Below the pieces are notes generated by a model. That model was not told the origin of the DNA. It made no database searches and was given only the letters and a program-made list of their open reading frames with translations. The translations under genes and the position numbers were made by a program. This document shows positions 1-64,000 of a stretch of DNA of 64,000 nt, piece by piece. Origin of the DNA: Cyclobacteriaceae bacterium (GTDB taxonomy: Bacteria; Bacteroidota; Bacteroidia; Cytophagales; Cyclobacteriaceae). The stretch is from NCBI GenBank assembly GCA_036273935.1, contig DASUGQ010000118.1:4474-68473 (forward strand). Direction: 5' to 3'. The number at the start of each line of letters is the position of its first letter. Position 1 is the first letter of the stretch.

Positions 1-1878
1 ATTTTTCTTACGGTCATACATCACGAGCCCAAGGTTTGTGGACAACCAAATGTTTTTATTATGGTCTTCCTGAATTCCATGTATGGTGTTATTCGGGAGG
101 CCTTCTCGTTCGGTGAAGTGTTGAATGCGATAGGGTTTGTTCTTTAAGAAGATCCGGTCTAATCCGCCGCTTGAACCTACCCATAGTTCTTCCTGGTTGT
201 CGATATACAAGCTCAGTACGTCGTTATTAATAAGACTTGTTTTTTCATTGACAGCAGCCTGAATATTTACTTCGATCTGTTTGGTGAGCGTGTTGTATTT
301 GTATACGCCAGCACCGCGGGTTGAAAACCACAACAGGTTTGGTTTTTCTTCAATAATACTGTAAACAATATCGCTGCGGATCGATGTGCTAGCATTTTTT
401 ATTTTGTGAGAGATCTGATCGAACTCCAAAAGTCTGTATCTGCGACCTGCTTTCGCTACTTTCATATGGATAACACCATATCCACTTGTCCCCAGCCAGA
501 TATCGCCGAATGCGTCAACGCAAATAGAATAGATATTCGCAAATGTTACTCCAGGAGGATTTTCAAAATCTCTTGGGAAATGATAGATTCTTCCGCTCGC
601 CGACTCCACCATGTCGACGCCCTCGCCGTCAGCGCCGACCCAGATGTTACCTTTCAGATCTTTTTTGATAGACAGTACGGCATCATTGCTCAAACCATTT
701 CTGGAATTTAGTATGCGCGTTTGTTTTTTTACGGGATCGATGATGTTCAATCCACCGCCACGTGTTCCAATGAACAATGTTCCATCCTCGTCTTCGTAAA
801 TGGAACGTACTATACTGTGCGAGATTTGTCCTGCGTCGGATGGTCCTTCCGCTATTGAATAAAATGTTTTAGGGCGTGTCAGGAATTTGTATACGCCATC
901 TCCATCGGTTCCTACCCACACAATATCCTGTTTTGTTTCCTGGATGCTGAGAATTTTTATTCTCGATCTCGATAATGACGGAAAGTACGAGTTCATCGAC
1001 AATAAAGAAAAGGAATCACCTTCTGGTACGATTTTCATAATGTCACCCGATTCGGATCCGAGCCAGGCATATGTCCCCGAAAGGCTCTCTGAAAGAGAAG
1101 AAACAATTTTGTCGCCGAGTTTTAAGACTGCCGGTGCTTTCTCAGCATCAGATACGTCATATAGAAGGAGTTCTTTTTTTTCGTTCGCAATGGCCAGATA
1201 CGTTTTTGAACCAAGTTTAAGGAAACGATGAAAACGCAGCGCGTCATTATCGACGAGCTTTTTATTAAACACGACGCGATTGTCAACCGCGCATACCAAT
1301 CTGCCATCGCTTCCGAGCAGATAGAGGAATCCGTTTTGTTCACTTAAGTCCGCGACAGAAGTAAACCATTCAGAGCCCAGCCCCTTAAATTCAACCGGCA
1401 CAAACTGGTCATTGTTTGCGGAATACCGGCTTATACCTTTTCCAATAAGACTTGTCCAGATCTGCCCATCGGGACCAATGCACGCACGGATATTATTTTC
1501 AAGAAGTGGTATGTCGGGAATACTGTCGAGATAAGCGTGAAAATAATTCTTGATTCTGTCATAACGGTTAATACCAATGTGTGTCACCACCCAGAGATCC
1601 CCTTGTTTATCCTCCAAAAAATTCCGGACCACGTTGTTGCTGATAGTTCCCTTTTGAAAGGGATCAGGCTTATACAATTTAATAGTGTTGCCGTCATATC
1701 TGTTCAATCCATCCCAGGTGCCGAGCCAGACATAATCATATTTGTCCATGTACACAGACGTGATGGCGCTGTTCGAAAGCTTTGCTGCCTTGTCCACATG
1801 CTGAAAGGGCCATGGCGAGATGCTATCACCCGGCGAAAGGTTACCAAACAACGATATGACTAGAGCGAAGCAGGTCAT
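1..1878 (-). CDS. Periplasmic-sensor protein with two-component-regulator beta-propeller repeats. It is probably the N-terminal part of a hybrid two-component or AraC-type PUL regulator, and it is truncated by the window edge.
   Basis: Hand translation from the ATG at 1878 gives an uninterrupted frame to position 1, and this ORF is not in the supplied track. It shows repeated motifs typical of Reg_prop repeats, such as 'YDYVWLGTWDGLNRYDG', 'IVWVGTDGDGVYKF', 'GTLFIGTRGGGLNIID', 'GNIWVGADGEGV', 'LWVGSSGGLDRI' and 'NIWLSTNLGLVMYD'. It is divergent from the GH130 PUL. Confidence 0.7.
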   Translation of the reverse strand, partial: MTCFALVISLFGNLSPGDSISPWPFQHVDKAAKLSNSAITSVYMDKYDYVWLGTWDGLNRYDGNTIKLYKPDPFQKGTISNNVVRNFLEDKQGDLWVVTHIGINRYDRIKNYFHAYLDSIPDIPLLENNIRACIGPDGQIWTSLIGKGISRYSANNDQFVPVEFKGLGSEWFTSVADLSEQNGFLYLLGSDGRLVCAVDNRVVFNKKLVDNDALRFHRFLKLGSKTYLAIANEKKELLLYDVSDAEKAPAVLKLGDKIVSSLSESLSGTYAWLGSESGDIMKIVPEGDSFSLLSMNSYFPSLSRSRIKILSIQETKQDIVWVGTDGDGVYKFLTRPKTFYSIAEGPSDAGQISHSIVRSIYEDEDGTLFIGTRGGGLNIIDPVKKQTRILNSRNGLSNDAVLSIKKDLKGNIWVGADGEGVDMVESASGRIYHFPRDFENPPGVTFANIYSICVDAFGDIWLGTSGYGVIHMKVAKAGRRYRLLEFDQISHKIKNASTSIRSDIVYSIIEEKPNLLWFSTRGAGVYKYNTLTKQIEVNIQAAVNEKTSLINNDVLSLYIDNQEELWVGSSGGLDRIFLKNKPYRIQHFTEREGLPNNTIHGIQEDHNKNIWLSTNLGLVMYDRKKN

Positions 1879-2058
1879 AGAATCTACTATGCAAACGTAA
1901 CCAATCCTAATTTATGAAACTTATTTAGTTTGTCCACTCTATGCTAATGTGTCTACCCAGTTCTTAAAACCACAAAAAAATATAACCATCAGTACAAATT
2001 AGAGTCCCTGCCGGACAGCTAAACATGATCAAGTAGTGAAATTGCATTTTGCAATCGA

Positions 2059-3135
2059 ATGTTTAACAGCGCTATGCAAAAAATCACGACCACGGACCTT
2101 ACGAAACGCTTTTTGAAGAATCCGATCCTTCGGCCGGCAGATCTGAGGCCAAGCAGGGAGGATATGAACATAGAGTGTCTCCTAAATCCCGGTGTTTTTA
2201 CTTTTGATGATAAGATCTGGCTATTGATCCGTGTAGCTGAACGCCCGCGACAAAAGCCCGGATATCTAAGTACTCCACTATATAACGAGTCTGGCCAAAT
2301 TGAAATTCTGCATTTTGACAAAAACGACCCGGCCCTTGACCTCACAGATCCGCGAATAATAAATTATAAAGGGCAGGATTACCTCACGACGCTTTCACAT
2401 TTGCGACTCGTGTGCAGTGACGATGGAATAACCTTTCACGAACCCGCAGGATTCAACCCGATTTATGGATCGGATCCGCTTGAGGCTTATGGAATTGAGG
2501 ATTGTCGCGTGGTCGAAATAGACCACCTATATAACCTGACATACACCATGGTCTCTGCAAATGGTGTAGGCGTCGGCCTGCAGCAAACACGCGACTGGAA
2601 AACTTTCACGCACCGCGGAATGATTTTCCCACCGCATAATAAAGACTGTGCAATCTTTGAAGGAAAGGTGGACGATTATTATTACGCACTTCATCGTCCT
2701 AGTAGTCCTTACCTCGGAGGTAATTACATCTGGCTTTCAGAATCACCTGATCTTATTCACTGGGGGAATCACAAATGTATTGCTAGGACGAGAGAGGGCA
2801 TGTGGGACAGTGCACGCGTTGGAGCTGGTGCAGCACCGATCCGGACTTCCGAAGGATGGCTCGCCATTTATCATGGTGCAGATGCAAACCATCGCTATTG
2901 CCTCGGAGCACTCCTGCTCGATTTGAAGAATCCATCCAGGGTTATTGCGCGCAGCAACGATCCAATCATGGAACCATCCGCGGAGTATGAGTTGAGAGGC
3001 TTCTTCGGAAATGTGGTTTTTACAAATGGTCACATTGTGCAGGGTGACAAGACCTTGCTGTATTACGGAGCTAGCGACGAAGTAATCTGCGGAGCGGAAT
3101 TATCACTCGAAAAAATATTAAGTACCCTTAGTTAA
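2059..3135 (+). CDS. GH130-family glycoside phosphorylase/glycosidase (beta-mannoside phosphorylase-like), cytoplasmic
   Basis: 358-aa ORF with no signal peptide. Its overall pattern ('LLNPGVFTFDDKIWLLIRVAE', 'IEDCRVVEID', 'YYGASDEVICGAE') fits the DUF377/GH130 five-bladed propeller family. It is the first gene of the PUL. An alternative start is at 2074. Confidence 0.8.
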   Translation: MFNSAMQKITTTDLTKRFLKNPILRPADLRPSREDMNIECLLNPGVFTFDDKIWLLIRVAERPRQKPGYLSTPLYNESGQIEILHFDKNDPALDLTDPRIINYKGQDYLTTLSHLRLVCSDDGITFHEPAGFNPIYGSDPLEAYGIEDCRVVEIDHLYNLTYTMVSANGVGVGLQQTRDWKTFTHRGMIFPPHNKDCAIFEGKVDDYYYALHRPSSPYLGGNYIWLSESPDLIHWGNHKCIARTREGMWDSARVGAGAAPIRTSEGWLAIYHGADANHRYCLGALLLDLKNPSRVIARSNDPIMEPSAEYELRGFFGNVVFTNGHIVQGDKTLLYYGASDEVICGAELSLEKILSTLS

Positions 3136-3161
3136 GTCAGATTTATTACAAATTATAAAAA

Positions 3162-4433
3162 ATGGCAATAGCATTAACATCGATCTTAAGAAAACCGCTG
3201 GCGGAGTATGACTTCTTCCTGACCATGCCACGCGACACGCGGGTTCTGCTTGTAACCAACATGATCTACGCTTTTGTGTTGCCGGTAATCGAAATCTTCG
3301 TAGGTGCTTATATCATGCGAACGTCAAATGATCCGGCAATAGTAGCATTATATCAACTCACTGTCTATACGGGAATACCACTTACGTTTTTAATTAACGG
3401 GTTCCTGCTTAATTATATCAAGATATCGCGGCTCTACAGTTTTGGGATGTTACTAAGCGGTCTCTCCATGCTGATTATGATGAGTCTTGAAAATTTATCC
3501 GTAGTAGGAGTTGGTATTGCAGGCATATTGATGGGTGGTTCATTCGGATTTTTCTGGGCGAACCGAGACGTGCTTGCACTAAACACAACTTCAGACGCTA
3601 ACCGTAATTATTACTACGGGCTTGAGACGTTCTTCTATACTATGACATTCATTATCGTTCCTGTTATTATCGGAACTTTCATTGCCGAAGCAGACAAGGC
3701 GGATTGGTTTGGTGGAAACATTAACGTTGCCTATAAAATCGTTACGGGAATTGTTTTCCTCCTTACGATTCTCTCCAGTATTGTTGTTCACAAAGGACAT
3801 TTTCGTAATCCGGCAAGTAAGAAATTTTTATACTTGAAATTCCATTCGCTTTGGAAAAAAATGCTTGGCTTGGCATGTCTGAAGGGAATAACACAAGGCT
3901 ACCTGGTCACCGCTCCTGCAATTCTCATCATGCGGATGGTGGGCAACGAAGGCGCGCTTGGGTTGGCGCAAGGTATAAGCGGTGTTGCTACTGCTATTAT
4001 GCTTTACGTTCTGGGAAGGACAACCAAACCCGAACATCGCATATACGTCTTCGCCACCGGGCTTTCGATATTTTTGATCGGTTCCCTTTCCAACGCGATT
4101 TTATTTTCTGCGCTAGGCGTACTTCTCTTCGTGTTGAGTAAAGTGCTTTTTCAGCCGTTGCATGACATCGCATACTTTCCGATTCAAATGCGTGTAATCG
4201 ATGTGGTTTCAAAAATCGAGCAACGAAATGAGTTCACATACATTTTTAACCATGAGTTTGGATTGTATGTGGGCAGGTTCTTTGGACTTGGACTTTTTAT
4301 TGTTCTGGCAACCTACGTTTCCGAAGAGTTCGCCCTGAAGTACTCGCTCGTTGTGATTGCCGTGTTGCAAATGGCTTCAATCCCGGTTGCGCGCCATATC
4401 GTTTCCGTCGCGAATAAACTTGATCCTCGATGA
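3162..4433 (+). CDS. MFS-type inner-membrane sugar transporter
   Basis: 423 aa and very hydrophobic, with about 12 predicted helices. It lies between GH130 and the downstream lipoprotein, and its stop overlaps the next start (ATGA). Confidence 0.7.
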   Translation: MAIALTSILRKPLAEYDFFLTMPRDTRVLLVTNMIYAFVLPVIEIFVGAYIMRTSNDPAIVALYQLTVYTGIPLTFLINGFLLNYIKISRLYSFGMLLSGLSMLIMMSLENLSVVGVGIAGILMGGSFGFFWANRDVLALNTTSDANRNYYYGLETFFYTMTFIIVPVIIGTFIAEADKADWFGGNINVAYKIVTGIVFLLTILSSIVVHKGHFRNPASKKFLYLKFHSLWKKMLGLACLKGITQGYLVTAPAILIMRMVGNEGALGLAQGISGVATAIMLYVLGRTTKPEHRIYVFATGLSIFLIGSLSNAILFSALGVLLFVLSKVLFQPLHDIAYFPIQMRVIDVVSKIEQRNEFTYIFNHEFGLYVGRFFGLGLFIVLATYVSEEFALKYSLVVIAVLQMASIPVARHIVSVANKLDPR

Positions 4434-6154
4434 AAACCCTTTTTTCCATATTGTTGTTGATCGTTGTGTTCTCATCGTGTGAACGCAAGGAGAAAGTGCA
4501 GCAAATCATAATTGACCGGATTGCAAAGATGCCGGATCATCCTTCTCCTTATAAGATGACTGACTGGTATGAGAAGGCTCATCACTTTGATCAGTATGTT
4601 TTTAATCCGGAGTTGAAAGGAGATTTTTTTCCTTTGATCTGGATTGATAGTGCGAAACGCAATTTCAAACAGAACACCTTGGGCATGTACACCGTGATCG
4701 GTGACGTCCGTCAGGGGCCAAAGGGAAGCCCTGAATTTCATGAAGCAATATGTGCAATGGGTTCGATCATGAGCGCGGGGCTTGTGGGCATAGATAAAAC
4801 CAATCAAAATGGCGTGAACTATGTTCTGATGCTGCAGAACTATTTCAATTCTGAAAGCGGATGGAACATCATGATGAACAACACCAATCCGAAAGTTGCA
4901 ATGCTTGGAGGTGGGTATGGCCGCGACTGGTGGTATGATGTTTTTCCGAATGTACTGTACTATGCAATCTGCGATTTAAACCGGAGAGTTCCACGTGCAG
5001 ATAGTCTTCAGCGGATCATTGCTGAACAATTTTACAAAGCAGATTCAGTGCTTCACGGTAATTATGACTATTCCTATTTTGACTACAGCAAATTGCAGGG
5101 AATGTCGAATCAGATCCCTCATCAACAGGATGTTGCTGCCGGTCATGCATATGTGATGTTATGCGCTTACGAAAAATTTGGCGATGAGCGTTACCTGAAG
5201 GGCGCGAAATCAGCAATGGACGCTTTTGTGAATCAAAAAGAAAGCAGGTTCTATGAAGTGCTTATGCCATTCGGTGCGTTGGTAGCATCGAGGCTAAACG
5301 CTGAGCATGGAACGCACTACGATGTTAAAAAAATTCTGGACTGGACATTTGAAGGCTGCAAAGCCAAGGACGGACGCACCGGTTGGGGTGTGATCGCTGA
5401 ACGCTGGGGCGACTACGATGTGTACGGTTTGCAGGGAAGCATCACGGATGGCGGAGGATATGCATTCCTCATGAACTCATTTGACCTAGCCTGGCCGTTA
5501 GTTCCAATGGCCAAATACGACACACGTTTTGCAAATGCAGTTGGAAAATGGATGCTCAATCTGACAAACGCTGCACGGCTCTTCTACCCATACGAAATCG
5601 ATGACCAGCATCAATGGCTTGCATCTAAAAAGGATATCACCAAAAATGTTATAGCATACGAAGGAATTCGAAAGGCGGATGATTACCTGCGTGATGATCT
5701 GAAAGGCGTGACACCGGTTGCCATAGGTGATGGCCCTAAATGGACCAAAGGACAACCGGATATTTCGATGTTCAGTCTCTACAGTTCGGCTCAGGTTGGA
5801 ATACTGGGTTCTATTGTCAGAACGACAAATGTTGACCAGATTCTTCAACTCAACTGCAATGCGACTGATTTCTATGGTGCCAACGCTTTCCCGACATACT
5901 TGTATTACAATCCTTACGATTCAGCGAAGAGCGTTTGTTTCAATAAACCAGATAAAAATGATGTTGACTTGTACGATGCGATCACACAGGAAGCTCTGGT
6001 TCGTCATGCGGGAGAGGAGAGTTGTTTCGACATACCAGGCAAATCATCGAGGGTGCTCGTTGTAGTACCTGCTGATATGGATATCGATAAAAACGGTGGC
6101 AAATATTTGCTTAATGATAAAGAAGTAGCCTACAGACAATCTGATGAACGTTAA
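4430..6154 (+). CDS. Lipoprotein, uncharacterised glycan-active-enzyme-like protein (paralog of the N-terminal half of 11937-15032)
   Basis: It has a lipobox signal 'LLLIVVFSSC'. It shares the blocks MPDxPSPY, G[IV]DKTNQNG, DWWYD..PNV, P[MV]AKYD.RFA...KW.LN..NA.RL.YP and FPT[YF]L.YNPY with the 11937 gene. Confidence 0.6.
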   Translation: MKTLFSILLLIVVFSSCERKEKVQQIIIDRIAKMPDHPSPYKMTDWYEKAHHFDQYVFNPELKGDFFPLIWIDSAKRNFKQNTLGMYTVIGDVRQGPKGSPEFHEAICAMGSIMSAGLVGIDKTNQNGVNYVLMLQNYFNSESGWNIMMNNTNPKVAMLGGGYGRDWWYDVFPNVLYYAICDLNRRVPRADSLQRIIAEQFYKADSVLHGNYDYSYFDYSKLQGMSNQIPHQQDVAAGHAYVMLCAYEKFGDERYLKGAKSAMDAFVNQKESRFYEVLMPFGALVASRLNAEHGTHYDVKKILDWTFEGCKAKDGRTGWGVIAERWGDYDVYGLQGSITDGGGYAFLMNSFDLAWPLVPMAKYDTRFANAVGKWMLNLTNAARLFYPYEIDDQHQWLASKKDITKNVIAYEGIRKADDYLRDDLKGVTPVAIGDGPKWTKGQPDISMFSLYSSAQVGILGSIVRTTNVDQILQLNCNATDFYGANAFPTYLYYNPYDSAKSVCFNKPDKNDVDLYDAITQEALVRHAGEESCFDIPGKSSRVLVVVPADMDIDKNGGKYLLNDKEVAYRQSDER

Positions 6155-6165
6155 ACCCCAAATCT

Positions 6166-9100
6166 GTGAAAAAACTATTACTATGCATTTCAATTCTTTT
6201 GCTCACGTGCTCGTTGGGTGCCGTGGCTCAAGGAGTCATTAAAGGTTCCGTCAAAAGCACAACAGGTGACGGACTGGTGGGTGCAAGTGTGTTGCTCAAG
6301 GGCACTGCGCAAGGTACCGTAGTGGATATCGACGGAAATTTCCAGCTGCAGGTGGATGCAAGCGCGAAAAGTTCCTCCCTGGTCATTTCTTTTATTGGCT
6401 ATGTTACTCAAGAAATTCCGATCGGTGAACGGACACAGTTTGATGTTGTCCTCGAGGAGGACTTAACAACTCTGGGCGAGGTGGTTGTCACCGGGTATAC
6501 GGCACAGAGCAAGGAGAAAATTACTGGTGCGATCGCCGCTGTTCCGGAAGAATTGCTGACAAAACTTCCGGTTCCAGGTATAGACCAGGCGTTGCAAGGC
6601 CGCGCTCCCGGAGTAGTGGTGTCTCAGAATACGGGTGCTCCGGGTGAAGGTGTTTCCGTACGAATCCGCGGTGTAGGATCGATCAACAGTGGTAATAATC
6701 CACTTTACATCATTGATGGTATTCCAACACTGGATATGACCGGTTTTTCAACCAATGACATTGAGAACATTAGCGTACTTAAAGATGCGAGCGCGTCTGC
6801 CGTCTACGGTGCACGTGCTGCAAATGGCGTGGTTATTATTACTACCAAGAAAGGGCTCTCAACGGAACCACGCATTCAGGTTAATACGCAGTTCGGTGTG
6901 CAGCAAGCAAGTCGTCTTATTAAAATGACCGATGCAACGGAGTATGCAACTATCTATAATGAGGCTGCAAACAACGATAATGCAGGAAAGACTAATCCAT
7001 TATTTTTCCGCAAGCTTATTACAGAAGATATTTTGGCCGCGTCTGACAACGTCGATTACATTGATGCCATCATGCACGACGGTTTGCTCCAGTCTCACAA
7101 TATTTCAATTTCAGGAGGCAATGAAAAAACACAGTATTTCATTTCCGCCAACTACTTCGACCAGGAAGGTATAATAAAAAGCAGCGACTATAATCGGGTG
7201 AGTGGAAGAATGAACATCAGCTCTCAGGTGAAAGACTGGCTGCGCACAGGGGTTAATCTGAATATCGCGCAGTCAACCATGAACATCATTGGAAGCTCTG
7301 GTGATGGTGCTGGTGGTAACGGGGGCAGCGTTATTCGGTATGCATTTTTCCGGACACCGAACATCCCCATCTATGATGCGAACGGTGAATTCACTGATAA
7401 ACCAGAACGCTTCGATCTTTTTGGTGATGGCTACAGTCCGGTAGGTATGTTGGCGTATAATAACAACAAACGCCTTGGTAATCAGGTCTTCGGTAAGTTC
7501 TTTATTGATCTTACCCCAATCAAAGACTTCAAGTTCACGTCTAACTTTGGTATTGATATCAATCACCAGAATCAGCGGCGGTTTGATCGTAACTGGGGCA
7601 CCGAAAATCGGATCAATAATCCTAATCAACTCTCCGTATGGGAGAACACCAATCAGGCATACACGTTTTCCAACTTTGCAACTTATGAGAAAGACTTCGG
7701 AGTAAACCACTTCACCTTCCTCCTGGGTACAGAAGCGATTCAGGTGAAGTATTATGAAGTATTTGCGAATGAAAGAAGTTTCCCCGATCAGGATCCGAAC
7801 CTTGTTTATCTCGGGAATGGATTGGGACTTCGCAATAATCAGGAAAGCAAAGGCGGCAATACATTACTGTCATTCTTTGGTAAGATAGACTACGACTTTA
7901 ATGGAAAGTATGTTGCCTCTGTCACCGGAAGACGGGATGGATCTTCGCGCTTCGGTCCTGAGAACCGATGGGGAAATTTTTATGCAGGGTCCGTTGGTTG
8001 GAGAGTCGACCGCGAGGATTTTTTGATGGAGAGTAAAGTTATCGACAAATTGTTTTTGCGAGTCGCTTATGGTTCGATCGGTAATCAGGAAATCCAGAGT
8101 TACGCATATACCGATAAAATCAGTTCTGGCTACAATTATCCATTTGGAAATACTAAGGCATCAGGTTACGCAGTATCAGACCTTGGCAACTCGAGGATCA
8201 AATGGGAGACCAGTAATCAATTGAATGCCGGTGTCGATGTTCAGGTACTGAATGGAAGCCTTTCTGTCACTTTGGATTATTTCAATAAGATTACCGACGA
8301 CTTACTGATCAAACAACCCATTGCAAGTTCGGCAGGAAAAGCTGAGTGGCCATGGGTAAACAATGGGAAAATTTTGAATAGTGGATTTGAAGCTGCAATA
8401 ACCTATGCAAATCACATTGGTGATTTTAAATACAATATTAACCTCAATGGAGCTACGCTGCACAATGAAGTGCTTGAAGTTGATGCTCCAATTCCGGGCG
8501 GTGCCATTGGTTCAGATAAGATCACAATGACCGAGAAAGGGTATCCAATCGGATCATTTTACCTCTACGAAATGGAAGGCATATTTCAGGATGATGCACA
8601 AATATTCACACACGCCACTCAGGGAAAGCAAGGAAGCATCAAACCCGGCGATGTGATGTTTAAGGATCAGAATGGTGATTACAACATCGACGGCAGTGAC
8701 CGCACACATGTGGGAAGCCCGATTCCCAAGTTCACGACCGGCCTAAACGTTTCTATGGCTTACAAGAATTTTGACCTGTCACTTTTCTTCCAGGGAGCGT
8801 ATGGTCAAAAAATATTTTCAGTATTGAATCGTGACATCGAAGGATTTTACCGGGCATTCAATGTAACGCAACGGTATTATGACAATCGCTGGACTGGTCC
8901 AGGTACGTCGAACACCTATCCGCGCGCATCATGGGATGCCTCCGGGAACAACACCAAGTACTCTACTCGCTTTTTGGAAGATGGTAGTTACACACGCCTC
9001 AAGAACGTGCAATTAGGTTGCACATTACCCAAGGATTTAATTACCAGACTTCACTTGGTCTCTTTCAGAATTTACATCTCTGGTACGAACCTGTTAACAT

Positions 9101-9240
9101 TCACACAGTACTCCGGCATGGATCCGGAAATGACGACTAGTGACAACGCGAAGACTGAAGGCGACCGCGCCTCAGGAATGGATTGGGGAACATATCCATC
9201 TGCAAAGTCCTATAACATAGGGGTTAACCTCACTTTCTAA
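6166..9240 (+). CDS. susC: SusC-type TonB-dependent outer-membrane transporter
   Basis: 1024 aa with a GTG start and a signal peptide. It has a CarboxypepD_reg-like N-terminus ('IKGSVKSTTGDGLVGASVLLKG'), a plug ('NPLYIIDGIP') and a C-terminal 'YNIGVNLTF'. A SusD gene follows directly. Confidence 0.9.
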   Translation: MKKLLLCISILLLTCSLGAVAQGVIKGSVKSTTGDGLVGASVLLKGTAQGTVVDIDGNFQLQVDASAKSSSLVISFIGYVTQEIPIGERTQFDVVLEEDLTTLGEVVVTGYTAQSKEKITGAIAAVPEELLTKLPVPGIDQALQGRAPGVVVSQNTGAPGEGVSVRIRGVGSINSGNNPLYIIDGIPTLDMTGFSTNDIENISVLKDASASAVYGARAANGVVIITTKKGLSTEPRIQVNTQFGVQQASRLIKMTDATEYATIYNEAANNDNAGKTNPLFFRKLITEDILAASDNVDYIDAIMHDGLLQSHNISISGGNEKTQYFISANYFDQEGIIKSSDYNRVSGRMNISSQVKDWLRTGVNLNIAQSTMNIIGSSGDGAGGNGGSVIRYAFFRTPNIPIYDANGEFTDKPERFDLFGDGYSPVGMLAYNNNKRLGNQVFGKFFIDLTPIKDFKFTSNFGIDINHQNQRRFDRNWGTENRINNPNQLSVWENTNQAYTFSNFATYEKDFGVNHFTFLLGTEAIQVKYYEVFANERSFPDQDPNLVYLGNGLGLRNNQESKGGNTLLSFFGKIDYDFNGKYVASVTGRRDGSSRFGPENRWGNFYAGSVGWRVDREDFLMESKVIDKLFLRVAYGSIGNQEIQSYAYTDKISSGYNYPFGNTKASGYAVSDLGNSRIKWETSNQLNAGVDVQVLNGSLSVTLDYFNKITDDLLIKQPIASSAGKAEWPWVNNGKILNSGFEAAITYANHIGDFKYNINLNGATLHNEVLEVDAPIPGGAIGSDKITMTEKGYPIGSFYLYEMEGIFQDDAQIFTHATQGKQGSIKPGDVMFKDQNGDYNIDGSDRTHVGSPIPKFTTGLNVSMAYKNFDLSLFFQGAYGQKIFSVLNRDIEGFYRAFNVTQRYYDNRWTGPGTSNTYPRASWDASGNNTKYSTRFLEDGSYTRLKNVQLGCTLPKDLITRLHLVSFRIYISGTNLLTFTQYSGMDPEMTTSDNAKTEGDRASGMDWGTYPSAKSYNIGVNLTF

Positions 9241-9245
9241 CATTG

Positions 9246-10730
9246 ATGAACATGAAAAATATATATACAATTCTTCTTTCCATATCATTGGTTGTTGTAA
9301 ATGGTTGCTCTGACTTCCTTGAAGAGGACCTGATTGGAAAATATTCAAATTCGACATTCTACAAAACAGAAGCGCACGCACTCCTGGCCCTGACTGCCAT
9401 TTATAACAATGTCGCCTTTGTAAACACTGATAACTGTCTTTGGGTTTTTGGTGATGTTGTCTCGGACGACGCCGTAAAAGGAGGTTCACCTGGTGATCAG
9501 AACGACATTCAATTCCTGGATGAATTTAATTACTCACGAAATAATGGCTTCCTTGAAAAATACTGGAAACATTACTACGAGGGTATCTCACGTGCTAACT
9601 ATCTGCTTTACTATGGTCCAGATATCGTCATGGACGAAAATCTCAAGAGCCGCATTCTTGGCGAAGCAAAATTCCTGCGTGCGTACCAGTACTTCATTCT
9701 GGTTAATACATTTGGAGAAATACCGTTGAAAACCAATCCACCATTAAATTCCGACGAGATCAATAAACCAGTCTCTTCAGTTTCCGCGATTTATGATCAG
9801 ATTGAGAAAGACCTCGAAGAAGCTGCCTCAGTTCTAAGTGTGTCTTACACGGGGTCGGACGTTGGTCGCGCTACAAAAGGTGCTGCTTATGGACTACTTG
9901 CAAAAGCACATTTGTATCAGGAAGAATGGGATCAGACATTAAGTGCAATTGAATCACTTGAATCTCTGGGCATCTATTCACTTGTGCCCGTCTATAAAAA
10001 CAACTTTATAGATTCGACCCAGAACAACGGTGAATCAATATTTGAAATACAACACCTGAGTGGTCAATCACCAAAGCTTGGCAGTCATTTGAATCAATGG
10101 CTTGGACCATTCAAATACAACGGGTACGGATTCGACGCGCCACTCCAGGACTTCGTTGATGAGTTTGAAACGACAGATGGTAGTGTAGTTGATCCACGCT
10201 TGGACTACACAGTCGGAAGAGCCGGTCAACCCTGGATTGATGGAACGCCATTCGATCCAAACCAGTCATCTACTGGATTTCTCCAACGTAAACATGAGCA
10301 GCCGAAAAATGAAGAACCAGTCATTGGTGATGCAAGTCTCAACTATGTGTACATGCGATATGCCGACATATTGCTGATGAAAGCGGAAGCGCTGAATGAA
10401 AGTGGCAACACAGCAGCAGCATTGGAGCCGCTTAACGCAGTACGCAAGCGGGCACGCGAAAGTTACTTAAACGATGTTGATCTGCCTGGATATGGAGTAG
10501 TGCCTGATGGCCTACTGCCTGATGTTACAGGAACGCAATCTGATGTTCGTGATGCGATCCGCCATGAACGCAGAGTGGAACTCGGTTTTGAATTCCACCG
10601 GTTCTTTGATTTGATGCGCTATGGTAAGGCGTATGCAGAAGATGCATTGAAGGACACCGGGTTTAGTTATGATGAAAATCGCTACTTCCTGATTCCTCAA
10701 TCTGAACTGGATACAAATCCATCTATATGA
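9246..10730 (+). CDS. susD: SusD/RagB-family outer-membrane glycan-binding lipoprotein
   Basis: It has the lipobox 'VVVNGC' and typical SusD blocks ('RAYQYFILVNTFGEIP', 'MRYADILLMKAEA', 'AIRHERRVELGFEFHRFFDLMR'). The start could be 9246 or 9252. Confidence 0.9.
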   Translation: MNMKNIYTILLSISLVVVNGCSDFLEEDLIGKYSNSTFYKTEAHALLALTAIYNNVAFVNTDNCLWVFGDVVSDDAVKGGSPGDQNDIQFLDEFNYSRNNGFLEKYWKHYYEGISRANYLLYYGPDIVMDENLKSRILGEAKFLRAYQYFILVNTFGEIPLKTNPPLNSDEINKPVSSVSAIYDQIEKDLEEAASVLSVSYTGSDVGRATKGAAYGLLAKAHLYQEEWDQTLSAIESLESLGIYSLVPVYKNNFIDSTQNNGESIFEIQHLSGQSPKLGSHLNQWLGPFKYNGYGFDAPLQDFVDEFETTDGSVVDPRLDYTVGRAGQPWIDGTPFDPNQSSTGFLQRKHEQPKNEEPVIGDASLNYVYMRYADILLMKAEALNESGNTAAALEPLNAVRKRARESYLNDVDLPGYGVVPDGLLPDVTGTQSDVRDAIRHERRVELGFEFHRFFDLMRYGKAYAEDALKDTGFSYDENRYFLIPQSELDTNPSI

Positions 10731-10783
10731 CTAAAATGAACTATAAAAAATGAATAATTAATTAACCTTTAACTTTTATTTCT

Positions 10784-11854
10784 ATGAAAAAGCGAATTCC
10801 GAAATTGACTCTTACACTCTTGCTAATGGTCGCACTGGCAGGATTAGTAAATCTGAGCTCTTGCTCCGACGACGAAAAAACACCACCCGCTGACAAAACT
10901 GCTCTTACTTCTACGATAGATGACGCAGATGAACTTCTTGCCAATACAGTAGAAGGAACCAACGACGGTGAATATCCCGCTGCTGCAAGAGCTGCGTTAC
11001 AATCAGCGATTGATGCCGCCGAAGCAGTTGAAGCAAATACTGCTGCTACCCAGGCGCAAGTCGATGCGGCGAAAAATTCACTTGAAGCTGCGATCGATAC
11101 TTATGAAGCCGCGGTAATCACTCCAATTGCTGAAGCTGATCTCATTTTCCATTACAAGTTTGATGAAGGTACTGGTACGACAATTACCGACCAGTCTGCC
11201 AATGCATTGGTCGGAACATTTAAGACTGGTCACGCTGACTGGGGTGCCGGCTACCCTGAGTGGAGTGCGGACAGAAACGGTGATGCCAACAAGGCTATCC
11301 ACTTCGACGAAGGTGCTAACATCGAAATTCCTTATAACACCAAGCTCAACCCTGAGCAAATGACCATCTCGCTTTGGATAAACGCTGATGAAATTCGCGA
11401 GAACAATCGCTTCCTCGGGTTGCAGTCATGGATAGCTTACAAATTCCAACTGCAAAGCACTAACAGACCGTTCTTCACTGTTCACAGTAGCGACGATGCG
11501 TATTTCGATCGCGACGCAGAAATTGGCCTTCCTATTAATGAGTGGCACCACATCGCTGTTACATTTGGCGGTGGAAACATGGTCTTCTACATTGACGGCG
11601 AAGTTGCTAAAACATGGGATAACACTCCTGGCACAGCAATGTCGATCTCAGGTGCTCCATACAACCTGGTGATTGGACAAGACTTCCCTACCGATCAGTA
11701 CGCACCGACACCCGACAACTTTGATACTGATCACAAAATTCCTTTGGCATGGGGAGGATATTTCCATGGATACCTGGACGAATTCCGCATGTACAAAGCT
11801 GTACTTAGCGATTCTCAGATTCAAAGCATTTACGATCGGGAAAAGCCGCAATAA
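10784..11854 (+). CDS. Surface lipoprotein with an Ala-rich helical (FIVAR-like) module and a C-terminal LamG/concanavalin-like domain; candidate glycan-binding protein
   Basis: It has the lipobox 'VNLSSC' and a LamG_3 hallmark 'GYLDEFRMYKAVLSDSQIQSIY'. Its position after SusD is typical of surface glycan-binding proteins. Confidence 0.7.
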   Translation: MKKRIPKLTLTLLLMVALAGLVNLSSCSDDEKTPPADKTALTSTIDDADELLANTVEGTNDGEYPAAARAALQSAIDAAEAVEANTAATQAQVDAAKNSLEAAIDTYEAAVITPIAEADLIFHYKFDEGTGTTITDQSANALVGTFKTGHADWGAGYPEWSADRNGDANKAIHFDEGANIEIPYNTKLNPEQMTISLWINADEIRENNRFLGLQSWIAYKFQLQSTNRPFFTVHSSDDAYFDRDAEIGLPINEWHHIAVTFGGGNMVFYIDGEVAKTWDNTPGTAMSISGAPYNLVIGQDFPTDQYAPTPDNFDTDHKIPLAWGGYFHGYLDEFRMYKAVLSDSQIQSIYDREKPQ

Positions 11855-11936
11855 CCTGGCCTGGTTTAGTAGGGGAATGGGTGTAGCGATGCATCCATTC
11901 TCTTTTTTATTCAATATTTTTTTATTCCTGCCGGTC

Positions 11937-14900
11937 ATGAGATACGCCTACCTCGCTTTATTTTTTTTCTTTTTTATAGTTGATGCGAATTCGCAAATTC
12001 ATCAGATTGATATTCCCCGCGTTGAACAGATGCCAGATGCTCCATCGCCATATGTCATGCGTGATTGGAAATCGGTAGCTACGCAGTACGACGCGCTCGT
12101 GTTCGATCAGGCGCTCACCGGAACACACCTTCCACTGATCTCATTGAAGTCATCTGGAAAAAACTATCCCGACCTTAAACCTATTCAGCTCGATACCTAT
12201 GTCGGCACAATCAGTGAAACCCAAGCAGAAGCAATCAATATTATTCCTGCAATTGTGAGTGCTTCCTTGATGGGCGTTGACAAAACCAATCAGAATGGAA
12301 TGAACTGGGTGGAGAAGATCAAAGATTTTTACAATTCTGCTAATGGCCAGAACGTTTACCTGAATGGCACGAGCAGCACCAGCGGTAATGACTGGTGGTA
12401 TGACACAATGCCCAATGTTTTCTTTTACCAGGCTTTCACATTTTATCCGGAGATTCCGGATTTTGAGGATCAATTCATTTCAGTTGCAGACCGGTGGTTG
12501 GAAGCCGTGTATGCAATGGGCGGTAAAACAACTCCCTGGAGCACACCTTTCATGAACTATCGCGGCTGGTATCTGTCCAGCATGACCGGAAACGCCACGA
12601 GTGTTAAGGAGCCGGAAGCCGCCGGATCAATTGCGTGGATACTATATCAAGCGTATAGCCATACCAGTGACCGGAAATACCTCGAGGGCGCGCAACTGTG
12701 CATTGATTATCTTTCGGGACTTAATTCAAACCCTGCTTATGAATTACAGCTTCCGTATGGAACACTGACCGCAGCAAAACTGAATGCGACGCTTGGTGCG
12801 AATTACGACATTGAAAAAATATTAAACTGGAGCTTCAACCGTGGTGACCTCCGCGGTTGGGGAACAATTGTCGGGTCGTGGGACGGCAAAGATGTAAGTG
12901 GGTTAGTGGGAGAGGCCAACGATGCCGGAAATGATTATGCATTCATGATGAATGGATATCAACAGGTGGCAGCACTTGCACCGGTTGCAAAATATGATAA
13001 ACGATTTGCCCGCGCGCTCGCAAAGTGGATACTGAACGTAGCAAATGCGAGCCGGCTGTATTATCCCCAATACCTGGAAAGCGCCAAACAAGATGATTAC
13101 AACTGGAGCACTCAATATGATCCGGGATCGGTGATTGGCTATGAGGCTTTAAAGGAAAATCTCGATGGAAAGGCGCTGTACGGAACAGGCGATGCAAAGC
13201 GCAACGGATGGGCAGCTACTAATCTCGCTTTGTATGGTTCTTCTCACGTCGGCTATCTGGCAGCGGTGGTGGAACCGACAATCGTGGAAAAGATTTTAAA
13301 GCTTGACCTTAATAGAACAGATTTCTTTGCTGAAAACAGCTTCCCAACTTTTTTGCTGTACAATCCTTATGAGGAAACAAAGATGGTGATGCTTAACGAG
13401 GGTGCCGGCTCTTATAGGATCTATGACGCAATATCAGAAACGGTCCTTGCGGAAAATGTGTCTGGTGATATTGCGCTTAATATTAACCCGGATGAAGTGA
13501 TCATGTTAACATTTCTTCCTGCAGGATCAACAATTACGGTCAAAGGAAATAAGCTTTATGTAGACGAACATGTGATCGATTACCACTATGGTTACGATTT
13601 CAATCCGGTATTCCGCATTAAGTCGCTGGCAGCAGACAAAACTACTGCCGCCTTCGGCGATGACATCAATCTCTTTGCTACCGTTGAAAATGCGGTGGCT
13701 CCGGTGTCATACAAGTGGTATGTTAACGACGTACTTCAAAGCGAAACGGAAACGGCAAACTTTTCATGGACGGCACCAGGCGCCGAAGGGGTTACTGAAA
13801 TGAAGGTCGAAGCGATTTCAAATGCAACAATAGTGAAGGACAGCTTATCGATAACTGTTGTACCGGTGATTCCGATACCACCTGCAATCATTGGAATTAC
13901 GGCTGATCAGAAATATTACCTCAACGGTGCCACAGCAAAAATCGTCGTTGCTGTTCGGGATGCTCAGGTAAAACATTTCACTTATAACTGGATTGTTCCA
14001 TCGGGCAATTTTGAACAACAGGATTCCCTCATCACCTGGACAACACCCGCGGAAGGCGTTTACCTTGTCCGTTGCATTGTAACGAATGAATTCAATCTCA
14101 CGTCCGAGACAAGCATTGATATCCTGGTCAAGTCAGAATCTGACGGTAGTACTTCACCGTTGGCCTATTATCCCCTCAATGTTGATGTGAATGATTACAG
14201 CGGTAATGATTTTAATGGAAAGGTGGAAGGCACGCAACAAGCTGATGATGCATTGGGTGTAGATGATTATGCTTACCGGTTTACTTCTGGCAGCGACGTC
14301 ATTTATGTTGACAATAAATCGGAATTAAACTTTCGCGACGCGATCACACTTTCTTTCTGGATGTCTCCGGGGTCTGCCGGACATGAAGCATTTTTGATTT
14401 CACATGGCAGCTGGGAGGAGCGCTGGAAGATTTCCATTACCCCTGATAAGAAATTGCGTTGGACTGTGAAAACTGAAAACGGCGTGCGTGATCTTGACAG
14501 TAAAGAGGCGCTCACAAACAACGAGTTTATTCATGTCACGTGTGTCTACACGGGATATTCAATGGAACTATTCATCGATGGCGAGCTTGATGGATTTATT
14601 GCGCATGACGGAAAAATTTTGACAACAGGAAAGCAAATTACATTTGGACAAAAGGATTATTCTGACAGGGGATATTACTACAATGGCGTGCTTGACGAAA
14701 TCAGGATTTATGACAAAACATTGCAGCCCGATGAAATTATTCAATTGAAGGAGCTTTGGCATGAGGAACCTGTTGCTCCTTCCACCGGAGTTAGTAAGAA
14801 GGTTCGGATTTATCCAAATCCCACACAGGACGGGGCTGTGACTGTTGAACATCGTGATGGCAAAATTCTAACGCTTGACGTGTTCACGCCTGATGGCAGA

Positions 14901-15032
14901 TCGATCCCTGTCGAAGAGAATATCGGATATAATAAAGCCACGATAAGGCTCTATGAAGCACAACACGGAGTATTTCTAATTCGGGTGACTACGAGTAATG
15001 GAGTTACCTATTCCCGAATAATTCGAAATTAA
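11937..15032 (+). CDS. Secreted multidomain protein: a domain paralogous to 4430-6154, Ig/PKD-like repeats, a LamG domain and a T9SS C-terminal sorting domain
   Basis: The track ORF starts at 11673 but overlaps the upstream gene. 'MRYAYLALFFFFFIVDANSQ' at 11937 looks like a signal peptide, with alternatives at 11877 and 11889. The LamG motif is 'GVLDEIRIYDKTLQPDEI', and the C-terminal 'VRIYPNPTQDGAVTV...FLIRVTTSNGVTYSRIIRN' is a type A T9SS sorting domain. Confidence 0.75.
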   Translation: MRYAYLALFFFFFIVDANSQIHQIDIPRVEQMPDAPSPYVMRDWKSVATQYDALVFDQALTGTHLPLISLKSSGKNYPDLKPIQLDTYVGTISETQAEAINIIPAIVSASLMGVDKTNQNGMNWVEKIKDFYNSANGQNVYLNGTSSTSGNDWWYDTMPNVFFYQAFTFYPEIPDFEDQFISVADRWLEAVYAMGGKTTPWSTPFMNYRGWYLSSMTGNATSVKEPEAAGSIAWILYQAYSHTSDRKYLEGAQLCIDYLSGLNSNPAYELQLPYGTLTAAKLNATLGANYDIEKILNWSFNRGDLRGWGTIVGSWDGKDVSGLVGEANDAGNDYAFMMNGYQQVAALAPVAKYDKRFARALAKWILNVANASRLYYPQYLESAKQDDYNWSTQYDPGSVIGYEALKENLDGKALYGTGDAKRNGWAATNLALYGSSHVGYLAAVVEPTIVEKILKLDLNRTDFFAENSFPTFLLYNPYEETKMVMLNEGAGSYRIYDAISETVLAENVSGDIALNINPDEVIMLTFLPAGSTITVKGNKLYVDEHVIDYHYGYDFNPVFRIKSLAADKTTAAFGDDINLFATVENAVAPVSYKWYVNDVLQSETETANFSWTAPGAEGVTEMKVEAISNATIVKDSLSITVVPVIPIPPAIIGITADQKYYLNGATAKIVVAVRDAQVKHFTYNWIVPSGNFEQQDSLITWTTPAEGVYLVRCIVTNEFNLTSETSIDILVKSESDGSTSPLAYYPLNVDVNDYSGNDFNGKVEGTQQADDALGVDDYAYRFTSGSDVIYVDNKSELNFRDAITLSFWMSPGSAGHEAFLISHGSWEERWKISITPDKKLRWTVKTENGVRDLDSKEALTNNEFIHVTCVYTGYSMELFIDGELDGFIAHDGKILTTGKQITFGQKDYSDRGYYYNGVLDEIRIYDKTLQPDEIIQLKELWHEEPVAPSTGVSKKVRIYPNPTQDGAVTVEHRDGKILTLDVFTPDGRSIPVEENIGYNKATIRLYEAQHGVFLIRVTTSNGVTYSRIIRN

Positions 15033-15068
15033 GCAATTATGAAAACGAAAAATATTATTTAAACTAAT

Positions 15069-16214
15069 ATGAACACACTTAAGTTTGCTGTAGTCGGTGC
15101 CGGAGAATTTGCCTTCTTTGCTGTGACCGAATTTGTCAGGGTACCCGGCGTGAAACTGGTCGGTGTATACGACGAACAAAAGGAAAACAGCCTTAAGTTC
15201 AAGACTATTGATGCCCAGATCAAAATTTACACCTCACTGGAATCACTTTGTGCTGAGAACGATATTGATCTGGTATACATCGCCACGCCGCCCTACCTTC
15301 ATTACGAGCAATCCAAATCGGCGTTGTTATCCGGAAAGCATGTGATATGCGAAAAACCCGCGGCTATAAAACTCGAACATGCAATCGAACTCAGGAAGAT
15401 CGCCAATGAAAGAGGATTGTTATTTGTCGTTAACCTGATGCAGCGGTATAACTTTCTTTATGATGTTGTTAAAGAAATCATTGATCAGATGATGCTCGGA
15501 GAATTCCTTCATGGCTTCTTCGAAAACTACGCATCTGATGAAGCCCTTGGTGTAACTCACTGGTTCTGGGACCGGGAAAAATCCGGTGGAATATTTATTG
15601 AGCACGGCGTCCATTTCTTCGATATGTTTTCGGGTTGGTTAGGCGAAGGATCTATAGTGGCCTCTCAAAAACTAAATCGCCCCGGGTATCCTCACATAAT
15701 AGATAAGGTTCATGCGACGGCGCTGTATAACGGTGGTCTCGTAAATTTTTATCATGCGTTCGATCAGCCTAAACGGATGGATCGCCAGGAAATGAGACTG
15801 CAATTCGAGCGGGGCGAACTTACCCTTTATGAGTGGGTGCCCACGCGGCTCCGGATGATTGCACTCTGCACTGAGACAGAGCTTACCTTCTTCCGGACAA
15901 AATTCCCTCGTGGCAATATTTCATTCAAACAATCATTTGCTGAACCACAGATAGTTCGCGGGCGATTTAAACCGTTCACTTTTAATTATAAACTTTCATT
16001 GGATACGGGAGATGATGTGGAGAAGCAGGATATGTATCAAAACCTCATTCGTAGTATGTTACAGGATCAGCTCACCTGGATTTACAACCGCGGCCATATG
16101 CGCAAGGTCACCGGAGATAACGCGGTTGCTTCTTTGAAACTAGCCGAAGATGCAGAGTTACGCGCCACGGTTTTACAGGCGCGGAATGCAACAATGACTG
16201 TCACCCATGAATAA
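15069..16214 (+). CDS. Gfo/Idh/MocA-family NAD(P)-dependent oxidoreductase
   Basis: It has an N-terminal Rossmann fold 'KFAVVGAGEFA' and the family 'VICEKPAA' (EKP) motif. Confidence 0.8.
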   Translation: MNTLKFAVVGAGEFAFFAVTEFVRVPGVKLVGVYDEQKENSLKFKTIDAQIKIYTSLESLCAENDIDLVYIATPPYLHYEQSKSALLSGKHVICEKPAAIKLEHAIELRKIANERGLLFVVNLMQRYNFLYDVVKEIIDQMMLGEFLHGFFENYASDEALGVTHWFWDREKSGGIFIEHGVHFFDMFSGWLGEGSIVASQKLNRPGYPHIIDKVHATALYNGGLVNFYHAFDQPKRMDRQEMRLQFERGELTLYEWVPTRLRMIALCTETELTFFRTKFPRGNISFKQSFAEPQIVRGRFKPFTFNYKLSLDTGDDVEKQDMYQNLIRSMLQDQLTWIYNRGHMRKVTGDNAVASLKLAEDAELRATVLQARNATMTVTHE

Positions 16215-16255
16215 CATTTTTTTGAACACGGTTTTTTGAACGGAGTATTTGTGCA

Positions 16256-16745
16256 ATGGATTTTTTGTTGAGTCTTGTAATTCATCCATTTTTTGAATTG
16301 AGGACAAATATATCATTATCCAATTATGGCATTTTTCTGTACCACCATGGATCTTCACCTGGCCCGCGTCACATTGAAGAAATACAAGCGAACAAATTTG
16401 CAGGGTTCTTTTTAATACCAGCAGGGACCGTCAGAGCAGTAAAATGTGAATTTCCTCCGGCTCTATATCGAGGACAGGCAAAAAGTGAGGCGCACCGCAT
16501 CACAGGAACTCGGCATCACGCCCATCTACGTTTTTGGAAACGCGAATGGGATCAATGGCCAAAGTACTAATAGTGGTGTTCGCGCTTGACAAGTTCACTA
16601 TACCCGGTGCAAAGCGGCTTGTCATAGAAATGTTTGAAAGGAATGACGGAAGAAACCTGACCTTGTCGATAAACAGCAAGGCGATTGTCAACGCCCGGCT
16701 GATCGACTCCAACGAATACACTTTGAACAAAAGGAATATTTAAAC
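16256..16745 (+). pseudogene. Degraded remnants of an ImmA/IrrE (M78)-like peptidase tail and an XRE-type HTH gene
   Basis: 'EEIQANKFAGFFLIPAGTV' resembles the E..AN.FA..LL.P tail motif of ImmA/IrrE peptidases. Downstream, 'RRTASQELGITPIYV' and 'MAKVLIVVFALDKF' look like an HTH protein split over different frames. Confidence 0.3.
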
Positions 16746-16761
16746 GATTAAACAAACATTC

Positions 16762-17549
16762 ATGAACATCAAGAATTTTGAATATCTAAAAGAAGGCCTG
16801 AAGTGCCTGGGCTTTGCCGACAAGTTGAATGCTGATCTTGAAAATAGGATCAGGGAACAGCCAACAGAGTTCAAACTCAACCTGGTGGGGGAATTTGCCA
16901 CAGCACAAAAGAAAGAGCAGGTGAACTATACACTTGACTTTACCAAGTCCGATCAGACTGATATGTACTTCCTGAACCGGTATCAGGCTACCTTGAAGAA
17001 CGAAGATCCGGCCCGGGAAAAAACGCAGACGTTCTACATAACCAAGAATTCAGGTGTCACGGCAAAGGAGGCATACAACCTCCTTAGTGGCCGGTCCGTT
17101 AACAAAGACCTGATAAACAAGGAGGGTCAGACTTACAACGCATGGCTGCAACTCGACTTTCAGGAGAAGGACAAGAACGATAACTATAAACTGAAACAGT
17201 ATCATTCTGGTTACGGGTATGATCTTGACTTGGCGCTCTCTAAATATCCCATTAAAGAACAACTCGATGCAGATCAGAAAGCAAAGGTTATCAAGTCTCT
17301 TGCAAAAGGAAATCTCACGCAGGTTACTTTTGCCAGGGAAGGGGGAGAAGACAAGACGTTCATAGCGGCTAGCCCCGGTACAAGAACCTTGACCTGTACG
17401 ATGCTAAAATGCAAAAGCAATTCCAGGGAATAGATAGGAAGGAAAAGGAGCCTGCAAAAGCCCAGGAGCAAAAAGAAAGTCAGAAACAGGAACCTGATGA
17501 AAAAGGTGGGGGGAGCAGCAGAAGAAATCGTCCCGACGACGAGGCATAG
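16762..17549 (+). CDS. Conserved hypothetical protein of the kind seen on Bacteroidota mobile elements; frameshifted as sequenced
   Basis: The track ORF ends at 17433. Adding one C to the C4 run at 17373-17376 continues the frame as '...FIAASPRYKNLDLYDAKMQKQFQGIDRKEKEPAKAQEQKE...' to the stop at 17547-17549. I am not certain of the family name. Confidence 0.45.
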
Positions 17550-17631
17550 GTGTATGAACACTTATCCCTGATATCTAAATGGCGCGCCTGCACTAAGACG
17601 GGTCTTTAATGCCTCGGTTGCAAGACTTGAA

Positions 17632-17883
17632 TTTTCAATTCAATTTCTCTTAGAGTGCGGGAACTTTATTGCCCTGGTTTTGGTTGCAATGGTGATTTCC
17701 GCGTCTTTAACTTTCTTCTTGGTGCAACATTGGCTTGACAGATTTGCTTTCAGGATAAGGTTTTCAGCAGATCTCTTGTTTGCACCAGTGCTGGTTATTC
17801 TTGTTGTTTCGCTGCTGACGATTGTTGCAAGAACTGTAGGTGTCTCTATGAGCAATCCGGTTAATTTGTTAAAGGAACATTGA
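17632..17883 (+). pseudogene. 3' remnant of an FtsX/MacB-type ABC permease gene
   Basis: '...LVLVAMVISASLTFFLVQHWLDRFAFRIRFSADLLFAPVLVILVVSLLTIVARTVGVSMSNPVNLLKEH*' matches the last transmembrane helices and C-terminus of FtsX permeases (compare the C-terminus of 36811-39224). There is no upstream coding part. Confidence 0.6.
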
Positions 17884-18014
17884 GTCCAGCATCGCAGGAT
17901 GATGTTTGACGTTGAGGGACAAAGAAAGTTAATTAATGGTAGACTCAAGACGCAAGTGGTTTCAGCTTCTATTTTCTATCGACGTGATTCTGAACGTCTT
18001 CGAAAAATCACTTC

Positions 18015-18531
18015 CTAAACCCGAACAAGGAATGATATTATCTAAGTAGGGTTCAATGGGGGTTTATAGGACGCAACCCATTGAGCCGCCATGCGTGACT
18101 CGGAACAGCGTGGACGGCAGCCTCCAACTCTCCCTTGCGATGTATTAGGAAACCTTGAGCCAGATCTTGACGTTATGTCAATATTGACATATATTTACAG
18201 GTGGAATGGGTACTCGAGATAAGCCGCTCGTTTGGCTGCAAGGTGAAATAAAGACGCCACCGTTTTCGGCTCAGGCAAGAATTGAAGTTGGCTATTTATT
18301 ACGACGCTTACAGAAAGGCGAGAAGCTATCCCTGCCGCATTCACGTCCTATGCCGTCTATTGGTGCAAGATGCCATGAGCTTCGGATTGTGGATGATGAT
18401 AAGATTTGGCGGATTGTGCATCGAATTGATAAAGATGCCATTTTGATTTTAGAAGTTTTTCAAAAGAAAACGCAAAAAACCCCATCGACAATTGCAAACG
18501 CCGGATTAAACAATATGATAGTTAAAGGAAA
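18015..18531 (+). repeat. Copy A of a roughly 0.5 kb direct repeat (leader plus HigB-like toxin gene)
   Basis: By eye it aligns along its whole length with 19074-19599, with scattered substitutions and several indels. Confidence 0.85.
18175..18190. promoter_or_regulatory. Perfect 16-bp palindrome ATGTCAATATTGACAT; candidate operator of the toxin-antitoxin promoter
   Basis: The site lies 16 nt upstream of the toxin ATG (18206). Copy B (19249-19264) has the same site with one mismatch. Type II antitoxins usually autoregulate through such palindromes. Confidence 0.5.
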
Positions 18532-18544
18532 TACATATGAATAG
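18206..18544 (+). CDS. HigB/RelE-superfamily toxin (Gp49/DUF891-like), with its C-terminal tail altered by an 8-nt deletion relative to copy B
   Basis: 'KTPPFSAQARIEVGYLLRRLQKGEKLSLPHSRPMPSIGARCHELRIVDDDKIWRIVHRID' fits the Gp49-like toxin family. Copy B ends '...TPQNVIDNCKRRIKQYDS*', whereas copy A reads the same DNA out of frame after 'QKTP'. Confidence 0.7.
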   Translation: MGTRDKPLVWLQGEIKTPPFSAQARIEVGYLLRRLQKGEKLSLPHSRPMPSIGARCHELRIVDDDKIWRIVHRIDKDAILILEVFQKKTQKTPSTIANAGLNNMIVKGNTYE

Positions 18545-18845
18545 CACAAAAAGAAAACGTCTAGAAGCGAAAGGGTGGAAGGTAGGTAATGTTCAGGGAT
18601 TTCTGAATCTTTCGCCGGAGGAGGCTGCGTATATTGAATTTAAACTTGCCTTGAGTAAAAATCTGCAAGATTATCGCAAGGCCAAGCGACTCACTCAAAC
18701 TGAACTCGCACGCCGAATCAAATCGAGCCAGTCAAGGGTTGCAAAGATGGAGTCCGGCGATCCATCCGTTTCAATTGACCTGCTGGTTCGATCATTATTT
18801 GCGTTGGGTGCGTCCAAAAAGCGCTTGGCCGGCATGCTTGCGTAA
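18537..18845 (+). CDS. XRE-family HTH antitoxin (HigA-like)
   Basis: 'RLTQTELARRIKSSQSRVAKMESGDPSVSIDLLVRSLFALG' is a classic HTH_XRE. It lies immediately downstream of the toxin. Confidence 0.8.
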   Translation: MNSTKRKRLEAKGWKVGNVQGFLNLSPEEAAYIEFKLALSKNLQDYRKAKRLTQTELARRIKSSQSRVAKMESGDPSVSIDLLVRSLFALGASKKRLAGMLA

Positions 18846-19073
18846 ATTTCCGCATCAGTAAGTAGATGCAAAAGCTCTGGAAGTACACGAAATTCTCCTT
18901 GTCCCTATTGAATAGTTGTTCGAAGTAGGCTTCTTAATCCTGAAAAAAAACGCCAGAATGATACTTTTGCATTTGTTACTCGCACAAAGTTGAAAATTCT
19001 CAGGTCACCACACAATGGAGTAGTTCAGTTGTTCTCGACAGTATGGAGATACAGATGCAGTATGGTTTGAGCC

Positions 19074-19599
19074 CTAAATCCGAACAAGGAAATAATATTA
19101 TCTAATTAGGGTTCAATGAGCTTGTGATAAAAAGGCTCATAGGACGCCAACACGTTGAGAACCGCCATGCGCGATTCGGAACAGCACGGACGACAGCCTC
19201 CAGTCTCCTTACGATAAATTAGGAAACCTTGAGCCGACCCTTGATGTTATGTCAATACTGACATATTTACAGTTGGAATGAATATTCGAAACAAGCCACT
19301 GCGAGGTGAAGACGCCACCGTTTTCGGCCCAGGCAAGAATTGAAGCTGGTTATTTATTTCGACGACTGCAGAAAGGCGAGAAGCTATCTCTGCCACATTC
19401 CTATCCGATGCCGTCTATTGGGACAAGATGCTACGAGCTTCGGATTGTAGATGATGATAAGATTTGGCGGATTGTGCATCGGATTGATAAAGATGCCAAT
19501 TTGATTCTGCAAGTTTTTCAAAAGACGACGCAGAAAACTCCCCAAAACGTCATTGACAATTGCAAGCGCCGGATTAAACAGTATGATAGTTAAAGGAAA
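19074..19599 (+). repeat. Copy B of the roughly 0.5 kb direct repeat
   Basis: See copy A. The similarity stops right after the toxin stop codon, so no antitoxin gene follows. Confidence 0.85.
19278..19593 (+). pseudogene. Orphan, 5'-damaged HigB-like toxin copy
   Basis: The ancestral ATG at 19278 is out of frame because this copy is 14 nt shorter than copy A after 'NKPL'. Only a GTG-initiated ORF (19306-19593) remains, and there is no cognate antitoxin. Confidence 0.6.
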
Positions 19600-19974
19600 A
19601 ACCTGACGATTTGGTCTCCGGTAAGTTTATCCACCCTGTTCTTGGTTATCTTTTTTTAGGAGACGAGTCGACCGCCGCCACTAGCGCTGCAGTTATAAGG
19701 GCAAGTTTCCTTTTTGCGCGTTCTTGTTCTTTATTATTTTCTTGTTGTTACGATTTTTTTTGCATATTTGAGCAGAATTTAAAGAATTTTTGATCGCCGT
19801 TAAAAAACATCTGACCTTGTAATTTCCGTTGATTGTGCCATTCAATACAATTTCACATTAACTCTCCGCTCGATGATGGGCCTGTCTTTTTGTTTTATCG
19901 CGACCTACTCGTCTGAAATGTGTATACGCGTGTTATTGCTTTAAAGAAAATCATAAAACGATAGTTAAGCATCT

Positions 19975-22452
19975 ATGACACTCCGCCTCTTGCTCTTTGT
20001 GCTTTGTCTTCCCATGATGGTCGCGGCGCAGACTTTTACCGATGTCACTCCAGGTGGTATACCTGCACTTGAGTCAGGAGACATTGCATGGGCTGACTAC
20101 AACAATGATGGTTATCTCGATTTTGCCATCATCGGCAAATCGGGAACCGGTAATTTCGGAGGCATTTACACTGGCGCCGGCAATGGCACGTTTCAGTTGC
20201 TTTTAAACAGCAACATGCCGAAGATGAGAACAGGCGATATCGACTGGGGTGACTTTGATCATGATGGTGATCTGGACCTGGCAATGATTGGAAGCATAGA
20301 TGCGACGCCTTGGTTTGTTACGGTCATCATGCGTAACAACATCACATCATTCGAACAATATTTTACGACAGAAGGGTCAGAAGGAGGTTCGTTGACATGG
20401 TTTGACTACGACAATGACGGAGACCTTGATCTTTACCAAGTTGGAGCGTTCTTCGTTAATCCATATCCTAATTCAGTTTTCATCAACTCGGACGGACAGT
20501 TTTCAACAGAAGACGTTTTCCACGTTAAAGGATATTATTCGGAGTTAGAGATTGATTTGACGGCTTGCATCGCCACGGATTTCGATAATGATGGTGATCA
20601 GGATATTTTTTCTTCAGGCAAATATAGTCACGGTGTATGGAACGAAGCCAGCCTACTTGTTAACAATGGTGATATGAGTATCGAAAACACCGATAAATAC
20701 CGTTTTTCATACCACGATGTGGCCATACGGACCGGATCTATTAATCAGGGCGATTTTAACAGAGATGGCCTGATGGATTATTTCTTAACGGGTAACAGCA
20801 GTTCTATCAGTGGTAAGGACACTCCCTTTTCACAAATGTTGTTTGGAACAGGTGATGGCAATTTCGCACGGCGTGGTAAATTGCTGGATGTGTATAACTC
20901 ATCAAGTGATGTTGGTGACATCGATAATGATGGTGACTTAGACATCATTGTTTCGGGCCAGGCGTCGGCAGGTGCCCTTACAAGGATTTACCTGAACAAT
21001 GGATCAGGAAGTTTTAATGATGCGGGTATCACAAATCTTGTAGGTCTTAGCCTCTGCTCGGTTACATTAGCCGACTATGATAATGACGGTGACCTAGATG
21101 TATTTATAACCGGCAGAGATCAAGCCAATGTAAAGACAACTAAACTTTATCGAAATAATCTTAGGTCAAATGCGCTTGCACCCAACGAAAAGCCTACTCC
21201 GCCTTCGAATTTGCGATTTAGGATGGAGAACAATACTGTCACACTGGAATGGGAAAGTGGAAGTGATAAAGAGACACCAACCGGTTCGCTTACCTATAAT
21301 GTATATGTTGCACTTGAATCAAAAAAACCATTCAAACTGTTTCCTCAGGCCATTGTAGAAACAGGTAAACGCAAAGTTTATGATCAGGGTAACACATCTG
21401 TCAATACACGTTGGACATTGAAAGGTCTGAAGACAGGCACTTACTATTTCTCAGTTCAATCAATCGACGGAGCAAATATGGGATCCGAATTTGCTGCCGA
21501 GGTATCTTTTAAGTACATCAGGATAGATTCGGTTGGATCCACATGTCCAAACAGCGAACAAGTATTCTCTGTTTCTCCAGCCAACAGTTATAACTGGACG
21601 ATTTCGGGAGGTAAAATAGTGGAGGGGCAAGGATCGGAAATGATTCGCGTGAAATGGGACGAACAACCGATCAGTCCTCAAATCACTGCCTCTACTGATG
21701 GGTCTTCGAATTCATTTATGCCATACGTACAAACACTTCCGCCAGCCGTTATCGTTGGGGCCGCAACTGTTTGTGATATGGAAGCTTATACCGAATATCG
21801 TCCGGCGAGTTATTCTCAAGACCTGTCGTACAATTGGAATATCGATGGGTTTGAATTCACCACCGCAGTGCCTTCGTTTGAATGGGCCTCACCAGGAAAT
21901 AAATTGGTGACATTATCAACTACCGACCTAAACACCGGCTGTAAGAATTCGGATACGATACATGTGGCAGTAGCCGAGCGTATATTGGTCGAAGTAAACT
22001 ACGATAACGGTGTGTATACATCGGAAAATACTGACGCTTCTTATGCATATAAGTGGGAGGGCTATATCAACAACGACTGGTCGACCGTCAGTACCGCGGA
22101 AAATTTTACGCCAACCTTTGCTGGCCTTTACCGTCTTACGATTACCAATCAATATGACTGTTCTTATGTCAATAATTTCTATGTGGATGAGATTATAACG
22201 GGGCTCGAAGAGCAGGCGGAAAGACTTCAGTTAGCGCCCAATCCGGCTGTCACTTCATTTAGAATTGTAAACTTGCCGCCAACAAGCAAACCAGTCAACG
22301 TTTCTGTAATTGATATGGCCGGGCGGACCATGTTTGCCACATCAACTACCGAGGATACAGATATCAATTGCTCATCATTGCACCGGGGAGTGTATGTTGT
22401 TGTAATCCGTTCGGGAGATAACGTTAACTATTCGAAAATCGTTATCGAATAA
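19975..22452 (+). CDS. Secreted FG-GAP/VCBS-repeat protein with FN3 and PKD-like domains and a T9SS C-terminal sorting domain
   Basis: It has a signal peptide and repeated 'DYNNDGYLD', 'DFDHDGDLDL', 'DYDNDGDLDL', 'DIDNDGDLDI' calcium-binding FG-GAP motifs. The C-terminus 'LQLAPNPAVTSFRIV...GVYVVVIRSGDNVNYSKIVIE' is a T9SS sorting domain. Confidence 0.8.
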   Translation: MTLRLLLFVLCLPMMVAAQTFTDVTPGGIPALESGDIAWADYNNDGYLDFAIIGKSGTGNFGGIYTGAGNGTFQLLLNSNMPKMRTGDIDWGDFDHDGDLDLAMIGSIDATPWFVTVIMRNNITSFEQYFTTEGSEGGSLTWFDYDNDGDLDLYQVGAFFVNPYPNSVFINSDGQFSTEDVFHVKGYYSELEIDLTACIATDFDNDGDQDIFSSGKYSHGVWNEASLLVNNGDMSIENTDKYRFSYHDVAIRTGSINQGDFNRDGLMDYFLTGNSSSISGKDTPFSQMLFGTGDGNFARRGKLLDVYNSSSDVGDIDNDGDLDIIVSGQASAGALTRIYLNNGSGSFNDAGITNLVGLSLCSVTLADYDNDGDLDVFITGRDQANVKTTKLYRNNLRSNALAPNEKPTPPSNLRFRMENNTVTLEWESGSDKETPTGSLTYNVYVALESKKPFKLFPQAIVETGKRKVYDQGNTSVNTRWTLKGLKTGTYYFSVQSIDGANMGSEFAAEVSFKYIRIDSVGSTCPNSEQVFSVSPANSYNWTISGGKIVEGQGSEMIRVKWDEQPISPQITASTDGSSNSFMPYVQTLPPAVIVGAATVCDMEAYTEYRPASYSQDLSYNWNIDGFEFTTAVPSFEWASPGNKLVTLSTTDLNTGCKNSDTIHVAVAERILVEVNYDNGVYTSENTDASYAYKWEGYINNDWSTVSTAENFTPTFAGLYRLTITNQYDCSYVNNFYVDEIITGLEEQAERLQLAPNPAVTSFRIVNLPPTSKPVNVSVIDMAGRTMFATSTTEDTDINCSSLHRGVYVVVIRSGDNVNYSKIVIE

Positions 22453-22616
22453 CATCGATAAAATATCTAAACGACACGAAGAAGATTTTTGGAGCAGGAC
22501 TTGAATACTTTCGATTTTATTTCCAATAATCAACTAAAACGTAATGGCTACTTCCCGATGCAAAATCTTCTCAAAACAGATACTCAGTACGTTAGGTTGG
22601 CCACGCAACAAACTAC

Positions 22617-22657
22617 CAACAAAATTCATCTAATCATCGCTAGAAAAAACTAAACAT
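22617..22657 (+). repeat. Left copy of an imperfect 41-nt direct repeat (36 of 41 identical to 35396-35436)
   Basis: caacaaaattcatctaatcatcgctagaaaaaactaaacat versus caacaaaaatcatctaatcatcaatagaaaaatcttaacat. They share an identical 13-nt core, tcatctaatcatc. Weaker similarity extends about 25 nt to the left. Confidence 0.8.
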
Positions 22658-22966
22658 CCCGAAAGAGATTTTTAGGGTTTTGTTGAGTGACAAAAGTAGA
22701 TATTCTGACGAAGAACGCCAAGAATTGGAGGAATGATAATTGATCCGGAGTGTCGCCTTGCTTGCCGCAAAGTCCACTCCGGCATTCGCTACCTACATTA
22801 GTTCGCATCGCCCGAAGCGGGACTTTACTTCTCACACCCTCTCTCCACTCGCGGCGCCCGCCGTTTCTCTCTGGGCGCCGGCTCGCAAAATTTTCTGCAC
22901 TACTTTCTCATTTGGCCGGAAATATGTATTTTTTGAGAATTTGTAAACACGTCACAATACCGTTAT

Positions 22967-24307
22967 ATGTCAGACACTATCGTTTACCACTACAATAGCC
23001 CTTCAGTTTTAAACAAGAATATCGATTCAGATGAACTTTTTCTCTCCAAATACAGTGAGGTCCAAAAGAAGGATGCACCTTGTTTCTTTTGGGGGAGTCT
23101 GAAAGATCCATACATCACTTCTCGTTGTTTAATAACACTCTCAAATGTAGTTCAGTCCTCATTCAATCTTTCTCCTTTCCAGATGGCGCTTCTCAAAGAC
23201 CCAATCGTTACGGCTGGAAATGAGAAAATTCGTTTTGAAGGTTTCTCCCATTGTGCAGGCGTATACGCGCGTGTTGATATTCTTCCTGATGGTCATGACG
23301 GAGAATTTCCGGAAAATGGAACGACCAACGTGGATTTCAATCAACCAATGATATCAGCGCTAAGCAGCGTGAACAGAACAGAGAAGGTTTTACTTTCTGT
23401 GGGAAAAAATGAGGTAGCCGTTTCTAAAGAAGGACAAAAAGTGGTTGAAAGAAAGGTCCCTCTCCCAGCAAAATGGATTAAAGGCTTAACAACTGTACAA
23501 CTATTCTTAGCTGAAGCCGAAAAGGTGTTTACGTTTAACAGAATTCAAACCCTTCAACTTTTCCAGAGCTTGCCGAATGGCAAACCAAAAACTGATTATT
23601 ACCTGACCACGAGGGCGGGTAAGCCTTCCTTCTCACCAGTAAAATCCGACAATGGTATTTGTATTGGTGGTATCCATCGCCTTCGCTTGCTGGAACCATT
23701 GATACCACTAGCAACGGAACTGAGAGTCTTTCCTCACCCAGCAATGCAATCGGTAACTTGGCAATTATACTTTGGAATGGTCCGATTTAGCTTGTCCATT
23801 TCGCGCGATGCTTGGAGAGGCTTTTCCGGAGAAGGTGCAGCGCTTGAGTCATTGATAGAGGATGTACCGGACGGTTGGATTGATGCTGTTGATAAGTTCA
23901 GTTATGCCAATCAGGAATTTAACCCAACCTTGCTTTCAGTTGAAGAGGGACTTGATTTAAAAAAGGTCGAGAACATAACAGGCCGCCTGTCAGCAATGGG
24001 ATTGCTGGGTTACGACCTGGACGAAAATCATTTTTTTTACCGCCGGCTTCCATTCAAGCTAAACCGGATTTTAAGTTTAAATCCACGCCTCAAAGATGCC
24101 GAAAAGTTACTACAGGAGAAAAAAGTGGAGATTACCCTTCAAACCGATAACAGAGTTGAGGCAAAGGTGCAAGGCAGTGGTGTTAATCATTTCATTGTAC
24201 TGGAAGGTGATAGTGAAAAATGTACCTGCACATGGTTTAGTAAACACCAGGGTGAACGAGGGCTCTGCAAGCATATCCTTGCCGTGAAGAAACAACTTAT
24301 AAGCTAA
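22967..24307 (+). CDS. SWIM zinc-finger family protein (large N-terminal domain of unknown function plus a C-terminal SWIM domain)
   Basis: The C-terminal 'CTCTWFSKHQGERGLCKHILAV' is the CxCx(n)CxH SWIM signature. The N-terminal block 'IRFEGFSHCAGVYARVDILPDG...GTTNVDFNQPM' is what I recall from bacterial stand-alone SWIM proteins. Confidence 0.85.
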   Translation: MSDTIVYHYNSPSVLNKNIDSDELFLSKYSEVQKKDAPCFFWGSLKDPYITSRCLITLSNVVQSSFNLSPFQMALLKDPIVTAGNEKIRFEGFSHCAGVYARVDILPDGHDGEFPENGTTNVDFNQPMISALSSVNRTEKVLLSVGKNEVAVSKEGQKVVERKVPLPAKWIKGLTTVQLFLAEAEKVFTFNRIQTLQLFQSLPNGKPKTDYYLTTRAGKPSFSPVKSDNGICIGGIHRLRLLEPLIPLATELRVFPHPAMQSVTWQLYFGMVRFSLSISRDAWRGFSGEGAALESLIEDVPDGWIDAVDKFSYANQEFNPTLLSVEEGLDLKKVENITGRLSAMGLLGYDLDENHFFYRRLPFKLNRILSLNPRLKDAEKLLQEKKVEITLQTDNRVEAKVQGSGVNHFIVLEGDSEKCTCTWFSKHQGERGLCKHILAVKKQLIS

Positions 24308-24319
24308 TCATCAACTTTA

Positions 24320-27274
24320 ATGGTATCAGAAGAATTCAGCACGATCCTGAAAAAGGAGCAGTTGAGACAATTGATTCCCTTTTTAAAATCGTTGGAAAAA
24401 AGTGACAAAAAGGAAATCGCCTCGTTGTTAAAACCGCTGGCAAAGGAGTATTTGGATTACCTACCAGTAACTCCATTGTTAGGGACAACAACCTATAAGC
24501 AGAAAGCCACACCCAGCCAGGTGAATATTTTATATGCGGCAGCATTCGTGTGCTTAAATCGGAAAGACTATCAGAAATTTGACCGGTTTGGCCACATGCT
24601 AAACAATAAAATTCTTGACGACATACTTCCTTGGTATTGCCCGGATTGGTTTAGTGATTCGATCAATGATTTAACCAAACGGGATTGGATTCCATGGAAT
24701 TTTGGATACAAGGATGCTATGGCATTGGCGGAAAAAGGGCACCTAAATCCTAGTGATGAACTTATCGTCAAGCTTATTCCACAGATGATTTTCGAACAAG
24801 ATGCCAAACACAAATTTTTATATCTTCCTCAGCAACTCAGGAAACGACCCATTACACTTGAAAAACACATTTGGCTGATCTTTCAATTTGAAACCACTAT
24901 TAATTATAGTGATCGTTATCACCAATTTCAAAACGCCAATAAGGATGAACGTCTTTGGATAACTGCTTTAAAACAATGTAGCAACGACGGATTGTTAGAT
25001 AGGCAGCGCTTACTTAGAGAATCGATTCTGGCCACAGGTCGTAATTTCAACAAAGCTTTGTCAGGGTGGTTCGTTGAACTGTTTGAGTTTTTAGAGCCCA
25101 CGGAACAAGAACTAATAACATTGCAGCCCGAATTGTTCAACGTATTAAGCTCCCAACAAAGCAAGGCAATCAATTCCGCTTTAAATTCACTCAAGAAGAT
25201 TGTTGAGGAAAAAGAGTTTAATGCGGTAGGTTTTCTAGAGAACGCGCCGATACTCCTTTCTTGTGAAACCAAATCAGTGGTTTCATCGACTCTTTTGCTG
25301 TTTGAGAAGATACTCCGTAAAAATGCTTCGCTCAAAGAAGAAATTTGCATAGCGACATGCCAGGCATTCATACACAATGATGAGAATATTCAAAATAAGG
25401 CATCTAAATTATTATTGAAGTGTCATGATGATTCTTTAAGGTCAGTAACGGAGGAGATCACGAAGTACGCTGACTCCATGTTAATGACTTCAAAAAAAAT
25501 TTTATCAGACTTTCTCGCTGTCACACCGAAGCAGCAAGAGGACAACATAACCGACACCTCAGAATCGAATGAAGCTATTGGTACAGGTCAGGAAATCACA
25601 TCGCTTGATGAGCTGATCTTTTTAGCCAGTCAGGCTTTCGATAACAATGACCCGCTACACATTGACCTTCTGCCTGCAGCACTGGTTAAACTGCAGGATC
25701 AAATAACCGGTTCGGTTCTTCATAAGTTTGAACCGGCACTACAGAGAGCCTATTCTTTTGTGATGAATGATTGGCCTTCAACCATGGGTTATTTGGACCA
25801 TCTGTTAGCAACATTCTTTCTTGATTTGACAAATTTATTGATTGACCGATTCCCAACCGAAGGTTCATCATTGAAACAAATTCACGTATCATTTCAAAAG
25901 AAGGATGCTGAAAGCAAGGCTAAATGGTCTTGGTACAACTCAAGAATTTTAAACTTACCAACCTGGTCGGTGCATAGTAGGGACACGACCTATATAATCC
26001 ATAAGGCTATCCTGCTCATCGCATATGAAAAGATAAAGAACGCAGATCATCTGTCCATCCTTTCAACACCAACCCACGAACATGGTTATCTGGATCCGAT
26101 GGTACTGGTTAATCGTTTGGAGCTTTATCAGGGCAAAACCGTGTTACCTGATAACTATGATTTTCAACTGGCAATTTCGCGGGTCGCTCCCTTTAATCAC
26201 GACGAAGCATTGAAGGAAGCAAGAAAAACGTTAAAGGGGGAGGTCCTTCAAATTATGGAATTCCTTTTGGATAAAGACGAACAACCAAGACCACCATTCA
26301 ACACACCTTCCTTATGGTTTATGGCCGGTGTCACCAAATCACCTCAGCACACCTATCCGGAGTTTGATCATTTCTTTTATGCGACATTGCCAAAATCAAC
26401 TTTTACAGGAGATGTCCCATGGCGTTCTTTTGTTGAGCATTATAAGACAACAAGATACAATTATGAAAAGCGGACTCCTGAGGAAGTCACTGCTCAGCAC
26501 AATGTTCTCAGGTTAACTTTAAATCCATATCCGTCGATCTGGCAGGAACCGGAGGAAAAGAAAGAAAGCGTGCTGTCAAAGCTTACAAGTCTGATCTCGA
26601 CACCTAAGAAAGCCAGACGAGAGGACACATTTATCCAACACGAGTATCTCTCATTAAAAACACCTTACATTGCTGCAGAGCATAACGACATACAGCGTTT
26701 TATCTATCTGTTTCCTTCGAATCCAAATCCAGTGCTCACCCTCGTCGCACACAGAGCACTGGTACATAGCACGCTTGCCTCGGAAAACGACAAGAAGATT
26801 TTAACCAGGACGCTGGAGGCCATTATTCACCTGAAATTCGATTTTTCTGAGATCACGCATCTTTTTATTGCCACATGCATGCTGACCAGTGACAAGACCG
26901 TGAGATCATTTGCAGCGGAGATGTGGATCCAGGGAGTCAACAACGGGAAGATAAATAATGAGCAAACCGGTAAAATTATTGGGATTCACTTTTCCAGCGG
27001 CTACGCTCCTTTGAAAAGATTCACTGACCTTGTTTCAAGCAACCTGTTGAAAATCTCACAAACGCACAATATAGAACTGGAAGCTATCCTTACTGCCGTC
27101 ATTGAAAATCTACCAACAGAGCCTCCGGTAGGCACGAAAAGACTACTTGAATTGTATTCAGAAGTTTTAGCACTGAATAACGCCTCTGTTGCTTCGAATT
27201 CAGCCAAACAACGCCTGGCGTCATGGACTGCTTCATCTGGGCTTAAAAAGCTTATTTCATCTTTGCCCGTCTGA
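24320..27274 (+). CDS. 984-aa helical-repeat protein of unknown function, partner of the SWIM protein (possibly DUF6493/DUF4132-like; unverified)
   Basis: It starts 12 nt after the SWIM stop and has no signal peptide or transmembrane segment. I recognised no Walker A, nuclease or other catalytic motif. The composition is Leu/Lys/Glu-rich, as in HEAT/ARM-like repeats. Confidence 0.7.
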   Translation: MVSEEFSTILKKEQLRQLIPFLKSLEKSDKKEIASLLKPLAKEYLDYLPVTPLLGTTTYKQKATPSQVNILYAAAFVCLNRKDYQKFDRFGHMLNNKILDDILPWYCPDWFSDSINDLTKRDWIPWNFGYKDAMALAEKGHLNPSDELIVKLIPQMIFEQDAKHKFLYLPQQLRKRPITLEKHIWLIFQFETTINYSDRYHQFQNANKDERLWITALKQCSNDGLLDRQRLLRESILATGRNFNKALSGWFVELFEFLEPTEQELITLQPELFNVLSSQQSKAINSALNSLKKIVEEKEFNAVGFLENAPILLSCETKSVVSSTLLLFEKILRKNASLKEEICIATCQAFIHNDENIQNKASKLLLKCHDDSLRSVTEEITKYADSMLMTSKKILSDFLAVTPKQQEDNITDTSESNEAIGTGQEITSLDELIFLASQAFDNNDPLHIDLLPAALVKLQDQITGSVLHKFEPALQRAYSFVMNDWPSTMGYLDHLLATFFLDLTNLLIDRFPTEGSSLKQIHVSFQKKDAESKAKWSWYNSRILNLPTWSVHSRDTTYIIHKAILLIAYEKIKNADHLSILSTPTHEHGYLDPMVLVNRLELYQGKTVLPDNYDFQLAISRVAPFNHDEALKEARKTLKGEVLQIMEFLLDKDEQPRPPFNTPSLWFMAGVTKSPQHTYPEFDHFFYATLPKSTFTGDVPWRSFVEHYKTTRYNYEKRTPEEVTAQHNVLRLTLNPYPSIWQEPEEKKESVLSKLTSLISTPKKARREDTFIQHEYLSLKTPYIAAEHNDIQRFIYLFPSNPNPVLTLVAHRALVHSTLASENDKKILTRTLEAIIHLKFDFSEITHLFIATCMLTSDKTVRSFAAEMWIQGVNNGKINNEQTGKIIGIHFSSGYAPLKRFTDLVSSNLLKISQTHNIELEAILTAVIENLPTEPPVGTKRLLELYSEVLALNNASVASNSAKQRLASWTASSGLKKLISSLPV

Positions 27275-27368
27275 TATCCAGGCTGCGACGGATGCATGTA
27301 AGAAAAACATCTTAATTGTGTGGTTTGATTTTATATGAATGAACATTTTTGAACCTCAACAATTAATA

Positions 27369-29333
27369 ATGGAGTCGTTGCCGGCAATCGTAAAAAGACT
27401 AAAATTAATTCTGGCCTTAGTAATCCTCTTACTTTCTGGTTGCAGGGAGGAAGATCAGGTGAAAAATACCCTGGAGGGAATAGTGAAGGATGAATTCGGT
27501 GGAGTATTAGATAGTGTGAACTGCGTCGTTTCGTCTGCGTCGTTTCATTACTCAACACTAACAGATGAATTTGGAAAATTTCGAACACCAAAAATTAACA
27601 CAGGTAAATACTCAGTCACCATTTCAAAGCCAAACTACTCAACGCGAAACACCGAAGTAGAGGTAAAAGCAAATCCCACCATAGTCGAGTTTGTCCTTTC
27701 ATCTGATAGTTCATTTCTAAGATTGAGCGATTCCACATTGAATGTTAATTATCTTTCGGCGTCTAAGGAAATTTTAGTCGAAGCAAATACAAGTTGGACG
27801 ATATCTAGCGATGCCTCATGGCTCAAAGTTTCTACAAATCAAGGTTCCGGTAACCAGCTTATCAGTGTAACATGGCAAGAGACGAGGGAGGATAACAGCA
27901 GAATTGGAATGATTTCTCTAAGGTCCAAATTCATTGAAAGAAAGCTTAAAGTATTCCAATCACCTCCACTTAAATTGCTCAACGTGAATTACTTTGCCGA
28001 TAACAAGGAAAACGAAAGTTTGGATTCAATTAGTTTGCAATTTACCAAGCCAGTAGCAGATGCTGTGGTATTACCAAACGGTGGACTGCTCAATGAAGAA
28101 ATTAATTACAAGATCAATCGGAATATTCTGACTTTTCCATATGAGAAAGCAAAACTAGGGGATGAGCACCTTTTTAGCGTGTCAGTTTATGATGGTCCGG
28201 ATTTATATAATTTTGAATTCACCGCACAGTTTTACACAGCCAAGTTAAATCTTCCGGGCTATGTAGTTGATTACACGCTCAGTGATGACAACAAGATAAT
28301 TTGGGCGGTAACCCAATATCCAAATAAAGTGTTTAAGATTTCAGTGCCAGATTTAATGATATTAAGGGAACAAAATCTTGATTTTGAGCCTCTAAAGATT
28401 AAGTGGAATAGCTTTCAAAATAAACTAAATATCTTTGATGCTGCACCCGGCTGTAACTGTGAAGAAATTGCTGGAGGTAATTGCAAAGATAATTATCTAT
28501 TGTATTTTGATCCAGACGATTTCAGCGTTGGCAAATCGGAAATAAAGATGATAGAAGGTTACGATGACGATTGCTACCGTTTTGGTGACCCCTATGTATT
28601 TCCTAAAGATATTTGCTTGCTTGCCAATGGTACTGGATTAATAAAACTGGCTGATAGAGATCTCAATCTCAGTTGGCGATTTATAGACAGCAACCATTTT
28701 GACTCGACGTTTATATCGGGAAGTAATACCGATATTCGTTATGAGGGAATGCACGTAAATTACGACAGGTCAAAAATTTATGTGCACGATCAGGCAAGCG
28801 TTTATGTATTTGAGCCAGAAGACTCAACTTTTAGGCAGTATAATTCGCCCTTTACTGGACAAGTAGGTTTTATTATTCCTCATAAGAAAAAAAATCTCCT
28901 CTACCATCATGAATATCCTCAGTTCATTTCCGACGGAAACGGCTATATAAGTTATAAGTCCTACATTCAGACGGTGAATCAATATAATGAAGCTATGGAT
29001 TTTAGCTATAAAGCGGACGAAGAGCAGTCTATGTATTATCTTAAGGATGGACTATTTCAGATCATGGATTACGAAAGAGCACTTACAACCTTAAAGACTG
29101 ATGCGATAATTGATTTGACAAATATACGATCCGCTACAGATGGAGTTTATTTTACAGCAATCAAGAGAAATGACGACGGCTCTACAGATTTTTTCATTTT
29201 TGACACATCGATCATATCAAACAAAATTCCGACTTCAGACTCTGCCGGCAGAATTCGGTCTAATAATACAGACCAATCATTGTGGATGGTGAATAGCCTG
29301 GATAAAGTTCTTCAGAGTGAACGTGAAACCTAA
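27369..29333 (+). CDS. Lipoprotein with a CarboxypepD_reg-like domain and a BACON domain
   Basis: 'MESLPAIVKRLKLILALVILLLSGC' contains a lipobox (the track start is 27339). 'LEGIVKDEFGGVL...GKYSVTISKPNY' fits CarboxypepD_reg. 'EILVEANTSWTISSDASWLKVSTNQGSGNQLISVTWQETRED' fits BACON. Confidence 0.7.
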   Translation: MESLPAIVKRLKLILALVILLLSGCREEDQVKNTLEGIVKDEFGGVLDSVNCVVSSASFHYSTLTDEFGKFRTPKINTGKYSVTISKPNYSTRNTEVEVKANPTIVEFVLSSDSSFLRLSDSTLNVNYLSASKEILVEANTSWTISSDASWLKVSTNQGSGNQLISVTWQETREDNSRIGMISLRSKFIERKLKVFQSPPLKLLNVNYFADNKENESLDSISLQFTKPVADAVVLPNGGLLNEEINYKINRNILTFPYEKAKLGDEHLFSVSVYDGPDLYNFEFTAQFYTAKLNLPGYVVDYTLSDDNKIIWAVTQYPNKVFKISVPDLMILREQNLDFEPLKIKWNSFQNKLNIFDAAPGCNCEEIAGGNCKDNYLLYFDPDDFSVGKSEIKMIEGYDDDCYRFGDPYVFPKDICLLANGTGLIKLADRDLNLSWRFIDSNHFDSTFISGSNTDIRYEGMHVNYDRSKIYVHDQASVYVFEPEDSTFRQYNSPFTGQVGFIIPHKKKNLLYHHEYPQFISDGNGYISYKSYIQTVNQYNEAMDFSYKADEEQSMYYLKDGLFQIMDYERALTTLKTDAIIDLTNIRSATDGVYFTAIKRNDDGSTDFFIFDTSIISNKIPTSDSAGRIRSNNTDQSLWMVNSLDKVLQSERET

Positions 29334-29528
29334 TCGATTCTTATCCAACGTCAACTCCGTAAAAACCGGATACAATAGCGGCGCGCCCGCGCAAAGCCAA
29401 TCTCCACCTTCAACCAGTGGTAATGTTTTTTTCGGTCGTGCCCCTGCTTTCCTCTAACCGTTTAAAGTATCCTGTTAAGCTTTTTTAAAAGCGTCATTTC
29501 AGCTACCTTCAAACAAAACTAAGACCCT

Positions 29529-30491
29529 ATGCCTTCAATAGTAGAAACACCTCCGGTAGAGGTGCAACAAGAACTTGCCCTACTTCGGCAAGATCTTCAT
29601 ACTTTGATCCCCTCAAAACAACTAACCGGAAATGTTCTTATTGCCACTTGGAACATTCGCGCTTTCGGCGATCTCACAGAAAAATGGGAAGCAGCGGAAA
29701 ATGATTCCCCCAAACGAGACCTTCATTCATTGCTGGCGATCGCAGAGATAATTTCGCATTTTGACATTATCGCTGTCCAGGAGATTAGGGGAAACATCAA
29801 ATGCCTTCGTCATATGTTGAAAGTCTTGGGACGCGATTGGAATTTCCTGATGACCGATGTAACACGCGGCAACGCTGGTAACAACGAACGTATGGCCTTT
29901 CTCTACGACACGAGGAAAGTCAATTTGTCGGGGCTCGCCTGTGAGCTTGTGGTACCGAATGAGTGGCTCAATCGCATTGGAGAAAACGCGCTGACCAGGC
30001 AATTCGCTCGCACCCCCTATGCAGTGAGTTTCAGGGTAGGCGGCAAAACGTTTGTGTTGATAACCTTACACGTGCTTTATGGGGACAATGCCGCAGCACG
30101 CATACCCGAACTAAAGGCGATTGCCGAATGGGTGGCAGACTGGGCTAAGGAACTGCATTCTTGGGATCACAGCCTTATTGTATTGGGGGACTTCAATATC
30201 GAAAAAATAGGAGATCCAACCTATGAAGCTTTCACATCAACAGGGCTTACCGTTCCAGCCGAACTGCAGAACATTCCAAGAACAATATTCAAAAATTCGT
30301 ATAGCTTCTACGATCAAATTGCCTGGTTTGTAGATAGCCTGGCTCGACCGGAATTATCATTGACCTTCACACGGGGCAACATTTACAATTTTGTGGGTAA
30401 AGTCTTAAATAACAGAAACTACACTAACACCCAGCTTTCGCATCGAATTTCTGACCACTTTCCGTTGTGGGCAGAGTTTTCAACATTATAA
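29529..30491 (+). CDS. Endonuclease/exonuclease/phosphatase (EEP) family protein, DNase I-like, with no signal peptide
   Basis: It has the motifs 'IATWNIRAFG', 'IIAVQEIRG', 'LGDFNI' and 'SDHFPLWAEF'. Confidence 0.8.
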   Translation: MPSIVETPPVEVQQELALLRQDLHTLIPSKQLTGNVLIATWNIRAFGDLTEKWEAAENDSPKRDLHSLLAIAEIISHFDIIAVQEIRGNIKCLRHMLKVLGRDWNFLMTDVTRGNAGNNERMAFLYDTRKVNLSGLACELVVPNEWLNRIGENALTRQFARTPYAVSFRVGGKTFVLITLHVLYGDNAAARIPELKAIAEWVADWAKELHSWDHSLIVLGDFNIEKIGDPTYEAFTSTGLTVPAELQNIPRTIFKNSYSFYDQIAWFVDSLARPELSLTFTRGNIYNFVGKVLNNRNYTNTQLSHRISDHFPLWAEFSTL

Positions 30492-30755
30492 AAACTCAAA
30501 TTTCCTTATTCAGCTCCGTTTCAATTTCATTGTCGATTTCTTCATAAAACTTTCTTGTCCCGACATACATTTGATTTTTGTTCTTAGCATCGGAAAAAAT
30601 TTCGCCATGCTTCCCAGATGACGACGTTGCTGCCCTTAAGCCTTCGCAAACCCATTCAAAAGATTCGAATTAAATGATTAGATTTGAGGCTGTGAAATCT
30701 TCCTTCTTTAGCCAAGAGATCGCTTGGAACGTACTGTTAGCCGTAATTGAAACAT

Positions 30756-31361
30756 ATGATTTCCATCTACAAGATTAAGCCTAAATTTCAGCAACTTCTC
30801 AACCCTATTTTAGTCAGCCTCCATAAAAATGGAGTGACGGCAAATCAGATCACGATATCATCCATTGTTCTGTCGTTTCTAATTGGTGTGGCATTCTGGT
30901 ACGCGAAAGCCAACAGGTTGCTGTTCCTGAGTTTACCAATAGGGTTGTTAGTTAGAATGGCACTAAATGCGCTCGATGGAATGATGGCTAGGACTTACAA
31001 TCAACAATCTAAAAAAGGCGAGGTATTAAATGAGTTGGGTGACGTAATTTCTGACCTCGCAATATTTTTCCCCTTGCTCGCCTTCGAACAAAACAATATC
31101 TTCTTAATCGTTGTCTTTCTCTGTCTGAGTATTATCAATGAATTTGCCGGCCTCCTTGGGAAAGTAATATCGGGCCATAGGAGATACGATGGGCCGATGG
31201 GGAAGAGCGATCGGGCCTTTGTCATGGGGTTGTATGGTATCCTTTACTTTCTTGATGTTGGCTTAAGTAGCATATCAGTTTGGATTTTCACTATAATTAA
31301 TCTTTTGCTGGTCGTCAGTACAACGATCCGAATATTCAAATCGCTTCAACCCCATGAATGA
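30756..31361 (+). CDS. CDP-alcohol phosphatidyltransferase family protein
   Basis: 'LNALDGMMARTYNQQSKKGEVLNELGDVISD' approximates DG..AR..(8)G...D...D, and Asn sits where the first Asp of DxxDG is usual. The protein is a multi-pass membrane protein. The track start at 30747 is TTG; an ATG lies at 30756. Confidence 0.75.
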   Translation: MISIYKIKPKFQQLLNPILVSLHKNGVTANQITISSIVLSFLIGVAFWYAKANRLLFLSLPIGLLVRMALNALDGMMARTYNQQSKKGEVLNELGDVISDLAIFFPLLAFEQNNIFLIVVFLCLSIINEFAGLLGKVISGHRRYDGPMGKSDRAFVMGLYGILYFLDVGLSSISVWIFTIINLLLVVSTTIRIFKSLQPHE

Positions 31362-32307
31362 AATTCTTGAATTAAGATATTTCAAACAAAACGATCTACT
31401 GATCATCGTAGCATTGATTTTTGCTCTTTTGATCTTGGCTTCGTCATTGATATTTGTTATAGGCCGCATTAACTCTAAGGCTAAGCTTGAAGAGCTTAAG
31501 GCCCGCACCAAGTCATGGTGGATAATGGCAACAGTTTTTATTGGGGCTACGATTTTTAATACCACAATCTCCTATATCGCGATTGCTTTTCTTTCATTCG
31601 TGGCATTCCGCGAGCTGTACTCTCTTTTGGGTTTCCGGCAATCAGATCGCCGGGCAATCTTTTGGGCGTTCGTTTCAATTCCAATTCAATATTATCTGGC
31701 TTTCATTGGGTGGTATGGGGCGTTCATCATTTTTATTCCAGTAGTCATGTTCTTACTGCTCCCGCTGCGCCTTGTGCTAAAAGGAGAGACGTCTGGAATT
31801 ACCAAGTCAATGTCTATGCTACAATGGACACTGATGTTAACGGTTTTTGGCATTAGTCATCTGGCTTACCTTTTATCTCTTCCTGACATCGAAGGATTTA
31901 ATTCAGGAGGAAGGGGTCTGTTGCTATTTGTTGTCTTTCTGACGGAGATCAATGATGTGCTTCAATTTACTTGGGGGAAGCTTCTCGGTAAAAATAAGAT
32001 CATACCAAAAGTAAGTCCAAACAAAACATGGGAAGGATTTCTCGGTGGCCTTGTCTGTACAACTGGCATAGGGTATTTCCTCGCTTTCTTGACCCCTCTT
32101 ACCACCTACCAGGTTCTCATGGTCAGTTTTCTAGTTGCTCTTGCCGGGTTCATTGGTGACGTGGTTATGTCGGCCATCAAGCGAGATATCGGCGTAAAAG
32201 ACACCGGTACATCAATACCGGGCCATGGCGGTATTTTGGACCGCATTGATTCACTCGCTTACACCGCACCTGCATTTTTTCACCTGGTATATTATCTAGC
32301 ATACTAA
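31354..32307 (+). CDS. cdsA: Phosphatidate cytidylyltransferase (CDP-diglyceride synthase)
   Basis: It carries the signature 'SAIKRDIGVKDTGTSIPGHGGILDRIDS' and 'KTWEGFLGG'. It overlaps the upstream gene by 8 nt. Confidence 0.85.
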   Translation: MNEILELRYFKQNDLLIIVALIFALLILASSLIFVIGRINSKAKLEELKARTKSWWIMATVFIGATIFNTTISYIAIAFLSFVAFRELYSLLGFRQSDRRAIFWAFVSIPIQYYLAFIGWYGAFIIFIPVVMFLLLPLRLVLKGETSGITKSMSMLQWTLMLTVFGISHLAYLLSLPDIEGFNSGGRGLLLFVVFLTEINDVLQFTWGKLLGKNKIIPKVSPNKTWEGFLGGLVCTTGIGYFLAFLTPLTTYQVLMVSFLVALAGFIGDVVMSAIKRDIGVKDTGTSIPGHGGILDRIDSLAYTAPAFFHLVYYLAY

Positions 32308-32943
32308 ATGAAGAAGCTGGTCTTACAAATCACCTTTGGTTTTTTCATTAGATATTTTTTGAAGGTAATCGTTGGTGTGAGATTTAGTGAAGCGAAATTC
32401 TTAAGTAAAGAAAAACAGTTTATCATTGTCGCAAACCACAATAGCCATTTGGATACGATGAGCCTGATGGCCTCAGTTCCAAGGAGCATCGTACATAGAG
32501 TCAGACCAGTAGCCGCTCAGGACCATTTTGGTAAAACCAAAGTTCAGGAGGTATTTAGTAATTTTTTCATTAATACCTTGTTGATCACGAGAAAGCGGAA
32601 AAAAAACAACTCCGCTGTGGATCCTGTTAGTAAGATGATACAAGCTTTGGATGATGGTTATTCTTTAATAATTTTTCCCGAAGGTACGAGAGGAGAGCCC
32701 GGCAAAGAGCAACCCTTAAAACCAGGTGTAGCACTAGTTCTCAGGCAGCGACCAGAAGTTAAATATGTTCCGGTATTTATGACCGGCATGGGAAACGCTA
32801 TGCCTAAAGGAGATAGCCTTATTGTTCCCTATAATGCTCATGTGACCTATGGAGCACCAAAGAAAATCATGAGTACAAATGTTGAGGATATCTTGACGCA
32901 GATTCACAACGACCTTAACCAGTTAAAGCAGCAACACCCCTAA
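32308..32943 (+). CDS. Lysophospholipid (1-acyl-sn-glycerol-3-phosphate) acyltransferase family protein
   Basis: It has the HX4D motif 'NHNSHLD' and 'FPEGTRG'. It starts immediately after the cdsA stop. Confidence 0.8.
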   Translation: MKKLVLQITFGFFIRYFLKVIVGVRFSEAKFLSKEKQFIIVANHNSHLDTMSLMASVPRSIVHRVRPVAAQDHFGKTKVQEVFSNFFINTLLITRKRKKNNSAVDPVSKMIQALDDGYSLIIFPEGTRGEPGKEQPLKPGVALVLRQRPEVKYVPVFMTGMGNAMPKGDSLIVPYNAHVTYGAPKKIMSTNVEDILTQIHNDLNQLKQQHP

Positions 32944-32954
32944 CTCCAACCATC

Positions 32955-33578
32955 ATGAAATTATTTTTGTCCATTTTCTTAGTCTTCTTAATGCTTTCTT
33001 GTACTGATAGGAAGGACGATATCAAAGAAGAGCCTGAGGTTTCCGACGCAACTCCGGAAGCTCTAGAAAGAGATAAAAGTGAATTTCAATTAAGATCACT
33101 TGGCAAGAGATATAGTGAAAACATAATTGAGGAGCTTTTTAGGGAGGCGATGGAAAGCGATTCTCAGCTGGGTAAGCTTGTTGAGGACTATGACCAATTG
33201 ACTGAAGCGAAATCAGACAGTCTCGAAGAATATATTGACTACAAACAGAACAACATTCGCTACTGGTCAGCTACGGAAAGGTACATTAGCCAATTAAGCG
33301 ACTCAACTCTCAAACATGAAATGAAGTCCGCGTTTGATGTTCTGAAAAAGAAATACGATGATCGAATATCAAATCATGAACTGGCGTTGAACGAATTAGC
33401 GAAAAAAGAGCAGATGTTAAAGGACTTGGAAATAATCATGAAGTTGATGGTGACAGAACCAATGATGAGTAACTACCAGAGGAATGAAATACCAGGTGTC
33501 ACAACCATCCATGGAGTATCAAAAGGATATGACACGTTAATCTCAAGAACAAGGAAATACACGACGATAAAAAAATAA
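32955..33578 (+). CDS. Lipoprotein of unknown function, predicted helical or coiled-coil
   Basis: It has the lipobox 'FLMLSC' and a charged helical sequence. It lies 11 nt after the acyltransferase gene. Confidence 0.5.
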   Translation: MKLFLSIFLVFLMLSCTDRKDDIKEEPEVSDATPEALERDKSEFQLRSLGKRYSENIIEELFREAMESDSQLGKLVEDYDQLTEAKSDSLEEYIDYKQNNIRYWSATERYISQLSDSTLKHEMKSAFDVLKKKYDDRISNHELALNELAKKEQMLKDLEIIMKLMVTEPMMSNYQRNEIPGVTTIHGVSKGYDTLISRTRKYTTIKK

Positions 33579-33727
33579 CCCATTTGTCAAATCTGCAAGG
33601 AGTCAGTTGATAATTCTTGCAGTTACATTACACTATAGGAATGGAGGGACAAAATTAGTTTAAATACTGAGCATTTTTTTGCAAAAGGTGACATTTTAAG
33701 GTACTTTTCGCACAAAATTGCTCAAGT

Positions 33728-34546
33728 ATGGCTAAAAATACGCCAAATGGAAGTGTAAGCGAATGGGTGGACAATCTGTTAACAAGGGGCAAAAATGCTT
33801 TCTCCCTTCAGCAAATGCGAGAGTCGTTTCCAGATCATTCCGAAGCAGCTATGAAGCGGGCTTTAAGCAGGCTTTCGTCGAAGAACAAAATCGTATCTGT
33901 TCATAAAGGATACTATGTAATTGTATCATATGAGCACGTTGCGAAAGGAATTGTTCCACCGCTTTTATATATCGATGGACTTATGAAATTTTTAAACAGG
34001 CCTTATTACGTAAGTCTGTTGAGTGCAGCAGCTCTGTATGGAGCAGCGCATCAGGCACCACAGGTATTCATGGTGAACACAACTTTTCCTGCGCTGCGTG
34101 TGAGCAAAAAGAAAAATGTCAGAATAAAATTTGTCCCGGTAAAAGAAATCCCAACTTCCTTATTAGAACAGAAGAAAACAGAGAGTGGGTACGTGCACAT
34201 ATCCTCACCGGAGCTTACAGCTATTGATTTGATCAATTATGCAAAGCATGTAGGTGGACTGAGCAGGGCGGCAACTGTTATTAATGAATTGGCTGACGAC
34301 ATGCGACCTGAAAAAATTGATAAGCAGCTAGCCCGACATGCAGAGACAGCAACACTTCAACGACTTGGATACATTGCCGATCAAATCCTTCATCGGAATG
34401 ATCTGGCCGACGCCATTGAAAACATTTGTAAAAAAATGAACTTGAAATTTTATAGGGTTTCTTTAATGGCAAAGGGCAAGCGTTATGGTTATCCTTGCAA
34501 CGAGCGTTGGAAAGTCATTGAAAACAGCATGATTGAAATAGACTGA
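33728..34546 (+). CDS. abiEi: AbiEi-family antitoxin/transcriptional regulator (type IV toxin-antitoxin or abortive infection)
   Basis: It has an N-terminal winged-helix region 'LQQMRESFPDHSEAAMKRALSRLSSKNKIVSVHKGYYVIV'. It overlaps the AbiEii start (TGATG). Confidence 0.8.
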   Translation: MAKNTPNGSVSEWVDNLLTRGKNAFSLQQMRESFPDHSEAAMKRALSRLSSKNKIVSVHKGYYVIVSYEHVAKGIVPPLLYIDGLMKFLNRPYYVSLLSAAALYGAAHQAPQVFMVNTTFPALRVSKKKNVRIKFVPVKEIPTSLLEQKKTESGYVHISSPELTAIDLINYAKHVGGLSRAATVINELADDMRPEKIDKQLARHAETATLQRLGYIADQILHRNDLADAIENICKKMNLKFYRVSLMAKGKRYGYPCNERWKVIENSMIEID

Positions 34547-35331
34547 TGATACCCATTAAACATATACAAGAGTGGAGTCATTTTGCGCCCTGGCAGGACA
34601 ATTATCAAATCGAGCAGGATCTTGTCATTTCAAGAGTGCTGGTGGAAATTTTCGCTGACCCTTTTCTGAAGGAACGTCTGGCTTTTCGTGGGGGCACTGC
34701 TTTACATAAATTATTTCTTAAAGAGCCTGCACGTTACTCTGAAGACATTGACCTGGTTCAGATTACCGGCGGACCCATCGGTGAAATACTAGACCGCCTG
34801 AGAATGGTTCTAAGTTGGTTCGAAAAGGTGAATGTTGAACGAAGTGAAATTACCAGCACCATGATTTTCCGATACGAGTCGGAAGCCGAACCTAAAGTGA
34901 AGCGGAAGCTGAAAGTAGAGATAAATGCAAGAGAGCACTTTGCCTTATTAGGTTACAATAAAATTTTCTTCGAGGTCAAATCTGAATGGTTTACGGGTGC
35001 AACTGAAATTCCATCTTTTTATATTGAAGAAATGCTTTCAACAAAACTTCGTGCGTTGTTTCAGCGAAGGAAGGGCAGGGATTTATTTGATCTCTACTGC
35101 GCGCTTACTGAAAATGAAATAGACTCGGCAAAGGTGATTGCTGGATTTCATGAATATTTGAAACGAGGGGACAACACGATAACGGCAGCCAATTTCATGC
35201 AAAACTTGGATGAGAAAGTGGTGGATGCGAACTTTCTAGGAGACATTGAAGCGCTCATCAGGCCGGACGTAAAATATGAAAGCCAAAAGGCCTACGAATT
35301 GGTAAAGGCAGAATTGATAGAAAAAATTTAG
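34546..35331 (+). CDS. abiEii: AbiEii/AbiGii-family nucleotidyltransferase toxin (DUF1814)
   Basis: It has the motifs 'LAFRGGTALHKLF' and 'RYSEDIDLV', which are typical of the AbiEii nucleotidyltransferase fold. Confidence 0.85.
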   Translation: MIPIKHIQEWSHFAPWQDNYQIEQDLVISRVLVEIFADPFLKERLAFRGGTALHKLFLKEPARYSEDIDLVQITGGPIGEILDRLRMVLSWFEKVNVERSEITSTMIFRYESEAEPKVKRKLKVEINAREHFALLGYNKIFFEVKSEWFTGATEIPSFYIEEMLSTKLRALFQRRKGRDLFDLYCALTENEIDSAKVIAGFHEYLKRGDNTITAANFMQNLDEKVVDANFLGDIEALIRPDVKYESQKAYELVKAELIEKI

Positions 35332-35395
35332 ATGCGAAATGTAACCTTTGTTAGTAGCCAGTTAGTTTATTTATGTATGTCAAGGAACAAAGCAT

Positions 35396-35436
35396 CAACA
35401 AAAATCATCTAATCATCAATAGAAAAATCTTAACAT
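35396..35436 (+). repeat. Right copy of the imperfect 41-nt direct repeat
   Basis: See 22617-22657. It lies between the AbiEii stop and the integrase stop. Confidence 0.8.
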
Positions 35437-35468
35437 GCTTAGCTCGCATTTTGCCCATCTAAACGCAC

Positions 35469-36626
35469 TTATCGTTCAAAAACTGGTAACTTGTTAATGG
35501 CCTGGACTTTTAACTTGTCTGTCATATGAGCATATCGTTCGGTTGAAACAACATGCTTGTGTCCCAATAATTTCGAAACTGTATAGATATCTACACCGTG
35601 CGAAAGCAGGAGTGTGGCATGGGTGTGCCGCGCTGAGTGAAATGTAATTTTCTTCGATATACCTGCCGCAATAGCCCATCGGCAAAGTTCTATTGCAGTT
35701 TTGGAGCTATATTTAAGCTCCTTGAAAATTAGCTGATGAACTTCGAAGGGAGCACCAAGTAATTCTTTCGCTTGTGGTGTTATGGGAACAACATGATGGT
35801 GCTTCGTCTTTCGTTGTTTGAAGTGAAGATACCATCCATCAACTTCATTGCCTTTTACCTCTTCCCAGTTTAAGTGTGCAATATCAGACCATCTTAGTCC
35901 AGTCAGTACACAAAACAGGAATGCATCCTTCAAGACAGGTTGATCGCATTTTGTCACTACGAGTCGTTTTACTTCGTTCAGTGTGAGAAACTCGCGCATA
36001 GTACTTTCCGCACGGATGGGCCGCGCGAGGTTAGCCGGATTGCGTTCGATAAGTCTGCGCTCATAAGCAGTCGTTAATGCAGCGCGTACTTTATTAAAAT
36101 AGGAGAGAGCTGTATTTGAACTAAGTCTTTGTTTCCCGGTTCGCCTATCAACCTCAAGCAAATAACTTCTGAACTCTTCTAGCCAAATGTCGTCAATCTC
36201 CTGAAGTGTTGGGTTATCGTCACGAAGAAAGACCAACACATGCTTGAAGGCAGAAGCCCAGTTGCCAGCGTTATTGTCAAATCGAATCTTTTCACTGGCG
36301 AGTTCAGCAAAGAAGTCTCTGAATTTTGGGCGAGGTTTTACAACAGCAGAACCATGGAGCCCGGTCTGTAATTCAAGAATCCTTTTGTACTTGATTTGCT
36401 TGGCAAGTTCAAGCGTTGTTTTGTTTTCGATTATCGCGAGATCATCCGTTGGTGGATTGAGATACAACTTCAAGAAGTCGTAGGAGCGTTTACCGTTCCA
36501 ATACGTGTCGAGGTAAAGTGAGTAGCCGCCATTTTTGATTCGTCTCTGGCGTAAGCGGACAGGGTCTTTTCGATTGAGATCTGCGTTTATAACTATACTA
36601 TAAAAAATTGGGATAACATTTTCCAA
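35469..36626 (-). CDS. Tyrosine site-specific integrase (phage integrase family, Bacteroidota type with an N-terminal arm-binding domain)
   Basis: It has 'RLRQRRIKNGGYSLYLDTYWNGKRSYDFLKLYLNP' and the catalytic region 'TFHSARHTHATLLLSHGVDIYTVSKLLGHKHVVSTERYAH'. The start codon is uncertain, because the track start is TTG. Confidence 0.85.
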   Translation of the reverse strand: MENVIPIFYSIVINADLNRKDPVRLRQRRIKNGGYSLYLDTYWNGKRSYDFLKLYLNPPTDDLAIIENKTTLELAKQIKYKRILELQTGLHGSAVVKPRPKFRDFFAELASEKIRFDNNAGNWASAFKHVLVFLRDDNPTLQEIDDIWLEEFRSYLLEVDRRTGKQRLSSNTALSYFNKVRAALTTAYERRLIERNPANLARPIRAESTMREFLTLNEVKRLVVTKCDQPVLKDAFLFCVLTGLRWSDIAHLNWEEVKGNEVDGWYLHFKQRKTKHHHVVPITPQAKELLGAPFEVHQLIFKELKYSSKTAIELCRWAIAAGISKKITFHSARHTHATLLLSHGVDIYTVSKLLGHKHVVSTERYAHMTDKLKVQAINKLPVFER

Positions 36627-36810
36627 GAGCTGACGTAACTGATGAATATCCCACTGGCGGTTACCTAACTTATATAAGGGTAAGCCTTCCGTTTGTTGTT
36701 CGTTTGCATTGAAAAATTTTTAAAAGGCTTCGTTTACTACTTTGTCATTGTAAGTTTAGTTAAAATCAAGTAGGTAGTTACTTTGTTAATCACGTCTCTC
36801 ACGTTAAAGA

Positions 36811-39224
36811 CTACTCACTCTTCAACGTGGTGGCCGGGTTGATTCTTGCCATTGTCAGCGTGAGGTAGCCTAACGTAATCCACGATAGTAAAATCAAAAA
36901 CATTCCAGCGCCAATGAAAATGATTGGATTCAACGTAACGCGATAAGCAAAATTCTGAAGCCAGTTTTGCATGATCCAGATTACAACCGGTGTAGCGATG
37001 ATTACGGCAATCAAAATCAGAATAGTAAAATCCTTAAGCAACAAGACCACAGATTATGGAACTCAGCACCGAGAACTTTTCTCACACTGATTTCTTTAGT
37101 CTTGTTGCGGAATGTGAGCGCTGCGATTCCCAGCAGTCCAAAGCAGGCAATCAAAATGGCTCCTCCGGAGAATGCAATGATAACGCGATTGATATTTTGC
37201 TCATTGCGATATTGTTGGTTAAGATTATCAGCCAGGAAAAAGAACTCGAACGTAAACCTGTTGTCGAATTTTTTCCAGATTCCTTCTATTTCATTGATCG
37301 TTTTGTTGAAATCATTGGTGTTGAGTTTTAAAACGATGTAATTGAAACCATTATTTCCCAATTTGATCAACAATGGTTTTACTGTGTGATGAAGGGATTG
37401 AAAATTAAAATCTTTTACAACGCCGATCACAGTCGCATTCAGGGCATCGCCATCTCGTTCCCAGATAATTTGCTTTCCAACCGGATGATCGAGCTGAAGA
37501 TTGCGCGCAGTAGTTTCGTTAATCAGAAATGCATTGTCTGTATCCGCAGGATTCTCCCTTAGGAAATCACGTCCTTCCGCCAACGAAATGTTTAATACTT
37601 TAAGAAAATCGTGATCAACGATGAGTTCAGAAACATCAATGTCATTTTCAGGATGAGTCGATTCAAAAATTTCATTTTGATTGAATGATCGCCCTGGAAT
37701 GTTAGATGCTGCTGAAACTTCTTTCACACCGGCAAGGTGCCTGAATTCTGTCTCCACGTCTGCGAAGCGATCTCTCAATGCATCCTGATTTTTTACCGGT
37801 ATTACGATCACTTCTTCTTTGCTAAAACCAACAGATCTGTTTTGAACTGCCTGAAGCTGATTGAAGATTACGACTGCAGCACAAATCAGTACCATCGATG
37901 CACTGAACTGAAAAACAGTAAAGGCCTTGCGTATCGAAGTTCCCTTTGGACTTTGCAAAAATTTGCCTTTCAGCGCTGGGGTTGGTTTTACTGACGACAA
38001 GTAAAGTGACGGATAAATACCGGCAACAAGTCCAACGACTATTCCGATCAGTGCCAAAATCGTGATCAATGAGATCATCGAAAACTGAACCGCACTTTCC
38101 GTCATAAAGTTGAACATTGGAACTAGTATCTGAATCATAGCAAGGGACACCAGCATCGCTGCCAAAGCCACCAGCACAGATTCACCAGTGAACTGGATGA
38201 TGAGTTGCCTTTTTAAAGCGCCAAGCGATTTGCGAATACCAATCTCCCTTGCGCGCTCTGCTGATTGTGCGGTCGTAAGATTAATGAAGTTGATGCACGC
38301 GATGACAAGAATCAGAATCGCAGCAGCAATCATCATGTAAACATAATCGATGTTGCCATTGCCCTCCAGTTCCCAGCGAACATTTGATTTGAGGTGAATA
38401 TCAGTAATCGGTTGAAGTTTCAGTCCATAGTGATTGTCCTCAAAGTATTTGAAATCTTCAGCTGACCAATCCACATAATTTTTGAGCCAGGGCATTAACT
38501 GACTTTCAAGTTTTTTTGCATCTGCTCCAGGTTTCAGTCTTACATAATTATAGTGTCCGAAATCTGCCCAGGTGTAGTACTGGCTTTGCGGATCTTCGAG
38601 TGCTTTTTCAAGAACATAGGAAACGAGGAAGTCGAAATGAAAATGCGAAAGCTCCGGAACATCTTTGAATACCGCTACTACTTCGATAAGCGTTTTGTCG
38701 TCATTGACCGAGAGGAATTTTCCGATAGGATTTTCATCACCGAAGTATTTGTGTGCGGCTTTTTCTGAGATCAGCAAGCCACCCATTTTTTTCAGGGCAT
38801 CGGGATCACCTTTTACGATCGGAAATGAAAAAACTTTGAAGAATGTCGTGTCAACTGCCAGCACACCGGTTTCATCGTATTGAATATTTTTCTGTGGGTT
38901 GCGGATGGAGAACGTTTCGCGTGTAAGGCCAGGGCCCCAGAGAGGAGAAAGACTTACGGCATTTTCTACTTCTGGAAAGTCGTGCACCATCGCCTGTGCG
39001 AGCGGATGAGGAGTTCGTGTTTGTGGATTATCGTTTTCCCAGATAACGCGATAGATATTTTCTGAACCTTCATGAAATTTATCGTACGCAAGTTCTCTGC
39101 TAAGATATTGATTGATGAGGAACACGCAGGTGACACCCAAAGCAAGCCCCAGAATGTTGATGAGACTGTAATATTTGTTCTTGAGCAGATTGCGGAGCGA
39201 GATCTTTAAATAATTGATGATCAT
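36811..39224 (-). CDS. FtsX/MacB-type ABC transporter permease (two FtsX domains), frameshifted near its 3' end as sequenced
   Basis: The 735-aa ORF (37017-39224) and the 79-aa ORF (36811-37050) join into the canonical C-terminus ('...KVLGAEFHNL/VVLLLKDFTILILIAVIIATP...WLQNFAYRV...NPATTLKSE') if one G is added around 37050. Confidence 0.8.
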
Positions 39225-39888
39225 AAGTCAGGTTAAGGGTTCCGATGCCGTTGCCATTTTCGGGCCAGTGTATAAAACTTGCAATTACCGAGGTTTACTA
39301 AGGTATTTTTGAAAGATTTACCGTTCGGTTGTGAGGTTTGGTGATCGGTGGCGGACATGGTCTTTTGCTGGTTTCTTTCTCTACGAGCTTACACTTTGGT
39401 ACAGTTTGCAAGCTATCTTCATGCATTTTTTTAGCAATCTGACTTCCTTCATCAGTATGTATTTTAGTGACGTTGAAGCAATGTTCCGGAGACATGATTC
39501 ACGCGTTTATGGTGCTATTGCGATTTTGTTAGGGAACAATTTGATGCTCTAAAGCGGTTTGCGAAACGTTCACTCAAATATTCTTGCGAAGTGATTTTCA
39601 AGGTGATTTCTCATGGCATTTCGAAACAGATCAGGGGACCGTTCTCTATCACTTCGACAAGTCCCTTAGGCGACACAAATTTCTGCTTGCTATTAACAGG
39701 TATCTTCAGTAACCCACTGTGATGAACATAGTCAAAAATTGGGAGAAGCATTTTCTGAATTTTTTTAGAACTTCGTTGCCGGTAATTTCACATAACTTGC
39801 CGGAATCATAAGGATATTTTTTTAAAATCAATCTTTTGGGAACTAGGTATTTGATCGATTAACATAAACACGTTTATACTTTGAAACG

Positions 39889-41052
39889 ATGAAGAAGCTA
39901 ATAACTTTTACCTTACTGATTATCCAAATTTTTTCGCATGCAGATGCTCAACAAACCGCCGTACCTGTTTTTACATCAGGTCAGGATGGTTACAAGAGCT
40001 ACCGGATTCCAGCCATCCTTCGCTTGCCAAATAAAGATCTTTTGGCTTTTTGTGAAGGTCGCGTAAACAGCGCCGGCGATTTCGGTAACATAGATATTGT
40101 CATGAAGAGAAGCAGTGATAACGGAAAAACATGGAGTTCCCTTCAGGTCGTTGCCGACTACGAAATGCTTCAGGCAGGGAATCCGGCGCCTGTGATTGAT
40201 GGCACAGACCCTGCCTATCCAAATGGAAGAATTTTTTTGTTTTACAATACAGGCAATAATCATGAGGGTGAAGTGCGAAAAGGTAATGGTCTCCGCGAAG
40301 TTTGGTATAAAACATCGGTGGACGGCGGCATGACGTGGAGCATGCCAGTGAATATTACAATGGATGTTCATCGCCCTAATCAGCCGGAGATCAATGCAGC
40401 TTATGATTTCAAAGAGGACTGGCGAAGTTATGCCAACACACCCGGTCATGCTATGCAATTTCAAAACGGAAAATACAACGGGAGAATATTTGTTGCTGCG
40501 AATCGTTCAACAGGCGAACCGCAGGAAGAATTTATGGATTACCAGGCTTTTGGGTTCTACACGGATGACCACGGAAGATCGTTTCATCTAAGTGAAATGA
40601 TACCCGTCCCCGGAGGCAACGAATCAACGGCAGCCGAGCTTTCCAATGATCGGTTGATGATGAACTCCCGCAATCAAAAAGGTGACATCAAAGCCAGAAT
40701 TGTTTCCATTAGCAATGATGGTGGAGTTACATGGGATACCACATACTTTGACAGGACCTTGATCGATCCGGTAAACGAAGGTAGCCTGTTAACCTTATCC
40801 TATAATAAGAATAACAACGTACTTGCCTTTTGTAATGCGGCTGATGCTGTAAATCGAAACAACTTAACCCTGCGAATCAGTTATGATGATGGCAAAACAT
40901 GGACGAAGAGTTTGGTGGTGGACAAGAGTGATGACGTAAAAAGCTACACGGCTTACTCTGACTTGGTGAAGATTTCAAAAAATGAAATTGGTGTGTTTTA
41001 CGAGCGAAGCAACTATGCTGAAATAGTTTACAATTCTGTAAAATGGAAATGA
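39889..41052 (+). CDS. Exo-alpha-sialidase (GH33), secreted
   Basis: It has a signal peptide, the 'YRIPAIL' (RIP) motif and four Asp-boxes: 'SSDNGKTW', 'SVDGGMTW', 'SNDGGVTW' and 'SYDDGKTW'. Confidence 0.85.
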   Translation: MKKLITFTLLIIQIFSHADAQQTAVPVFTSGQDGYKSYRIPAILRLPNKDLLAFCEGRVNSAGDFGNIDIVMKRSSDNGKTWSSLQVVADYEMLQAGNPAPVIDGTDPAYPNGRIFLFYNTGNNHEGEVRKGNGLREVWYKTSVDGGMTWSMPVNITMDVHRPNQPEINAAYDFKEDWRSYANTPGHAMQFQNGKYNGRIFVAANRSTGEPQEEFMDYQAFGFYTDDHGRSFHLSEMIPVPGGNESTAAELSNDRLMMNSRNQKGDIKARIVSISNDGGVTWDTTYFDRTLIDPVNEGSLLTLSYNKNNNVLAFCNAADAVNRNNLTLRISYDDGKTWTKSLVVDKSDDVKSYTAYSDLVKISKNEIGVFYERSNYAEIVYNSVKWK

Positions 41053-41061
41053 ACGAAATGG

Positions 41062-41375
41062 TTGTGGTGCAGGTAGCTCCCTGATAGATGAAGATAAGAT
41101 GGTTTGGATTCAGGGTCGTACTTCCTGGATGTTGGCAACCTTATACAATACAGTTGAGGAAAAGAAGGAATGGCTGGAATGGTCTAAATCGGGAATTCGT
41201 TTTTTGCGCGAACATGGTGTGGACAGCGATGGCTGGAGTTTTTTCACGTTACCAATGATGGCGACCCATTCGGAAACGGAGATATTTTTTTTCAGAGACA
41301 TTTGCCGTGATAGCTTCGGCCTCGTGGGCCAATGCTACCAGGACTCCAGTCTCGAAGAGTAAGCGGTAAGCGAAA
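41062..41375 (+). pseudogene. Remnant of an N-acylglucosamine 2-epimerase (AGE/RenBP-like) gene
   Basis: 'DEDKMVWIQGRTSWMLATLYN...EWLEWSKSGIRFLREHGVDSDG', then 'FFHVTNDGDPF' and 'RKRRYFFSETFAVIASASWANAT' lie in three different frames. Both the 5' and 3' parts of the gene are absent. Confidence 0.55.
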
Positions 41376-41507
41376 TGTCGAAAGTTTGTTTCGGATTATT
41401 CAGAGAGTAGAAGACTCGTCTAAGTCCGGTCTTTCCCCTTAACGTGGACTTGATATCGACACAAAAAGTATGGATAAACTTGTTTATATTTAGAATGAAG
41501 GAAAGCC

Positions 41508-42089
41508 ATGCACGAACAACTTATTAAGGGCATTCGGGAGAAAATAACCTTGACGGAAGAAGGTGAGCCTCAAGTGAAGAAGTTCTTTATTCCAAAAAAA
41601 TTGAGAAAGAGGCAATATCTGCTCAACGCAGGGGACGTATGTCACCACATCGCATTCGTGGAAAAGGGACTGATGCGTTCCTTCAGCGTGGACGAAGGAG
41701 GCTATGAACACGTGATGCAATTTGCGATGGAGGGATGGTGGATTTCAGATATGGCCAGTTTTCTGAGCCAGGAGGAAGCGATTTATAATATTGAAGCCTT
41801 GGAAAACGCGGAACTGCTTCTTTTGACCAAACCGGCCATGGATGAAATGATTGACGGTATCCCAGGAATGGAGCGGTATTTCCGATTACTTATGCAAAAC
41901 AGCATCATTGCGCTCCAGAGGAGAATTCGTGTCGTGCAGACCTACTCTGCAGAGGAGGTATATCTGAAATTAATGGAAGTACAACCTGAAATCATTAGCC
42001 GGGCACCGCAACAACATGTGGCCTCTTATTTAGGCATAACACCCGAGACGCTGAGCCGGATTCGCAAGCAGGTATCAACCAGAAGATAG
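41508..42089 (+). CDS. Crp/Fnr-family transcriptional regulator
   Basis: It has a cyclic-nucleotide-binding-like N-terminal domain and a C-terminal HTH 'QQHVASYLGITPETLSRIRKQ'. Confidence 0.8.
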   Translation: MHEQLIKGIREKITLTEEGEPQVKKFFIPKKLRKRQYLLNAGDVCHHIAFVEKGLMRSFSVDEGGYEHVMQFAMEGWWISDMASFLSQEEAIYNIEALENAELLLLTKPAMDEMIDGIPGMERYFRLLMQNSIIALQRRIRVVQTYSAEEVYLKLMEVQPEIISRAPQQHVASYLGITPETLSRIRKQVSTRR

Positions 42090-42104
42090 CGAATACTGAC
42101 ATAG

Positions 42105-42407
42105 TTATCGTTTGATCGATAATTTCCGGATCATTGCATCATTCAGATTTTCGGCATATACGCCGTAGGCATCAACTAGTACACCTTTAACTCCATCGGT
42201 GGATGATATCGCAAAGACGATGCTGTTGTCGTCTACGTTGGACATCCCTTCGAACCGGTAAAATTCGTCAATCGTAAATTGCTCCGGCTGCAATTGCAGT
42301 TTTAAGGAAGGGCATTCAATGCAAGTGGGCTGAATATTGAAATCTTCCGTGTAGCCTCTTGCTTTTAAATCATTCGTTGCTTCGGATAAGCTTCTGTAGG
42401 TTTTCAT
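42105..42407 (-). CDS. Conserved small hypothetical protein
   Basis: A clean 100-aa ORF. It is convergent with the Crp/Fnr gene, and I recognised no motif. Confidence 0.45.
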   Translation of the reverse strand: MKTYRSLSEATNDLKARGYTEDFNIQPTCIECPSLKLQLQPEQFTIDEFYRFEGMSNVDDNSIVFAISSTDGVKGVLVDAYGVYAENLNDAMIRKLSIKR

Positions 42408-42578
42408 ATCATTCAGTTAATTGTTGAAATCAGGTTGCCCTTATTTACAGTTTGAGAAGGGACTGCAATATTATAAAACAACGTGAGGATTCTCTTGATC
42501 TGCATCAAGTCCTTTCTTATTTCATATCAATGTGTTCCGCATGGCGCTGCCGTAACTTTGTTTCATCAAACAAGACGA

Positions 42579-43247
42579 ATGATGAAAACACCAACAACAG
42601 TCGCAATTATAGGAGCTACAGGACGCATGGGTGCAGCTATTGCAAAAGGTCTTTCTAAAAATGGCCGTTATCGCCTGCTCCTCATGTCTCAGGAACAAGA
42701 CGAACTCATTGATTTGAAAGTTCAGCTGGAGAAAACCAATTCCGATGCGGAAGTATATGCATTAAGCTGTGCAAAGGAAGCATCCTGGGAAGCCGACATC
42801 ATCATTGTGGCTACTCCTTCCGAAGAGGATATGATAGTGGCCGATAAAATACGGGAAGTAGCAACCGGAAAAATTGTAATCAGTATTTCCAATCCGCTGA
42901 ACAATGCCTACACTTATTCAGTCCGCTCACCGGATACCAGCGCTGCAGAAGAATTGCAAAAACTCCTGCCACATTCCAAGGTAGTGAAGACGTTCAATAC
43001 AATTTCCGCGGCAGACTTTAGCGCTCCACCTATTGATGGAAAAACAGCCGATGTGTTCATCACCGGTAACAACGGTAAGGCCGTTGAGGTGGTTTCGGAA
43101 GTGGTGAAAGCGGTGGATTTCAATCCGATCATCGTAGGAGATTTGGCCGTGAGCAGAACACTCGAGCGAATGCATTTGCCCCTGATTCAACTCACGATGA
43201 AATACAATTACAATTGGCTTGCGGGTTGGAGGATCCCCCACAAATGA
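42579..43247 (+). CDS. NAD(P)-binding oxidoreductase (F420-dependent NADP reductase-like Rossmann protein)
   Basis: 'VAIIGATGRMGAAIAKGL' is a dinucleotide-binding motif. The track start at 42483 adds an implausible leader, and an ATG at 42579 is preferred. Confidence 0.6.
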   Translation: MMKTPTTVAIIGATGRMGAAIAKGLSKNGRYRLLLMSQEQDELIDLKVQLEKTNSDAEVYALSCAKEASWEADIIIVATPSEEDMIVADKIREVATGKIVISISNPLNNAYTYSVRSPDTSAAEELQKLLPHSKVVKTFNTISAADFSAPPIDGKTADVFITGNNGKAVEVVSEVVKAVDFNPIIVGDLAVSRTLERMHLPLIQLTMKYNYNWLAGWRIPHK

Positions 43248-43262
43248 ATCTGTCAAAATAAA

Positions 43263-43493
43263 ATGAGAATTATGAAAACATCAAGTAAATCTTATCTCGC
43301 GTTGATCGTACTAATCGTCATGTGCATTTTAATGATTGTTAAACTTTCAAAAGATGCCCGTTCAACGCAGCAGCAAGAAGACTTGTGCGAAGTCGAAACA
43401 CTTGATCTCGATCAAACGCTTTCTTATTTCACATCAATGCAAGTGGAGGCAGGCTCATCTACCTTTGAGCTATCAAACAAACAGAGACTTTAA
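43263..43493 (+). CDS. Small membrane-anchored hypothetical protein
   Basis: 76 aa with one hydrophobic helix, 'YLALIVLIVMCILMIV'. Confidence 0.3.
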   Translation: MRIMKTSSKSYLALIVLIVMCILMIVKLSKDARSTQQQEDLCEVETLDLDQTLSYFTSMQVEAGSSTFELSNKQRL

Positions 43494-43514
43494 AATTTTA
43501 TAAACAAGAGAACT

Positions 43515-44060
43515 ATGAAAACAGCAACCGAATCAATCACAACCAAATGGACGTTAGATCCTACGCACAGTGAACTGGTGTTCAAAGTAAAGCACCTGAT
43601 GATCACCAATGTAAAGGGAGAGTTCAGAAAATTCTCGGCCGAAATCGACGGTGATGATTTTACCAAGTCACCGATTAGCGTAACCATCGACGCCGCTTCA
43701 ATCTTCACCAATGAAGATCAACGTGATGGTCACTTAAAGAGCGCCGACTTCTTTGATGTGGAGAATTATCCCACACTTACTTTTAAGAGTACTTCACTCA
43801 AACAAGTGGATGACGACGACTACATGCTGAAGGGTATTTTAACGATCCGGGACGTGAGCAAAGAAATAGAGCTCGACGTGGAGTTTGGTGGTGTGAACAA
43901 GGATCCATGGGGAAATGAAAAGGCCGGATTCTCCGTCAAAGGAAAAATAAACAGGAAAGACTTTGGCCTGAATTGGAACGCGGCGCTTGAAACGGGTGGG
44001 GTACTGGTTAGTGAAGAAGTTAAGATCAGTGCAGAGGTGCAGTTTGTTAAACGGGCTTAA
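43515..44060 (+). CDS. YceI-family (polyisoprenoid-binding) protein
   Basis: 'WTLDPTHSELVFKVKHLMITNVKGEFRKF' and 'RDGHLKSADFFD' are YceI hallmarks. Confidence 0.85.
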   Translation: MKTATESITTKWTLDPTHSELVFKVKHLMITNVKGEFRKFSAEIDGDDFTKSPISVTIDAASIFTNEDQRDGHLKSADFFDVENYPTLTFKSTSLKQVDDDDYMLKGILTIRDVSKEIELDVEFGGVNKDPWGNEKAGFSVKGKINRKDFGLNWNAALETGGVLVSEEVKISAEVQFVKRA

Positions 44061-44099
44061 TTGAGAACTGAGTTAAATAATAAACAAAAAACCAAAATA

Positions 44100-44849
44100 A
44101 TGAAAACATTGGAAAACAAAGTGGCTATTATTACCGGAGCGGGCTCTGGGATTGGTCGCGCAACCGCCCTCCTTTTTGCAAGGGAAGGCGCTAAAGTTAT
44201 TGTGTCCGACATCAACAAGGATAACGGCACGGCAGTAGTAAATGAAATTGAGAAAGCAGGGGGGAAGGCACACTTCATCCAGGCAGACTCCTCCAAAGCG
44301 GAAGACCATAAGGTGCTCGTTGAGCGGACCTTGAAACAATATGGTCCGATGGATATTGCTGTAAACAATGCCGGTATTGCAGGACCGCTTGGTCCTACAG
44401 GAGAATACCCGATAGATGGATGGCAAAAAGTTATCGACATCAACTTATCAGGCGTGTTTTACGGACTCCGCTATCAGATTCCGGCCATGCTTGCAAAGGG
44501 AGGAACCATCGTTAATATTGCCTCGATCCTCGGACAGGCTGGTACAAAGGGATCACCCGCCTACGTTGCAGCAAAGCACGGAGTAGTGGGCTTAACTAAA
44601 GCTGCTGCACTAGAGTATGCTGACAAAAATATTCGGGTGAATGCTGTCGGGCCTGGGTACATTAAAACACCATTAGTGATAAACGCACTTGACAAACCCA
44701 CACTCGATGCACTGGTTGGTCTACATCCCATCGGAAGACTGGGTGAGCCAGAAGAGATCGCAGAACTCATCTTGTGGTTGGCTTCGTCAAAGTCATCCTT
44801 TGCTACTGGTGGATATTACGCATTGGATGGCGGATATCTCGCTCAGTAG
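44100..44849 (+). CDS. Short-chain dehydrogenase/reductase (SDR)
   Basis: It has 'VAIITGAGSGIGRA' (TGxxxGxG), 'NNAG' and 'YVAAKHG' (YxxxK). Confidence 0.9.
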   Translation: MKTLENKVAIITGAGSGIGRATALLFAREGAKVIVSDINKDNGTAVVNEIEKAGGKAHFIQADSSKAEDHKVLVERTLKQYGPMDIAVNNAGIAGPLGPTGEYPIDGWQKVIDINLSGVFYGLRYQIPAMLAKGGTIVNIASILGQAGTKGSPAYVAAKHGVVGLTKAAALEYADKNIRVNAVGPGYIKTPLVINALDKPTLDALVGLHPIGRLGEPEEIAELILWLASSKSSFATGGYYALDGGYLAQ

Positions 44850-44957
44850 AATATATCAGTCTATAATTACCCTGGAAAATCCGGGGTAATTGCCGCTAAT
44901 CATCATCAAGCATTTGTTTCGTTTACGTAAGATAAATAATTGTAAATCCTGCACGAT

Positions 44958-45449
44958 ATGGGAAACTCGTATAAAATTCCAGCACAAACGCGTATCGGTC
45001 ATGTTCATTTGAAGGTGGCTGATTTAAACCAGTCGTTAACATTTTATCGCGATTTGCTCGGCTTCGAATTAATGACCACCTATGGCGATCAGGCTGCTTT
45101 CATTTCTGCCGGCGGGTACCATCATCATATTGGTCTGAACACCTGGCACAGTGAAGGTGCACCGCCTGCTTCACGCGAAGGTGTTGGGTTGTATCACACC
45201 GCTATCTTGTACCCGACACGGAAAGACCTCGCCGTAATTCTCGATCGGTTAAGAAAAAATCGTTACCCGCTCACCGGTGCCTCGGATCATGGCGTTTCAG
45301 AAGCTTTGTATCTGGATGACCCCGATGGTAATGGAGTTGAATTGTACTACGACAGACCAAAGGAACATTGGCCAAGACGTTCAGACGGTTCCATTGATAT
45401 GTATACGCGACCGCTGAACCTTGATGATCTATTGAAAGAACTGAATTAA
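44958..45449 (+). CDS. VOC/glyoxalase-family protein (extradiol dioxygenase-like)
   Basis: It has 'IGHVHLKVADLNQSLTFYRDLLGFEL' and 'DPDGNGVELY'. Confidence 0.8.
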   Translation: MGNSYKIPAQTRIGHVHLKVADLNQSLTFYRDLLGFELMTTYGDQAAFISAGGYHHHIGLNTWHSEGAPPASREGVGLYHTAILYPTRKDLAVILDRLRKNRYPLTGASDHGVSEALYLDDPDGNGVELYYDRPKEHWPRRSDGSIDMYTRPLNLDDLLKELN

Positions 45450-45465
45450 AATTATGATGCCTGAC

Positions 45466-46016
45466 ATGCAATAATCTCTGCTAGCATTCGGCTTAAACGA
45501 AACAGCCATCGCGTCGCTATTTATCTTAAAACGTTCTTAGAAGAGAGAAATCTGGCGGCCGCTACGATACTGGATCTAGAGGACTATAATTTCCCGCTAT
45601 TCAACGAACGTCTGCGGCTTCAAACTTCACCGGCGCCCGAAGTGCTTGCCTTTGCCGATCAGATAAGATCTGCCGAGGGTGTGATTATCGTAACACCTGA
45701 ATACAATGGCGGTTATCCGGTTAGTTTGAAAAATGTTATTGACTTACTTTATGATGAGTGGAAGCGGACACCGGTAGCCTTGGCAACCGTTTCGGCAGGA
45801 AGTTTCGATGGAATGAATGTAATAACATCTTTGCAATACACGCTTTGGAAGATGCAGGCATGGACAGTCCCTGCGTTATATCCGGTTCCAAAAATTAATG
45901 AGGCCTTTACAGAAAGGGGCGAACCCAGGGACAAAGTCAGTACGGAAAAACGAACCGCTCGATTCATTGATGAATTGCTCTGGTGCATTGAAGCGAAGAG
46001 CCGAATGAACCGGTGA
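45466..46016 (+). CDS. NAD(P)H-dependent FMN reductase-family oxidoreductase; its start is disrupted as sequenced
   Basis: The frame is open from 45465 ('..IISASIRLKRNSHRVAIYLKTFLEE...VTPEYNGGYP'), but the only ATGs (45454/45457/45466) are one base out of frame. One extra A in 'atgcaa-taatc' would restore 'MQIIISASIR'. The track only lists a GTG ORF from 45642. Confidence 0.6.
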
Positions 46017-46131
46017 AGGTATAACTAAACACTTGCCACACCATCAGTAGTTCCAAGAGCCGGTACACTCAGAAAAAAAAGCATTCACAGTGGTGAATCA
46101 ATTCACCGCTGTCATATTAAATTCATTTATC

Positions 46132-48156
46132 ATGGAACACGAACATCTTCAAGCACACCAGCACAGTGAACATTCCCATGCTGCCAATGACCGTAGTGGT
46201 CACGAGGGTCATGACAAACATGCAGGGCACTCCACGGCTGACTTTCTGAAACGGTTTGTGGTCTCCACAATTTTTTCGATCCCCGTTGTGGCGTTATCGC
46301 CCATGATTCAGCAATGGTTTGGATTTGAGTGGGCATTTACCGGAGACGACCTGGTGCTATTTGCACTCTCAACGTTTATCTTTCTCTATGGTGGGTATCC
46401 TTTTTTGAAGGGATTGTACGATGAAGTGAAACACCACGCCATTGGCATGATGACACTGATTGGAGTGGCCATTATTGTTGCCTGGGCATATAGCGTAGCC
46501 GTTACATTTGGCCTGGAGGGAATGGATTTCTATTGGGAGATGGCCACGTTGATCGACATAATGCTGATTGGCCACTATTTCGAGATGAGGTCGGTGACAG
46601 GCGCATCGCGTTCATTGGAATTATTGGTGAAAATGATGCCGTCAACAGCACATCACATCATGGATGATCACATTCATGACATGCCGGTGGAGCATTTGAA
46701 AATAGGACACAAGGTGTTGGTGAAACCCGGTGAAAAGATTCCGGTTGACGGCATTGTGTCGGATGGAGAAAGTTATCTCGATGAAAGCATGCTCACCGGG
46801 GAGAGTAAGCCGGTTAAAAAGGAAAGAGGCAGCAGGGTTATTGGTGGTTCCATTAACGGCAATGGTTCGTTGACCATCGAAGTGGCAAGCACAGGCAAAG
46901 ATAGCTACTTGAATAAAGTTGTGACGCTGGTAGAAGAGGCGCAGAAGGTAAAATCCAAAACGCAAAATTTTGCTGACCGTGCAGCAAAGGTGTTGACATT
47001 TGTTGCGCTGGGCGGTGGTATTATGACCCTGGTTGTATGGTTGATGCTGGGATTCCCTTTTGTCTTTGCTTTGGAGCGGATGGTCACGGTCATGGTCATT
47101 TCGTGCCCGCATGCCTTGGGACTGGCTGTGCCCCTGGTGGTCGCTATCTCTACCGGTATCTCCGCCCAAAAAGGTTTGCTGATACGCAACAGAACTGCAT
47201 TTGAAAACGCCCGGCTGATTACCACTATCATTTTTGATAAGACGGGAACGCTAACGAAAGGAACTCATGAATTGCAGGAAGTAGTAGTTTTAAATAAGCA
47301 CTTTGATGAGAAGGAATTGGTACGATTGGCGTCCGGTATTGAACAGCATTCTGAACATTACATAGCCGCGGGCTTGATCAGAAAGGCTTATGCGATGGGA
47401 GTTATCATCCCGAAATCTGAACGGTTTACCTATCTCCCGGGAAAAGGGTTGGAGGGTATGGTGGAAGGCAAGGAAATAAAAGTAGTGGGCCCCAATTATC
47501 TGAAGGAGAACAATATTCCTGGGATCACAGCTGTGGAGGAGTTCGCTATGACAATTGTGTATGTATTGATTGATAAGGAGATTGCAGGATACTTCTCTTT
47601 CTCCGATCAAATTCGTAAAGAATCATTTCACGCTATTGAGACATTGAAAAATGCGGGAATTAAAAACTTGTTGCTCACCGGCGACAACGAGCGTGTCGCT
47701 AAGAAGGTAAGTGAGGAATTAAGAATGGATGGTTACATCGCCAACGTGTTACCACACGAAAAACTGCAAAAGGTAAAGGAGCTCAAAGAAAAAGGTGAGT
47801 TTGTTGCCATGGCAGGCGATGGCGTTAACGATGCACCGGCATTGGCACAAGCCGATGTGGGCTTAGCTGTTGGCTCAGGAACAGACGTGGCTGCCGAGAC
47901 AGCGGACGTGGTACTGGTAAACTCAAATCCGAATGATATAGCCAGCCTGATCCTATTTGGTCGAGCCACTTACAATAAAATGATGCAAAACCTTTGGTGG
48001 GCTGCAGGGTATAACATACTGGCCATACCGTTAGCGGCAGGCATATTATACAAGTGGGAGGTCATGCTCAGTCCGGCCATTGGTGCCGTATTGATGAGTA
48101 TTAGTACCATTGTAGTAGCTATTAACGCGCAGCTTCTGAAAAGACATTTGAAATAA
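46132..48156 (+). CDS. copB: Heavy-metal (copper) translocating P1B-type ATPase, CopB-like, with a His-rich N-terminus
   Basis: It has '[33 protein letters not shown]', 'CPH' in transmembrane helix 6 ('[11 protein letters not shown]'), 'DKTGTLT' and 'GDGVNDAP'. Confidence 0.9.
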
Positions 48157-48178
48157 CATTGATTTGAATAAACGTAAC

Positions 48179-48762
48179 ATGAAAAGAACTATCGAATTTC
48201 TTGGCAACTGTCAATCTCAGTTTATTAATCTGACACGAATTGCAATTTGTCTGGTGATGGTCTGGATTGGAGGTCTCAAAGCATTTAAATACGAGGCAGA
48301 CGGAATAGTTCCTTTTGTCGCCAATAGTCCTTTCATGAGTTTCTTCTACAGCCAGAAGGCGCCAGAATACATGAAGTATAAAAATCCCGAAGGCATGACC
48401 GTGCAGAAAAACATTGACTGGCATAAGGAGAATGGCACCTACACTTTCTCGTATGGATTGGGTGCTGTTATTATTGTGATTGGAATATCCACCCTGTTAG
48501 GAATTTGGTTTGATAAAATTGGATTGATCGGAGGCCTCTTAACCTTTGGCATGTCCTGGTTACACTTACCTTTTTAATAACCACGCCGGAAGTTTACGTC
48601 CCTAATCTCGGTGGCGATTTCCCAACTCCACAGTATGGTTTTCCCTATCTGTCGGGGGTGGGGAGATTAGTGGTCAAAGATGTCATTATGATGGGAGCCG
48701 GTTTGGTTTGTGCTTCTGATAGCGCAAAACAATGGCAACAGAATTCAGTAATAAAAAGTTAA
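48179..48762 (+). CDS. DUF417 (YkgB/RclC-like) inner-membrane protein, frameshifted as sequenced
   Basis: 'WIGGLKAFKYEADGIVPFVANSPFMSFFY' continues in the +1 frame as 'LVTLTFLITTPEVYVPNLGG...GFPYLSGVGRLVVKDVIMMGAG', and both parts match E. coli YkgB. One C is missing around 48554-48559. Confidence 0.7.
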
Positions 48763-48767
48763 TGATT

Positions 48768-49163
48768 ATGGCAAAGATATCATCAAGTATAAAGAGTGAT
48801 CGCTACAAGGTTGAGATCACATCACCAACAGGAAATTTGGTCATCGCCGATGAGCCGGTGGCACAAGGAGGAAAGGATTTGGGTTTTTCACCAAAAGAAC
48901 TTTTGGCTTCAGCCCTGGCAGCATGCACAAGCGCAACTGTAATGATGTATGCAGATCGTAACAAAATCGATCTTCAGGAAGTTAAGATGGAGGTTGACCT
49001 GGAAGGTGTGAATACGTCGAACAAAACGATAATCAACCGTAAAATACAATTCATCGGGAACCTGGACGAGGTTCAGCGCACAAAATTGCTGAAGGTGGCA
49101 AATGCATGCCCGGTGCATAAAATTCTGACGAACACAGTCGAGATCAATACTGCAATCATGTAA
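48768..49163 (+). CDS. OsmC/Ohr-family protein
   Basis: It has 'GFSPKELLASALAACTS' and 'ANACPVHKIL'. The start could be 48762 or 48768. Confidence 0.8.
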   Translation: MAKISSSIKSDRYKVEITSPTGNLVIADEPVAQGGKDLGFSPKELLASALAACTSATVMMYADRNKIDLQEVKMEVDLEGVNTSNKTIINRKIQFIGNLDEVQRTKLLKVANACPVHKILTNTVEINTAIM

Positions 49164-49350
49164 AATGGAGGAGCTGCAATTGAGGTTACATTAAAAACTG
49201 TTTCATCGCCGTGCCAAAGGTAGCCTGTCACGGAACCATATTGTGCATCGTAAAAAGAACAAGCATTCGATGACGAGTTTGTATGAGAGCTTAATGATAT
49301 CCTTTTGTCAGATGTCATTGGTCTGCCTAACGTTCCAACCTTTTTTCTTC

Positions 49351-49638
49351 TCAGGCTTCCTTTTCGGGCTCGTGCCCATTTCCGCAGGTTGGACATCCTT
49401 CAATTGTTCCCTCTCTGAGTTGTATCCCGTCAATGTGTTCGATCATAAAGTCCTGAATAACCAAGTACCTGGCCTTGCGATTGTTTACATCAATCTGCTT
49501 GTCTCGAAATAGTGTTCTGATTTGATGATCATATTCCTGGTGCCCCCAGCAAACCGGACAGATTCCCTCCGGAGTTGACTTTTTGGTCTTTTCTTCCGGC
49601 TGTCTAAAGAAGTTGACTAATTGGTCAATAATATCCAT
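49351..49638 (-). CDS. Small CxxC...CxxC (zinc-ribbon-like) hypothetical protein
   Basis: 95 aa with the cysteine pairs 'CPVCWG' and 'CPTCGNG'. Confidence 0.45.
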   Translation of the reverse strand: MDIIDQLVNFFRQPEEKTKKSTPEGICPVCWGHQEYDHQIRTLFRDKQIDVNNRKARYLVIQDFMIEHIDGIQLREGTIEGCPTCGNGHEPEKEA

Positions 49639-49655
49639 TGCTAAGAATCTAGATT

Positions 49656-50015
49656 CTAAGGTCGTGAAATTGTGCTATGTAATTCGTTAGTTGTTTCCTT
49701 GATTGCGCCAATGAGCATCAGTCCTTCATTGTTCGTTTTGTTGCGTATCGCGTGTAAAGTATTACAGGGAAAAATATAAAAATCACCGGCCTTACCGGTG
49801 TAAACGTCGCCACCTATCGTAAACTCAAGGCACCCCTCAACTACGTAGGCATACTCTGTTTTATCGGGATGCCTATGCTGTGGATAGTCTGCACCAGGAT
49901 CGACACGTATCAGTTTAACAGTGCCATTGTTTAAATCGATCAGCGGCTTTCCATGAAAGCCCCTCACTTTTCCCTCAACCCATTTTATAGAACCGATATC
50001 AAGCTTACTGTCCAT
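49656..50015 (-). CDS. Cupin-domain protein
   Basis: It has 'YPQHRHPDKTEYAYVVEG' and 'GDFYIFPCNTLHAI', which are cupin motifs 1 and 2. Confidence 0.75.
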   Translation of the reverse strand: MDSKLDIGSIKWVEGKVRGFHGKPLIDLNNGTVKLIRVDPGADYPQHRHPDKTEYAYVVEGCLEFTIGGDVYTGKAGDFYIFPCNTLHAIRNKTNNEGLMLIGAIKETTNELHSTISRP

Positions 50016-50023
50016 CGCTTCAC

Positions 50024-50329
50024 CTATTGTTCGAATATGATGGAAGATTCAACATTCATAATGGCAAGTGCCTGAAAGCTATTCTTCGCGGTTAGGCTGT
50101 GGATGGTCCCGGCAGGGATAACAATAGCGTCGCCCTGAGTTAGATTTAGTTCCTCACCATTTATGCATAATACTGCTGATCCACGCTGAACGACAACTAC
50201 AACTTCTTGGGTGCTGTGATGTTCAGGCATGTGGATGCCCGGTTCACCGGTCACTCTTAAGACTTTGAGCGATCTTCCCTCCCGGTGTGTCTCAAGTTGA
50301 GGTTTCTTCATTGTTTCCATTTCATTCAC
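50024..50329 (-). CDS. Cupin-domain protein
   Basis: It has 'MPEHHSTQEVVVVVQRGSA' and 'GDAIVIPAGTIHSL'. Confidence 0.7.
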   Translation of the reverse strand: MNEMETMKKPQLETHREGRSLKVLRVTGEPGIHMPEHHSTQEVVVVVQRGSAVLCINGEELNLTQGDAIVIPAGTIHSLTAKNSFQALAIMNVESSIIFEQ

Positions 50330-50472
50330 ACTTTAAGTTCAAACAGAAAATTCATTCTCACCAAATCCTGAGTTAAAAAGGAGATTTGTTTTACCTATGC
50401 AAATATAACGATGAGCGGTTAATAAAGGATATTTTTATCCGATAATATTCAGGTTATTTTGGTTCTGTGGTT

Positions 50473-51153
50473 TTATTGTTCCAAAACAATTTGTGATCTG
50501 GATATGCCAAGGCTTACTAAGTTGTCGACAGTTGCCGCGGTAAATTTTTCAGGACCACATACGTAATAATAATGAGTTTTGTCGCTTACATTTTTTGAGA
50601 GCAATGCCCGGTCAATCTTCCTTCCGGGCCCACGTGATACAGATACTTCGATAACATCGTGATAATTGTGTCCCAGCATTTCCTTCAACTCATGCTGCAG
50701 TATAATATCGCTTTCAGTCGGGTTAGCAAACAAGAGGCAATTGCCGGCCATTTGATTCTGTTTCTTCAGTTCGCTGAAGAATAAATGTCTGAAGATGGCA
50801 ATGAAAGGTGTGATGCCTGTTCCTGCAGCGATGAACAGCCCTGGGCCCTCATACCGAATGGTACCGAAAACCTCATGTACAATCAGTTCGTCTCCCGCTT
50901 GGACATCGAGAAGCTTTTCAGTCATTCCTTGATGACCTGTATAGATCTTTATGATGAACTCCAGGTAGTCCGCATTTGGAAGGCTAGTGAAGGTGAACGG
51001 GCGTAGTTCCTTCTCAAGCATGGTTGTATTTATCGAAATTTCGGTCGCCTGCCCGGGAATAAACGTATAACCCGCTGGTTTTTCTACTTTGAATTGCTTC
51101 ACATTGTGTGTAACAAAGTCCGTTTTTAACACTTTCACAATGTAAGCTTTCAT
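50473..51153 (-). CDS. Ferredoxin-reductase-type FAD/NAD(P)-binding oxidoreductase
   Basis: 'RPFTFTS' is an RxYS-like FAD motif and 'LFIAAGTGITPF' is an NAD motif. The preferred start 'MKAYIV' at 51153 overlaps the DoxX stop (ATGA). Confidence 0.7.
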   Translation of the reverse strand: MKAYIVKVLKTDFVTHNVKQFKVEKPAGYTFIPGQATEISINTTMLEKELRPFTFTSLPNADYLEFIIKIYTGHQGMTEKLLDVQAGDELIVHEVFGTIRYEGPGLFIAAGTGITPFIAIFRHLFFSELKKQNQMAGNCLLFANPTESDIILQHELKEMLGHNYHDVIEVSVSRGPGRKIDRALLSKNVSDKTHYYYVCGPEKFTAATVDNLVSLGISRSQIVLEQ

Positions 51154-51548
51154 GGATGCGCTGTGCTTGTGGACGTCGTAAAAGTTGAAACCTTGGCAAG
51201 TGTAAATGCCCCCACCGCCATCACCAGGTCGCGAACGGCCACATCTAAAAAGGCTCCATTCGTAATTAAGGTAAACGCAATTAGCACAAGCCAGGCGCAA
51301 ACAATGTAGGCGCCTACCAATGGTCTTATGAAAACGAAAATGCCGGCGGCTATCTCGATGATGCCAACCAATATCATAAAAGTGTCCTCAGTGATTGGGA
51401 TGATTCTCGCCAAAGCGGGATTGAGATATTCTTTCCAATCCGTTAAAATATTGAAGAACTTGTCGGCACCAGCCACTACCGGGACAACTCCATAAGTAAT
51501 TTTCAACAATAGCTGAAGGTCATTTAATTTCTTAGTTGTGAAATCCAT
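51150..51548 (-). CDS. DoxX-family membrane protein
   Basis: 132 aa with four hydrophobic helices. 'GADKFFNILTDW' and 'GIIEIAAGIFVF' are typical of the DoxX family. Confidence 0.7.
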   Translation of the reverse strand: MDFTTKKLNDLQLLLKITYGVVPVVAGADKFFNILTDWKEYLNPALARIIPITEDTFMILVGIIEIAAGIFVFIRPLVGAYIVCAWLVLIAFTLITNGAFLDVAVRDLVMAVGAFTLAKVSTFTTSTSTAHP

Positions 51549-51685
51549 GCAATTTTATTTTTAGTTTCTATGTTTTTAGAGAAAGACCTCTAAAAAAGGT
51601 TACAAAATATTTTGGCTGTGTTTTTGTAACGTATCGTGACATTGTTACTCTAATGGTAGGTGGTCAATTAAAGTCATATCGAATC

Positions 51686-52339
51686 ATGGTCAGTGATGAA
51701 GAAATAATAACCCGCATCCTCAATGGTGAAAAGCAATTATATGAAACCCTCATTCGAAAATATAACCAACGGCTATATCGCATTGGACGATCGATTGTGA
51801 ATGATGATGATGAGGTTGAGGATATTATGCAAACGGCATATCTAAACGCCTACCTAAACCTGTCGGGATTTAAGAATGACTCAAGCTTTAGCACCTGGTT
51901 GACGAGCATACTGGTCAATGAATGCCTGCTTCATAAAAAAAGAAATGCGAAATTCAGGAGAATACTCTTGGAGAGGCAGAACGAAACACATCATTTGGAG
52001 ACGCCACTTGCTGGACTTATGAACAACGAATTGAAAGGACTATTGGAGAAGTCCATTGCGGACCTACCCGTAAAATACCGCTTGATATTTGTGATGCGGG
52101 AGGTGGAGGGAATGAGTACCAAAGAAACAATGGAAGCGCTAAACTTGACTGAATCGAATGTGAAGGTAAGATTAAACCGTGCCAAGGAGATGCTTCGCGA
52201 AAGTTTATGTGGTCAAGATAGATATTCGGGAGTATATGATTTCCACCTTTCGAGATGCGACAATTTGGTACGCCGCGTTATGGAGCAAGTCAATTTCATT
52301 TCTTCCATTTCTGGTAAACCTCCGGTACTTTTCGGATAG
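51686..52339 (+). CDS. ECF-type RNA polymerase sigma-70 family factor with a short C-terminal extension
   Basis: It has region 2 'YRIGRSIVNDDDEVEDIMQTAYLNAY' and region 4 'MSTKETMEALNLTESNVKVRLNRAKEMLR'. No anti-sigma gene follows it. Confidence 0.85.
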   Translation: MVSDEEIITRILNGEKQLYETLIRKYNQRLYRIGRSIVNDDDEVEDIMQTAYLNAYLNLSGFKNDSSFSTWLTSILVNECLLHKKRNAKFRRILLERQNETHHLETPLAGLMNNELKGLLEKSIADLPVKYRLIFVMREVEGMSTKETMEALNLTESNVKVRLNRAKEMLRESLCGQDRYSGVYDFHLSRCDNLVRRVMEQVNFISSISGKPPVLFG

Positions 52340-52492
52340 CCGATAAGACGTATAATTAAGGGGGAATCGAATTTGAACTAGCGTCGTTAATTCTTATTCT
52401 AATGTTGATCGAAGCTGAACATCCGTTCCGCAGGCGAGGGCTAAAGCAAGGTCTCTCCCTTGACAGGATATGAGTTAGAGTAACACATGATT

Positions 52493-52693
52493 TTACCGGT
52501 TGGTTTTGGTGACAGCATTAATTATATGTTGTCTGACTACCGGGATTGTCAAACAAATGATGGCTAACAGCAGCAAGAAAGGGAGTAGCATTGCTAGTAC
52601 CACTATGATCGCTGTCCCCGTTCTTGCCACGCACTGAAGCTCTTCCGGAGTTGCCTCGCAGTCCTCGGTTGACCACTGCTCTTGTTCTGCCAT
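52493..52693 (-). CDS. Possible small membrane protein downstream of rnk-like gene 1
   Basis: An internal start 'MAEQEQW...' lies in the 132-aa track ORF, with one helix 'AIIVVLAMLLPFLLLLAIICLTI'. The upstream part of the track ORF overlaps the rnk-like gene. Confidence 0.3.
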   Translation of the reverse strand: MAEQEQWSTEDCEATPEELQCVARTGTAIIVVLAMLLPFLLLLAIICLTIPVVRQHIINAVTKTNR

Positions 52694-52721
52694 TACTTTG
52701 TACCTAAACCGAAAGTTTTCT

Positions 52722-53138
52722 TTACAAATGAAAATCTCCTGCGGATTCGGGCTGATAGACGATCTTATCCACCCTGAACCTTCCAGTGACTTGTGGCATC
52801 TTCCACGACGCCACATCGCCGACTCTGCGGCCAAGAAGCGCCGCACCGATTGGTGAAAAAAGTGACACCTTTCGCTGGCGGCTGTCTGCATCTTGCGGAT
52901 AAGTAACAGTCATATTTATTCTCCTTCCGCTGGACATATCAGTCAGCAGAACGCGTGAGTTCATGGTGACGACGTCGCCGGAAATGTTCTCAGAGGGCAA
53001 CAGTTGTGCCCCTTTTAACTCTCCCAGTATGCGATCAACCAAGTCAGGTATTTTTGTCTTCAGCGCGGCAAACTCGATAAGGCCAATAATTCGTTTGTAG
53101 TCATTGATGGTTACATACGTACGTTTTTGAATCATCAT
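52722..53138 (-). CDS. rnk: GreA/GreB-family protein, Rnk-like (regulator of nucleoside diphosphate kinase)
   Basis: 'VTMNSRVLLTDMSSGRRINMTVTYPQDAD...KVSLFSPIGAALLGRRVGDVASW' is a GreA C-terminal-like domain. It is a paralog of 57982-58410. Confidence 0.8.
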   Translation of the reverse strand: MMIQKRTYVTINDYKRIIGLIEFAALKTKIPDLVDRILGELKGAQLLPSENISGDVVTMNSRVLLTDMSSGRRINMTVTYPQDADSRQRKVSLFSPIGAALLGRRVGDVASWKMPQVTGRFRVDKIVYQPESAGDFHL

Positions 53139-53176
53139 TTCTTTTACTCTTCTTGATATTACAATGGATATCGTTA

Positions 53177-53192
53177 TGCACTATCCGTGCCA
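53177..53192 (-). promoter_or_regulatory. Sigma-54 (-24/-12) promoter upstream of rnk-like gene 1
   Basis: The minus strand reads tTGGCACGgataGTGCAt against the consensus TGGCACG-N4-TTGCW. The GG and GC elements have correct spacing. The site is about 40 nt upstream of the ATG at 53138. Confidence 0.65.
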
Positions 53193-53423
53193 ATTAGACG
53201 TCTCGTGAGAAGTAGTCTGTAACATCATTCTTCCCGAGTTGCATGAGTAAAATCATCCCGGTGTATCGAAAATCTCCGCTTAAACTGACCACAGTAAACA
53301 ATTTGCTTAGAATTTTTTGCTTGTCGTTCAATTCTTTGGGGTTAAATAGATTAAGTATACGCCCACCTTGGAGGTCATAATCTATGGTACTTTACCGCAT
53401 GGATCGCACTAAGCGGGTTTCAT

Positions 53424-54032
53424 TTATTCTGATTGATAGGACTCCTCGATCCAAGATATGTCTACTTCAATTTCCAATGGAATTTCTGTAGTTGATCGAG
53501 GGCTTGAATTGTAGTGCTGGTTTTCATGCGCATCATCTTTGACCTTACGATGGGGCTTTAACATCGGATTCGCGTAATAAATTGTTTCGATCCCGACCTC
53601 TTTGAGCACACCCAAACACATCGTACAAGGCCGGCGACTTGTGTAGAGTATACTACCCTCAAGAGACAGCATGTTTAGATATTTGCTGGCCGCGCGCACA
53701 GCTTCTATTTCGGCATGGGCCGTTGGATCGCCACTGTACAATGCCCTGTCCCAACCTTCACCGATTACCTCGTTATTCATGACGACTAAACTACCAGCCC
53801 GAATCCTGTACCCATCCTCCAGCGCCTGTTGACCGATGGCCATTGCCCGTATCATAAAAGTTGTGTCCTGGCTAGTCATCCGCTTTTGGTAGAACATGAC
53901 TTTTTTGTTTCGTTCCTGGTCGTGACTAATGGATCGTTCAGCATTGCTGTGTGCATAAATGCTAAACCCAATCACTGCGACCAGTAGCATGAAACTAACG
54001 AAATGCAAATTCTTTTTCAGGAAGTTGTTCAT
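53424..54032 (-). CDS. CMP/dCMP-type zinc deaminase (TadA/guanine-deaminase-like) with an N-terminal transmembrane anchor
   Basis: It has the zinc motifs 'HAEIEAV' and 'PCTMCLG' and the helix 'HFVSFMLLVAVIGFSIYA'. The ATG at 54032 lies 4 nt after the acnA stop. Confidence 0.7.
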   Translation of the reverse strand: MNNFLKKNLHFVSFMLLVAVIGFSIYAHSNAERSISHDQERNKKVMFYQKRMTSQDTTFMIRAMAIGQQALEDGYRIRAGSLVVMNNEVIGEGWDRALYSGDPTAHAEIEAVRAASKYLNMLSLEGSILYTSRRPCTMCLGVLKEVGIETIYYANPMLKPHRKVKDDAHENQHYNSSPRSTTEIPLEIEVDISWIEESYQSE

Positions 54033-54036
54033 GTCG

Positions 54037-56817
54037 CTATACTTCTGATTGCGTAAGGAATTGTCGCAGTACATATTGCAGGATTCCGCCATGCCGGAAG
54101 TACTCGATCTCGATTAATGAATCCAAACGGGCAATAACTTCGAAGTTGATTTCTTGCCCATCCTGTTGGTGAGCCGATACATGAATTTTCTTTAGCGGTT
54201 CAAGCCCGTTCGCTATACCTGTTACGGTAAAGACCTCCCCCCCCGTCAACCCCAATTTTTTTGCAGAATCCCCGTTGAGATACTCAAGCGGCAAGACGCC
54301 CATCTCGACCAAATTGCTCCGGTGAATTCGTTCATAACTTTCGGCAAGAACTGCTTTTATGCCGAGCAAGAGCGTGCCTTTTGCCGCCCAATCCCTTGAT
54401 GAACCACTGCCATACTCCCTTCCAGCCAGCACGATCAAAGGTGTGTGTTCACGCCGATAATTCATTGCCGCATCATAAACCGGCATTTCCTTCCCAGAAG
54501 GTAAATGCGTGGTGTAACCACCCTCTCGTTGAGCGAGTGAATTTTTTATACGCACGTTGGCGAAAGTGCCCCGCACCATTACCTCATCATTGCCCCTCCT
54601 TGAACCATAGGAATTGAAGTTCTCTTTTTTTACGCCCTGCGCAATCAGGTATTGTCCTGCCGGGGTCGATTCGCTAAACTGGCCAGCGGGTGAAATATGA
54701 TCCGTCGTGATGCTATCGCCCAGTACAAGCAGTGCTCTTGCCTGTAAGATATCGTCGAGGGCATCCGGAGTCTTGTCTATGCCGCTAAGAAAAGGGGCCT
54801 GCTTAATGTAAGTGGATGACTCTTCCCACCTGTACAACTTATCATCGGACGCCTCCAGATCTCTCCACAACGTATTGCCCGTAAATATTTCCGAATAGTT
54901 TCTGGCAAAGTCAGCCGGGGAAAGCACGGTGCTCATAACTTCATTGATCTCGTCATCGGTCGGCCAGATATCTTTTAAGTAAACAGGTTTCTGGTTTGGA
55001 TCAAGGGTCAGTGGCTCATGAACAATGTCAATGTCGACTCGACCCGCGATCGCAAATGCCACGACCAGCATAGGAGACATCAGAAAATTCATTTTGACCT
55101 GGGGATGGATTCTCGCCTCAAAATTTCGGTTCCCGGAAAGCACGGATGCAACCACGAGGTTGTGTTGTTCTACTGCCTGTGCGATGAAAGGCGGCAATGG
55201 ACCTGAGTTGCCAATGCAGGATGTACAGCCATAGCCTACTACGTGAAATTGTAGCGCAGCAAGATCATTCAACAAGCCAGCCTTTTCAAGGTAGCCAGTC
55301 ACTACTTTGGATCCGGGAGCGAGAGATGCCTTTACCCAGGGTTTAATGTCGACACCTCGCGCTCGCGCTTTTCTGGCTACCAATCCCGCACCGATCATCA
55401 CGAAAGGATTTGATGTATTAGTGCAGGACGTAATGGCAGCTATAGCAACGGCGCCATCGGCGACCATGAATTTTTCATCACCCATGTTCACCCAAACTGA
55501 CTTAATCCCATCAATCTCCTTTTCTTCTATCTTGGTTTCCGGCGGGAGTGCAGGTGATGATGGAACTACCTGGCTTCCTCCTTCAGCAAACCACCGCGCT
55601 AATTGGTCGGGTGGTTGCACGTACCTTCGTCCGAACGATTCGTGTAAATGATCAATGAACGTTGATTTTAAGTTCGTTAAAGATATTTTATCCTGGGGAC
55701 GCTTCGGCCCGGCGACCGTTGGCTCGATGCTGGCAAGATCAAGTTCCAATACCTTGGAATAAGAGATGTCTTCTTTGCCGGTCCGCCACAACATGTTGAC
55801 TTGGCAATATTTTTCGACAAGATCAATTTGCTCTTCTGAGCGGCTGGTCTGTCGCATATATTCAAGCGTCTTATTATCGATCGGAAAAAAGGTTATCGTG
55901 CAACCAAATTCAGGGGACATGTTTCCTATAGTGGCTCGGTCAGGTACAGATAGGTAGTCAACCCCCTCCCCAAAAACCTCAACAAATTTCCCAACCACTC
56001 CCGCGCTCCTTAAACGTTCGGCAATGGTGAGAACAAGGTCGGTGGCGTTGGATCCTGCAGGGAGCCTGTTCGTTAGTTTCAGGCCTATTACCTGAGGCAT
56101 AATGAAATAGATCGGCTGCCCGAGTATTGCAGCTTCAGCTTCGATGCCGCCAACTCCCCATGCCAACACCCCAATTCCATTAACCATTGGCGTGTGGCTG
56201 TCGGTGCCTACCAGCGTGTCCGGGAATATTTCTCCATTTCTTTCGACAACACCCTTCGATAAGTATTCCAGGTTGACTTGATGACAAATACCCATACCCG
56301 GAGGAACCACACTGAAGTTATTGAATGATCGTTGTGCCCACTTCAAAAATCGGTAGCGCTCCTGGTTACGCTCGTATTCTTTTTCTATATTCTTTGCATA
56401 CGCATAATCGGCTCCGAAATAATCTACTTGCACGGAATGGTCAACAATAAGGTCAACCGGGATTAGTGGGTTTATCTTTATAGGATCTATTCCTTTCCTT
56501 GCAGCTTCGGCCCGTAAAGAGGCGATGTCCACCACTGCCGGCACTCCGGTAAAATCCTGCATCAGAACACGGGAGGGTTTAAACGGAATATCCTTGTCCG
56601 ATCCGGTTGGTTTCCACTGAAGAATTGTCTCTATGTTTTCTTCGGTCACCGTGAAGTTGTCGAAGTTGCGGATTGCGTTCTCGAGTAAGATACGGATGGA
56701 GAACGGTAGCCTGCTGATATCATATCCCTGTGATTCAAGTTCCGCCAAGGAATAATAGCCGAGGCTACCTCGACTGGTTTTAAGGACCTTTTTTATTTGA
56801 TATGGATTATTGGACAT
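54037..56817 (-). CDS. acnA: Aconitate hydratase A
   Basis: 926 aa with AcnA/IRP-type blocks: 'VLMQDFTGVPAVVDIA', 'VGTDSHTPMVNG', 'ITSCTNTSNP', 'GCTSCIGNSGPL' and 'GSSRDWAAKG'. Confidence 0.95.
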   Translation of the reverse strand: MSNNPYQIKKVLKTSRGSLGYYSLAELESQGYDISRLPFSIRILLENAIRNFDNFTVTEENIETILQWKPTGSDKDIPFKPSRVLMQDFTGVPAVVDIASLRAEAARKGIDPIKINPLIPVDLIVDHSVQVDYFGADYAYAKNIEKEYERNQERYRFLKWAQRSFNNFSVVPPGMGICHQVNLEYLSKGVVERNGEIFPDTLVGTDSHTPMVNGIGVLAWGVGGIEAEAAILGQPIYFIMPQVIGLKLTNRLPAGSNATDLVLTIAERLRSAGVVGKFVEVFGEGVDYLSVPDRATIGNMSPEFGCTITFFPIDNKTLEYMRQTSRSEEQIDLVEKYCQVNMLWRTGKEDISYSKVLELDLASIEPTVAGPKRPQDKISLTNLKSTFIDHLHESFGRRYVQPPDQLARWFAEGGSQVVPSSPALPPETKIEEKEIDGIKSVWVNMGDEKFMVADGAVAIAAITSCTNTSNPFVMIGAGLVARKARARGVDIKPWVKASLAPGSKVVTGYLEKAGLLNDLAALQFHVVGYGCTSCIGNSGPLPPFIAQAVEQHNLVVASVLSGNRNFEARIHPQVKMNFLMSPMLVVAFAIAGRVDIDIVHEPLTLDPNQKPVYLKDIWPTDDEINEVMSTVLSPADFARNYSEIFTGNTLWRDLEASDDKLYRWEESSTYIKQAPFLSGIDKTPDALDDILQARALLVLGDSITTDHISPAGQFSESTPAGQYLIAQGVKKENFNSYGSRRGNDEVMVRGTFANVRIKNSLAQREGGYTTHLPSGKEMPVYDAAMNYRREHTPLIVLAGREYGSGSSRDWAAKGTLLLGIKAVLAESYERIHRSNLVEMGVLPLEYLNGDSAKKLGLTGGEVFTVTGIANGLEPLKKIHVSAHQQDGQEINFEVIARLDSLIEIEYFRHGGILQYVLRQFLTQSEV

Positions 56818-56819
56818 AG

Positions 56820-57560
56820 CTAAGAATATTTATTAATGTGTGTATCCACTGGTGTCAGCAGATGTTTTTGTTTTACAACACTCATTTTACTCTGTCGGTT
56901 GATCGGGAGTTTGCTATCCTGTTTGGATCTTGTCGGAACGGTTAACAGTTCAACGACCTCTTCGTCTGTTAGGGCATTTGAATTCAAGTAAGTCCTTTGG
57001 ACCGTATCCTCATTGGCTATGTGAATAAATGTTGTCGCGTCAGCGTGTTTTATGACGATTTGGGCGACGCTATGTGTGATTGCCGGTGAAGTAACAATAA
57101 TCCGTTCAGGCTGCTGTCTTCGAATTAATTTCAGCAAACAAAGGATTTCGGTGCAGCTTTGTATTAGATCATCAACAATGATTACCGTCTTGCTCTGGAA
57201 ATCAAAAGAGATCGGACTATGAACACCTGGGTACCTACACAACAGTTCAGATTGTAACCTTCGAACATTACGATAAAGAAAGTCTTGAGGAACATCTCTG
57301 CCTGCGCTCTCCACAACTGCATGGTTGAAGCCAACCACTCCGATTGATCGGGAGCAGTCACCTGGATCTTCAATCCTTATGCTTGGCATGAAGATCAAAT
57401 CGCAGCTCAACCGTCTCGATAGAGGGATGGCGATAGGCAGTGCGCCATTCGACATAGCGATGACGCAGCAGTCTTGGAGACTATACCGATCGAAGCTGGG
57501 AGCCAATTTGCTGAAAGCGGCTTCCCGGTCTCGGAATAAATATTTGCGCCGACTAGTCAT
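56820..57560 (-). CDS. Phosphoribosyltransferase-family protein
   Basis: It has a PRPP-binding-type loop 'TVIIVDDLIQSCTE'. Its stop is 2 nt before the acnA start. Confidence 0.65.
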   Translation of the reverse strand: MTSRRKYLFRDREAAFSKLAPSFDRYSLQDCCVIAMSNGALPIAIPLSRRLSCDLIFMPSIRIEDPGDCSRSIGVVGFNHAVVESAGRDVPQDFLYRNVRRLQSELLCRYPGVHSPISFDFQSKTVIIVDDLIQSCTEILCLLKLIRRQQPERIIVTSPAITHSVAQIVIKHADATTFIHIANEDTVQRTYLNSNALTDEEVVELLTVPTRSKQDSKLPINRQSKMSVVKQKHLLTPVDTHINKYS

Positions 57561-57601
57561 ACGATAGTAGTATTTGCCACGATCCGTGCAGTCAATTGTT
57601 A

Positions 57602-57937
57602 TTATAGTTTCAAATCCTTTTTATATGCCGTGCTTAACGGCACCCTTTGATAATTGCTTTTCCTGCGGGACATCTGTTGTTTGAGTGCTTCGCAGGTTCT
57701 CAGGATGGCCTCTTCGAATGAATGACTTTGCTTGCTTGCGAAGAGATCATATCCAGGGACAACCAATCTGATCTGACAGAACTTATTGTCTCTTGTGGCT
57801 GACCTGTCGAATCTTAAACTCATTTGAGCTTCTATGATCTGTTCGCTATATTGCCCTAGCTTGCCTAGCTTTTCTTCAGCAAAATCAAGCAGTTTTTCAT
57901 CTGGATGAAATGATAGTGTTTGAATGTCAATTTTCAT
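57602..57937 (-). CDS. hpf: Ribosome hibernation promoting factor / RaiA family (short form)
   Basis: 'MKIDIQTLSFHPDEKLLDFAEEKLGKLGQY' is typical of the HPF/YfiA N-terminus. Confidence 0.85.
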   Translation of the reverse strand: MKIDIQTLSFHPDEKLLDFAEEKLGKLGQYSEQIIEAQMSLRFDRSATRDNKFCQIRLVVPGYDLFASKQSHSFEEAILRTCEALKQQMSRRKSNYQRVPLSTAYKKDLKL

Positions 57938-57981
57938 GTTTCGTCTTTAGCTTGTGATAAATCCATTTGATGATTACTTCT

Positions 57982-58410
57982 CTAAAGTGAATAGTCACCC
58001 ACCGCCTCCGGCTGATAGGTGACCATAAGAATCTCAAACCGTTTATTGCCTTTTGGTGTATCCCATGAGGTGATGTCGCCAACCTGCTTACCGATTAACG
58101 CAGCGCCTACCCGTGAAAATACGGAGACCTTTCTTTTGAGGTTGTCGGCATCCTGAGGATAAGTTATAGTGAGCTCGGCTTCTCTGTTACTTGACGTTTC
58201 CTTAAGAAAGACCCGTGAGTTCATTGTGACGACGTTTCTTGGTATGCGCTCCTGTGGAACCATCTCAGCCTTAGCTAGCTCCTTGTACAAATGCGCAGCG
58301 AATTCCGGCAACCTGGTTTTCGATGGGGCAGACTCCATTAAATTCATTAATCGTTGATAGTCGTTGGTTGTTATTATCATTCTGTTCTTCATATCATTCA
58401 TAGTTATCAT
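57982..58410 (-). CDS. rnk: GreA/GreB-family protein, Rnk-like (second paralog)
   Basis: It has 'VTMNSRVFLKETSSNREAELTITYPQDAD...KVSVFSRVGAALIGKQVGDITSW'. The start may instead be 58392 ('MKNRMIITT'). Confidence 0.8.
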   Translation of the reverse strand: MITMNDMKNRMIITTNDYQRLMNLMESAPSKTRLPEFAAHLYKELAKAEMVPQERIPRNVVTMNSRVFLKETSSNREAELTITYPQDADNLKRKVSVFSRVGAALIGKQVGDITSWDTPKGNKRFEILMVTYQPEAVGDYSL

Positions 58411-58422
58411 TAATACCAGCTG

Positions 58423-58439
58423 TTATCCGTGACGGATAA
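58423..58439. promoter_or_regulatory. 17-bp palindrome TTATCCGTGACGGATAA upstream of the rnk2-hpf-prt-acnA unit; candidate operator
   Basis: It has perfect 7-bp arms around a 3-nt centre and lies 13-45 nt upstream of the candidate starts. Confidence 0.4.
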
Positions 58440-58526
58440 TAGCAGATTGGCGGGGTCTAATCCCCCCGATAAAGTTTTAATTGTTGCTTAAGGGATTGGG
58501 TCGTTGTCTACGGTTATTCAGCGTAC

Positions 58527-58952
58527 TCACCTGAGTGAGACCGCAAGGTCTACCTTTGCGGTGCCTCCATCATAGAGCCTTGAAACCGGACAATTTGATT
58601 TTGTGATTGCTGCCAGCTCCTGGAGTGTGTCGATACTTAGTTCTGGACAATCCACTTTGCAATCCAACGCAATCTTGGTGATGCTTGGCCCAATGTCATC
58701 TTTGTCAAGGGTAACAACCGCGTTGGTTGTGATGCTCGCAGGAATAAGGCCTTCCTTAGACAAAAGCAAAGCGAGATACATGGAAAAGCAACCCGCATGT
58801 GCTGCTCCTAACAAATCTTCCGGACTGCAACCAGGGGCGTTTTCAAAACGGGACGCGAATGTATAAGGAACTTCGTTTTTGTTAAATACCATTTTGCCAC
58901 CACCATTCTTGATAGTACCGTTCCATTGCGCCTTTGAATTTGTCGTTGCCAT
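58527..58952 (-). CDS. osmC: OsmC peroxiredoxin
   Basis: It is collinear with E. coli OsmC: 'AQWNGTIKNGGG', 'PEDLLGAAHAGCFSMYL', 'ITKIALDCKV' and 'NCPVS'. Confidence 0.85.
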   Translation of the reverse strand: MATTNSKAQWNGTIKNGGGKMVFNKNEVPYTFASRFENAPGCSPEDLLGAAHAGCFSMYLALLLSKEGLIPASITTNAVVTLDKDDIGPSITKIALDCKVDCPELSIDTLQELAAITKSNCPVSRLYDGGTAKVDLAVSLR

Positions 58953-59012
58953 TGGTTGGTTATTGATTTGTTGATTTTAATTATTGAAAATATAAAAAGT
59001 TGTTTGCCGCCT

Positions 59013-59489
59013 CTATTTATTGAGAAACGCTGAGTACATCCAAACTAATTTCTCTTGCGCAAGAATATAGTCGCTCATCAAGGTTTGTGTTCCTTCATCA
59101 CCGGCTTCTGCTGATAGCGAAAGAATTTCACGTTGAATAGATAAGACCACGTGGAGCGAATTCAGAATGTTAGACACGGAATCAATTCCGTCGCTTACCT
59201 GTTTGGTCTCCCTAATCTTTGAAAGGCGAATGTAGTCTGTGAATCTGTGATATGGAGCATAGCCTAACGTTAGAATCCTTTCCGCTATCTCGTCTATTTT
59301 CAGCAGCAGGTCGTTGTATAATTCTTCAAATTTGCCATGAAGTTCAAAGAATTTTTCTCCCCTGATATTCCAATGCGAACCTCTTGTATTCTGATAGAAA
59401 ACAGAATAGTTTGCCAATAGTTCATTGAGTTTGTCCGCCAATTGAATGGTCTTGGTGCTGTTAAGTCCGATTGTGTTTACTGCTGTCAT
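59013..59489 (-). CDS. dps: Dps-family DNA-protecting ferritin-like protein
   Basis: It has 'LNELLANYSVFYQNTRGSHWNIRGEKFFELHGKFEELY' and 'DEIAERI'. The preferred start is 'MTAVN' at 59489; the track start is 59603. Confidence 0.9.
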   Translation of the reverse strand: MTAVNTIGLNSTKTIQLADKLNELLANYSVFYQNTRGSHWNIRGEKFFELHGKFEELYNDLLLKIDEIAERILTLGYAPYHRFTDYIRLSKIRETKQVSDGIDSVSNILNSLHVVLSIQREILSLSAEAGDEGTQTLMSDYILAQEKLVWMYSAFLNK

Positions 59490-59529
59490 GTTATTACTTT
59501 CGATTAGCTTTGTGTGTTGATAGGTAGGC

Positions 59530-59545
59530 TGCATTATCCGTGCCA
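59530..59545 (-). promoter_or_regulatory. Sigma-54 (-24/-12) promoter upstream of dps(-osmC)
   Basis: The minus strand reads cTGGCACGgataATGCAg. It is about 40 nt upstream of the dps ATG, the same geometry as the 53177 site. Confidence 0.65.
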
Positions 59546-59709
59546 GATAACCTTGTGATTTAAGCCCAACAAAAGAACCTTTTATTAAATTAAGATGGTT
59601 CAATAATCCCCGGCGAGTAAAATCTCCCCAGCATGTTTAAAAAATGTATGACTCGGTAAGATTTTATCTTCCGCTCTTTGTACCTTTGAATGTTTCAAGT
59701 GCTTAATGA

Positions 59710-60819
59710 ATGGCTAGTGCTCATATAAAACTCAAGGAAAGGGTCAAGGAGTTGAGGTGTCTTTACGACCTTTCGAAAATTGCGCTGACGGCCGGCACGG
59801 ATGTAAGCATGTTTTTGAATAAGACACTTTCGATACTTCCTAATGCAATGCAGTATCCTGACCGGGCGGAAGTCAGTATTTCAGAAGGTAAGATGAATTA
59901 TGCAACAAAGGGGTTCGATAAATGTAAACACTACATCTCATCTCGGATTGGCATTGGTAACAAAAAATACGGTACGCTAAGAGTCGGATACAGGGCTTCT
60001 TCAAAGAAGTCAGTCGCTAACGATTCATTTCTGACGGAAGAAAGGAAGTTGATCAAAGTGGTGGCGAGAGAGTTGTCGCTATTTATAAAACGGACGAGGG
60101 TGGAAGAAAATAACAAAAAATTGGAAATGCAACTCCGACATTCTGAGCGACTTGCTTTTGTGGGTGAATTGTCGGCGGGTATAGCACATGAGTTGAATGA
60201 ACCATTAGGCAGAATTCTCGGGTTTGCTCAGCTGGTCAAGAAGAATGGAGGTTTAAGTGAGCAGCAGGATAGTGATATGGATAGAATTGTCAAGGCATCT
60301 CTTTACACAAGGGAAATTATTAAGAAATTAATGATTTTCTCGAGGCAGATGCCCAGGCAGATTAATCCCGTAGACCTCAACGTCATTGTCTCGAACGCTT
60401 TGTATTTTATTGACGTGCGTTATCAAAGCCGTGGTATTGAAATAGTTGAAAACCTTGACAAAAAATTGCCTGTGATCGAGGCAGATTCAGTACAAATCAG
60501 CCAGGTGCTGGTCAATCTTATGACAAATGCAATACACTCGATGCCTAAAGGAGGGACGATAACAGTGACTACGAGGCGTAAGAGTGGAGGTGTTAGCCTG
60601 ATTGTAAGTGATACCGGGAGCGGAATGACGAGTGAAGTCAGCAAGAAAATTTTTGAGCCATTTTATACCACTAAACCCGTTGGTCAGGGAACTGGTTTGG
60701 GGCTTTCCGTCGTGGTCGGAATCGTAGAAGAACACAAGGGAAAGATACTGGTTAGCAGCGTCCCCGGAAAAGGATCAAAATTTGAAATTGTATTGCCGTT
60801 GAGGCAAACGAGGAAGTGA
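59710..60819 (+). CDS. Cytoplasmic sensor histidine kinase (GAF-like N-terminal region, HisKA, HATPase_c)
   Basis: It has the H-box 'SAGIAHELNEPL', N-box 'NLMTNAIHS', G1 'DTGSGM' and G2 'GTGLGLS'. There is no transmembrane segment. Confidence 0.85.
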   Translation: MASAHIKLKERVKELRCLYDLSKIALTAGTDVSMFLNKTLSILPNAMQYPDRAEVSISEGKMNYATKGFDKCKHYISSRIGIGNKKYGTLRVGYRASSKKSVANDSFLTEERKLIKVVARELSLFIKRTRVEENNKKLEMQLRHSERLAFVGELSAGIAHELNEPLGRILGFAQLVKKNGGLSEQQDSDMDRIVKASLYTREIIKKLMIFSRQMPRQINPVDLNVIVSNALYFIDVRYQSRGIEIVENLDKKLPVIEADSVQISQVLVNLMTNAIHSMPKGGTITVTTRRKSGGVSLIVSDTGSGMTSEVSKKIFEPFYTTKPVGQGTGLGLSVVVGIVEEHKGKILVSSVPGKGSKFEIVLPLRQTRK

Positions 60820-60820
60820 T

Positions 60821-62173
60821 ATGAAGAATACGAATATCAACGTATTAGTGGTTGATGATTCGCCGGAAAGTGTAGAACTCATCAGACGGAATCTTCAACC
60901 CAAAGGCTATCAAATATTCACAGCCAGCAATGTACAATCGGCTACCAAGCTTTTGGCGACTGTGCCTGTTGATCTGTTGATAACGGATTTGCAAATGCCG
61001 GGGGAGAACGGAATCCAATTAGTCCGCCATGCTTCGGAAAATTATAAAGGGATCGGAATCCTGGTCATAACAGGATTTCCCTCCATACAAGGTGCGGTGG
61101 AATCGATTAAGATTGGTGCCGAAGAATACCTGGTGAAAACATTTACTGATGAAGAGCTATTTGCAGCTGTGGAGAGGGTTCTCGGCAAAACGAAAAGAGG
61201 TAAGATCGGGCCGGTCACGCTCCCCGCACAGAATTTTGGCATCATCGGAGATTCCGATGGTATGAAGAAAGTTTTCAATATCATTCAAAAAGCAAAGTCG
61301 ACAAATGCCACCGTGTTGATATATGGCGAAAGTGGAACAGGAAAGGAATTGGTAGCAAGGGCCCTGCATTATGGTGGGACAATTTCAGCCGCACCCTTTG
61401 TTCCTGTTAATTGTGGAGGGATCCCTGACTCCCTGTTGGAGAGTGAATTATTTGGCTACGTCAAGGGTGCCTTTACTGGGGCTACAGAAACACGTGCAGG
61501 GTTTTTCCAGACGGCTGATGGTGGAACGATATTCCTGGACGAAATCAGTAATACAAGTCTGGCTATGCAGGCGAAACTTTTGCGCGTGCTGCAAGAGAAA
61601 GAGTTCTACATGGTGGGTTCAAAAAGAACCCATAAAGTGAATGTACGTGTTGTTGCTGCCACCAATGTTGATCTCATGCGATTGGTGAAGAAGGGACTGT
61701 TCCGCGAAGACTTATATTATCGATTGAATATCATAACGATAGATTTGCCGCCGCTTAGGGAAAGAGCTGATGACATATTCCAATTAATTGACTTCTTCCT
61801 CGCCAAACATGTTAAAGAACTAGGCAAACCTTCCATGAAGTTTACCACCAAGGCTATCCAGGCGTTGAAAGAATATGGATGGCCTGGCAACGTCAGGGAA
61901 CTCCAAAACCTCATTCATAGACTGGTCATTATGTCGGAGGACAGTACTATCGATGTACCCGACCTCCCGGAGTCGTTTCGCTTTTCGGTCAGGCGGACAA
62001 AAAGACTTGATCGGAAACTTGAAGATGTCGAACGCGAATACATTCAAGAAGCATTAGCCGCGAACCAGAATAATATATCGCAAACGGCAATTAGTTTGGG
62101 AATCGACAGGAAGACCCTTCGCGAAAAGCTCAAAAAATATAACTCAAAGGCCGGAGAGAAAAGTACCACCTGA
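60821..62173 (+). CDS. Sigma-54-dependent response regulator (NtrC family: REC, AAA+, Fis-type HTH)
   Basis: It has 'VLVVDDSPE...DLLITDLQMPG', Walker A 'GESGTGKE', the sigma-54 contact loop 'GAFTGA', and the C-terminal HTH 'NISQTAISLGIDRKTLREKLKK'. Confidence 0.9.
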   Translation: MKNTNINVLVVDDSPESVELIRRNLQPKGYQIFTASNVQSATKLLATVPVDLLITDLQMPGENGIQLVRHASENYKGIGILVITGFPSIQGAVESIKIGAEEYLVKTFTDEELFAAVERVLGKTKRGKIGPVTLPAQNFGIIGDSDGMKKVFNIIQKAKSTNATVLIYGESGTGKELVARALHYGGTISAAPFVPVNCGGIPDSLLESELFGYVKGAFTGATETRAGFFQTADGGTIFLDEISNTSLAMQAKLLRVLQEKEFYMVGSKRTHKVNVRVVAATNVDLMRLVKKGLFREDLYYRLNIITIDLPPLRERADDIFQLIDFFLAKHVKELGKPSMKFTTKAIQALKEYGWPGNVRELQNLIHRLVIMSEDSTIDVPDLPESFRFSVRRTKRLDRKLEDVEREYIQEALAANQNNISQTAISLGIDRKTLREKLKKYNSKAGEKSTT

Positions 62174-62429
62174 ACAGTTTCTCGCCATACACGCGACCCC
62201 CCTCGTCGCTAACGAAACCCCTTTCAATGATTATTGATGGTATGCATTTTGGATTGAGTGCATAACATGTGGTATCCAAAGTCATGAAGTTCAAAACACC
62301 ACATGGAGGAATTAATATGAGAAACCTTTTGAGAAACCGTAAAGAAGAATATACAATGGTCCATGCCGAGAATTTGTAACCTTTTCATTTGTCGATCCTC
62401 TAAATAGTACAACTATTAAACTAAAAAAC

Positions 62430-62969
62430 ATGAAAACGAAAACCAGCCTTTCATTAACAGCAATTGTTTGTTTCGTAATGTTCGCCTTCGATTCAGTGTC
62501 GCAGCAAGGCCCTGCGCTATCGGATCCAGAGGTAGCACATGTAGCCGTCACAGCCAACCAAATCGACATTGATTTTGCAGAAATCGCAAAAAACAAATCG
62601 CGTAACGCGGACGTTCTAAAATTTGCCGAGACAATGTCTAATGATCACAATGCAGTGATCGCGCAGGCAGTCGACTTGGCAAAGAAATTGGGTGTAACAC
62701 CCGTTGATAATGAGGTAAGCAAACAATTATTGACCGATGCGGAAAAAACTAAAAAGAAGTTACGCGGAACTCCAAATAAGGATTTCGACAAAGTGTATAT
62801 CGATAATGAAGTTACTTATCACAAAGCCGTGATTTCAGCGGTCGAGGGACTTCTCATTCCAGAGACGGAAAACTCGGAACTTAAGGAACTCCTCCAAAAC
62901 GTCGTTCCAGCATTGAGGGCTCACCTGGAACACGCTGAGATGGTTCAAAAAATATTTGCAGACAAATAA
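62430..62969 (+). CDS. DUF4142-family (ferritin-like) secreted protein
   Basis: It has a signal peptide and two helical repeats, 'VAVTANQIDIDFAEIAKNKS...VLKFAETMSNDHN' and 'FDKVYIDNEVTYHKAVI'. Confidence 0.65.
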   Translation: MKTKTSLSLTAIVCFVMFAFDSVSQQGPALSDPEVAHVAVTANQIDIDFAEIAKNKSRNADVLKFAETMSNDHNAVIAQAVDLAKKLGVTPVDNEVSKQLLTDAEKTKKKLRGTPNKDFDKVYIDNEVTYHKAVISAVEGLLIPETENSELKELLQNVVPALRAHLEHAEMVQKIFADK

Positions 62970-62982
62970 TCGTTGGTAAGTG

Positions 62983-63417
62983 ATGTTGACAGCGAGATAT
63001 TCCGTGTTTGTGCTGGTTGCATGCATATTCATCAGTGGTTGCAATTCCTCGACTAATAAGGAGTCGCAATTAGGCGACGCTGATGATTACCCTGATCTTG
63101 CCAAGGAAGAGCATGCCATGACCCCAGCAGAAAACGGTAATTCAGATTTAGCCCTGAGGAACACTGTTACTTTTCATACAATAGAAATTAGACAGATGAA
63201 GTTTCAACCAGATGAGCTTCGACTTCATAAAGGAGACACGGTACTTTGGATAAACAAGGATATTACAGACCATGATGTAACGGAGGAAACTAACAAAACG
63301 TGGACCTCTTCAAGGTTATCCACTGGTAAGTCATGGAGCAAGGTCATAACAGAAAGTGCTGATTATTTTTGTTCCCTCCATGTGGTGATGAAGGGCAAGC
63401 TTATAGTAACAGAGTAA
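62983..63417 (+). CDS. Cupredoxin (plastocyanin/azurin-like) copper-binding lipoprotein
   Basis: It has the lipobox 'IFISGC'. The type 1 copper ligand pattern is 'CSLHVVMKG' (C-x2-H-x2-M) with an upstream His in 'ITDHDV'. Confidence 0.7.
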   Translation: MLTARYSVFVLVACIFISGCNSSTNKESQLGDADDYPDLAKEEHAMTPAENGNSDLALRNTVTFHTIEIRQMKFQPDELRLHKGDTVLWINKDITDHDVTEETNKTWTSSRLSTGKSWSKVITESADYFCSLHVVMKGKLIVTE

Positions 63418-63475
63418 AATCCACAAGGTATCCGTGACTTCGCCTTTTATTTAACATCTAAAGAAATGGTATATA

Positions 63476-64000
63476 ATGAATCAGCATAGCGCGCAAATCC
63501 CCCTTCGACCATTTGTTTTGATCTGGTTGATTACGATATTATTATTGGTGGTACTCAGTTTCCTGGTAGCGATACATTTACTTGCTCAGTTTTGGCTATT
63601 TGTCCCTTTGCTGCTCTTGTCACTTGTTGTTATCGATACACTCCAAAACAAAAGTTCACTTCGAAGAAACTATCCACTCGTCGGCAGGCTACGGTATTTG
63701 TTCGAATCCATCCGTCCCGAACTGAGGCAGTATTTCTTTGAAGGTGAACTCGATGGCAGACCCTTTAATAGGCGTCAGCGCTCAATAGTGTATCAGCGTG
63801 CGAAGGACGTGAAACAGACGATATCGTTTGGTATGCAGGACGATCCTAACCGGATCGGCTATGAATGGGCGGCTCACACGGTGTACCCAAAAAAAGCAGA
63901 TCCCAGTACGTTCAGAGTTCTGATTGGCAACCGCCAGTGCACTCATCCCTATAATTGCAGCATCGTCAGTATCGGAGCCATGAGCTTTGGTGCGATGAGC
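63476..64000 (+). CDS. FMN-binding glutamate-synthase-family protein (GltB domain 2-like), N-terminal part, cut by the window end
   Basis: Hand translation gives 'MNQHSAQIPLRPF...LRRNYPLVGRLRYLFESIRPELRQYFFEGELDGRPFNRRQRSIVYQRAK...IGAMSFGAMS'. The frame is open to position 64000. It is not in the supplied track. Confidence 0.75.
   Translation, partial: MNQHSAQIPLRPFVLIWLITILLLVVLSFLVAIHLLAQFWLFVPLLLLSLVVIDTLQNKSSLRRNYPLVGRLRYLFESIRPELRQYFFEGELDGRPFNRRQRSIVYQRAKDVKQTISFGMQDDPNRIGYEWAAHTVYPKKADPSTFRVLIGNRQCTHPYNCSIVSIGAMSFGAMS

Follow-up and report, generated by a model that had tools for sequence, protein, structure and literature searches.

A repeat-bracketed cargo block in a Cyclobacteriaceae genome is probably part of a decayed stack of mnmE-targeting islands

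Genomic islands of the SGI1/MGIVchHai6 family, which are mobilised by IncA/C plasmids, are known to integrate at the 3' end of mnmE, a gene for tRNA modification, in Gammaproteobacteria. A second point of reference is the accretion-decay model of ICE/IME evolution with its CIMEs, as known from Streptococcus thermophilus, where ICESt1/ICESt3 and CIME elements occupy the fda 3' end. The DNA analyzed here (henceforth "the window") is a stretch of 64,000 nucleotides from a Cyclobacteriaceae genome in which an imperfect direct repeat brackets a block of accessory genes next to a tyrosine integrase. Most probably, this locus is an accreted and decayed stack of mnmE-targeting islands, with the repeats being their integrase-distal arms.

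The repeat pair itself is real, since ungapped alignment of 22617-22657 with 35396-35436 gave 36 of 41 identical positions and a repeat search extended the similarity leftwards to 66 nt at 79% (22592-22657 and 35371-35436), much as the original prediction had described. Their common 13-mer TCATCTAATCATC occurs exactly twice in the window (chance expectation about 0.1 matches with one mismatch allowed). Pfam likewise bore out the gene content between the repeats (SWIM, BACON, EEP, lipid cassette, and AbiE) and the presence of a tyrosine integrase beside the right one (Arm-DNA-bind_5, Phage_int_SAM_5, and Phage_integrase). This integrase does lie 33 nt from the right repeat, but it is a minus-strand gene, so that its stop codon faces the repeat and not its start codon as had been proposed. 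Judged by sequence comparison, the 41 nt are the most conserved part of a module of ~190 nt for which we use the working name "arm". The features of the locus are the following:

C118:981-1200, same strand as arm copies B and C: arm copy A, just left of the window on the same contig (C118)
17957-18017, plus strand: orphan remnant of an integrase-side arm (its last ~60 nt) with a truncated core (..ATCACTTCC)
22527-22732, plus strand: arm copy B, full-length (~190 nt), nhmmer profile match at C118:27000-27205 with E=1.7e-54
22548-22565, minus strand: core of arm B, reading TTTTGCATCGGGAAGTAG = F C I G K stop
22691-22721, minus strand: Bacteroidota-type promoter motif in arm B (TTG, 20 nt, TACTTTTG) that points to the core
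22750-35331, plus strand: cargo block (Pfam, GC, and same-genus comparison)
about 35326-35341, minus strand: degenerate core of arm C, TTT CGC ATC TAA = F R I stop
35331-35441, plus strand: arm copy C, decayed, nhmmer match to model positions 34-139 with E=7e-07
35469-36626, minus strand: tyrosine integrase, 5'-truncated (Pfam; relatives 67-89% identical)
C469:5471-5642: arm copy D, on a different contig of the same genome

Arm B spans the left repeat and arm C the right one. Alignment with a profile built from full-length relatives shows that the latter has lost its promoter side; it adjoins the stop codon of the integrase. Further copies exist in the same genome: A search yielded the two additional ones listed above, which brought the total in this metagenome-assembled genome (MAG) to four, of which A, B, and C share a contig and a strand. 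All genomes that we compared are MAGs, and six others from Chryseolinea, Chryseosolibacter, and Ohtaekwangia carry between 1 and 9 arm copies each, some of them in co-oriented arrays (2 full and 2 partial copies in G031, 2 in G062, 2 in L020, and 5 on contig C25 of G063, beside mnmE and without an integrase). The original prediction had named a dispersed repeat unrelated to island borders as evidence against att-like sites; the repeat is indeed dispersed, but the dispersed element is itself an island border, and the att-like reading stands.

At its left end, every arm carries the last mnmE codons (FCIGK-stop) in reverse complement, and the host genome's own mnmE, located on contig C490, ends with TTTTGCATCGGGAAATAA. 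We therefore regard the core of arm B as a copy of the mnmE 3' end and as the probable crossover region. The 41 nt do belong to the attachment-site DNA of integrase-driven islands, as the idea of att-like scars implied, but they are not the crossover or scar itself, which would be the mnmE copy ~70 nt further left. At arm C, the degenerate core and the stop codon of AbiEii overlap. ARAGORN detected no tRNA or tmRNA gene, neither in the window nor in the surroundings of any arm copy, which ruled out a target of this type.

What a complete island of this kind looks like is apparent from three clean occupied mnmE sites in relatives, namely in G031 (24.8 kb), on contig C162 of G061, and at L048, an arsenic island of 7.2 kb whose direct repeat (ATTTCCCGATACAAAA) is exact over 16 bp. 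All three are bounded by direct repeats of the last mnmE bases with an intact mnmE at one junction and share one layout: host flank, core, arm, variable cargo, integrase, an integrase-side arm of ~130-250 nt, core, and mnmE. It follows that the arm marks the integrase-distal end of islands that target mnmE. At the DNA level, conservation between islands is limited to the arm, the integrase, and ~250 nt upstream of the integrase, while the cargo is unrelated. In a comparison of empty and occupied sites made across genera at 77% identity and not between strains, the mnmE end on C490 matches both flanks of the G031 island, which are separated by 24.8 kb; the two matches overlap by 14 nt at the core. 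An empty site was also sought in same-genus genomes, but the arm was present in 0 of the 7 compared; their only matches to window DNA are a MacB gene (90% identical, G007) and EEP paralogues, with unrelated flanks.

With this layout at hand, one can ask whether a single 12.8-kb island left B and C as its attL and attR scars and can be excised by the adjoining integrase as a circle joining 35436 to 22617. Direct repeats that flank low-GC accessory genes beside an integrase would fit, but B and C represent one and the same type of end (core left, arm right), whereas the other end of islands in relatives is the different sequence upstream of the integrase. Furthermore, the core is intact in B and ruined in C, and the integrase has neither start codon nor arm. 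Arm B is 74-88% identical to copies in other genomes and matches foreign copies at 39 of 41 positions, closer than it matches C. Arm C, in turn, is equally close to B and to copy L026 of another MAG (36/41 and 52/66 in either case), which means that B and C did not arise as the paired scars of a single event. We thus view a single excisable island as very improbable and take B and C, by all that their sequences indicate, as two copies of the same island end instead of a left and a right end.

The integrase had been suspected to belong to a neighbouring element or to act in trans. Instead, it is a member of the family that always accompanies the arm: At 7 of 7 loci, a close homologue (67-89% identical) is encoded on the opposite strand, 0-13.5 kb to the arm's right. 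More distant integrases (59-63% identical to that of the window) are also found directly after mnmE, and no arm was detected within 10 kb of them. An arm directly behind the integrase stop, as seen with C, is absent from the other islands. Comparison of N-termini and DNA homology revealed that the window integrase lacks the native MPRKRN start, the promoter, and the integrase-side arm, with homology to relatives stopping at 36588. An independent Logan contig agrees with the window at 100% identity over 25469-36859. Judged from its losses, the integrase is probably dead.

Read from left to right, the stack around and in the window consists of arm A, a PUL, gene debris, the orphan piece of an integrase-side arm, arm B, 12.6 kb of defence and lipid cargo, the decayed arm C, and the 5'-truncated integrase. 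The cargo comprises genes for an 82-aa ORF, a SWIM protein, a DUF6493/7824/7825 protein, a CarboxypepD_reg/BACON protein, an EEP nuclease, a phospholipid cassette (CDP-OH_P_transf, CTP_transf_1, and acyltransferase in Pfam), and AbiEi/AbiEii. Its GC content is about 0.40-0.42 compared to 0.43-0.46 in the flanks, and except for EEP paralogues it is missing at the DNA level from the seven same-genus genomes. Over 59 nt, the orphan piece at 17957-18017 shares 90% identity with the DNA immediately preceding the integrase gene of G031, and it matches a profile of the integrase-side arm (P-arm) with E=6e-10 (nhmmer). The window has arm-side cores only, with no mnmE, no integrase-side arm beside the integrase, and no second core to its right, so island status at this locus rests on homology with intact relatives. 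A conjugative element was considered and rejected, given that the long runs of same-strand genes on C469 and to the right of the window are of common chromosomal kinds (for example aconitase, ClC channel, and cbb3 oxidase).

The alternative proposed by the original prediction, a tandemly accreted island, was right in kind, as the co-oriented arms A, B, and C on one contig indicate. Simple head-to-tail accretion does not explain the 4.5 kb between the orphan piece and arm B, which encode HigB/HTH pairs and an FG-GAP T9SS protein. In addition, the inner units bear no trace of an integrase up to the next core, which needs either very clean deletions or the capture of integrase-less units. This second option could mean that arms are cassette-type recombination sites and that a resident mnmE integrase serially captured arm-plus-cargo units, in an integron- or CIME-like manner, so that stacks arise by capture and not by decay. 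Such capture would be in line with the absence of integrase debris before inner arms (with 0 nt between the AbiEii stop and core C), partial G031 copies that lie 70-80 nt past gene ends, the five integrase-free arms of G063, and a 1.2-kb two-gene unit between copies L020a and L020b. However, the last 36-60 nt of an integrase-side arm are kept at G063 (21.2 kb), at L027, and at 17957-18017 of the window, which is the residue expected from decayed complete tandem islands and therefore argues against capture. Integrase stubs also remain at arm D and at L023, and no free circle of arm and cargo was observed. On balance, we consider capture unlikely and the accretion and decay of complete islands the better account.

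Inside the arm, the most conspicuous element is the minus-strand motif TTG-N20-TAnnTTTG. TAnnTTTG is found in 10 of 11 full arm copies, with variation at the two nn positions but none in CAAA..TA, and 8 of the 11 have TTG 20 nt upstream of it. Going by the known consensus, this motif would act as a promoter. Its conservation, copies without a nearby integrase (arm A and the G063 array), and a patchy, multi-copy distribution could suggest that the element is an independent small RNA gene or regulatory repeat, dispersed with its own promoter and merely used by islands as a landing pad. Yet four arm copies had no Rfam match at E<=1, and the minus-strand consensus showed no conserved fold (RNAalifold -0.87 kcal/mol, 0 compensatory pairs), which led us to reject a known small RNA family. 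A small conserved ORF was rejected as well because the 31-codon frame of arm B is broken by indels and stops in other copies. Moreover, the arm lies on the island side of the core, in the place that the mnmE body takes in attB, its end copies the last codons of mnmE, and it moves between genomes with the integrase while the cargo changes. A free-standing gene or repeat is therefore highly improbable, and we retain the arm as an island end. TTGTTAC heptamers were also considered as arm-type sites common to both arms and discarded for inconsistency, with four clustered upstream of the integrase and 0-2 in the distal arm.

We propose the following scenario for the accreted stack. The islands are found in relatives of Chryseolinea, Chryseosolibacter, and Ohtaekwangia among the soil Cytophagales and integrate at the last ~16-18 bases of mnmE (trmE). 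There, a heterobivalent tyrosine integrase with an N-terminal arm-binding domain would carry out recombination between the attP core and the 3' end of mnmE. The gene stays intact because the island brings substitute last codons. In the orientation of the window, an integrated island opens with the native flank downstream of mnmE, followed by the arm as the attL side (in the free form a part of attP) and variable cargo of 3-13 kb. The minus-strand promoter of the arm would read across the core, and into the integrase gene only in the excised circle. Repeated integration at the same core and subsequent loss of inner integrases could then have produced stacked, arm-first units in direct orientation; the order of these accretion events is what we infer from the stack. 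Away from mnmE, the window stack is probably immobile. A bolder view would make the arm a dedicated capture site, an integron-like accretion platform in Cytophagales whose promoter fires across the core into the integrase only in circle or tandem junctions as a built-in expression switch, but we regard this as quite unlikely.

An unexplained repeat can thus be assigned to a defined family of islands that target the last codons of mnmE and whose cargo includes defence genes, PULs, and arsenic resistance. The ~190-nt end-piece and its cognate integrase offer a means of delimiting accessory DNA in the little-studied Cytophagales of soil. At this locus, the SWIM pair, EEP nuclease, lipid cassette, and AbiE are best viewed as cargo of a probably dead island and not as a co-evolved operon. 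More broadly, the mnmE 3' end is a busy landing site in Bacteroidota as well, for which at least two or three integrase lineages compete.

With regard to known systems, IntDOT of CTnDOT and IntN1 of NBU1, two heterobivalent tyrosine integrases from Bacteroidota, resemble the integrase studied here in their N-terminal arm-binding, SAM-like core-binding, and catalytic domains and in their long att arms. Unlike these, the target here is the 3' end of a protein gene and not GTTNNTTTGC-type sites or tRNA-Leu, and no conjugation or mobilisation genes are found nearby. Integrons, which have an IntI-type integrase, attC sites whose imperfect palindromes fold into hairpins, and mostly single cassettes without promoters, were rejected as a model. 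The integrase studied here has an arm-binding domain and follows the array on its downstream side, pointing towards it, no conserved fold was seen in the arms, and the units contain several genes in either orientation. The SGI1/MGIVchHai6 family shares the target, with the last mnmE bases duplicated as direct repeats while the gene stays intact, as well as a tyrosine integrase adjoining mnmE and variable cargo including defence and resistance genes. In contrast to that family, the islands described here belong to Bacteroidota (Cytophagales), encode an integrase of the Bacteroidota Arm-DNA-bind_5/SAM_5 type, show no sign of helper-plasmid dependence, and have a long conserved integrase-distal arm with a promoter motif. 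The int-xis-mobI/oriT backbone of the SGI1/MGIVchHai6 family was not recovered either, since Pfam revealed no xis, mobI, oriT, relaxase, or Mob in the ORFs of 22750-36626. The arrangement of the stack itself resembles CIME/ICE accretion: Although the stack lies off its target gene and reiterates a single kind of arm, it likewise consists of co-oriented, att-bounded tandem units of a type that sits at one gene's 3' end, with inner units devoid of an integrase and directly repeated att copies in progressive decay, and as such a decayed stack of mnmE islands is an ordinary, if neat, kind of mobile-DNA fossil.

A gapless alignment of the left and right repeats of the window (22617-22657 and 35396-35436) gives identity at 36 of the 41 positions. 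Both contain an exact 13-mer, TCATCTAATCATC, that occurs only at these two sites in the window (chance expectation around 0.1 matches with one mismatch permitted); a repeat search lengthens the match to 66 nt (79% identity). This reproduces the similarity of the original prediction, and Pfam confirmed both the gene content given for the block between the repeats (SWIM, DUF6493/7824/7825, CarboxypepD_reg/BACON, EEP, three phospholipid enzymes, and AbiEi/AbiEii) and the tyrosine integrase. However, what had been described as the integrase start, 33 nt from the right repeat, is actually the stop codon of this minus-strand gene. Screening all 559 contigs of the MAG (5.5 Mb) for further repeat copies, which had been suggested as a check, yielded two more. 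The repeat is contained in a module of around 190 nt, the arm, of which copies A, B, and D can be aligned over around 170-190 nt and copy C is well kept in its middle part only:

C118:981-1200, on the same contig just left of the window (C118:4474-68473): arm copy A
17957-18017: orphan 60-nt piece of the integrase-side arm (the stretch upstream of the integrase) with truncated core, directly after the gene debris of the original prediction
22527-22732: arm copy B (left repeat), intact
22548-22565: core of arm B (copy of the last mnmE codons), TTTTGCATCGGGAAGTAG
35331-35441: arm copy C (right repeat), core ruined (F R I stop), overlapping the AbiEii stop codon
35469-36626, minus strand: tyrosine integrase
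Contig C469: arm copy D

The arm is not confined to this genome. The Chryseolinea MAG G031 carries two arms and two partial copies on one contig and a single strand, and the arm is also present at 8 more MAG loci (Chryseolinea, Chryseosolibacter, Ohtaekwangia, and Cytophagales), with 1-9 copies in each other genome carrying it; it was not found in the 7 same-genus genomes searched, and every genome compared is a MAG. No arm copy is associated with a tRNA or tmRNA, and the arm shows no Rfam match, neither conserved fold nor covariation, and no conserved reading frame. In 10 of 11 full copies, the minus strand has TAnnTTTG near the right end of the arm, variable at the two n positions and otherwise invariant, with TTG exactly 20 nt upstream in 8 of the 11. 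This motif fits the known Bacteroidota promoter consensus; we infer promoter activity and its proposed role, transcription across the core that would reach the integrase only once the island is excised as a circle.

Close homologues of the integrase (67-89% identical) lie 0-13.5 kb right of an arm and always on the opposite strand (in G031, at two loci of G061, in G065, as a stub in G064, and at both loci of this genome, where tblastn with the window integrase revealed a 41-codon fragment directly adjoining copy D). DNA similarity between these loci is confined to the arm, the integrase gene, and around 250 nt upstream of the latter, while the genes between arm and integrase are unrelated from locus to locus. 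L038, L039, L040, L041, and G031 share a conserved group of four TTGTTAC heptamers (background rate 0.28 per kb), two in direct and two in inverted orientation (TTGTTACtcgaTTGTTACtatgg..ctcgaGTAACAAaaagtaccgGTAACAA), around 50-100 nt ahead of the integrase start. This group is a candidate for an operator or for a cluster of arm-type binding sites. More diverged integrase-side arm remnants lacking an integrase are found at C228:9151-9389 and C481:5239-5370 of our genome, and relics of this island family are thus scattered in it.

The conserved stretch upstream of the integrase terminates in ...GATCAYTTCCCGATACAAAA, and its last 17 nt or so are also the left end of the arm. In G031 and on contig C162 of G061, these shared bases are followed by a 453-aa gene identified as mnmE by Pfam; on the minus strand, they read TTT TGT ATC GGG AAG TGA (F C I G K stop), the MnmE C-terminus. 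A complete integrated island, with this core at both ends, therefore runs from the mnmE-downstream flank through core, arm, cargo, integrase, integrase-side arm, and second core into mnmE. L048 is a third clean case: its compact 7.2-kb arsenic-resistance island at mnmE (8361-15549; ArsR, methyltransferase, Pyr_redox protein, LMWPc, SBF/ACR3-type transporter, and ECF sigma factor) has a 16-bp exact direct repeat; it is the cleanest member seen and probably still mobile. More distant integrases (59-63% identical to that of the window) likewise lie directly after mnmE. The mnmE end of our own genome (C490) is similar to both G031 junctions, which are separated by 24.8 kb, and the two matches overlap by 14 nt at the core; this is an empty-versus-occupied comparison across genera. 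There, mnmE is followed by around 130 nt of conserved downstream DNA and an excisionase-like HTH gene (C490:1349-3322); C116, which overlaps C490 by 141 nt, carries two integrase genes (positions 1-2100) 49% and 36% identical to that of the window. C490/C116 is another island lineage at the same mnmE hotspot and, together with integrases 37-40% identical behind mnmE in G062 and G064, indicates that several lineages use this site.

A copy from an unrelated MAG matches C exactly as well as B does (36/41 and 52/66), and B itself agrees better with foreign copies (39/41 and 60/66). B and C are therefore members of one family and not twins from a single integration or from a recent local duplication. 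The window locus is a decayed, co-oriented stack in which the mnmE island family is represented by at least two or three units, set apart from mnmE through either later rearrangement or later insertions. Comparable stacks exist elsewhere: G031 has four co-oriented arm copies next to integrase and mnmE, L020 has two co-oriented arms 1.2 kb apart, and contig C25 of G063 (3353-29384; L045/L046) has five co-oriented arms that lie left of mnmE in a span of 18 kb. This G063 stretch carries no integrase of the family at all, and two of its five arms have a glutaminyl-tRNA synthetase gene between them. Integrase stubs persist at copy D and at L023, and the last 36-60 nt of the integrase-side arm are kept at two junctions (G063 at 21.2 kb; L027), like the window orphan; these remnants favor a history in which whole islands accreted and then decayed. 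Junctions that run cleanly from a gene end to the core would also be compatible with the capture of integrase-less units.

Decay is apparent in the window. Arm C has its promoter side cut off 28-33 nt before the integrase stop, and the integrase, whose similarity to relatives ends at 36588, lacks the native MPRKRN start, the upstream arm, and a second core. The stretch 25469-36859 recurs at 100% identity in an independent Logan contig, and its arrangement is therefore found outside the MAG assembly as well. Two HigB/HTH modules and an FG-GAP/PKD T9SS protein are encoded in the 4.5 kb (18018-22452) that separate the orphan remnant from arm B; the presence of these 4.5 kb is not accounted for by simple head-to-tail accretion. 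Beyond the integrase, a MacB/FtsX permease gene (36809-39365) is broken up, with one ORF at 37017-39224 and a second at 36811-37050. At 90% identity it matches a gene of same-genus G007 with unrelated flanks, and MacB-type genes are also found among the cargo of the G031, G061:C268, and G063 arrays.

The stacking of this family fits the CIME accretion-decay model of island stacks. Its target and integration logic match those of the SGI1 and MGIVchHai6 islands, which occupy the trmE 3' end in Gammaproteobacteria (PMC7449626). It differs from these known systems in integrase type, phylum, missing mobilization genes, and the long distal arm with its putative promoter.

Follow-up and report, generated by a model that had tools for sequence, protein, structure and literature searches.

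A gene for a SWIM zinc-finger protein and a gene for a helical-repeat protein of about 1000 residues form a bacterial gene pair that is real, widespread and tightly linked. To judge from sequence comparison, the pair is related to the accessory genes of type XIII retrons but lacks their reverse transcriptase. It most likely specifies a two-subunit nucleic-acid-binding complex, a module that is also carried by these retrons. The pair was analyzed in a 64,000-nucleotide stretch of Cyclobacteriaceae DNA, referred to as a whole as the window, in which it is laid out as follows.

22967..24307, + strand: SWIM protein gene, 446 aa, ATG start (open reading frame and translation)
24308..24319, + strand: 12-nt intergenic spacer between the SWIM and DUF6493 genes
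24320..27274, + strand: gene for the ARM/HEAT α-solenoid partner, 984 aa, ATG start (Pfam, AF2 model)

Linkage and conservation of the two genes

As stated in a preliminary description of this DNA, the two reading frames are codirectional, lie 12 nt apart and encode 446 and 984 residues. The short spacer implied co-transcription as an operon. In most other loci the paired genes overlapped or were spaced by -11 to +28 nt. Homologues were sought with the most conserved peptide pattern of the SWIM protein, the RGFSGEG loop. An adjacent DUF6493 gene on the same strand was present at 70 of 76 SWIM-seeded genome loci. In the non-Bacteroidota branch, 33 metagenomic loci showed the adjacency too, and every locus flanked by 3 kb or more on each side had a DUF6493 neighbor. 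Pairing extended to planctomycete-labeled and other metagenomic contigs, to Actinomycetota (Streptomyces) and to Pseudomonadota (Diaphorobacter). No third gene was conserved at the pair loci. The view of the pair as a self-contained, co-conserved two-gene module thus held across phyla. The DUF6493 partner was sometimes duplicated. Because Myroides species retained the SWIM gene without a DUF6493 neighbor, the SWIM protein can exist alone.

The broad SWIM family comprised 1129 clusters at 50% identity. Its distribution was patchy, with members in at least 586 of the 185,579 species genomes. SWIM homologues, mostly of 446 aa, were 74-92% identical across several Bacteroidota orders and 50-70% identical in more distant Bacteroidota; the median pairwise identity of the SWIM proteins was 63%. 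Partner homologues were 36-73% identical, making the partner the faster-diverging subunit, and the divergence of the two proteins co-varied (Spearman 0.81). Both genes showed an ω of about 0.06, indicative of purifying selection, with equal dS within species pairs; a whole-gene diversifying signal was absent for either gene.

Predicted architecture of the two proteins

The AlphaFold model of the SWIM protein was confident (pLDDT 86.5, pTM 0.83), and the following features were assigned.

23078..23455, + strand: predicted clamp-fold domain A, aa ~38-163 (AF2 secondary structure, Foldseek against PDB and BFVD, invariant columns)
23456..23806, + strand: predicted clamp-fold domain B, aa ~164-280 (AF2, Foldseek, charge)
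23816..23836, + strand: invariant RGFSGEG loop, aa 284-290, after the clamp-like part and ahead of the winged helix (alignments)
23867..24046, + strand: winged-helix domain, aa ~301-360, slightly acidic (AF2 secondary structure, wHTH matches)
24122..24304, + strand: SWIM zinc-finger domain, aa ~386-446, with C419, C421, C434 and H436 (PF04434, motif CxCx12CxH)

The first reading frame does end in a SWIM finger (C419-x-C421-x12-C434-x-H436), whose cysteines and histidine were invariant across all alignments. The match to PF04434 that had been anticipated was obtained as a marginal pass, with 21.0 bits where 19.6 are required. The region in front of the finger had been described as a domain of about 400 residues without a recognized enzymatic motif. 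No recognizable enzyme domain was indeed found there, but a strongly conserved acidic/polar motif lies within the N-terminal ~290 residues, and the region is predicted to consist of a PCNA-like double clamp-fold domain and a winged helix.

Foldseek comparison of the model with the PDB yielded 476 matches at E<=1e-3. The best 50 of the 476 were all PCNA or DnaN (TM 0.63-0.71 normalized to PCNA); clamp matches reached E about 5e-10 and probability 1.0. Independently, nearly all of the BFVD matches listed were PCNA/β-clamps, as annotated or unnamed entries. A poxvirus late transcription factor appeared at rank 23 of the BFVD search. Domain A has the modeled topology β-α-β-β-β-β-β-α-β-β-β, and the topology of a PCNA domain matches the order of secondary structure elements modeled for residues 39-163. 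Residues ~38-280 are thus predicted to adopt a PCNA/β-clamp fold, followed by the winged helix and the SWIM finger. The likeness to PCNA, the DnaN β-clamp and viral processivity factors, i.e. two putative clamp-type domains with TM values of up to 0.71, is structural only, as no PCNA or DnaN similarity was detected for the SWIM family at the Pfam or profile level. Unlike these clamps, the SWIM protein is fused to wHTH and SWIM domains, its inner helices are weakly basic, and it carries an invariant acidic/polar patch that is missing from real clamps. A DNA-encircling ring is doubtful because the net charge of the four predicted clamp helices is only about +4.

The invariant patch of domain A, the 'DEDE' motif, comprises D78, R89, E91, S94, R102, D104, T120, N121, D123, N125 and E161. 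Family alignments gave the motif spacing D78-x7-E86-x4-E91-x31-D123-x37-E161, and four adjacent β-strands carry invariant residues at alternating positions (R89/E91, Y100/R102/D104, N121/D123/N125 and E161/K163). Domain B was basic throughout the family (mean net charge +7.1±2.0). For the winged helix, weak Pfam wHTH matches recurred (GntR, DprA_WH, HTH_24, IclR), and the family profile matched a FadR/GntR wHTH in the PDB with E=0.03. Slight acidity was noted for this domain, which may instead bind protein.

The DUF6493 match proposed for the second protein was found with 306 bits, together with two further Pfam families, DUF7824 (218 bits) and DUF7825 (222 bits).

Within 24320..27274, + strand: DUF6493, aa 3-319 (Pfam)
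Within 24320..27274, + strand: DUF7824, aa 424-691 (Pfam)
Within 24320..27274, + strand: DUF7825, aa 701-982 (Pfam)

The AF2 model of the partner (pLDDT 87.8) was almost wholly helical, with a long β-hairpin at residues 701-732. It matched generic solenoids alone in Foldseek (TBCD, CAND1, karyopherins), and profile positions 272-371 matched consensus armadillo repeats with E=1e-9. Walker A, PD-ExK and YxDD motifs were absent from the 984-residue protein, and Pfam, defence-model and motif searches revealed no recognizable effector or enzyme domain in either protein. The partner is predicted to be helical and is free of Walker A and nuclease motifs, as had been described, but as a DUF6493+DUF7824+DUF7825 protein with armadillo repeats it is not motif-less with respect to databases.

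Related systems and genomic context

In type XIII retrons (Mx162/Mx65/Ne144/Sa163 group), accessory cluster 114_1 is a 'DEDE + winged helix + SWIM' protein, clusters 216/259/1688/3262 are HEAT/ARM proteins, and the HEAT/ARM gene usually lies ahead of the SWIM gene (Mestre et al. 2020, PMC7736814). The SWIM protein of the window matched the PADLOC model SWIM_XIII with E=4e-58, and the same model matched 54 of 54 distant family members at model positions 102-502 of 509. The SWIM proteins are thus homologous over most of their length. They share the winged helix at an equivalent place, and neither the spacing of the acidic motif nor the CxCx12CxH finger differs from that reported (Mestre et al. 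2020, PMC7736814); in both systems the SWIM gene has a large ARM/HEAT solenoid gene beside it. In contrast to the retrons, no reverse transcriptase was found in the window (no YxDD reading frame) or at related loci, nor any msr/msd-like conserved ncRNA at the pair loci. The partner in the window lacks a WGR domain, and the SWIM gene precedes the HEAT gene. The DUF6493 family matched the HEAT-ARM_XIII models marginally, through single members with E=0.0025 and E=0.05. Because type XIII retrons (Mx162 type) combine a homologous SWIM protein and a HEAT/ARM partner with a reverse transcriptase and msDNA, the window was taken to contain this module in a free-standing, reverse-transcriptase-less form. 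The proposal of an undescribed system was not wholly upheld, since RefSeq already names a 'SWIM zinc finger family protein' and a 'DUF6493 family protein' and the SWIM protein falls within the retron accessory family of Mestre et al. 2020.

An analogy with the E. coli yehF-yehH-yehI/yehLMPQ genes (WGR-DUF4132 proteins, MoxR ATPase, VWA protein and YehQ) had also been drawn. It is architectural at best. Both systems combine a SWIM protein with very large helical proteins, and at one distant locus (L007) a WGR-DUF4132 gene directly follows the SWIM and DUF6493 genes. However, YehQ has 614 residues with N-terminal SWIM fingers, and no MoxR or VWA genes adjoin the pair in the window or at related loci. 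Even with a threshold of E<=10, the SWIM and DUF6493 profiles did not detect YehQ, YehI or YehH, and hhalign of the DUF6493 alignment against YehI returned a probability of 0.2%.

The pair had been placed in a defence-like accessory block, and the following surrounding elements were identified by Pfam and neighborhood annotation.

18206-18845: HigB(Gp49)/HTH pair
19306-19593: degraded duplicate toxin
22592-22657 and 35371-35436: 66-nt direct repeat, 79% identical ('repeat bracket')
29529-30491: Exo_endo_phos nuclease
33728-35331: AbiEi/AbiEii
35469-36626, - strand: tyrosine integrase

AbiE, nuclease, toxin-antitoxin debris, integrase and repeats are thus all present, but the bracketed block is not a clean defence island. 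Genes for phospholipid synthesis and for a CarboxypepD_reg/BACON protein also fall inside it, and directly upstream of it is the gene for a T9SS-sorted FG-GAP protein. Inverted repeats of >=30 nt were absent from the window. Beyond the window, the defence or mobile context did not recur. No neighbor was repeated among 231 flanking genes at 41 genus-level loci, and defence-model matches were scattered singletons. Flanking genes were largely housekeeping genes (PCRF, SRP54, SufBD, fumarase, RlmN, EF-P), and the Chryseobacterium locus was syntenic across about 22 species. No member of the family was found in 2.9 M viral contigs or in 50,697 phage genomes, and only 16 of 72,556 plasmids carried the gene. 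At one locus RarA/MgsA lay immediately upstream of the pair. Toxin-antitoxin genes or integrases flanked the pair at loci L008, L170 and L171. The pair does not belong specifically to defence islands or mobile elements.

Possible functions of the pair

As had been noted before, no function is known for the pair. We see about an even chance that its two products are subunits of a single complex, conserved and inherited with the chromosome, whose target is nucleic acid. A defence function, with the SWIM/clamp protein sensing invading phage or mobile nucleic acid and a cryptic effector activity residing in the HEAT protein, which would serve as sensor or scaffold, appears rather unlikely. Sensor subunits often diverge fast or duplicate, and the partner does both. 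The patchy distribution, the retron-associated branch of the family, its HMM in PADLOC and the AbiE, HigBA-like and integrase genes near the pair, with similar flanks at the three loci mentioned above, also speak for defence. Against it stand the housekeeping flanks without a recurrent defence neighbor, the stable synteny in Chryseobacterium, the near absence from plasmids and absence from viral collections, the low ω and the lack of a recognizable effector. Moreover, vertical inheritance and a possible non-defence role have been put forward for type XIII itself (Mestre et al. 2020, PMC7736814). Taken together, the evidence points away from a mobile defence system of the usual kind. A housekeeping-like accessory of replication, repair or recombination, i.e. 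an alternative PCNA/9-1-1-like platform that recruits the HEAT scaffold to particular DNA structures, is likewise a minority possibility. It would fit the predicted clamp fold, the extremely well conserved SWIM protein (74-92% identity among the nearest orders and 50-70% in other Bacteroidota), the strong purifying selection and the chromosomal, largely taxon-coherent inheritance with genus-level synteny. However, presence is patchy rather than universal, the clamp helices are weakly basic, sequence homology to real clamps was not found, and linkage to replication or repair genes is not conserved, the RarA neighbor that would favor this role being a single case.

Two further explanations were considered improbable. 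In some eukaryotic proteins, SWIM domains serve in contacts between proteins, and the pair might act on protein only, with finger and winged helix as interaction modules and the solenoid as adaptor, e.g. in the assembly or turnover of another complex. The acidic winged helix, the protein-binding adaptors among the best solenoid matches (CAND1, TBCD, karyopherins) and the lack of an enzymatic domain agree with this. It is contradicted by the retron/msDNA association of the homologous pair, by the basic clamp-like domain B and by the fact that every listed clamp match with a description was DNA-associated; moreover, no third gene is conserved that might encode the client. The other explanation is a domesticated DDE/'DEDE' transposase-derived nuclease. 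A SWIM finger at the C terminus is classic for MULE transposases (Makarova et al. 2002, cited in Mestre et al. 2020), and MULE/Mutator and FAR1/FHY3 proteins (DDE core) resemble the SWIM protein in having this finger C-terminal to a domain with conserved acidic residues. The invariant acidic residues of the SWIM protein could chelate metal. Such an origin was suggested for the retron-XIII SWIM protein, whose D/E motif was said to resemble that of IS256/Mutator (Mestre et al. 2020, PMC7736814). However, the predicted fold is clamp-like rather than RNase-H-like, with the acidic residues apparently on the β-strands of a sheet of the clamp type. Neither the best 50 of 476 PDB matches nor the listed BFVD matches included a transposase or integrase with an RNase-H-like fold, and no Pfam transposase matched 65 members even at E<=1. 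The gene is single-copy and syntenic, without terminal repeats.

A two-subunit complex acting on nucleic acid remains the preferred explanation. The nucleic-acid or mobile-element role suggested earlier is supported in its first part only. A link to nucleic acid is plausible from the basic domain B, the wHTH and SWIM domains and the retron (msDNA) association, but the mobile-element context is local to the window. What is new here is the placement of the front half of the SWIM protein in the clamp fold with two structure libraries, PDB and BFVD. We infer that the SWIM protein and its partner form a physical complex and that the pair binds nucleic acid; the invariant patch may have a catalytic role. 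The SWIM protein, with its paired PCNA-like domains, winged helix and finger, would be the invariant core, in which the charged patch of domain A probably binds a ligand or metal and domain B is basic. The ARM/HEAT solenoid (DUF6493/7824/7825) would be a variable scaffold or specificity subunit. The nucleic acid bound would be the msDNA in the retron form and a DNA or RNA structure, either cellular or incoming, in the free-standing form.

The gene pair and its surroundings in the window

The two ORFs regarded as tightly paired in the preliminary description were confirmed as co-directional genes separated by 12 nt. The protein encoded by the first (the SWIM protein) ends, as had been read from the DNA, in a SWIM finger, C419-x-C421-x12-C434-x-H436. 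The finger narrowly passed the gathering threshold of Pfam family PF04434 (21.0 bits versus a cut-off of 19.6; residues 418-441), the family it had been expected to hit. The second protein (the partner) had been called motif-less. It is indeed devoid of a Walker A motif, a PD-ExK motif, an HNH-like catalytic context and an RT motif, but it matched DUF6493, one of the families proposed for comparison, as well as DUF7824 and DUF7825. NCBIfam contains no model for either protein. The features concerned are as follows.

22967-24307, co-directional with the partner gene: SWIM gene, ORF of 446 aa
24320-27274, co-directional with the SWIM gene: partner gene, ORF of 984 aa, 12 nt after the SWIM gene
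Partner, aa 3-319: DUF6493, 306 bits (Pfam cut-offs 25-27.5)
Partner, aa 424-691: DUF7824, 218 bits (Pfam cut-offs 25-27.5)
Partner, aa 701-982: DUF7825, 222 bits (Pfam cut-offs 25-27.5)
18206-18845: Gp49(HigB)/HTH pair
22592-22657 and 35371-35436: 66-nt direct repeat, 79% identical, copies 12,779 nt apart
29529-30491: Exo_endo_phos (EEP) nuclease, inside the repeat-bracketed block
33728-35331: AbiEi/AbiEii, inside the repeat-bracketed block
35469-36626, minus strand: tyrosine integrase, just beyond the right copy of the 66-nt repeat
Directly upstream of the repeat-bracketed block: gene for a T9SS-sorted FG-GAP protein

The AbiE genes, nuclease, toxin-antitoxin pair, integrase and repeats of the supposedly defence-like neighbourhood are thus real, but the account was incomplete. 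Together with the SWIM pair, the EEP nuclease and AbiEi/AbiEii, the 66-nt repeats enclose a CarboxypepD_reg/BACON gene and three phospholipid-synthesis genes. The latter (30747-32943, between the EEP nuclease and AbiE) encode a CDP-alcohol phosphatidyltransferase, a CTP_transf_1/CdsA-like protein and an acyltransferase, contents that one would hardly expect in a putative island. The direct repeat was absent from every related locus compared; it could stem from an old integration, as degenerate att-like sites, or be a common regulatory element.

Farther upstream, a polysaccharide-utilization locus (2059-16214) comprises GH130, MFS, SusC/SusD and a 574-aa protein without a Pfam match, after which come, within the same interval, Laminin_G_3 proteins, of which one is T9SS-sorted, and a GFO/IDH/MocA oxidoreductase. 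The Gp49(HigB)-like toxin locus is tandemly duplicated (18133-18534 versus 19207-19602, about 1.07 kb, 85-90% identical). The second toxin copy (19306-19593) starts with GTG, encodes an N-terminally shortened protein of 95 aa and is not followed by a copy of the HTH antitoxin; it is a degraded or orphan toxin-antitoxin copy. An unusually GC-rich stretch (22750-22890) lies within the 514-nt leader of the SWIM gene and is overlapped by an 82-aa ORF with a GTG start (22750-22998).

Conservation and inheritance of the pair

Both proteins belong to large families. When 1.84 billion cluster representatives were searched with HMMER, the SWIM family reached 1129 clusters at a threshold of E<=1e-3 and 280 at the stricter E<=1e-30; among the matches listed, nearly all clusters aligned end to end and some were fragments. 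Proteins 74-92% identical to the SWIM protein, mostly of 446 aa as well, occur in Pontibacter, Chryseolinea, Sabulibacter and Mucilaginibacter, and the profile search named members in Armatimonadota, Clostridia, Planctomycetota, Cyanobacteriota, Burkholderiales, Omnitrophota and other groups. Of the candidates scored against the partner, 180 proved to be relatives at E<=1e-3. The DUF6493/DUF7824/DUF7825 architecture was the same in all 120 partner homologues listed, at identities of 35-73% (100% for the window's own record).

At least 586 confirmed SWIM loci were present among 185,579 species genomes (one genome per species). ORFs were called in the best 80 of these loci, all from Bacteroidota, and searched with the family HMMs. 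A same-strand DUF6493-family gene directly adjoined a full-length SWIM gene in 70 of 76 loci; it was nearby without being adjacent in two and absent from four (three Myroides species and one MAG). In most Bacteroidota loci, the window included, the DUF6493 gene lies downstream. The upstream position, often with two tandem paralogues, is the arrangement in Chryseobacterium, Parabacteroides and relatives.

The association extends beyond Bacteroidota. SWIM homologues of 36-39% identity on planctomycete-labelled and other metagenomic contigs are followed by DUF6493/DUF7824/DUF7825 genes. In the non-Bacteroidota branch adjacency was seen in 33 of 80 metagenomic loci, the remainder being too short or missed by ORF calling; wherever 3 kb or more was available on both sides, an adjacent DUF6493 gene was present. 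In RefSeq the pair is also annotated for Streptomyces and Diaphorobacter. The earlier proposal of a self-contained, co-conserved two-gene module is borne out by these counts.

The pairwise identities of the two proteins co-vary across the Bacteroidota loci (Spearman 0.81), and in 98% of comparisons the SWIM protein is the better conserved of the two (median identities 63% versus 29%). For closely related species, ω was about 0.02-0.14 for both genes (medians 0.055 and 0.059) and dS was equal. The low ω and equal dS of both genes imply that they are co-inherited under purifying selection. Diversifying selection on the partner was not supported (whole-gene ω of 0.03-0.14), and neither gene gave a whole-gene arms-race signal in these ω comparisons. 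The pair is a two-gene operon that is conserved across phyla and stably inherited on chromosomes.

Several loci depart from the simple arrangement. Tandem duplication of the DUF6493 gene, with two full-length paralogues and one SWIM gene, recurs across several lineages and in either gene order: it was seen in Bacteroides (loci L027, L033 and L044), at L031 and most Chryseobacterium loci, in Diaphorobacter (L171) and at L097. The three Myroides loci (L030, L046 and L086) have a conserved, full-length SWIM gene at about 10001-11350 and no DUF6493-family gene within ±10 kb. At L030 and L086 an RlmN-like radical-SAM gene follows next downstream on the same strand (Pfam-confirmed for L030), and at L046 a 165-aa minus-strand ORF lies between the two. 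Apparently, the SWIM protein can persist without its usual partner. At L021 (Mucilaginibacter sp. CAU 1740, 10001-11341) the SWIM gene appears split into ORFs of 265 and 147 aa, through a frameshift, pseudogenization or an assembly error, and an intact DUF6493 gene still follows it.

Predicted folds and kinship with the SWIM protein of type XIII retrons

The N-terminal part of the SWIM protein, roughly 400 aa, had been described as free of any recognizable enzymatic motif. The protein does carry an acidic motif, D78-x7-E86-x4-E91-x31-D123-x37-E161, in which D78, E91, D123 and E161 are invariant in the family alignment (A3). The family alignments further revealed as invariant R89, S94, C96, R102, D104, G118-T-T-N-V-D-F-N125, W170, R238, R284-G-F-S-G-E-G290, R359, R374 and the zinc ligands. 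An AlphaFold2 model computed from a 65-sequence alignment (pLDDT 86.5, pTM 0.83) predicted two clamp-like domains, A (aa ~38-163) and B (aa ~164-280), and a winged helix ahead of the finger. When the model was compared with the PDB by Foldseek, 476 matches were obtained at E<=1e-3, and the top 50 were all PCNA/DnaN sliding clamps (E to 5e-10, probability 1.0, TM 0.63-0.71 normalized to PCNA, over about 270-290 columns). The independent viral library BFVD likewise gave, among the matches listed, almost only PCNA/β-clamps; one match was annotated as a poxvirus late transcription factor. Residues 39-163 are predicted to adopt the order β-α-β-β-β-β-β-α-β-β-β, and a second domain of this kind extends to about residue 280. 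This is the order of secondary structure elements in a PCNA domain. The winged helix (aa ~301-360) gave weak recurrent Pfam matches to GntR, DprA_WH and IclR and a FadR wHTH match with E=0.03, and PF04434 was matched by 65 of 65 family members. A clamp-fold, winged-helix and SWIM architecture is thus confidently predicted.

The resemblance to clamps is confined to the predicted structure. At a threshold as loose as E<=1, Pfam still detected no domain in the N-terminal ~290 residues of the 65 members, and specifically no match to PCNA_N/C, DNA_pol3_beta or Rad1/Rad9/Hus1. A hhalign comparison of the family with human PCNA returned a probability of 0.15%, and PDB sequence searches with the SWIM protein and the family profile retrieved no clamp. 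Sequence-level kinship to PCNA was therefore rejected. Direct PDB sequence relatives were found neither for the SWIM protein nor for the partner. Averaged over the family, domain B is basic (+7.1±2.0), with a neutral domain A and a winged helix that is slightly acidic. The four predicted clamp helices together contribute a net charge of only about +4, compared with +7.1 for domain B as a whole; a closed ring that encircles DNA would call for a strongly basic inner helical surface. In the predicted structure the invariant polar residues alternate along four neighbouring strands of domain A and so come to lie on the same face of the sheet.

The helical-repeat composition previously noted for the partner agrees with its AlphaFold2 model (pLDDT 87.8), an α-solenoid that includes two disordered linkers and, at aa 701-732, a long β-hairpin. 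The only Foldseek matches were low-TM ones to generic HEAT/ARM solenoids (TBCD, CAND1, karyopherins, condensin- and FANCI-type proteins), and positions 272-371 of the DUF6493 family profile matched consensus armadillo repeats with E=1e-9. The partner is an ARM/HEAT protein.

Mestre et al. 2020 (PMC7736814) described a SWIM family as accessory protein of type XIII retrons (Mx162, Mx65, Ne144, Sa163). That study attributes to the family a central Dx7[D]x4Ex30-32Dx37E motif, together with a DprA-like winged helix and a SWIM finger of the form CxCx12CxH; in most cases a HEAT/ARM protein goes with it, and some of these HEAT/ARM proteins have a WGR-like domain. The SWIM protein of the window has the same spacing of the acidic motif and the same finger, and it matched the PADLOC model SWIM_XIII (PDLC02972; cluster 114_1 type) with E=4.2e-58 and 195 bits. 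All 54 distant family members examined matched this model as well (positions ~102-502 of 509). By these profile and motif comparisons, the core subunit of the pair is homologous to the SWIM protein of type XIII retrons. The ARM/HEAT partner next to it resembles the retron HEAT/ARM proteins in architecture and may or may not be homologous to them. The PADLOC HEAT-ARM_XIII models were reached only marginally: with E=0.0025 for one model and 0.05 for the other, each was matched by one of 35 family members, and neither by the partner from the window.

Whereas the accessory genes of type XIII retrons stand next to a retron RT, none is present in the window. No ORF of more than 200 aa in the entire 64 kb contains a YxDD-type motif, no RVT family occurs among the annotated window neighbours, and none was evident beside the pair in related loci; a retron RT in the window or its relatives was therefore rejected. 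Rfam gave no match at the gathering threshold or at E<=1, although the type XIII ncRNA may be missing from Rfam, and no tRNA was found in the window. The 514-nt leader is weakly structured (folding z=-1.2 and -2.6 versus shuffles, the latter for the minus strand) and is not conserved in any related locus. A retron msr/msd or other ncRNA in this leader with its GC-rich stretch was rejected on these grounds. A conserved third gene was also sought by clustering 1126 neighbouring proteins and not found: only within-genus synteny was recovered, with about 22 Chryseobacterium species sharing the same flanks, and the ~450-aa upstream genes of several distant loci, one of which is RarA-like, are mutually unrelated. 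Lacking an RT, an ncRNA and a third gene, the pair is not a retron; it is an accessory module of the type XIII retron kind that stands alone.

The E. coli yeh cluster, to which the pair had been likened, exists as described, with YehF (WGR), YehH/YehI (DUF4132), YehL (MoxR), YehM, YehP (VWA) and YehQ (SWIM). The analogy is architectural at best. None of the Yeh proteins matched the SWIM or DUF6493 HMMs even at E<=10, and hhalign of the DUF6493 alignment (A1) with YehI gave a probability of 0.2%, so that no homology to YehQ, or to YehI/YehH (DUF4132), was detectable. The SWIM fingers of YehQ are N-terminal, whereas that of the window protein is C-terminal, and the MoxR AAA+ ATPase and VWA genes of the yeh cluster have no counterparts among the window neighbours or among the 25 most frequent families per set for 231 neighbours in 41 loci. 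The literature yielded no functional data on yehQ. The only physical link observed between the DUF6493 and DUF4132 (YehI-like) families is locus L007 (8001-17371), where the SWIM gene is followed by three DUF6493-type ORFs (699, 411 and 1080 aa) and a WGR-DUF4132 protein.

Genomic neighbourhoods and the possible role of the pair

The three genes on either side of the pair were scanned with PADLOC and Pfam in 41 genus-level loci (231 proteins). No defence family recurred. PADLOC gave scattered single matches: one IetA plus subtilase, one DRT-type RT, one PDC-S01 and some helicases. The Pfam profile was mostly housekeeping or metabolic, with release factor, SRP54, SufBD, fumarase, FTHFS, RlmN and EF-P beside accessory SDRs, AraC/TetR regulators and TonB receptors. 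The window's own flanking genes do not recur next to the pair elsewhere, except for the integrase family (three other loci), and toxin-antitoxin genes or integrases flank it in few places (the window, L008, L170 and L171). Relatives of the SWIM protein were found neither on 2.9 million viral contigs (IMG/VR) nor in 50,697 phage genomes (INPHARED). Among 72,556 plasmids just 16 carry one, and most of these are large non-mobilizable Streptomyces replicons; the idea that the pair travels on phages, viruses or plasmids was dropped accordingly.

Some neighbours deserve mention individually. In the neighbour set A5 (loci L030-L088, three genes to either side) one protein matched RT_UG29 (DRT; E=2.6e-40) and another PDC-S01 (E=6e-193); the former was not located by a simple motif scan. 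A RarA/MgsA-type AAA+ recombination-associated ATPase is encoded directly upstream of the SWIM gene at the metagenomic locus L094 (5300-6664), a single, non-recurrent case. Pnkp/Hen1, Thg1 or RNA ligase genes lie near the pair in three of the first five loci, among them Sabulibacter (L001, Pnkp/Hen1, 13013-16935) and Dawidia (L005, Pnkp/Hen1 and Thg1 plus kinase, 6875-8090 and 13598-15560), but Hen1 occurred at only two loci among the 1126 clustered neighbours, and linkage to RNA repair was dropped. 'ARMADA', considered as an ARM-repeat defence counterpart, is DISARM-like and unrelated.

The reading that we favour, with about even confidence, is that the pair forms a nucleic-acid-binding two-subunit complex of the kind carried by type XIII retrons. 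The SWIM protein and the partner would associate with each other; the basic domain B, the predicted clamp fold and the association of the retron branch with msDNA suggest that the complex binds nucleic acid, and the invariant patch may serve as a ligand or catalytic site. A protein-only scaffold, in line with the solenoid of the partner, is highly improbable beside these features. The SWIM protein might alternatively be a transposase-derived nuclease, as the transposase origin proposed for its type XIII counterpart (PMC7736814) would imply. Among the matches listed, the fold searches of PDB and BFVD returned clamps and no RNase-H-like transposase, and there was no transposase Pfam match in the family members scanned, no inverted repeat of at least 30 nt in the window and only a single syntenic copy. 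A DDE/MULE transposase with a SWIM finger does not fit these results; the predicted clamp fold argues against the published suggestion, and we consider such a nuclease very unlikely.

As to the biological role of the complex, dedicated defence was suggested by the AbiE genes and the integrase in the window. The defence- or mobile-linked context claimed on this basis did not extend to the 41 loci, to the Chryseobacterium synteny or to viruses, phages and plasmids, and the AbiE/integrase setting is best read as a local circumstance. A weak enrichment of defence genes near the pair would still be compatible with these direct counts, and a dedicated defence function is possible but unlikely. A role in genome maintenance is about as likely as dedicated defence.

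Mx162, a type XIII retron, was the first retron ever found. A further-reaching version of the nucleic-acid-binding reading, which we consider quite unlikely, holds that the predicted clamp-like domain, rather than being a passive clamp, is a hitherto unrecognized catalytic or ligand-sensing module and that the SWIM-HEAT pair is an old, self-standing machine for processing nucleic acids, to which retrons became coupled later. In this scheme D78/E91/D104/D123/E161 and R89/R102/K163/N121/N125, on one face of the β-sheet, would build a metal- or nucleotide-binding active site; the founding retrons of the Mx162 type would have been coupled to the machine later, with msDNA as its substrate or regulator.

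The gene pair is already catalogued in databases and uncharacterized. The literature consulted contained no mention of DUF6493, of SWIM with DUF4132, or of SWIM with sliding clamp and retron, and the papers after 2020 that touch on type XIII retrons were surveys only. In this literature we found no earlier description of a link between the free-standing pair and the type XIII accessory module, nor of the predicted clamp fold for the SWIM family.

A gene pair should not be labelled 'defence' on the neighbourhood seen in a single window. Concrete targets for further work are the invariant patch, basic domain B and the interface between SWIM protein and solenoid; the active-site reading, if true, would provide the first mechanistic handle on what Mx162-type retrons do. 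The occurrence of an RT-less SWIM plus ARM/HEAT module, with a subunit predicted to be PCNA-like, in hundreds of species from several phyla suggests that the retron may be an add-on to a pre-existing nucleic-acid-binding complex.
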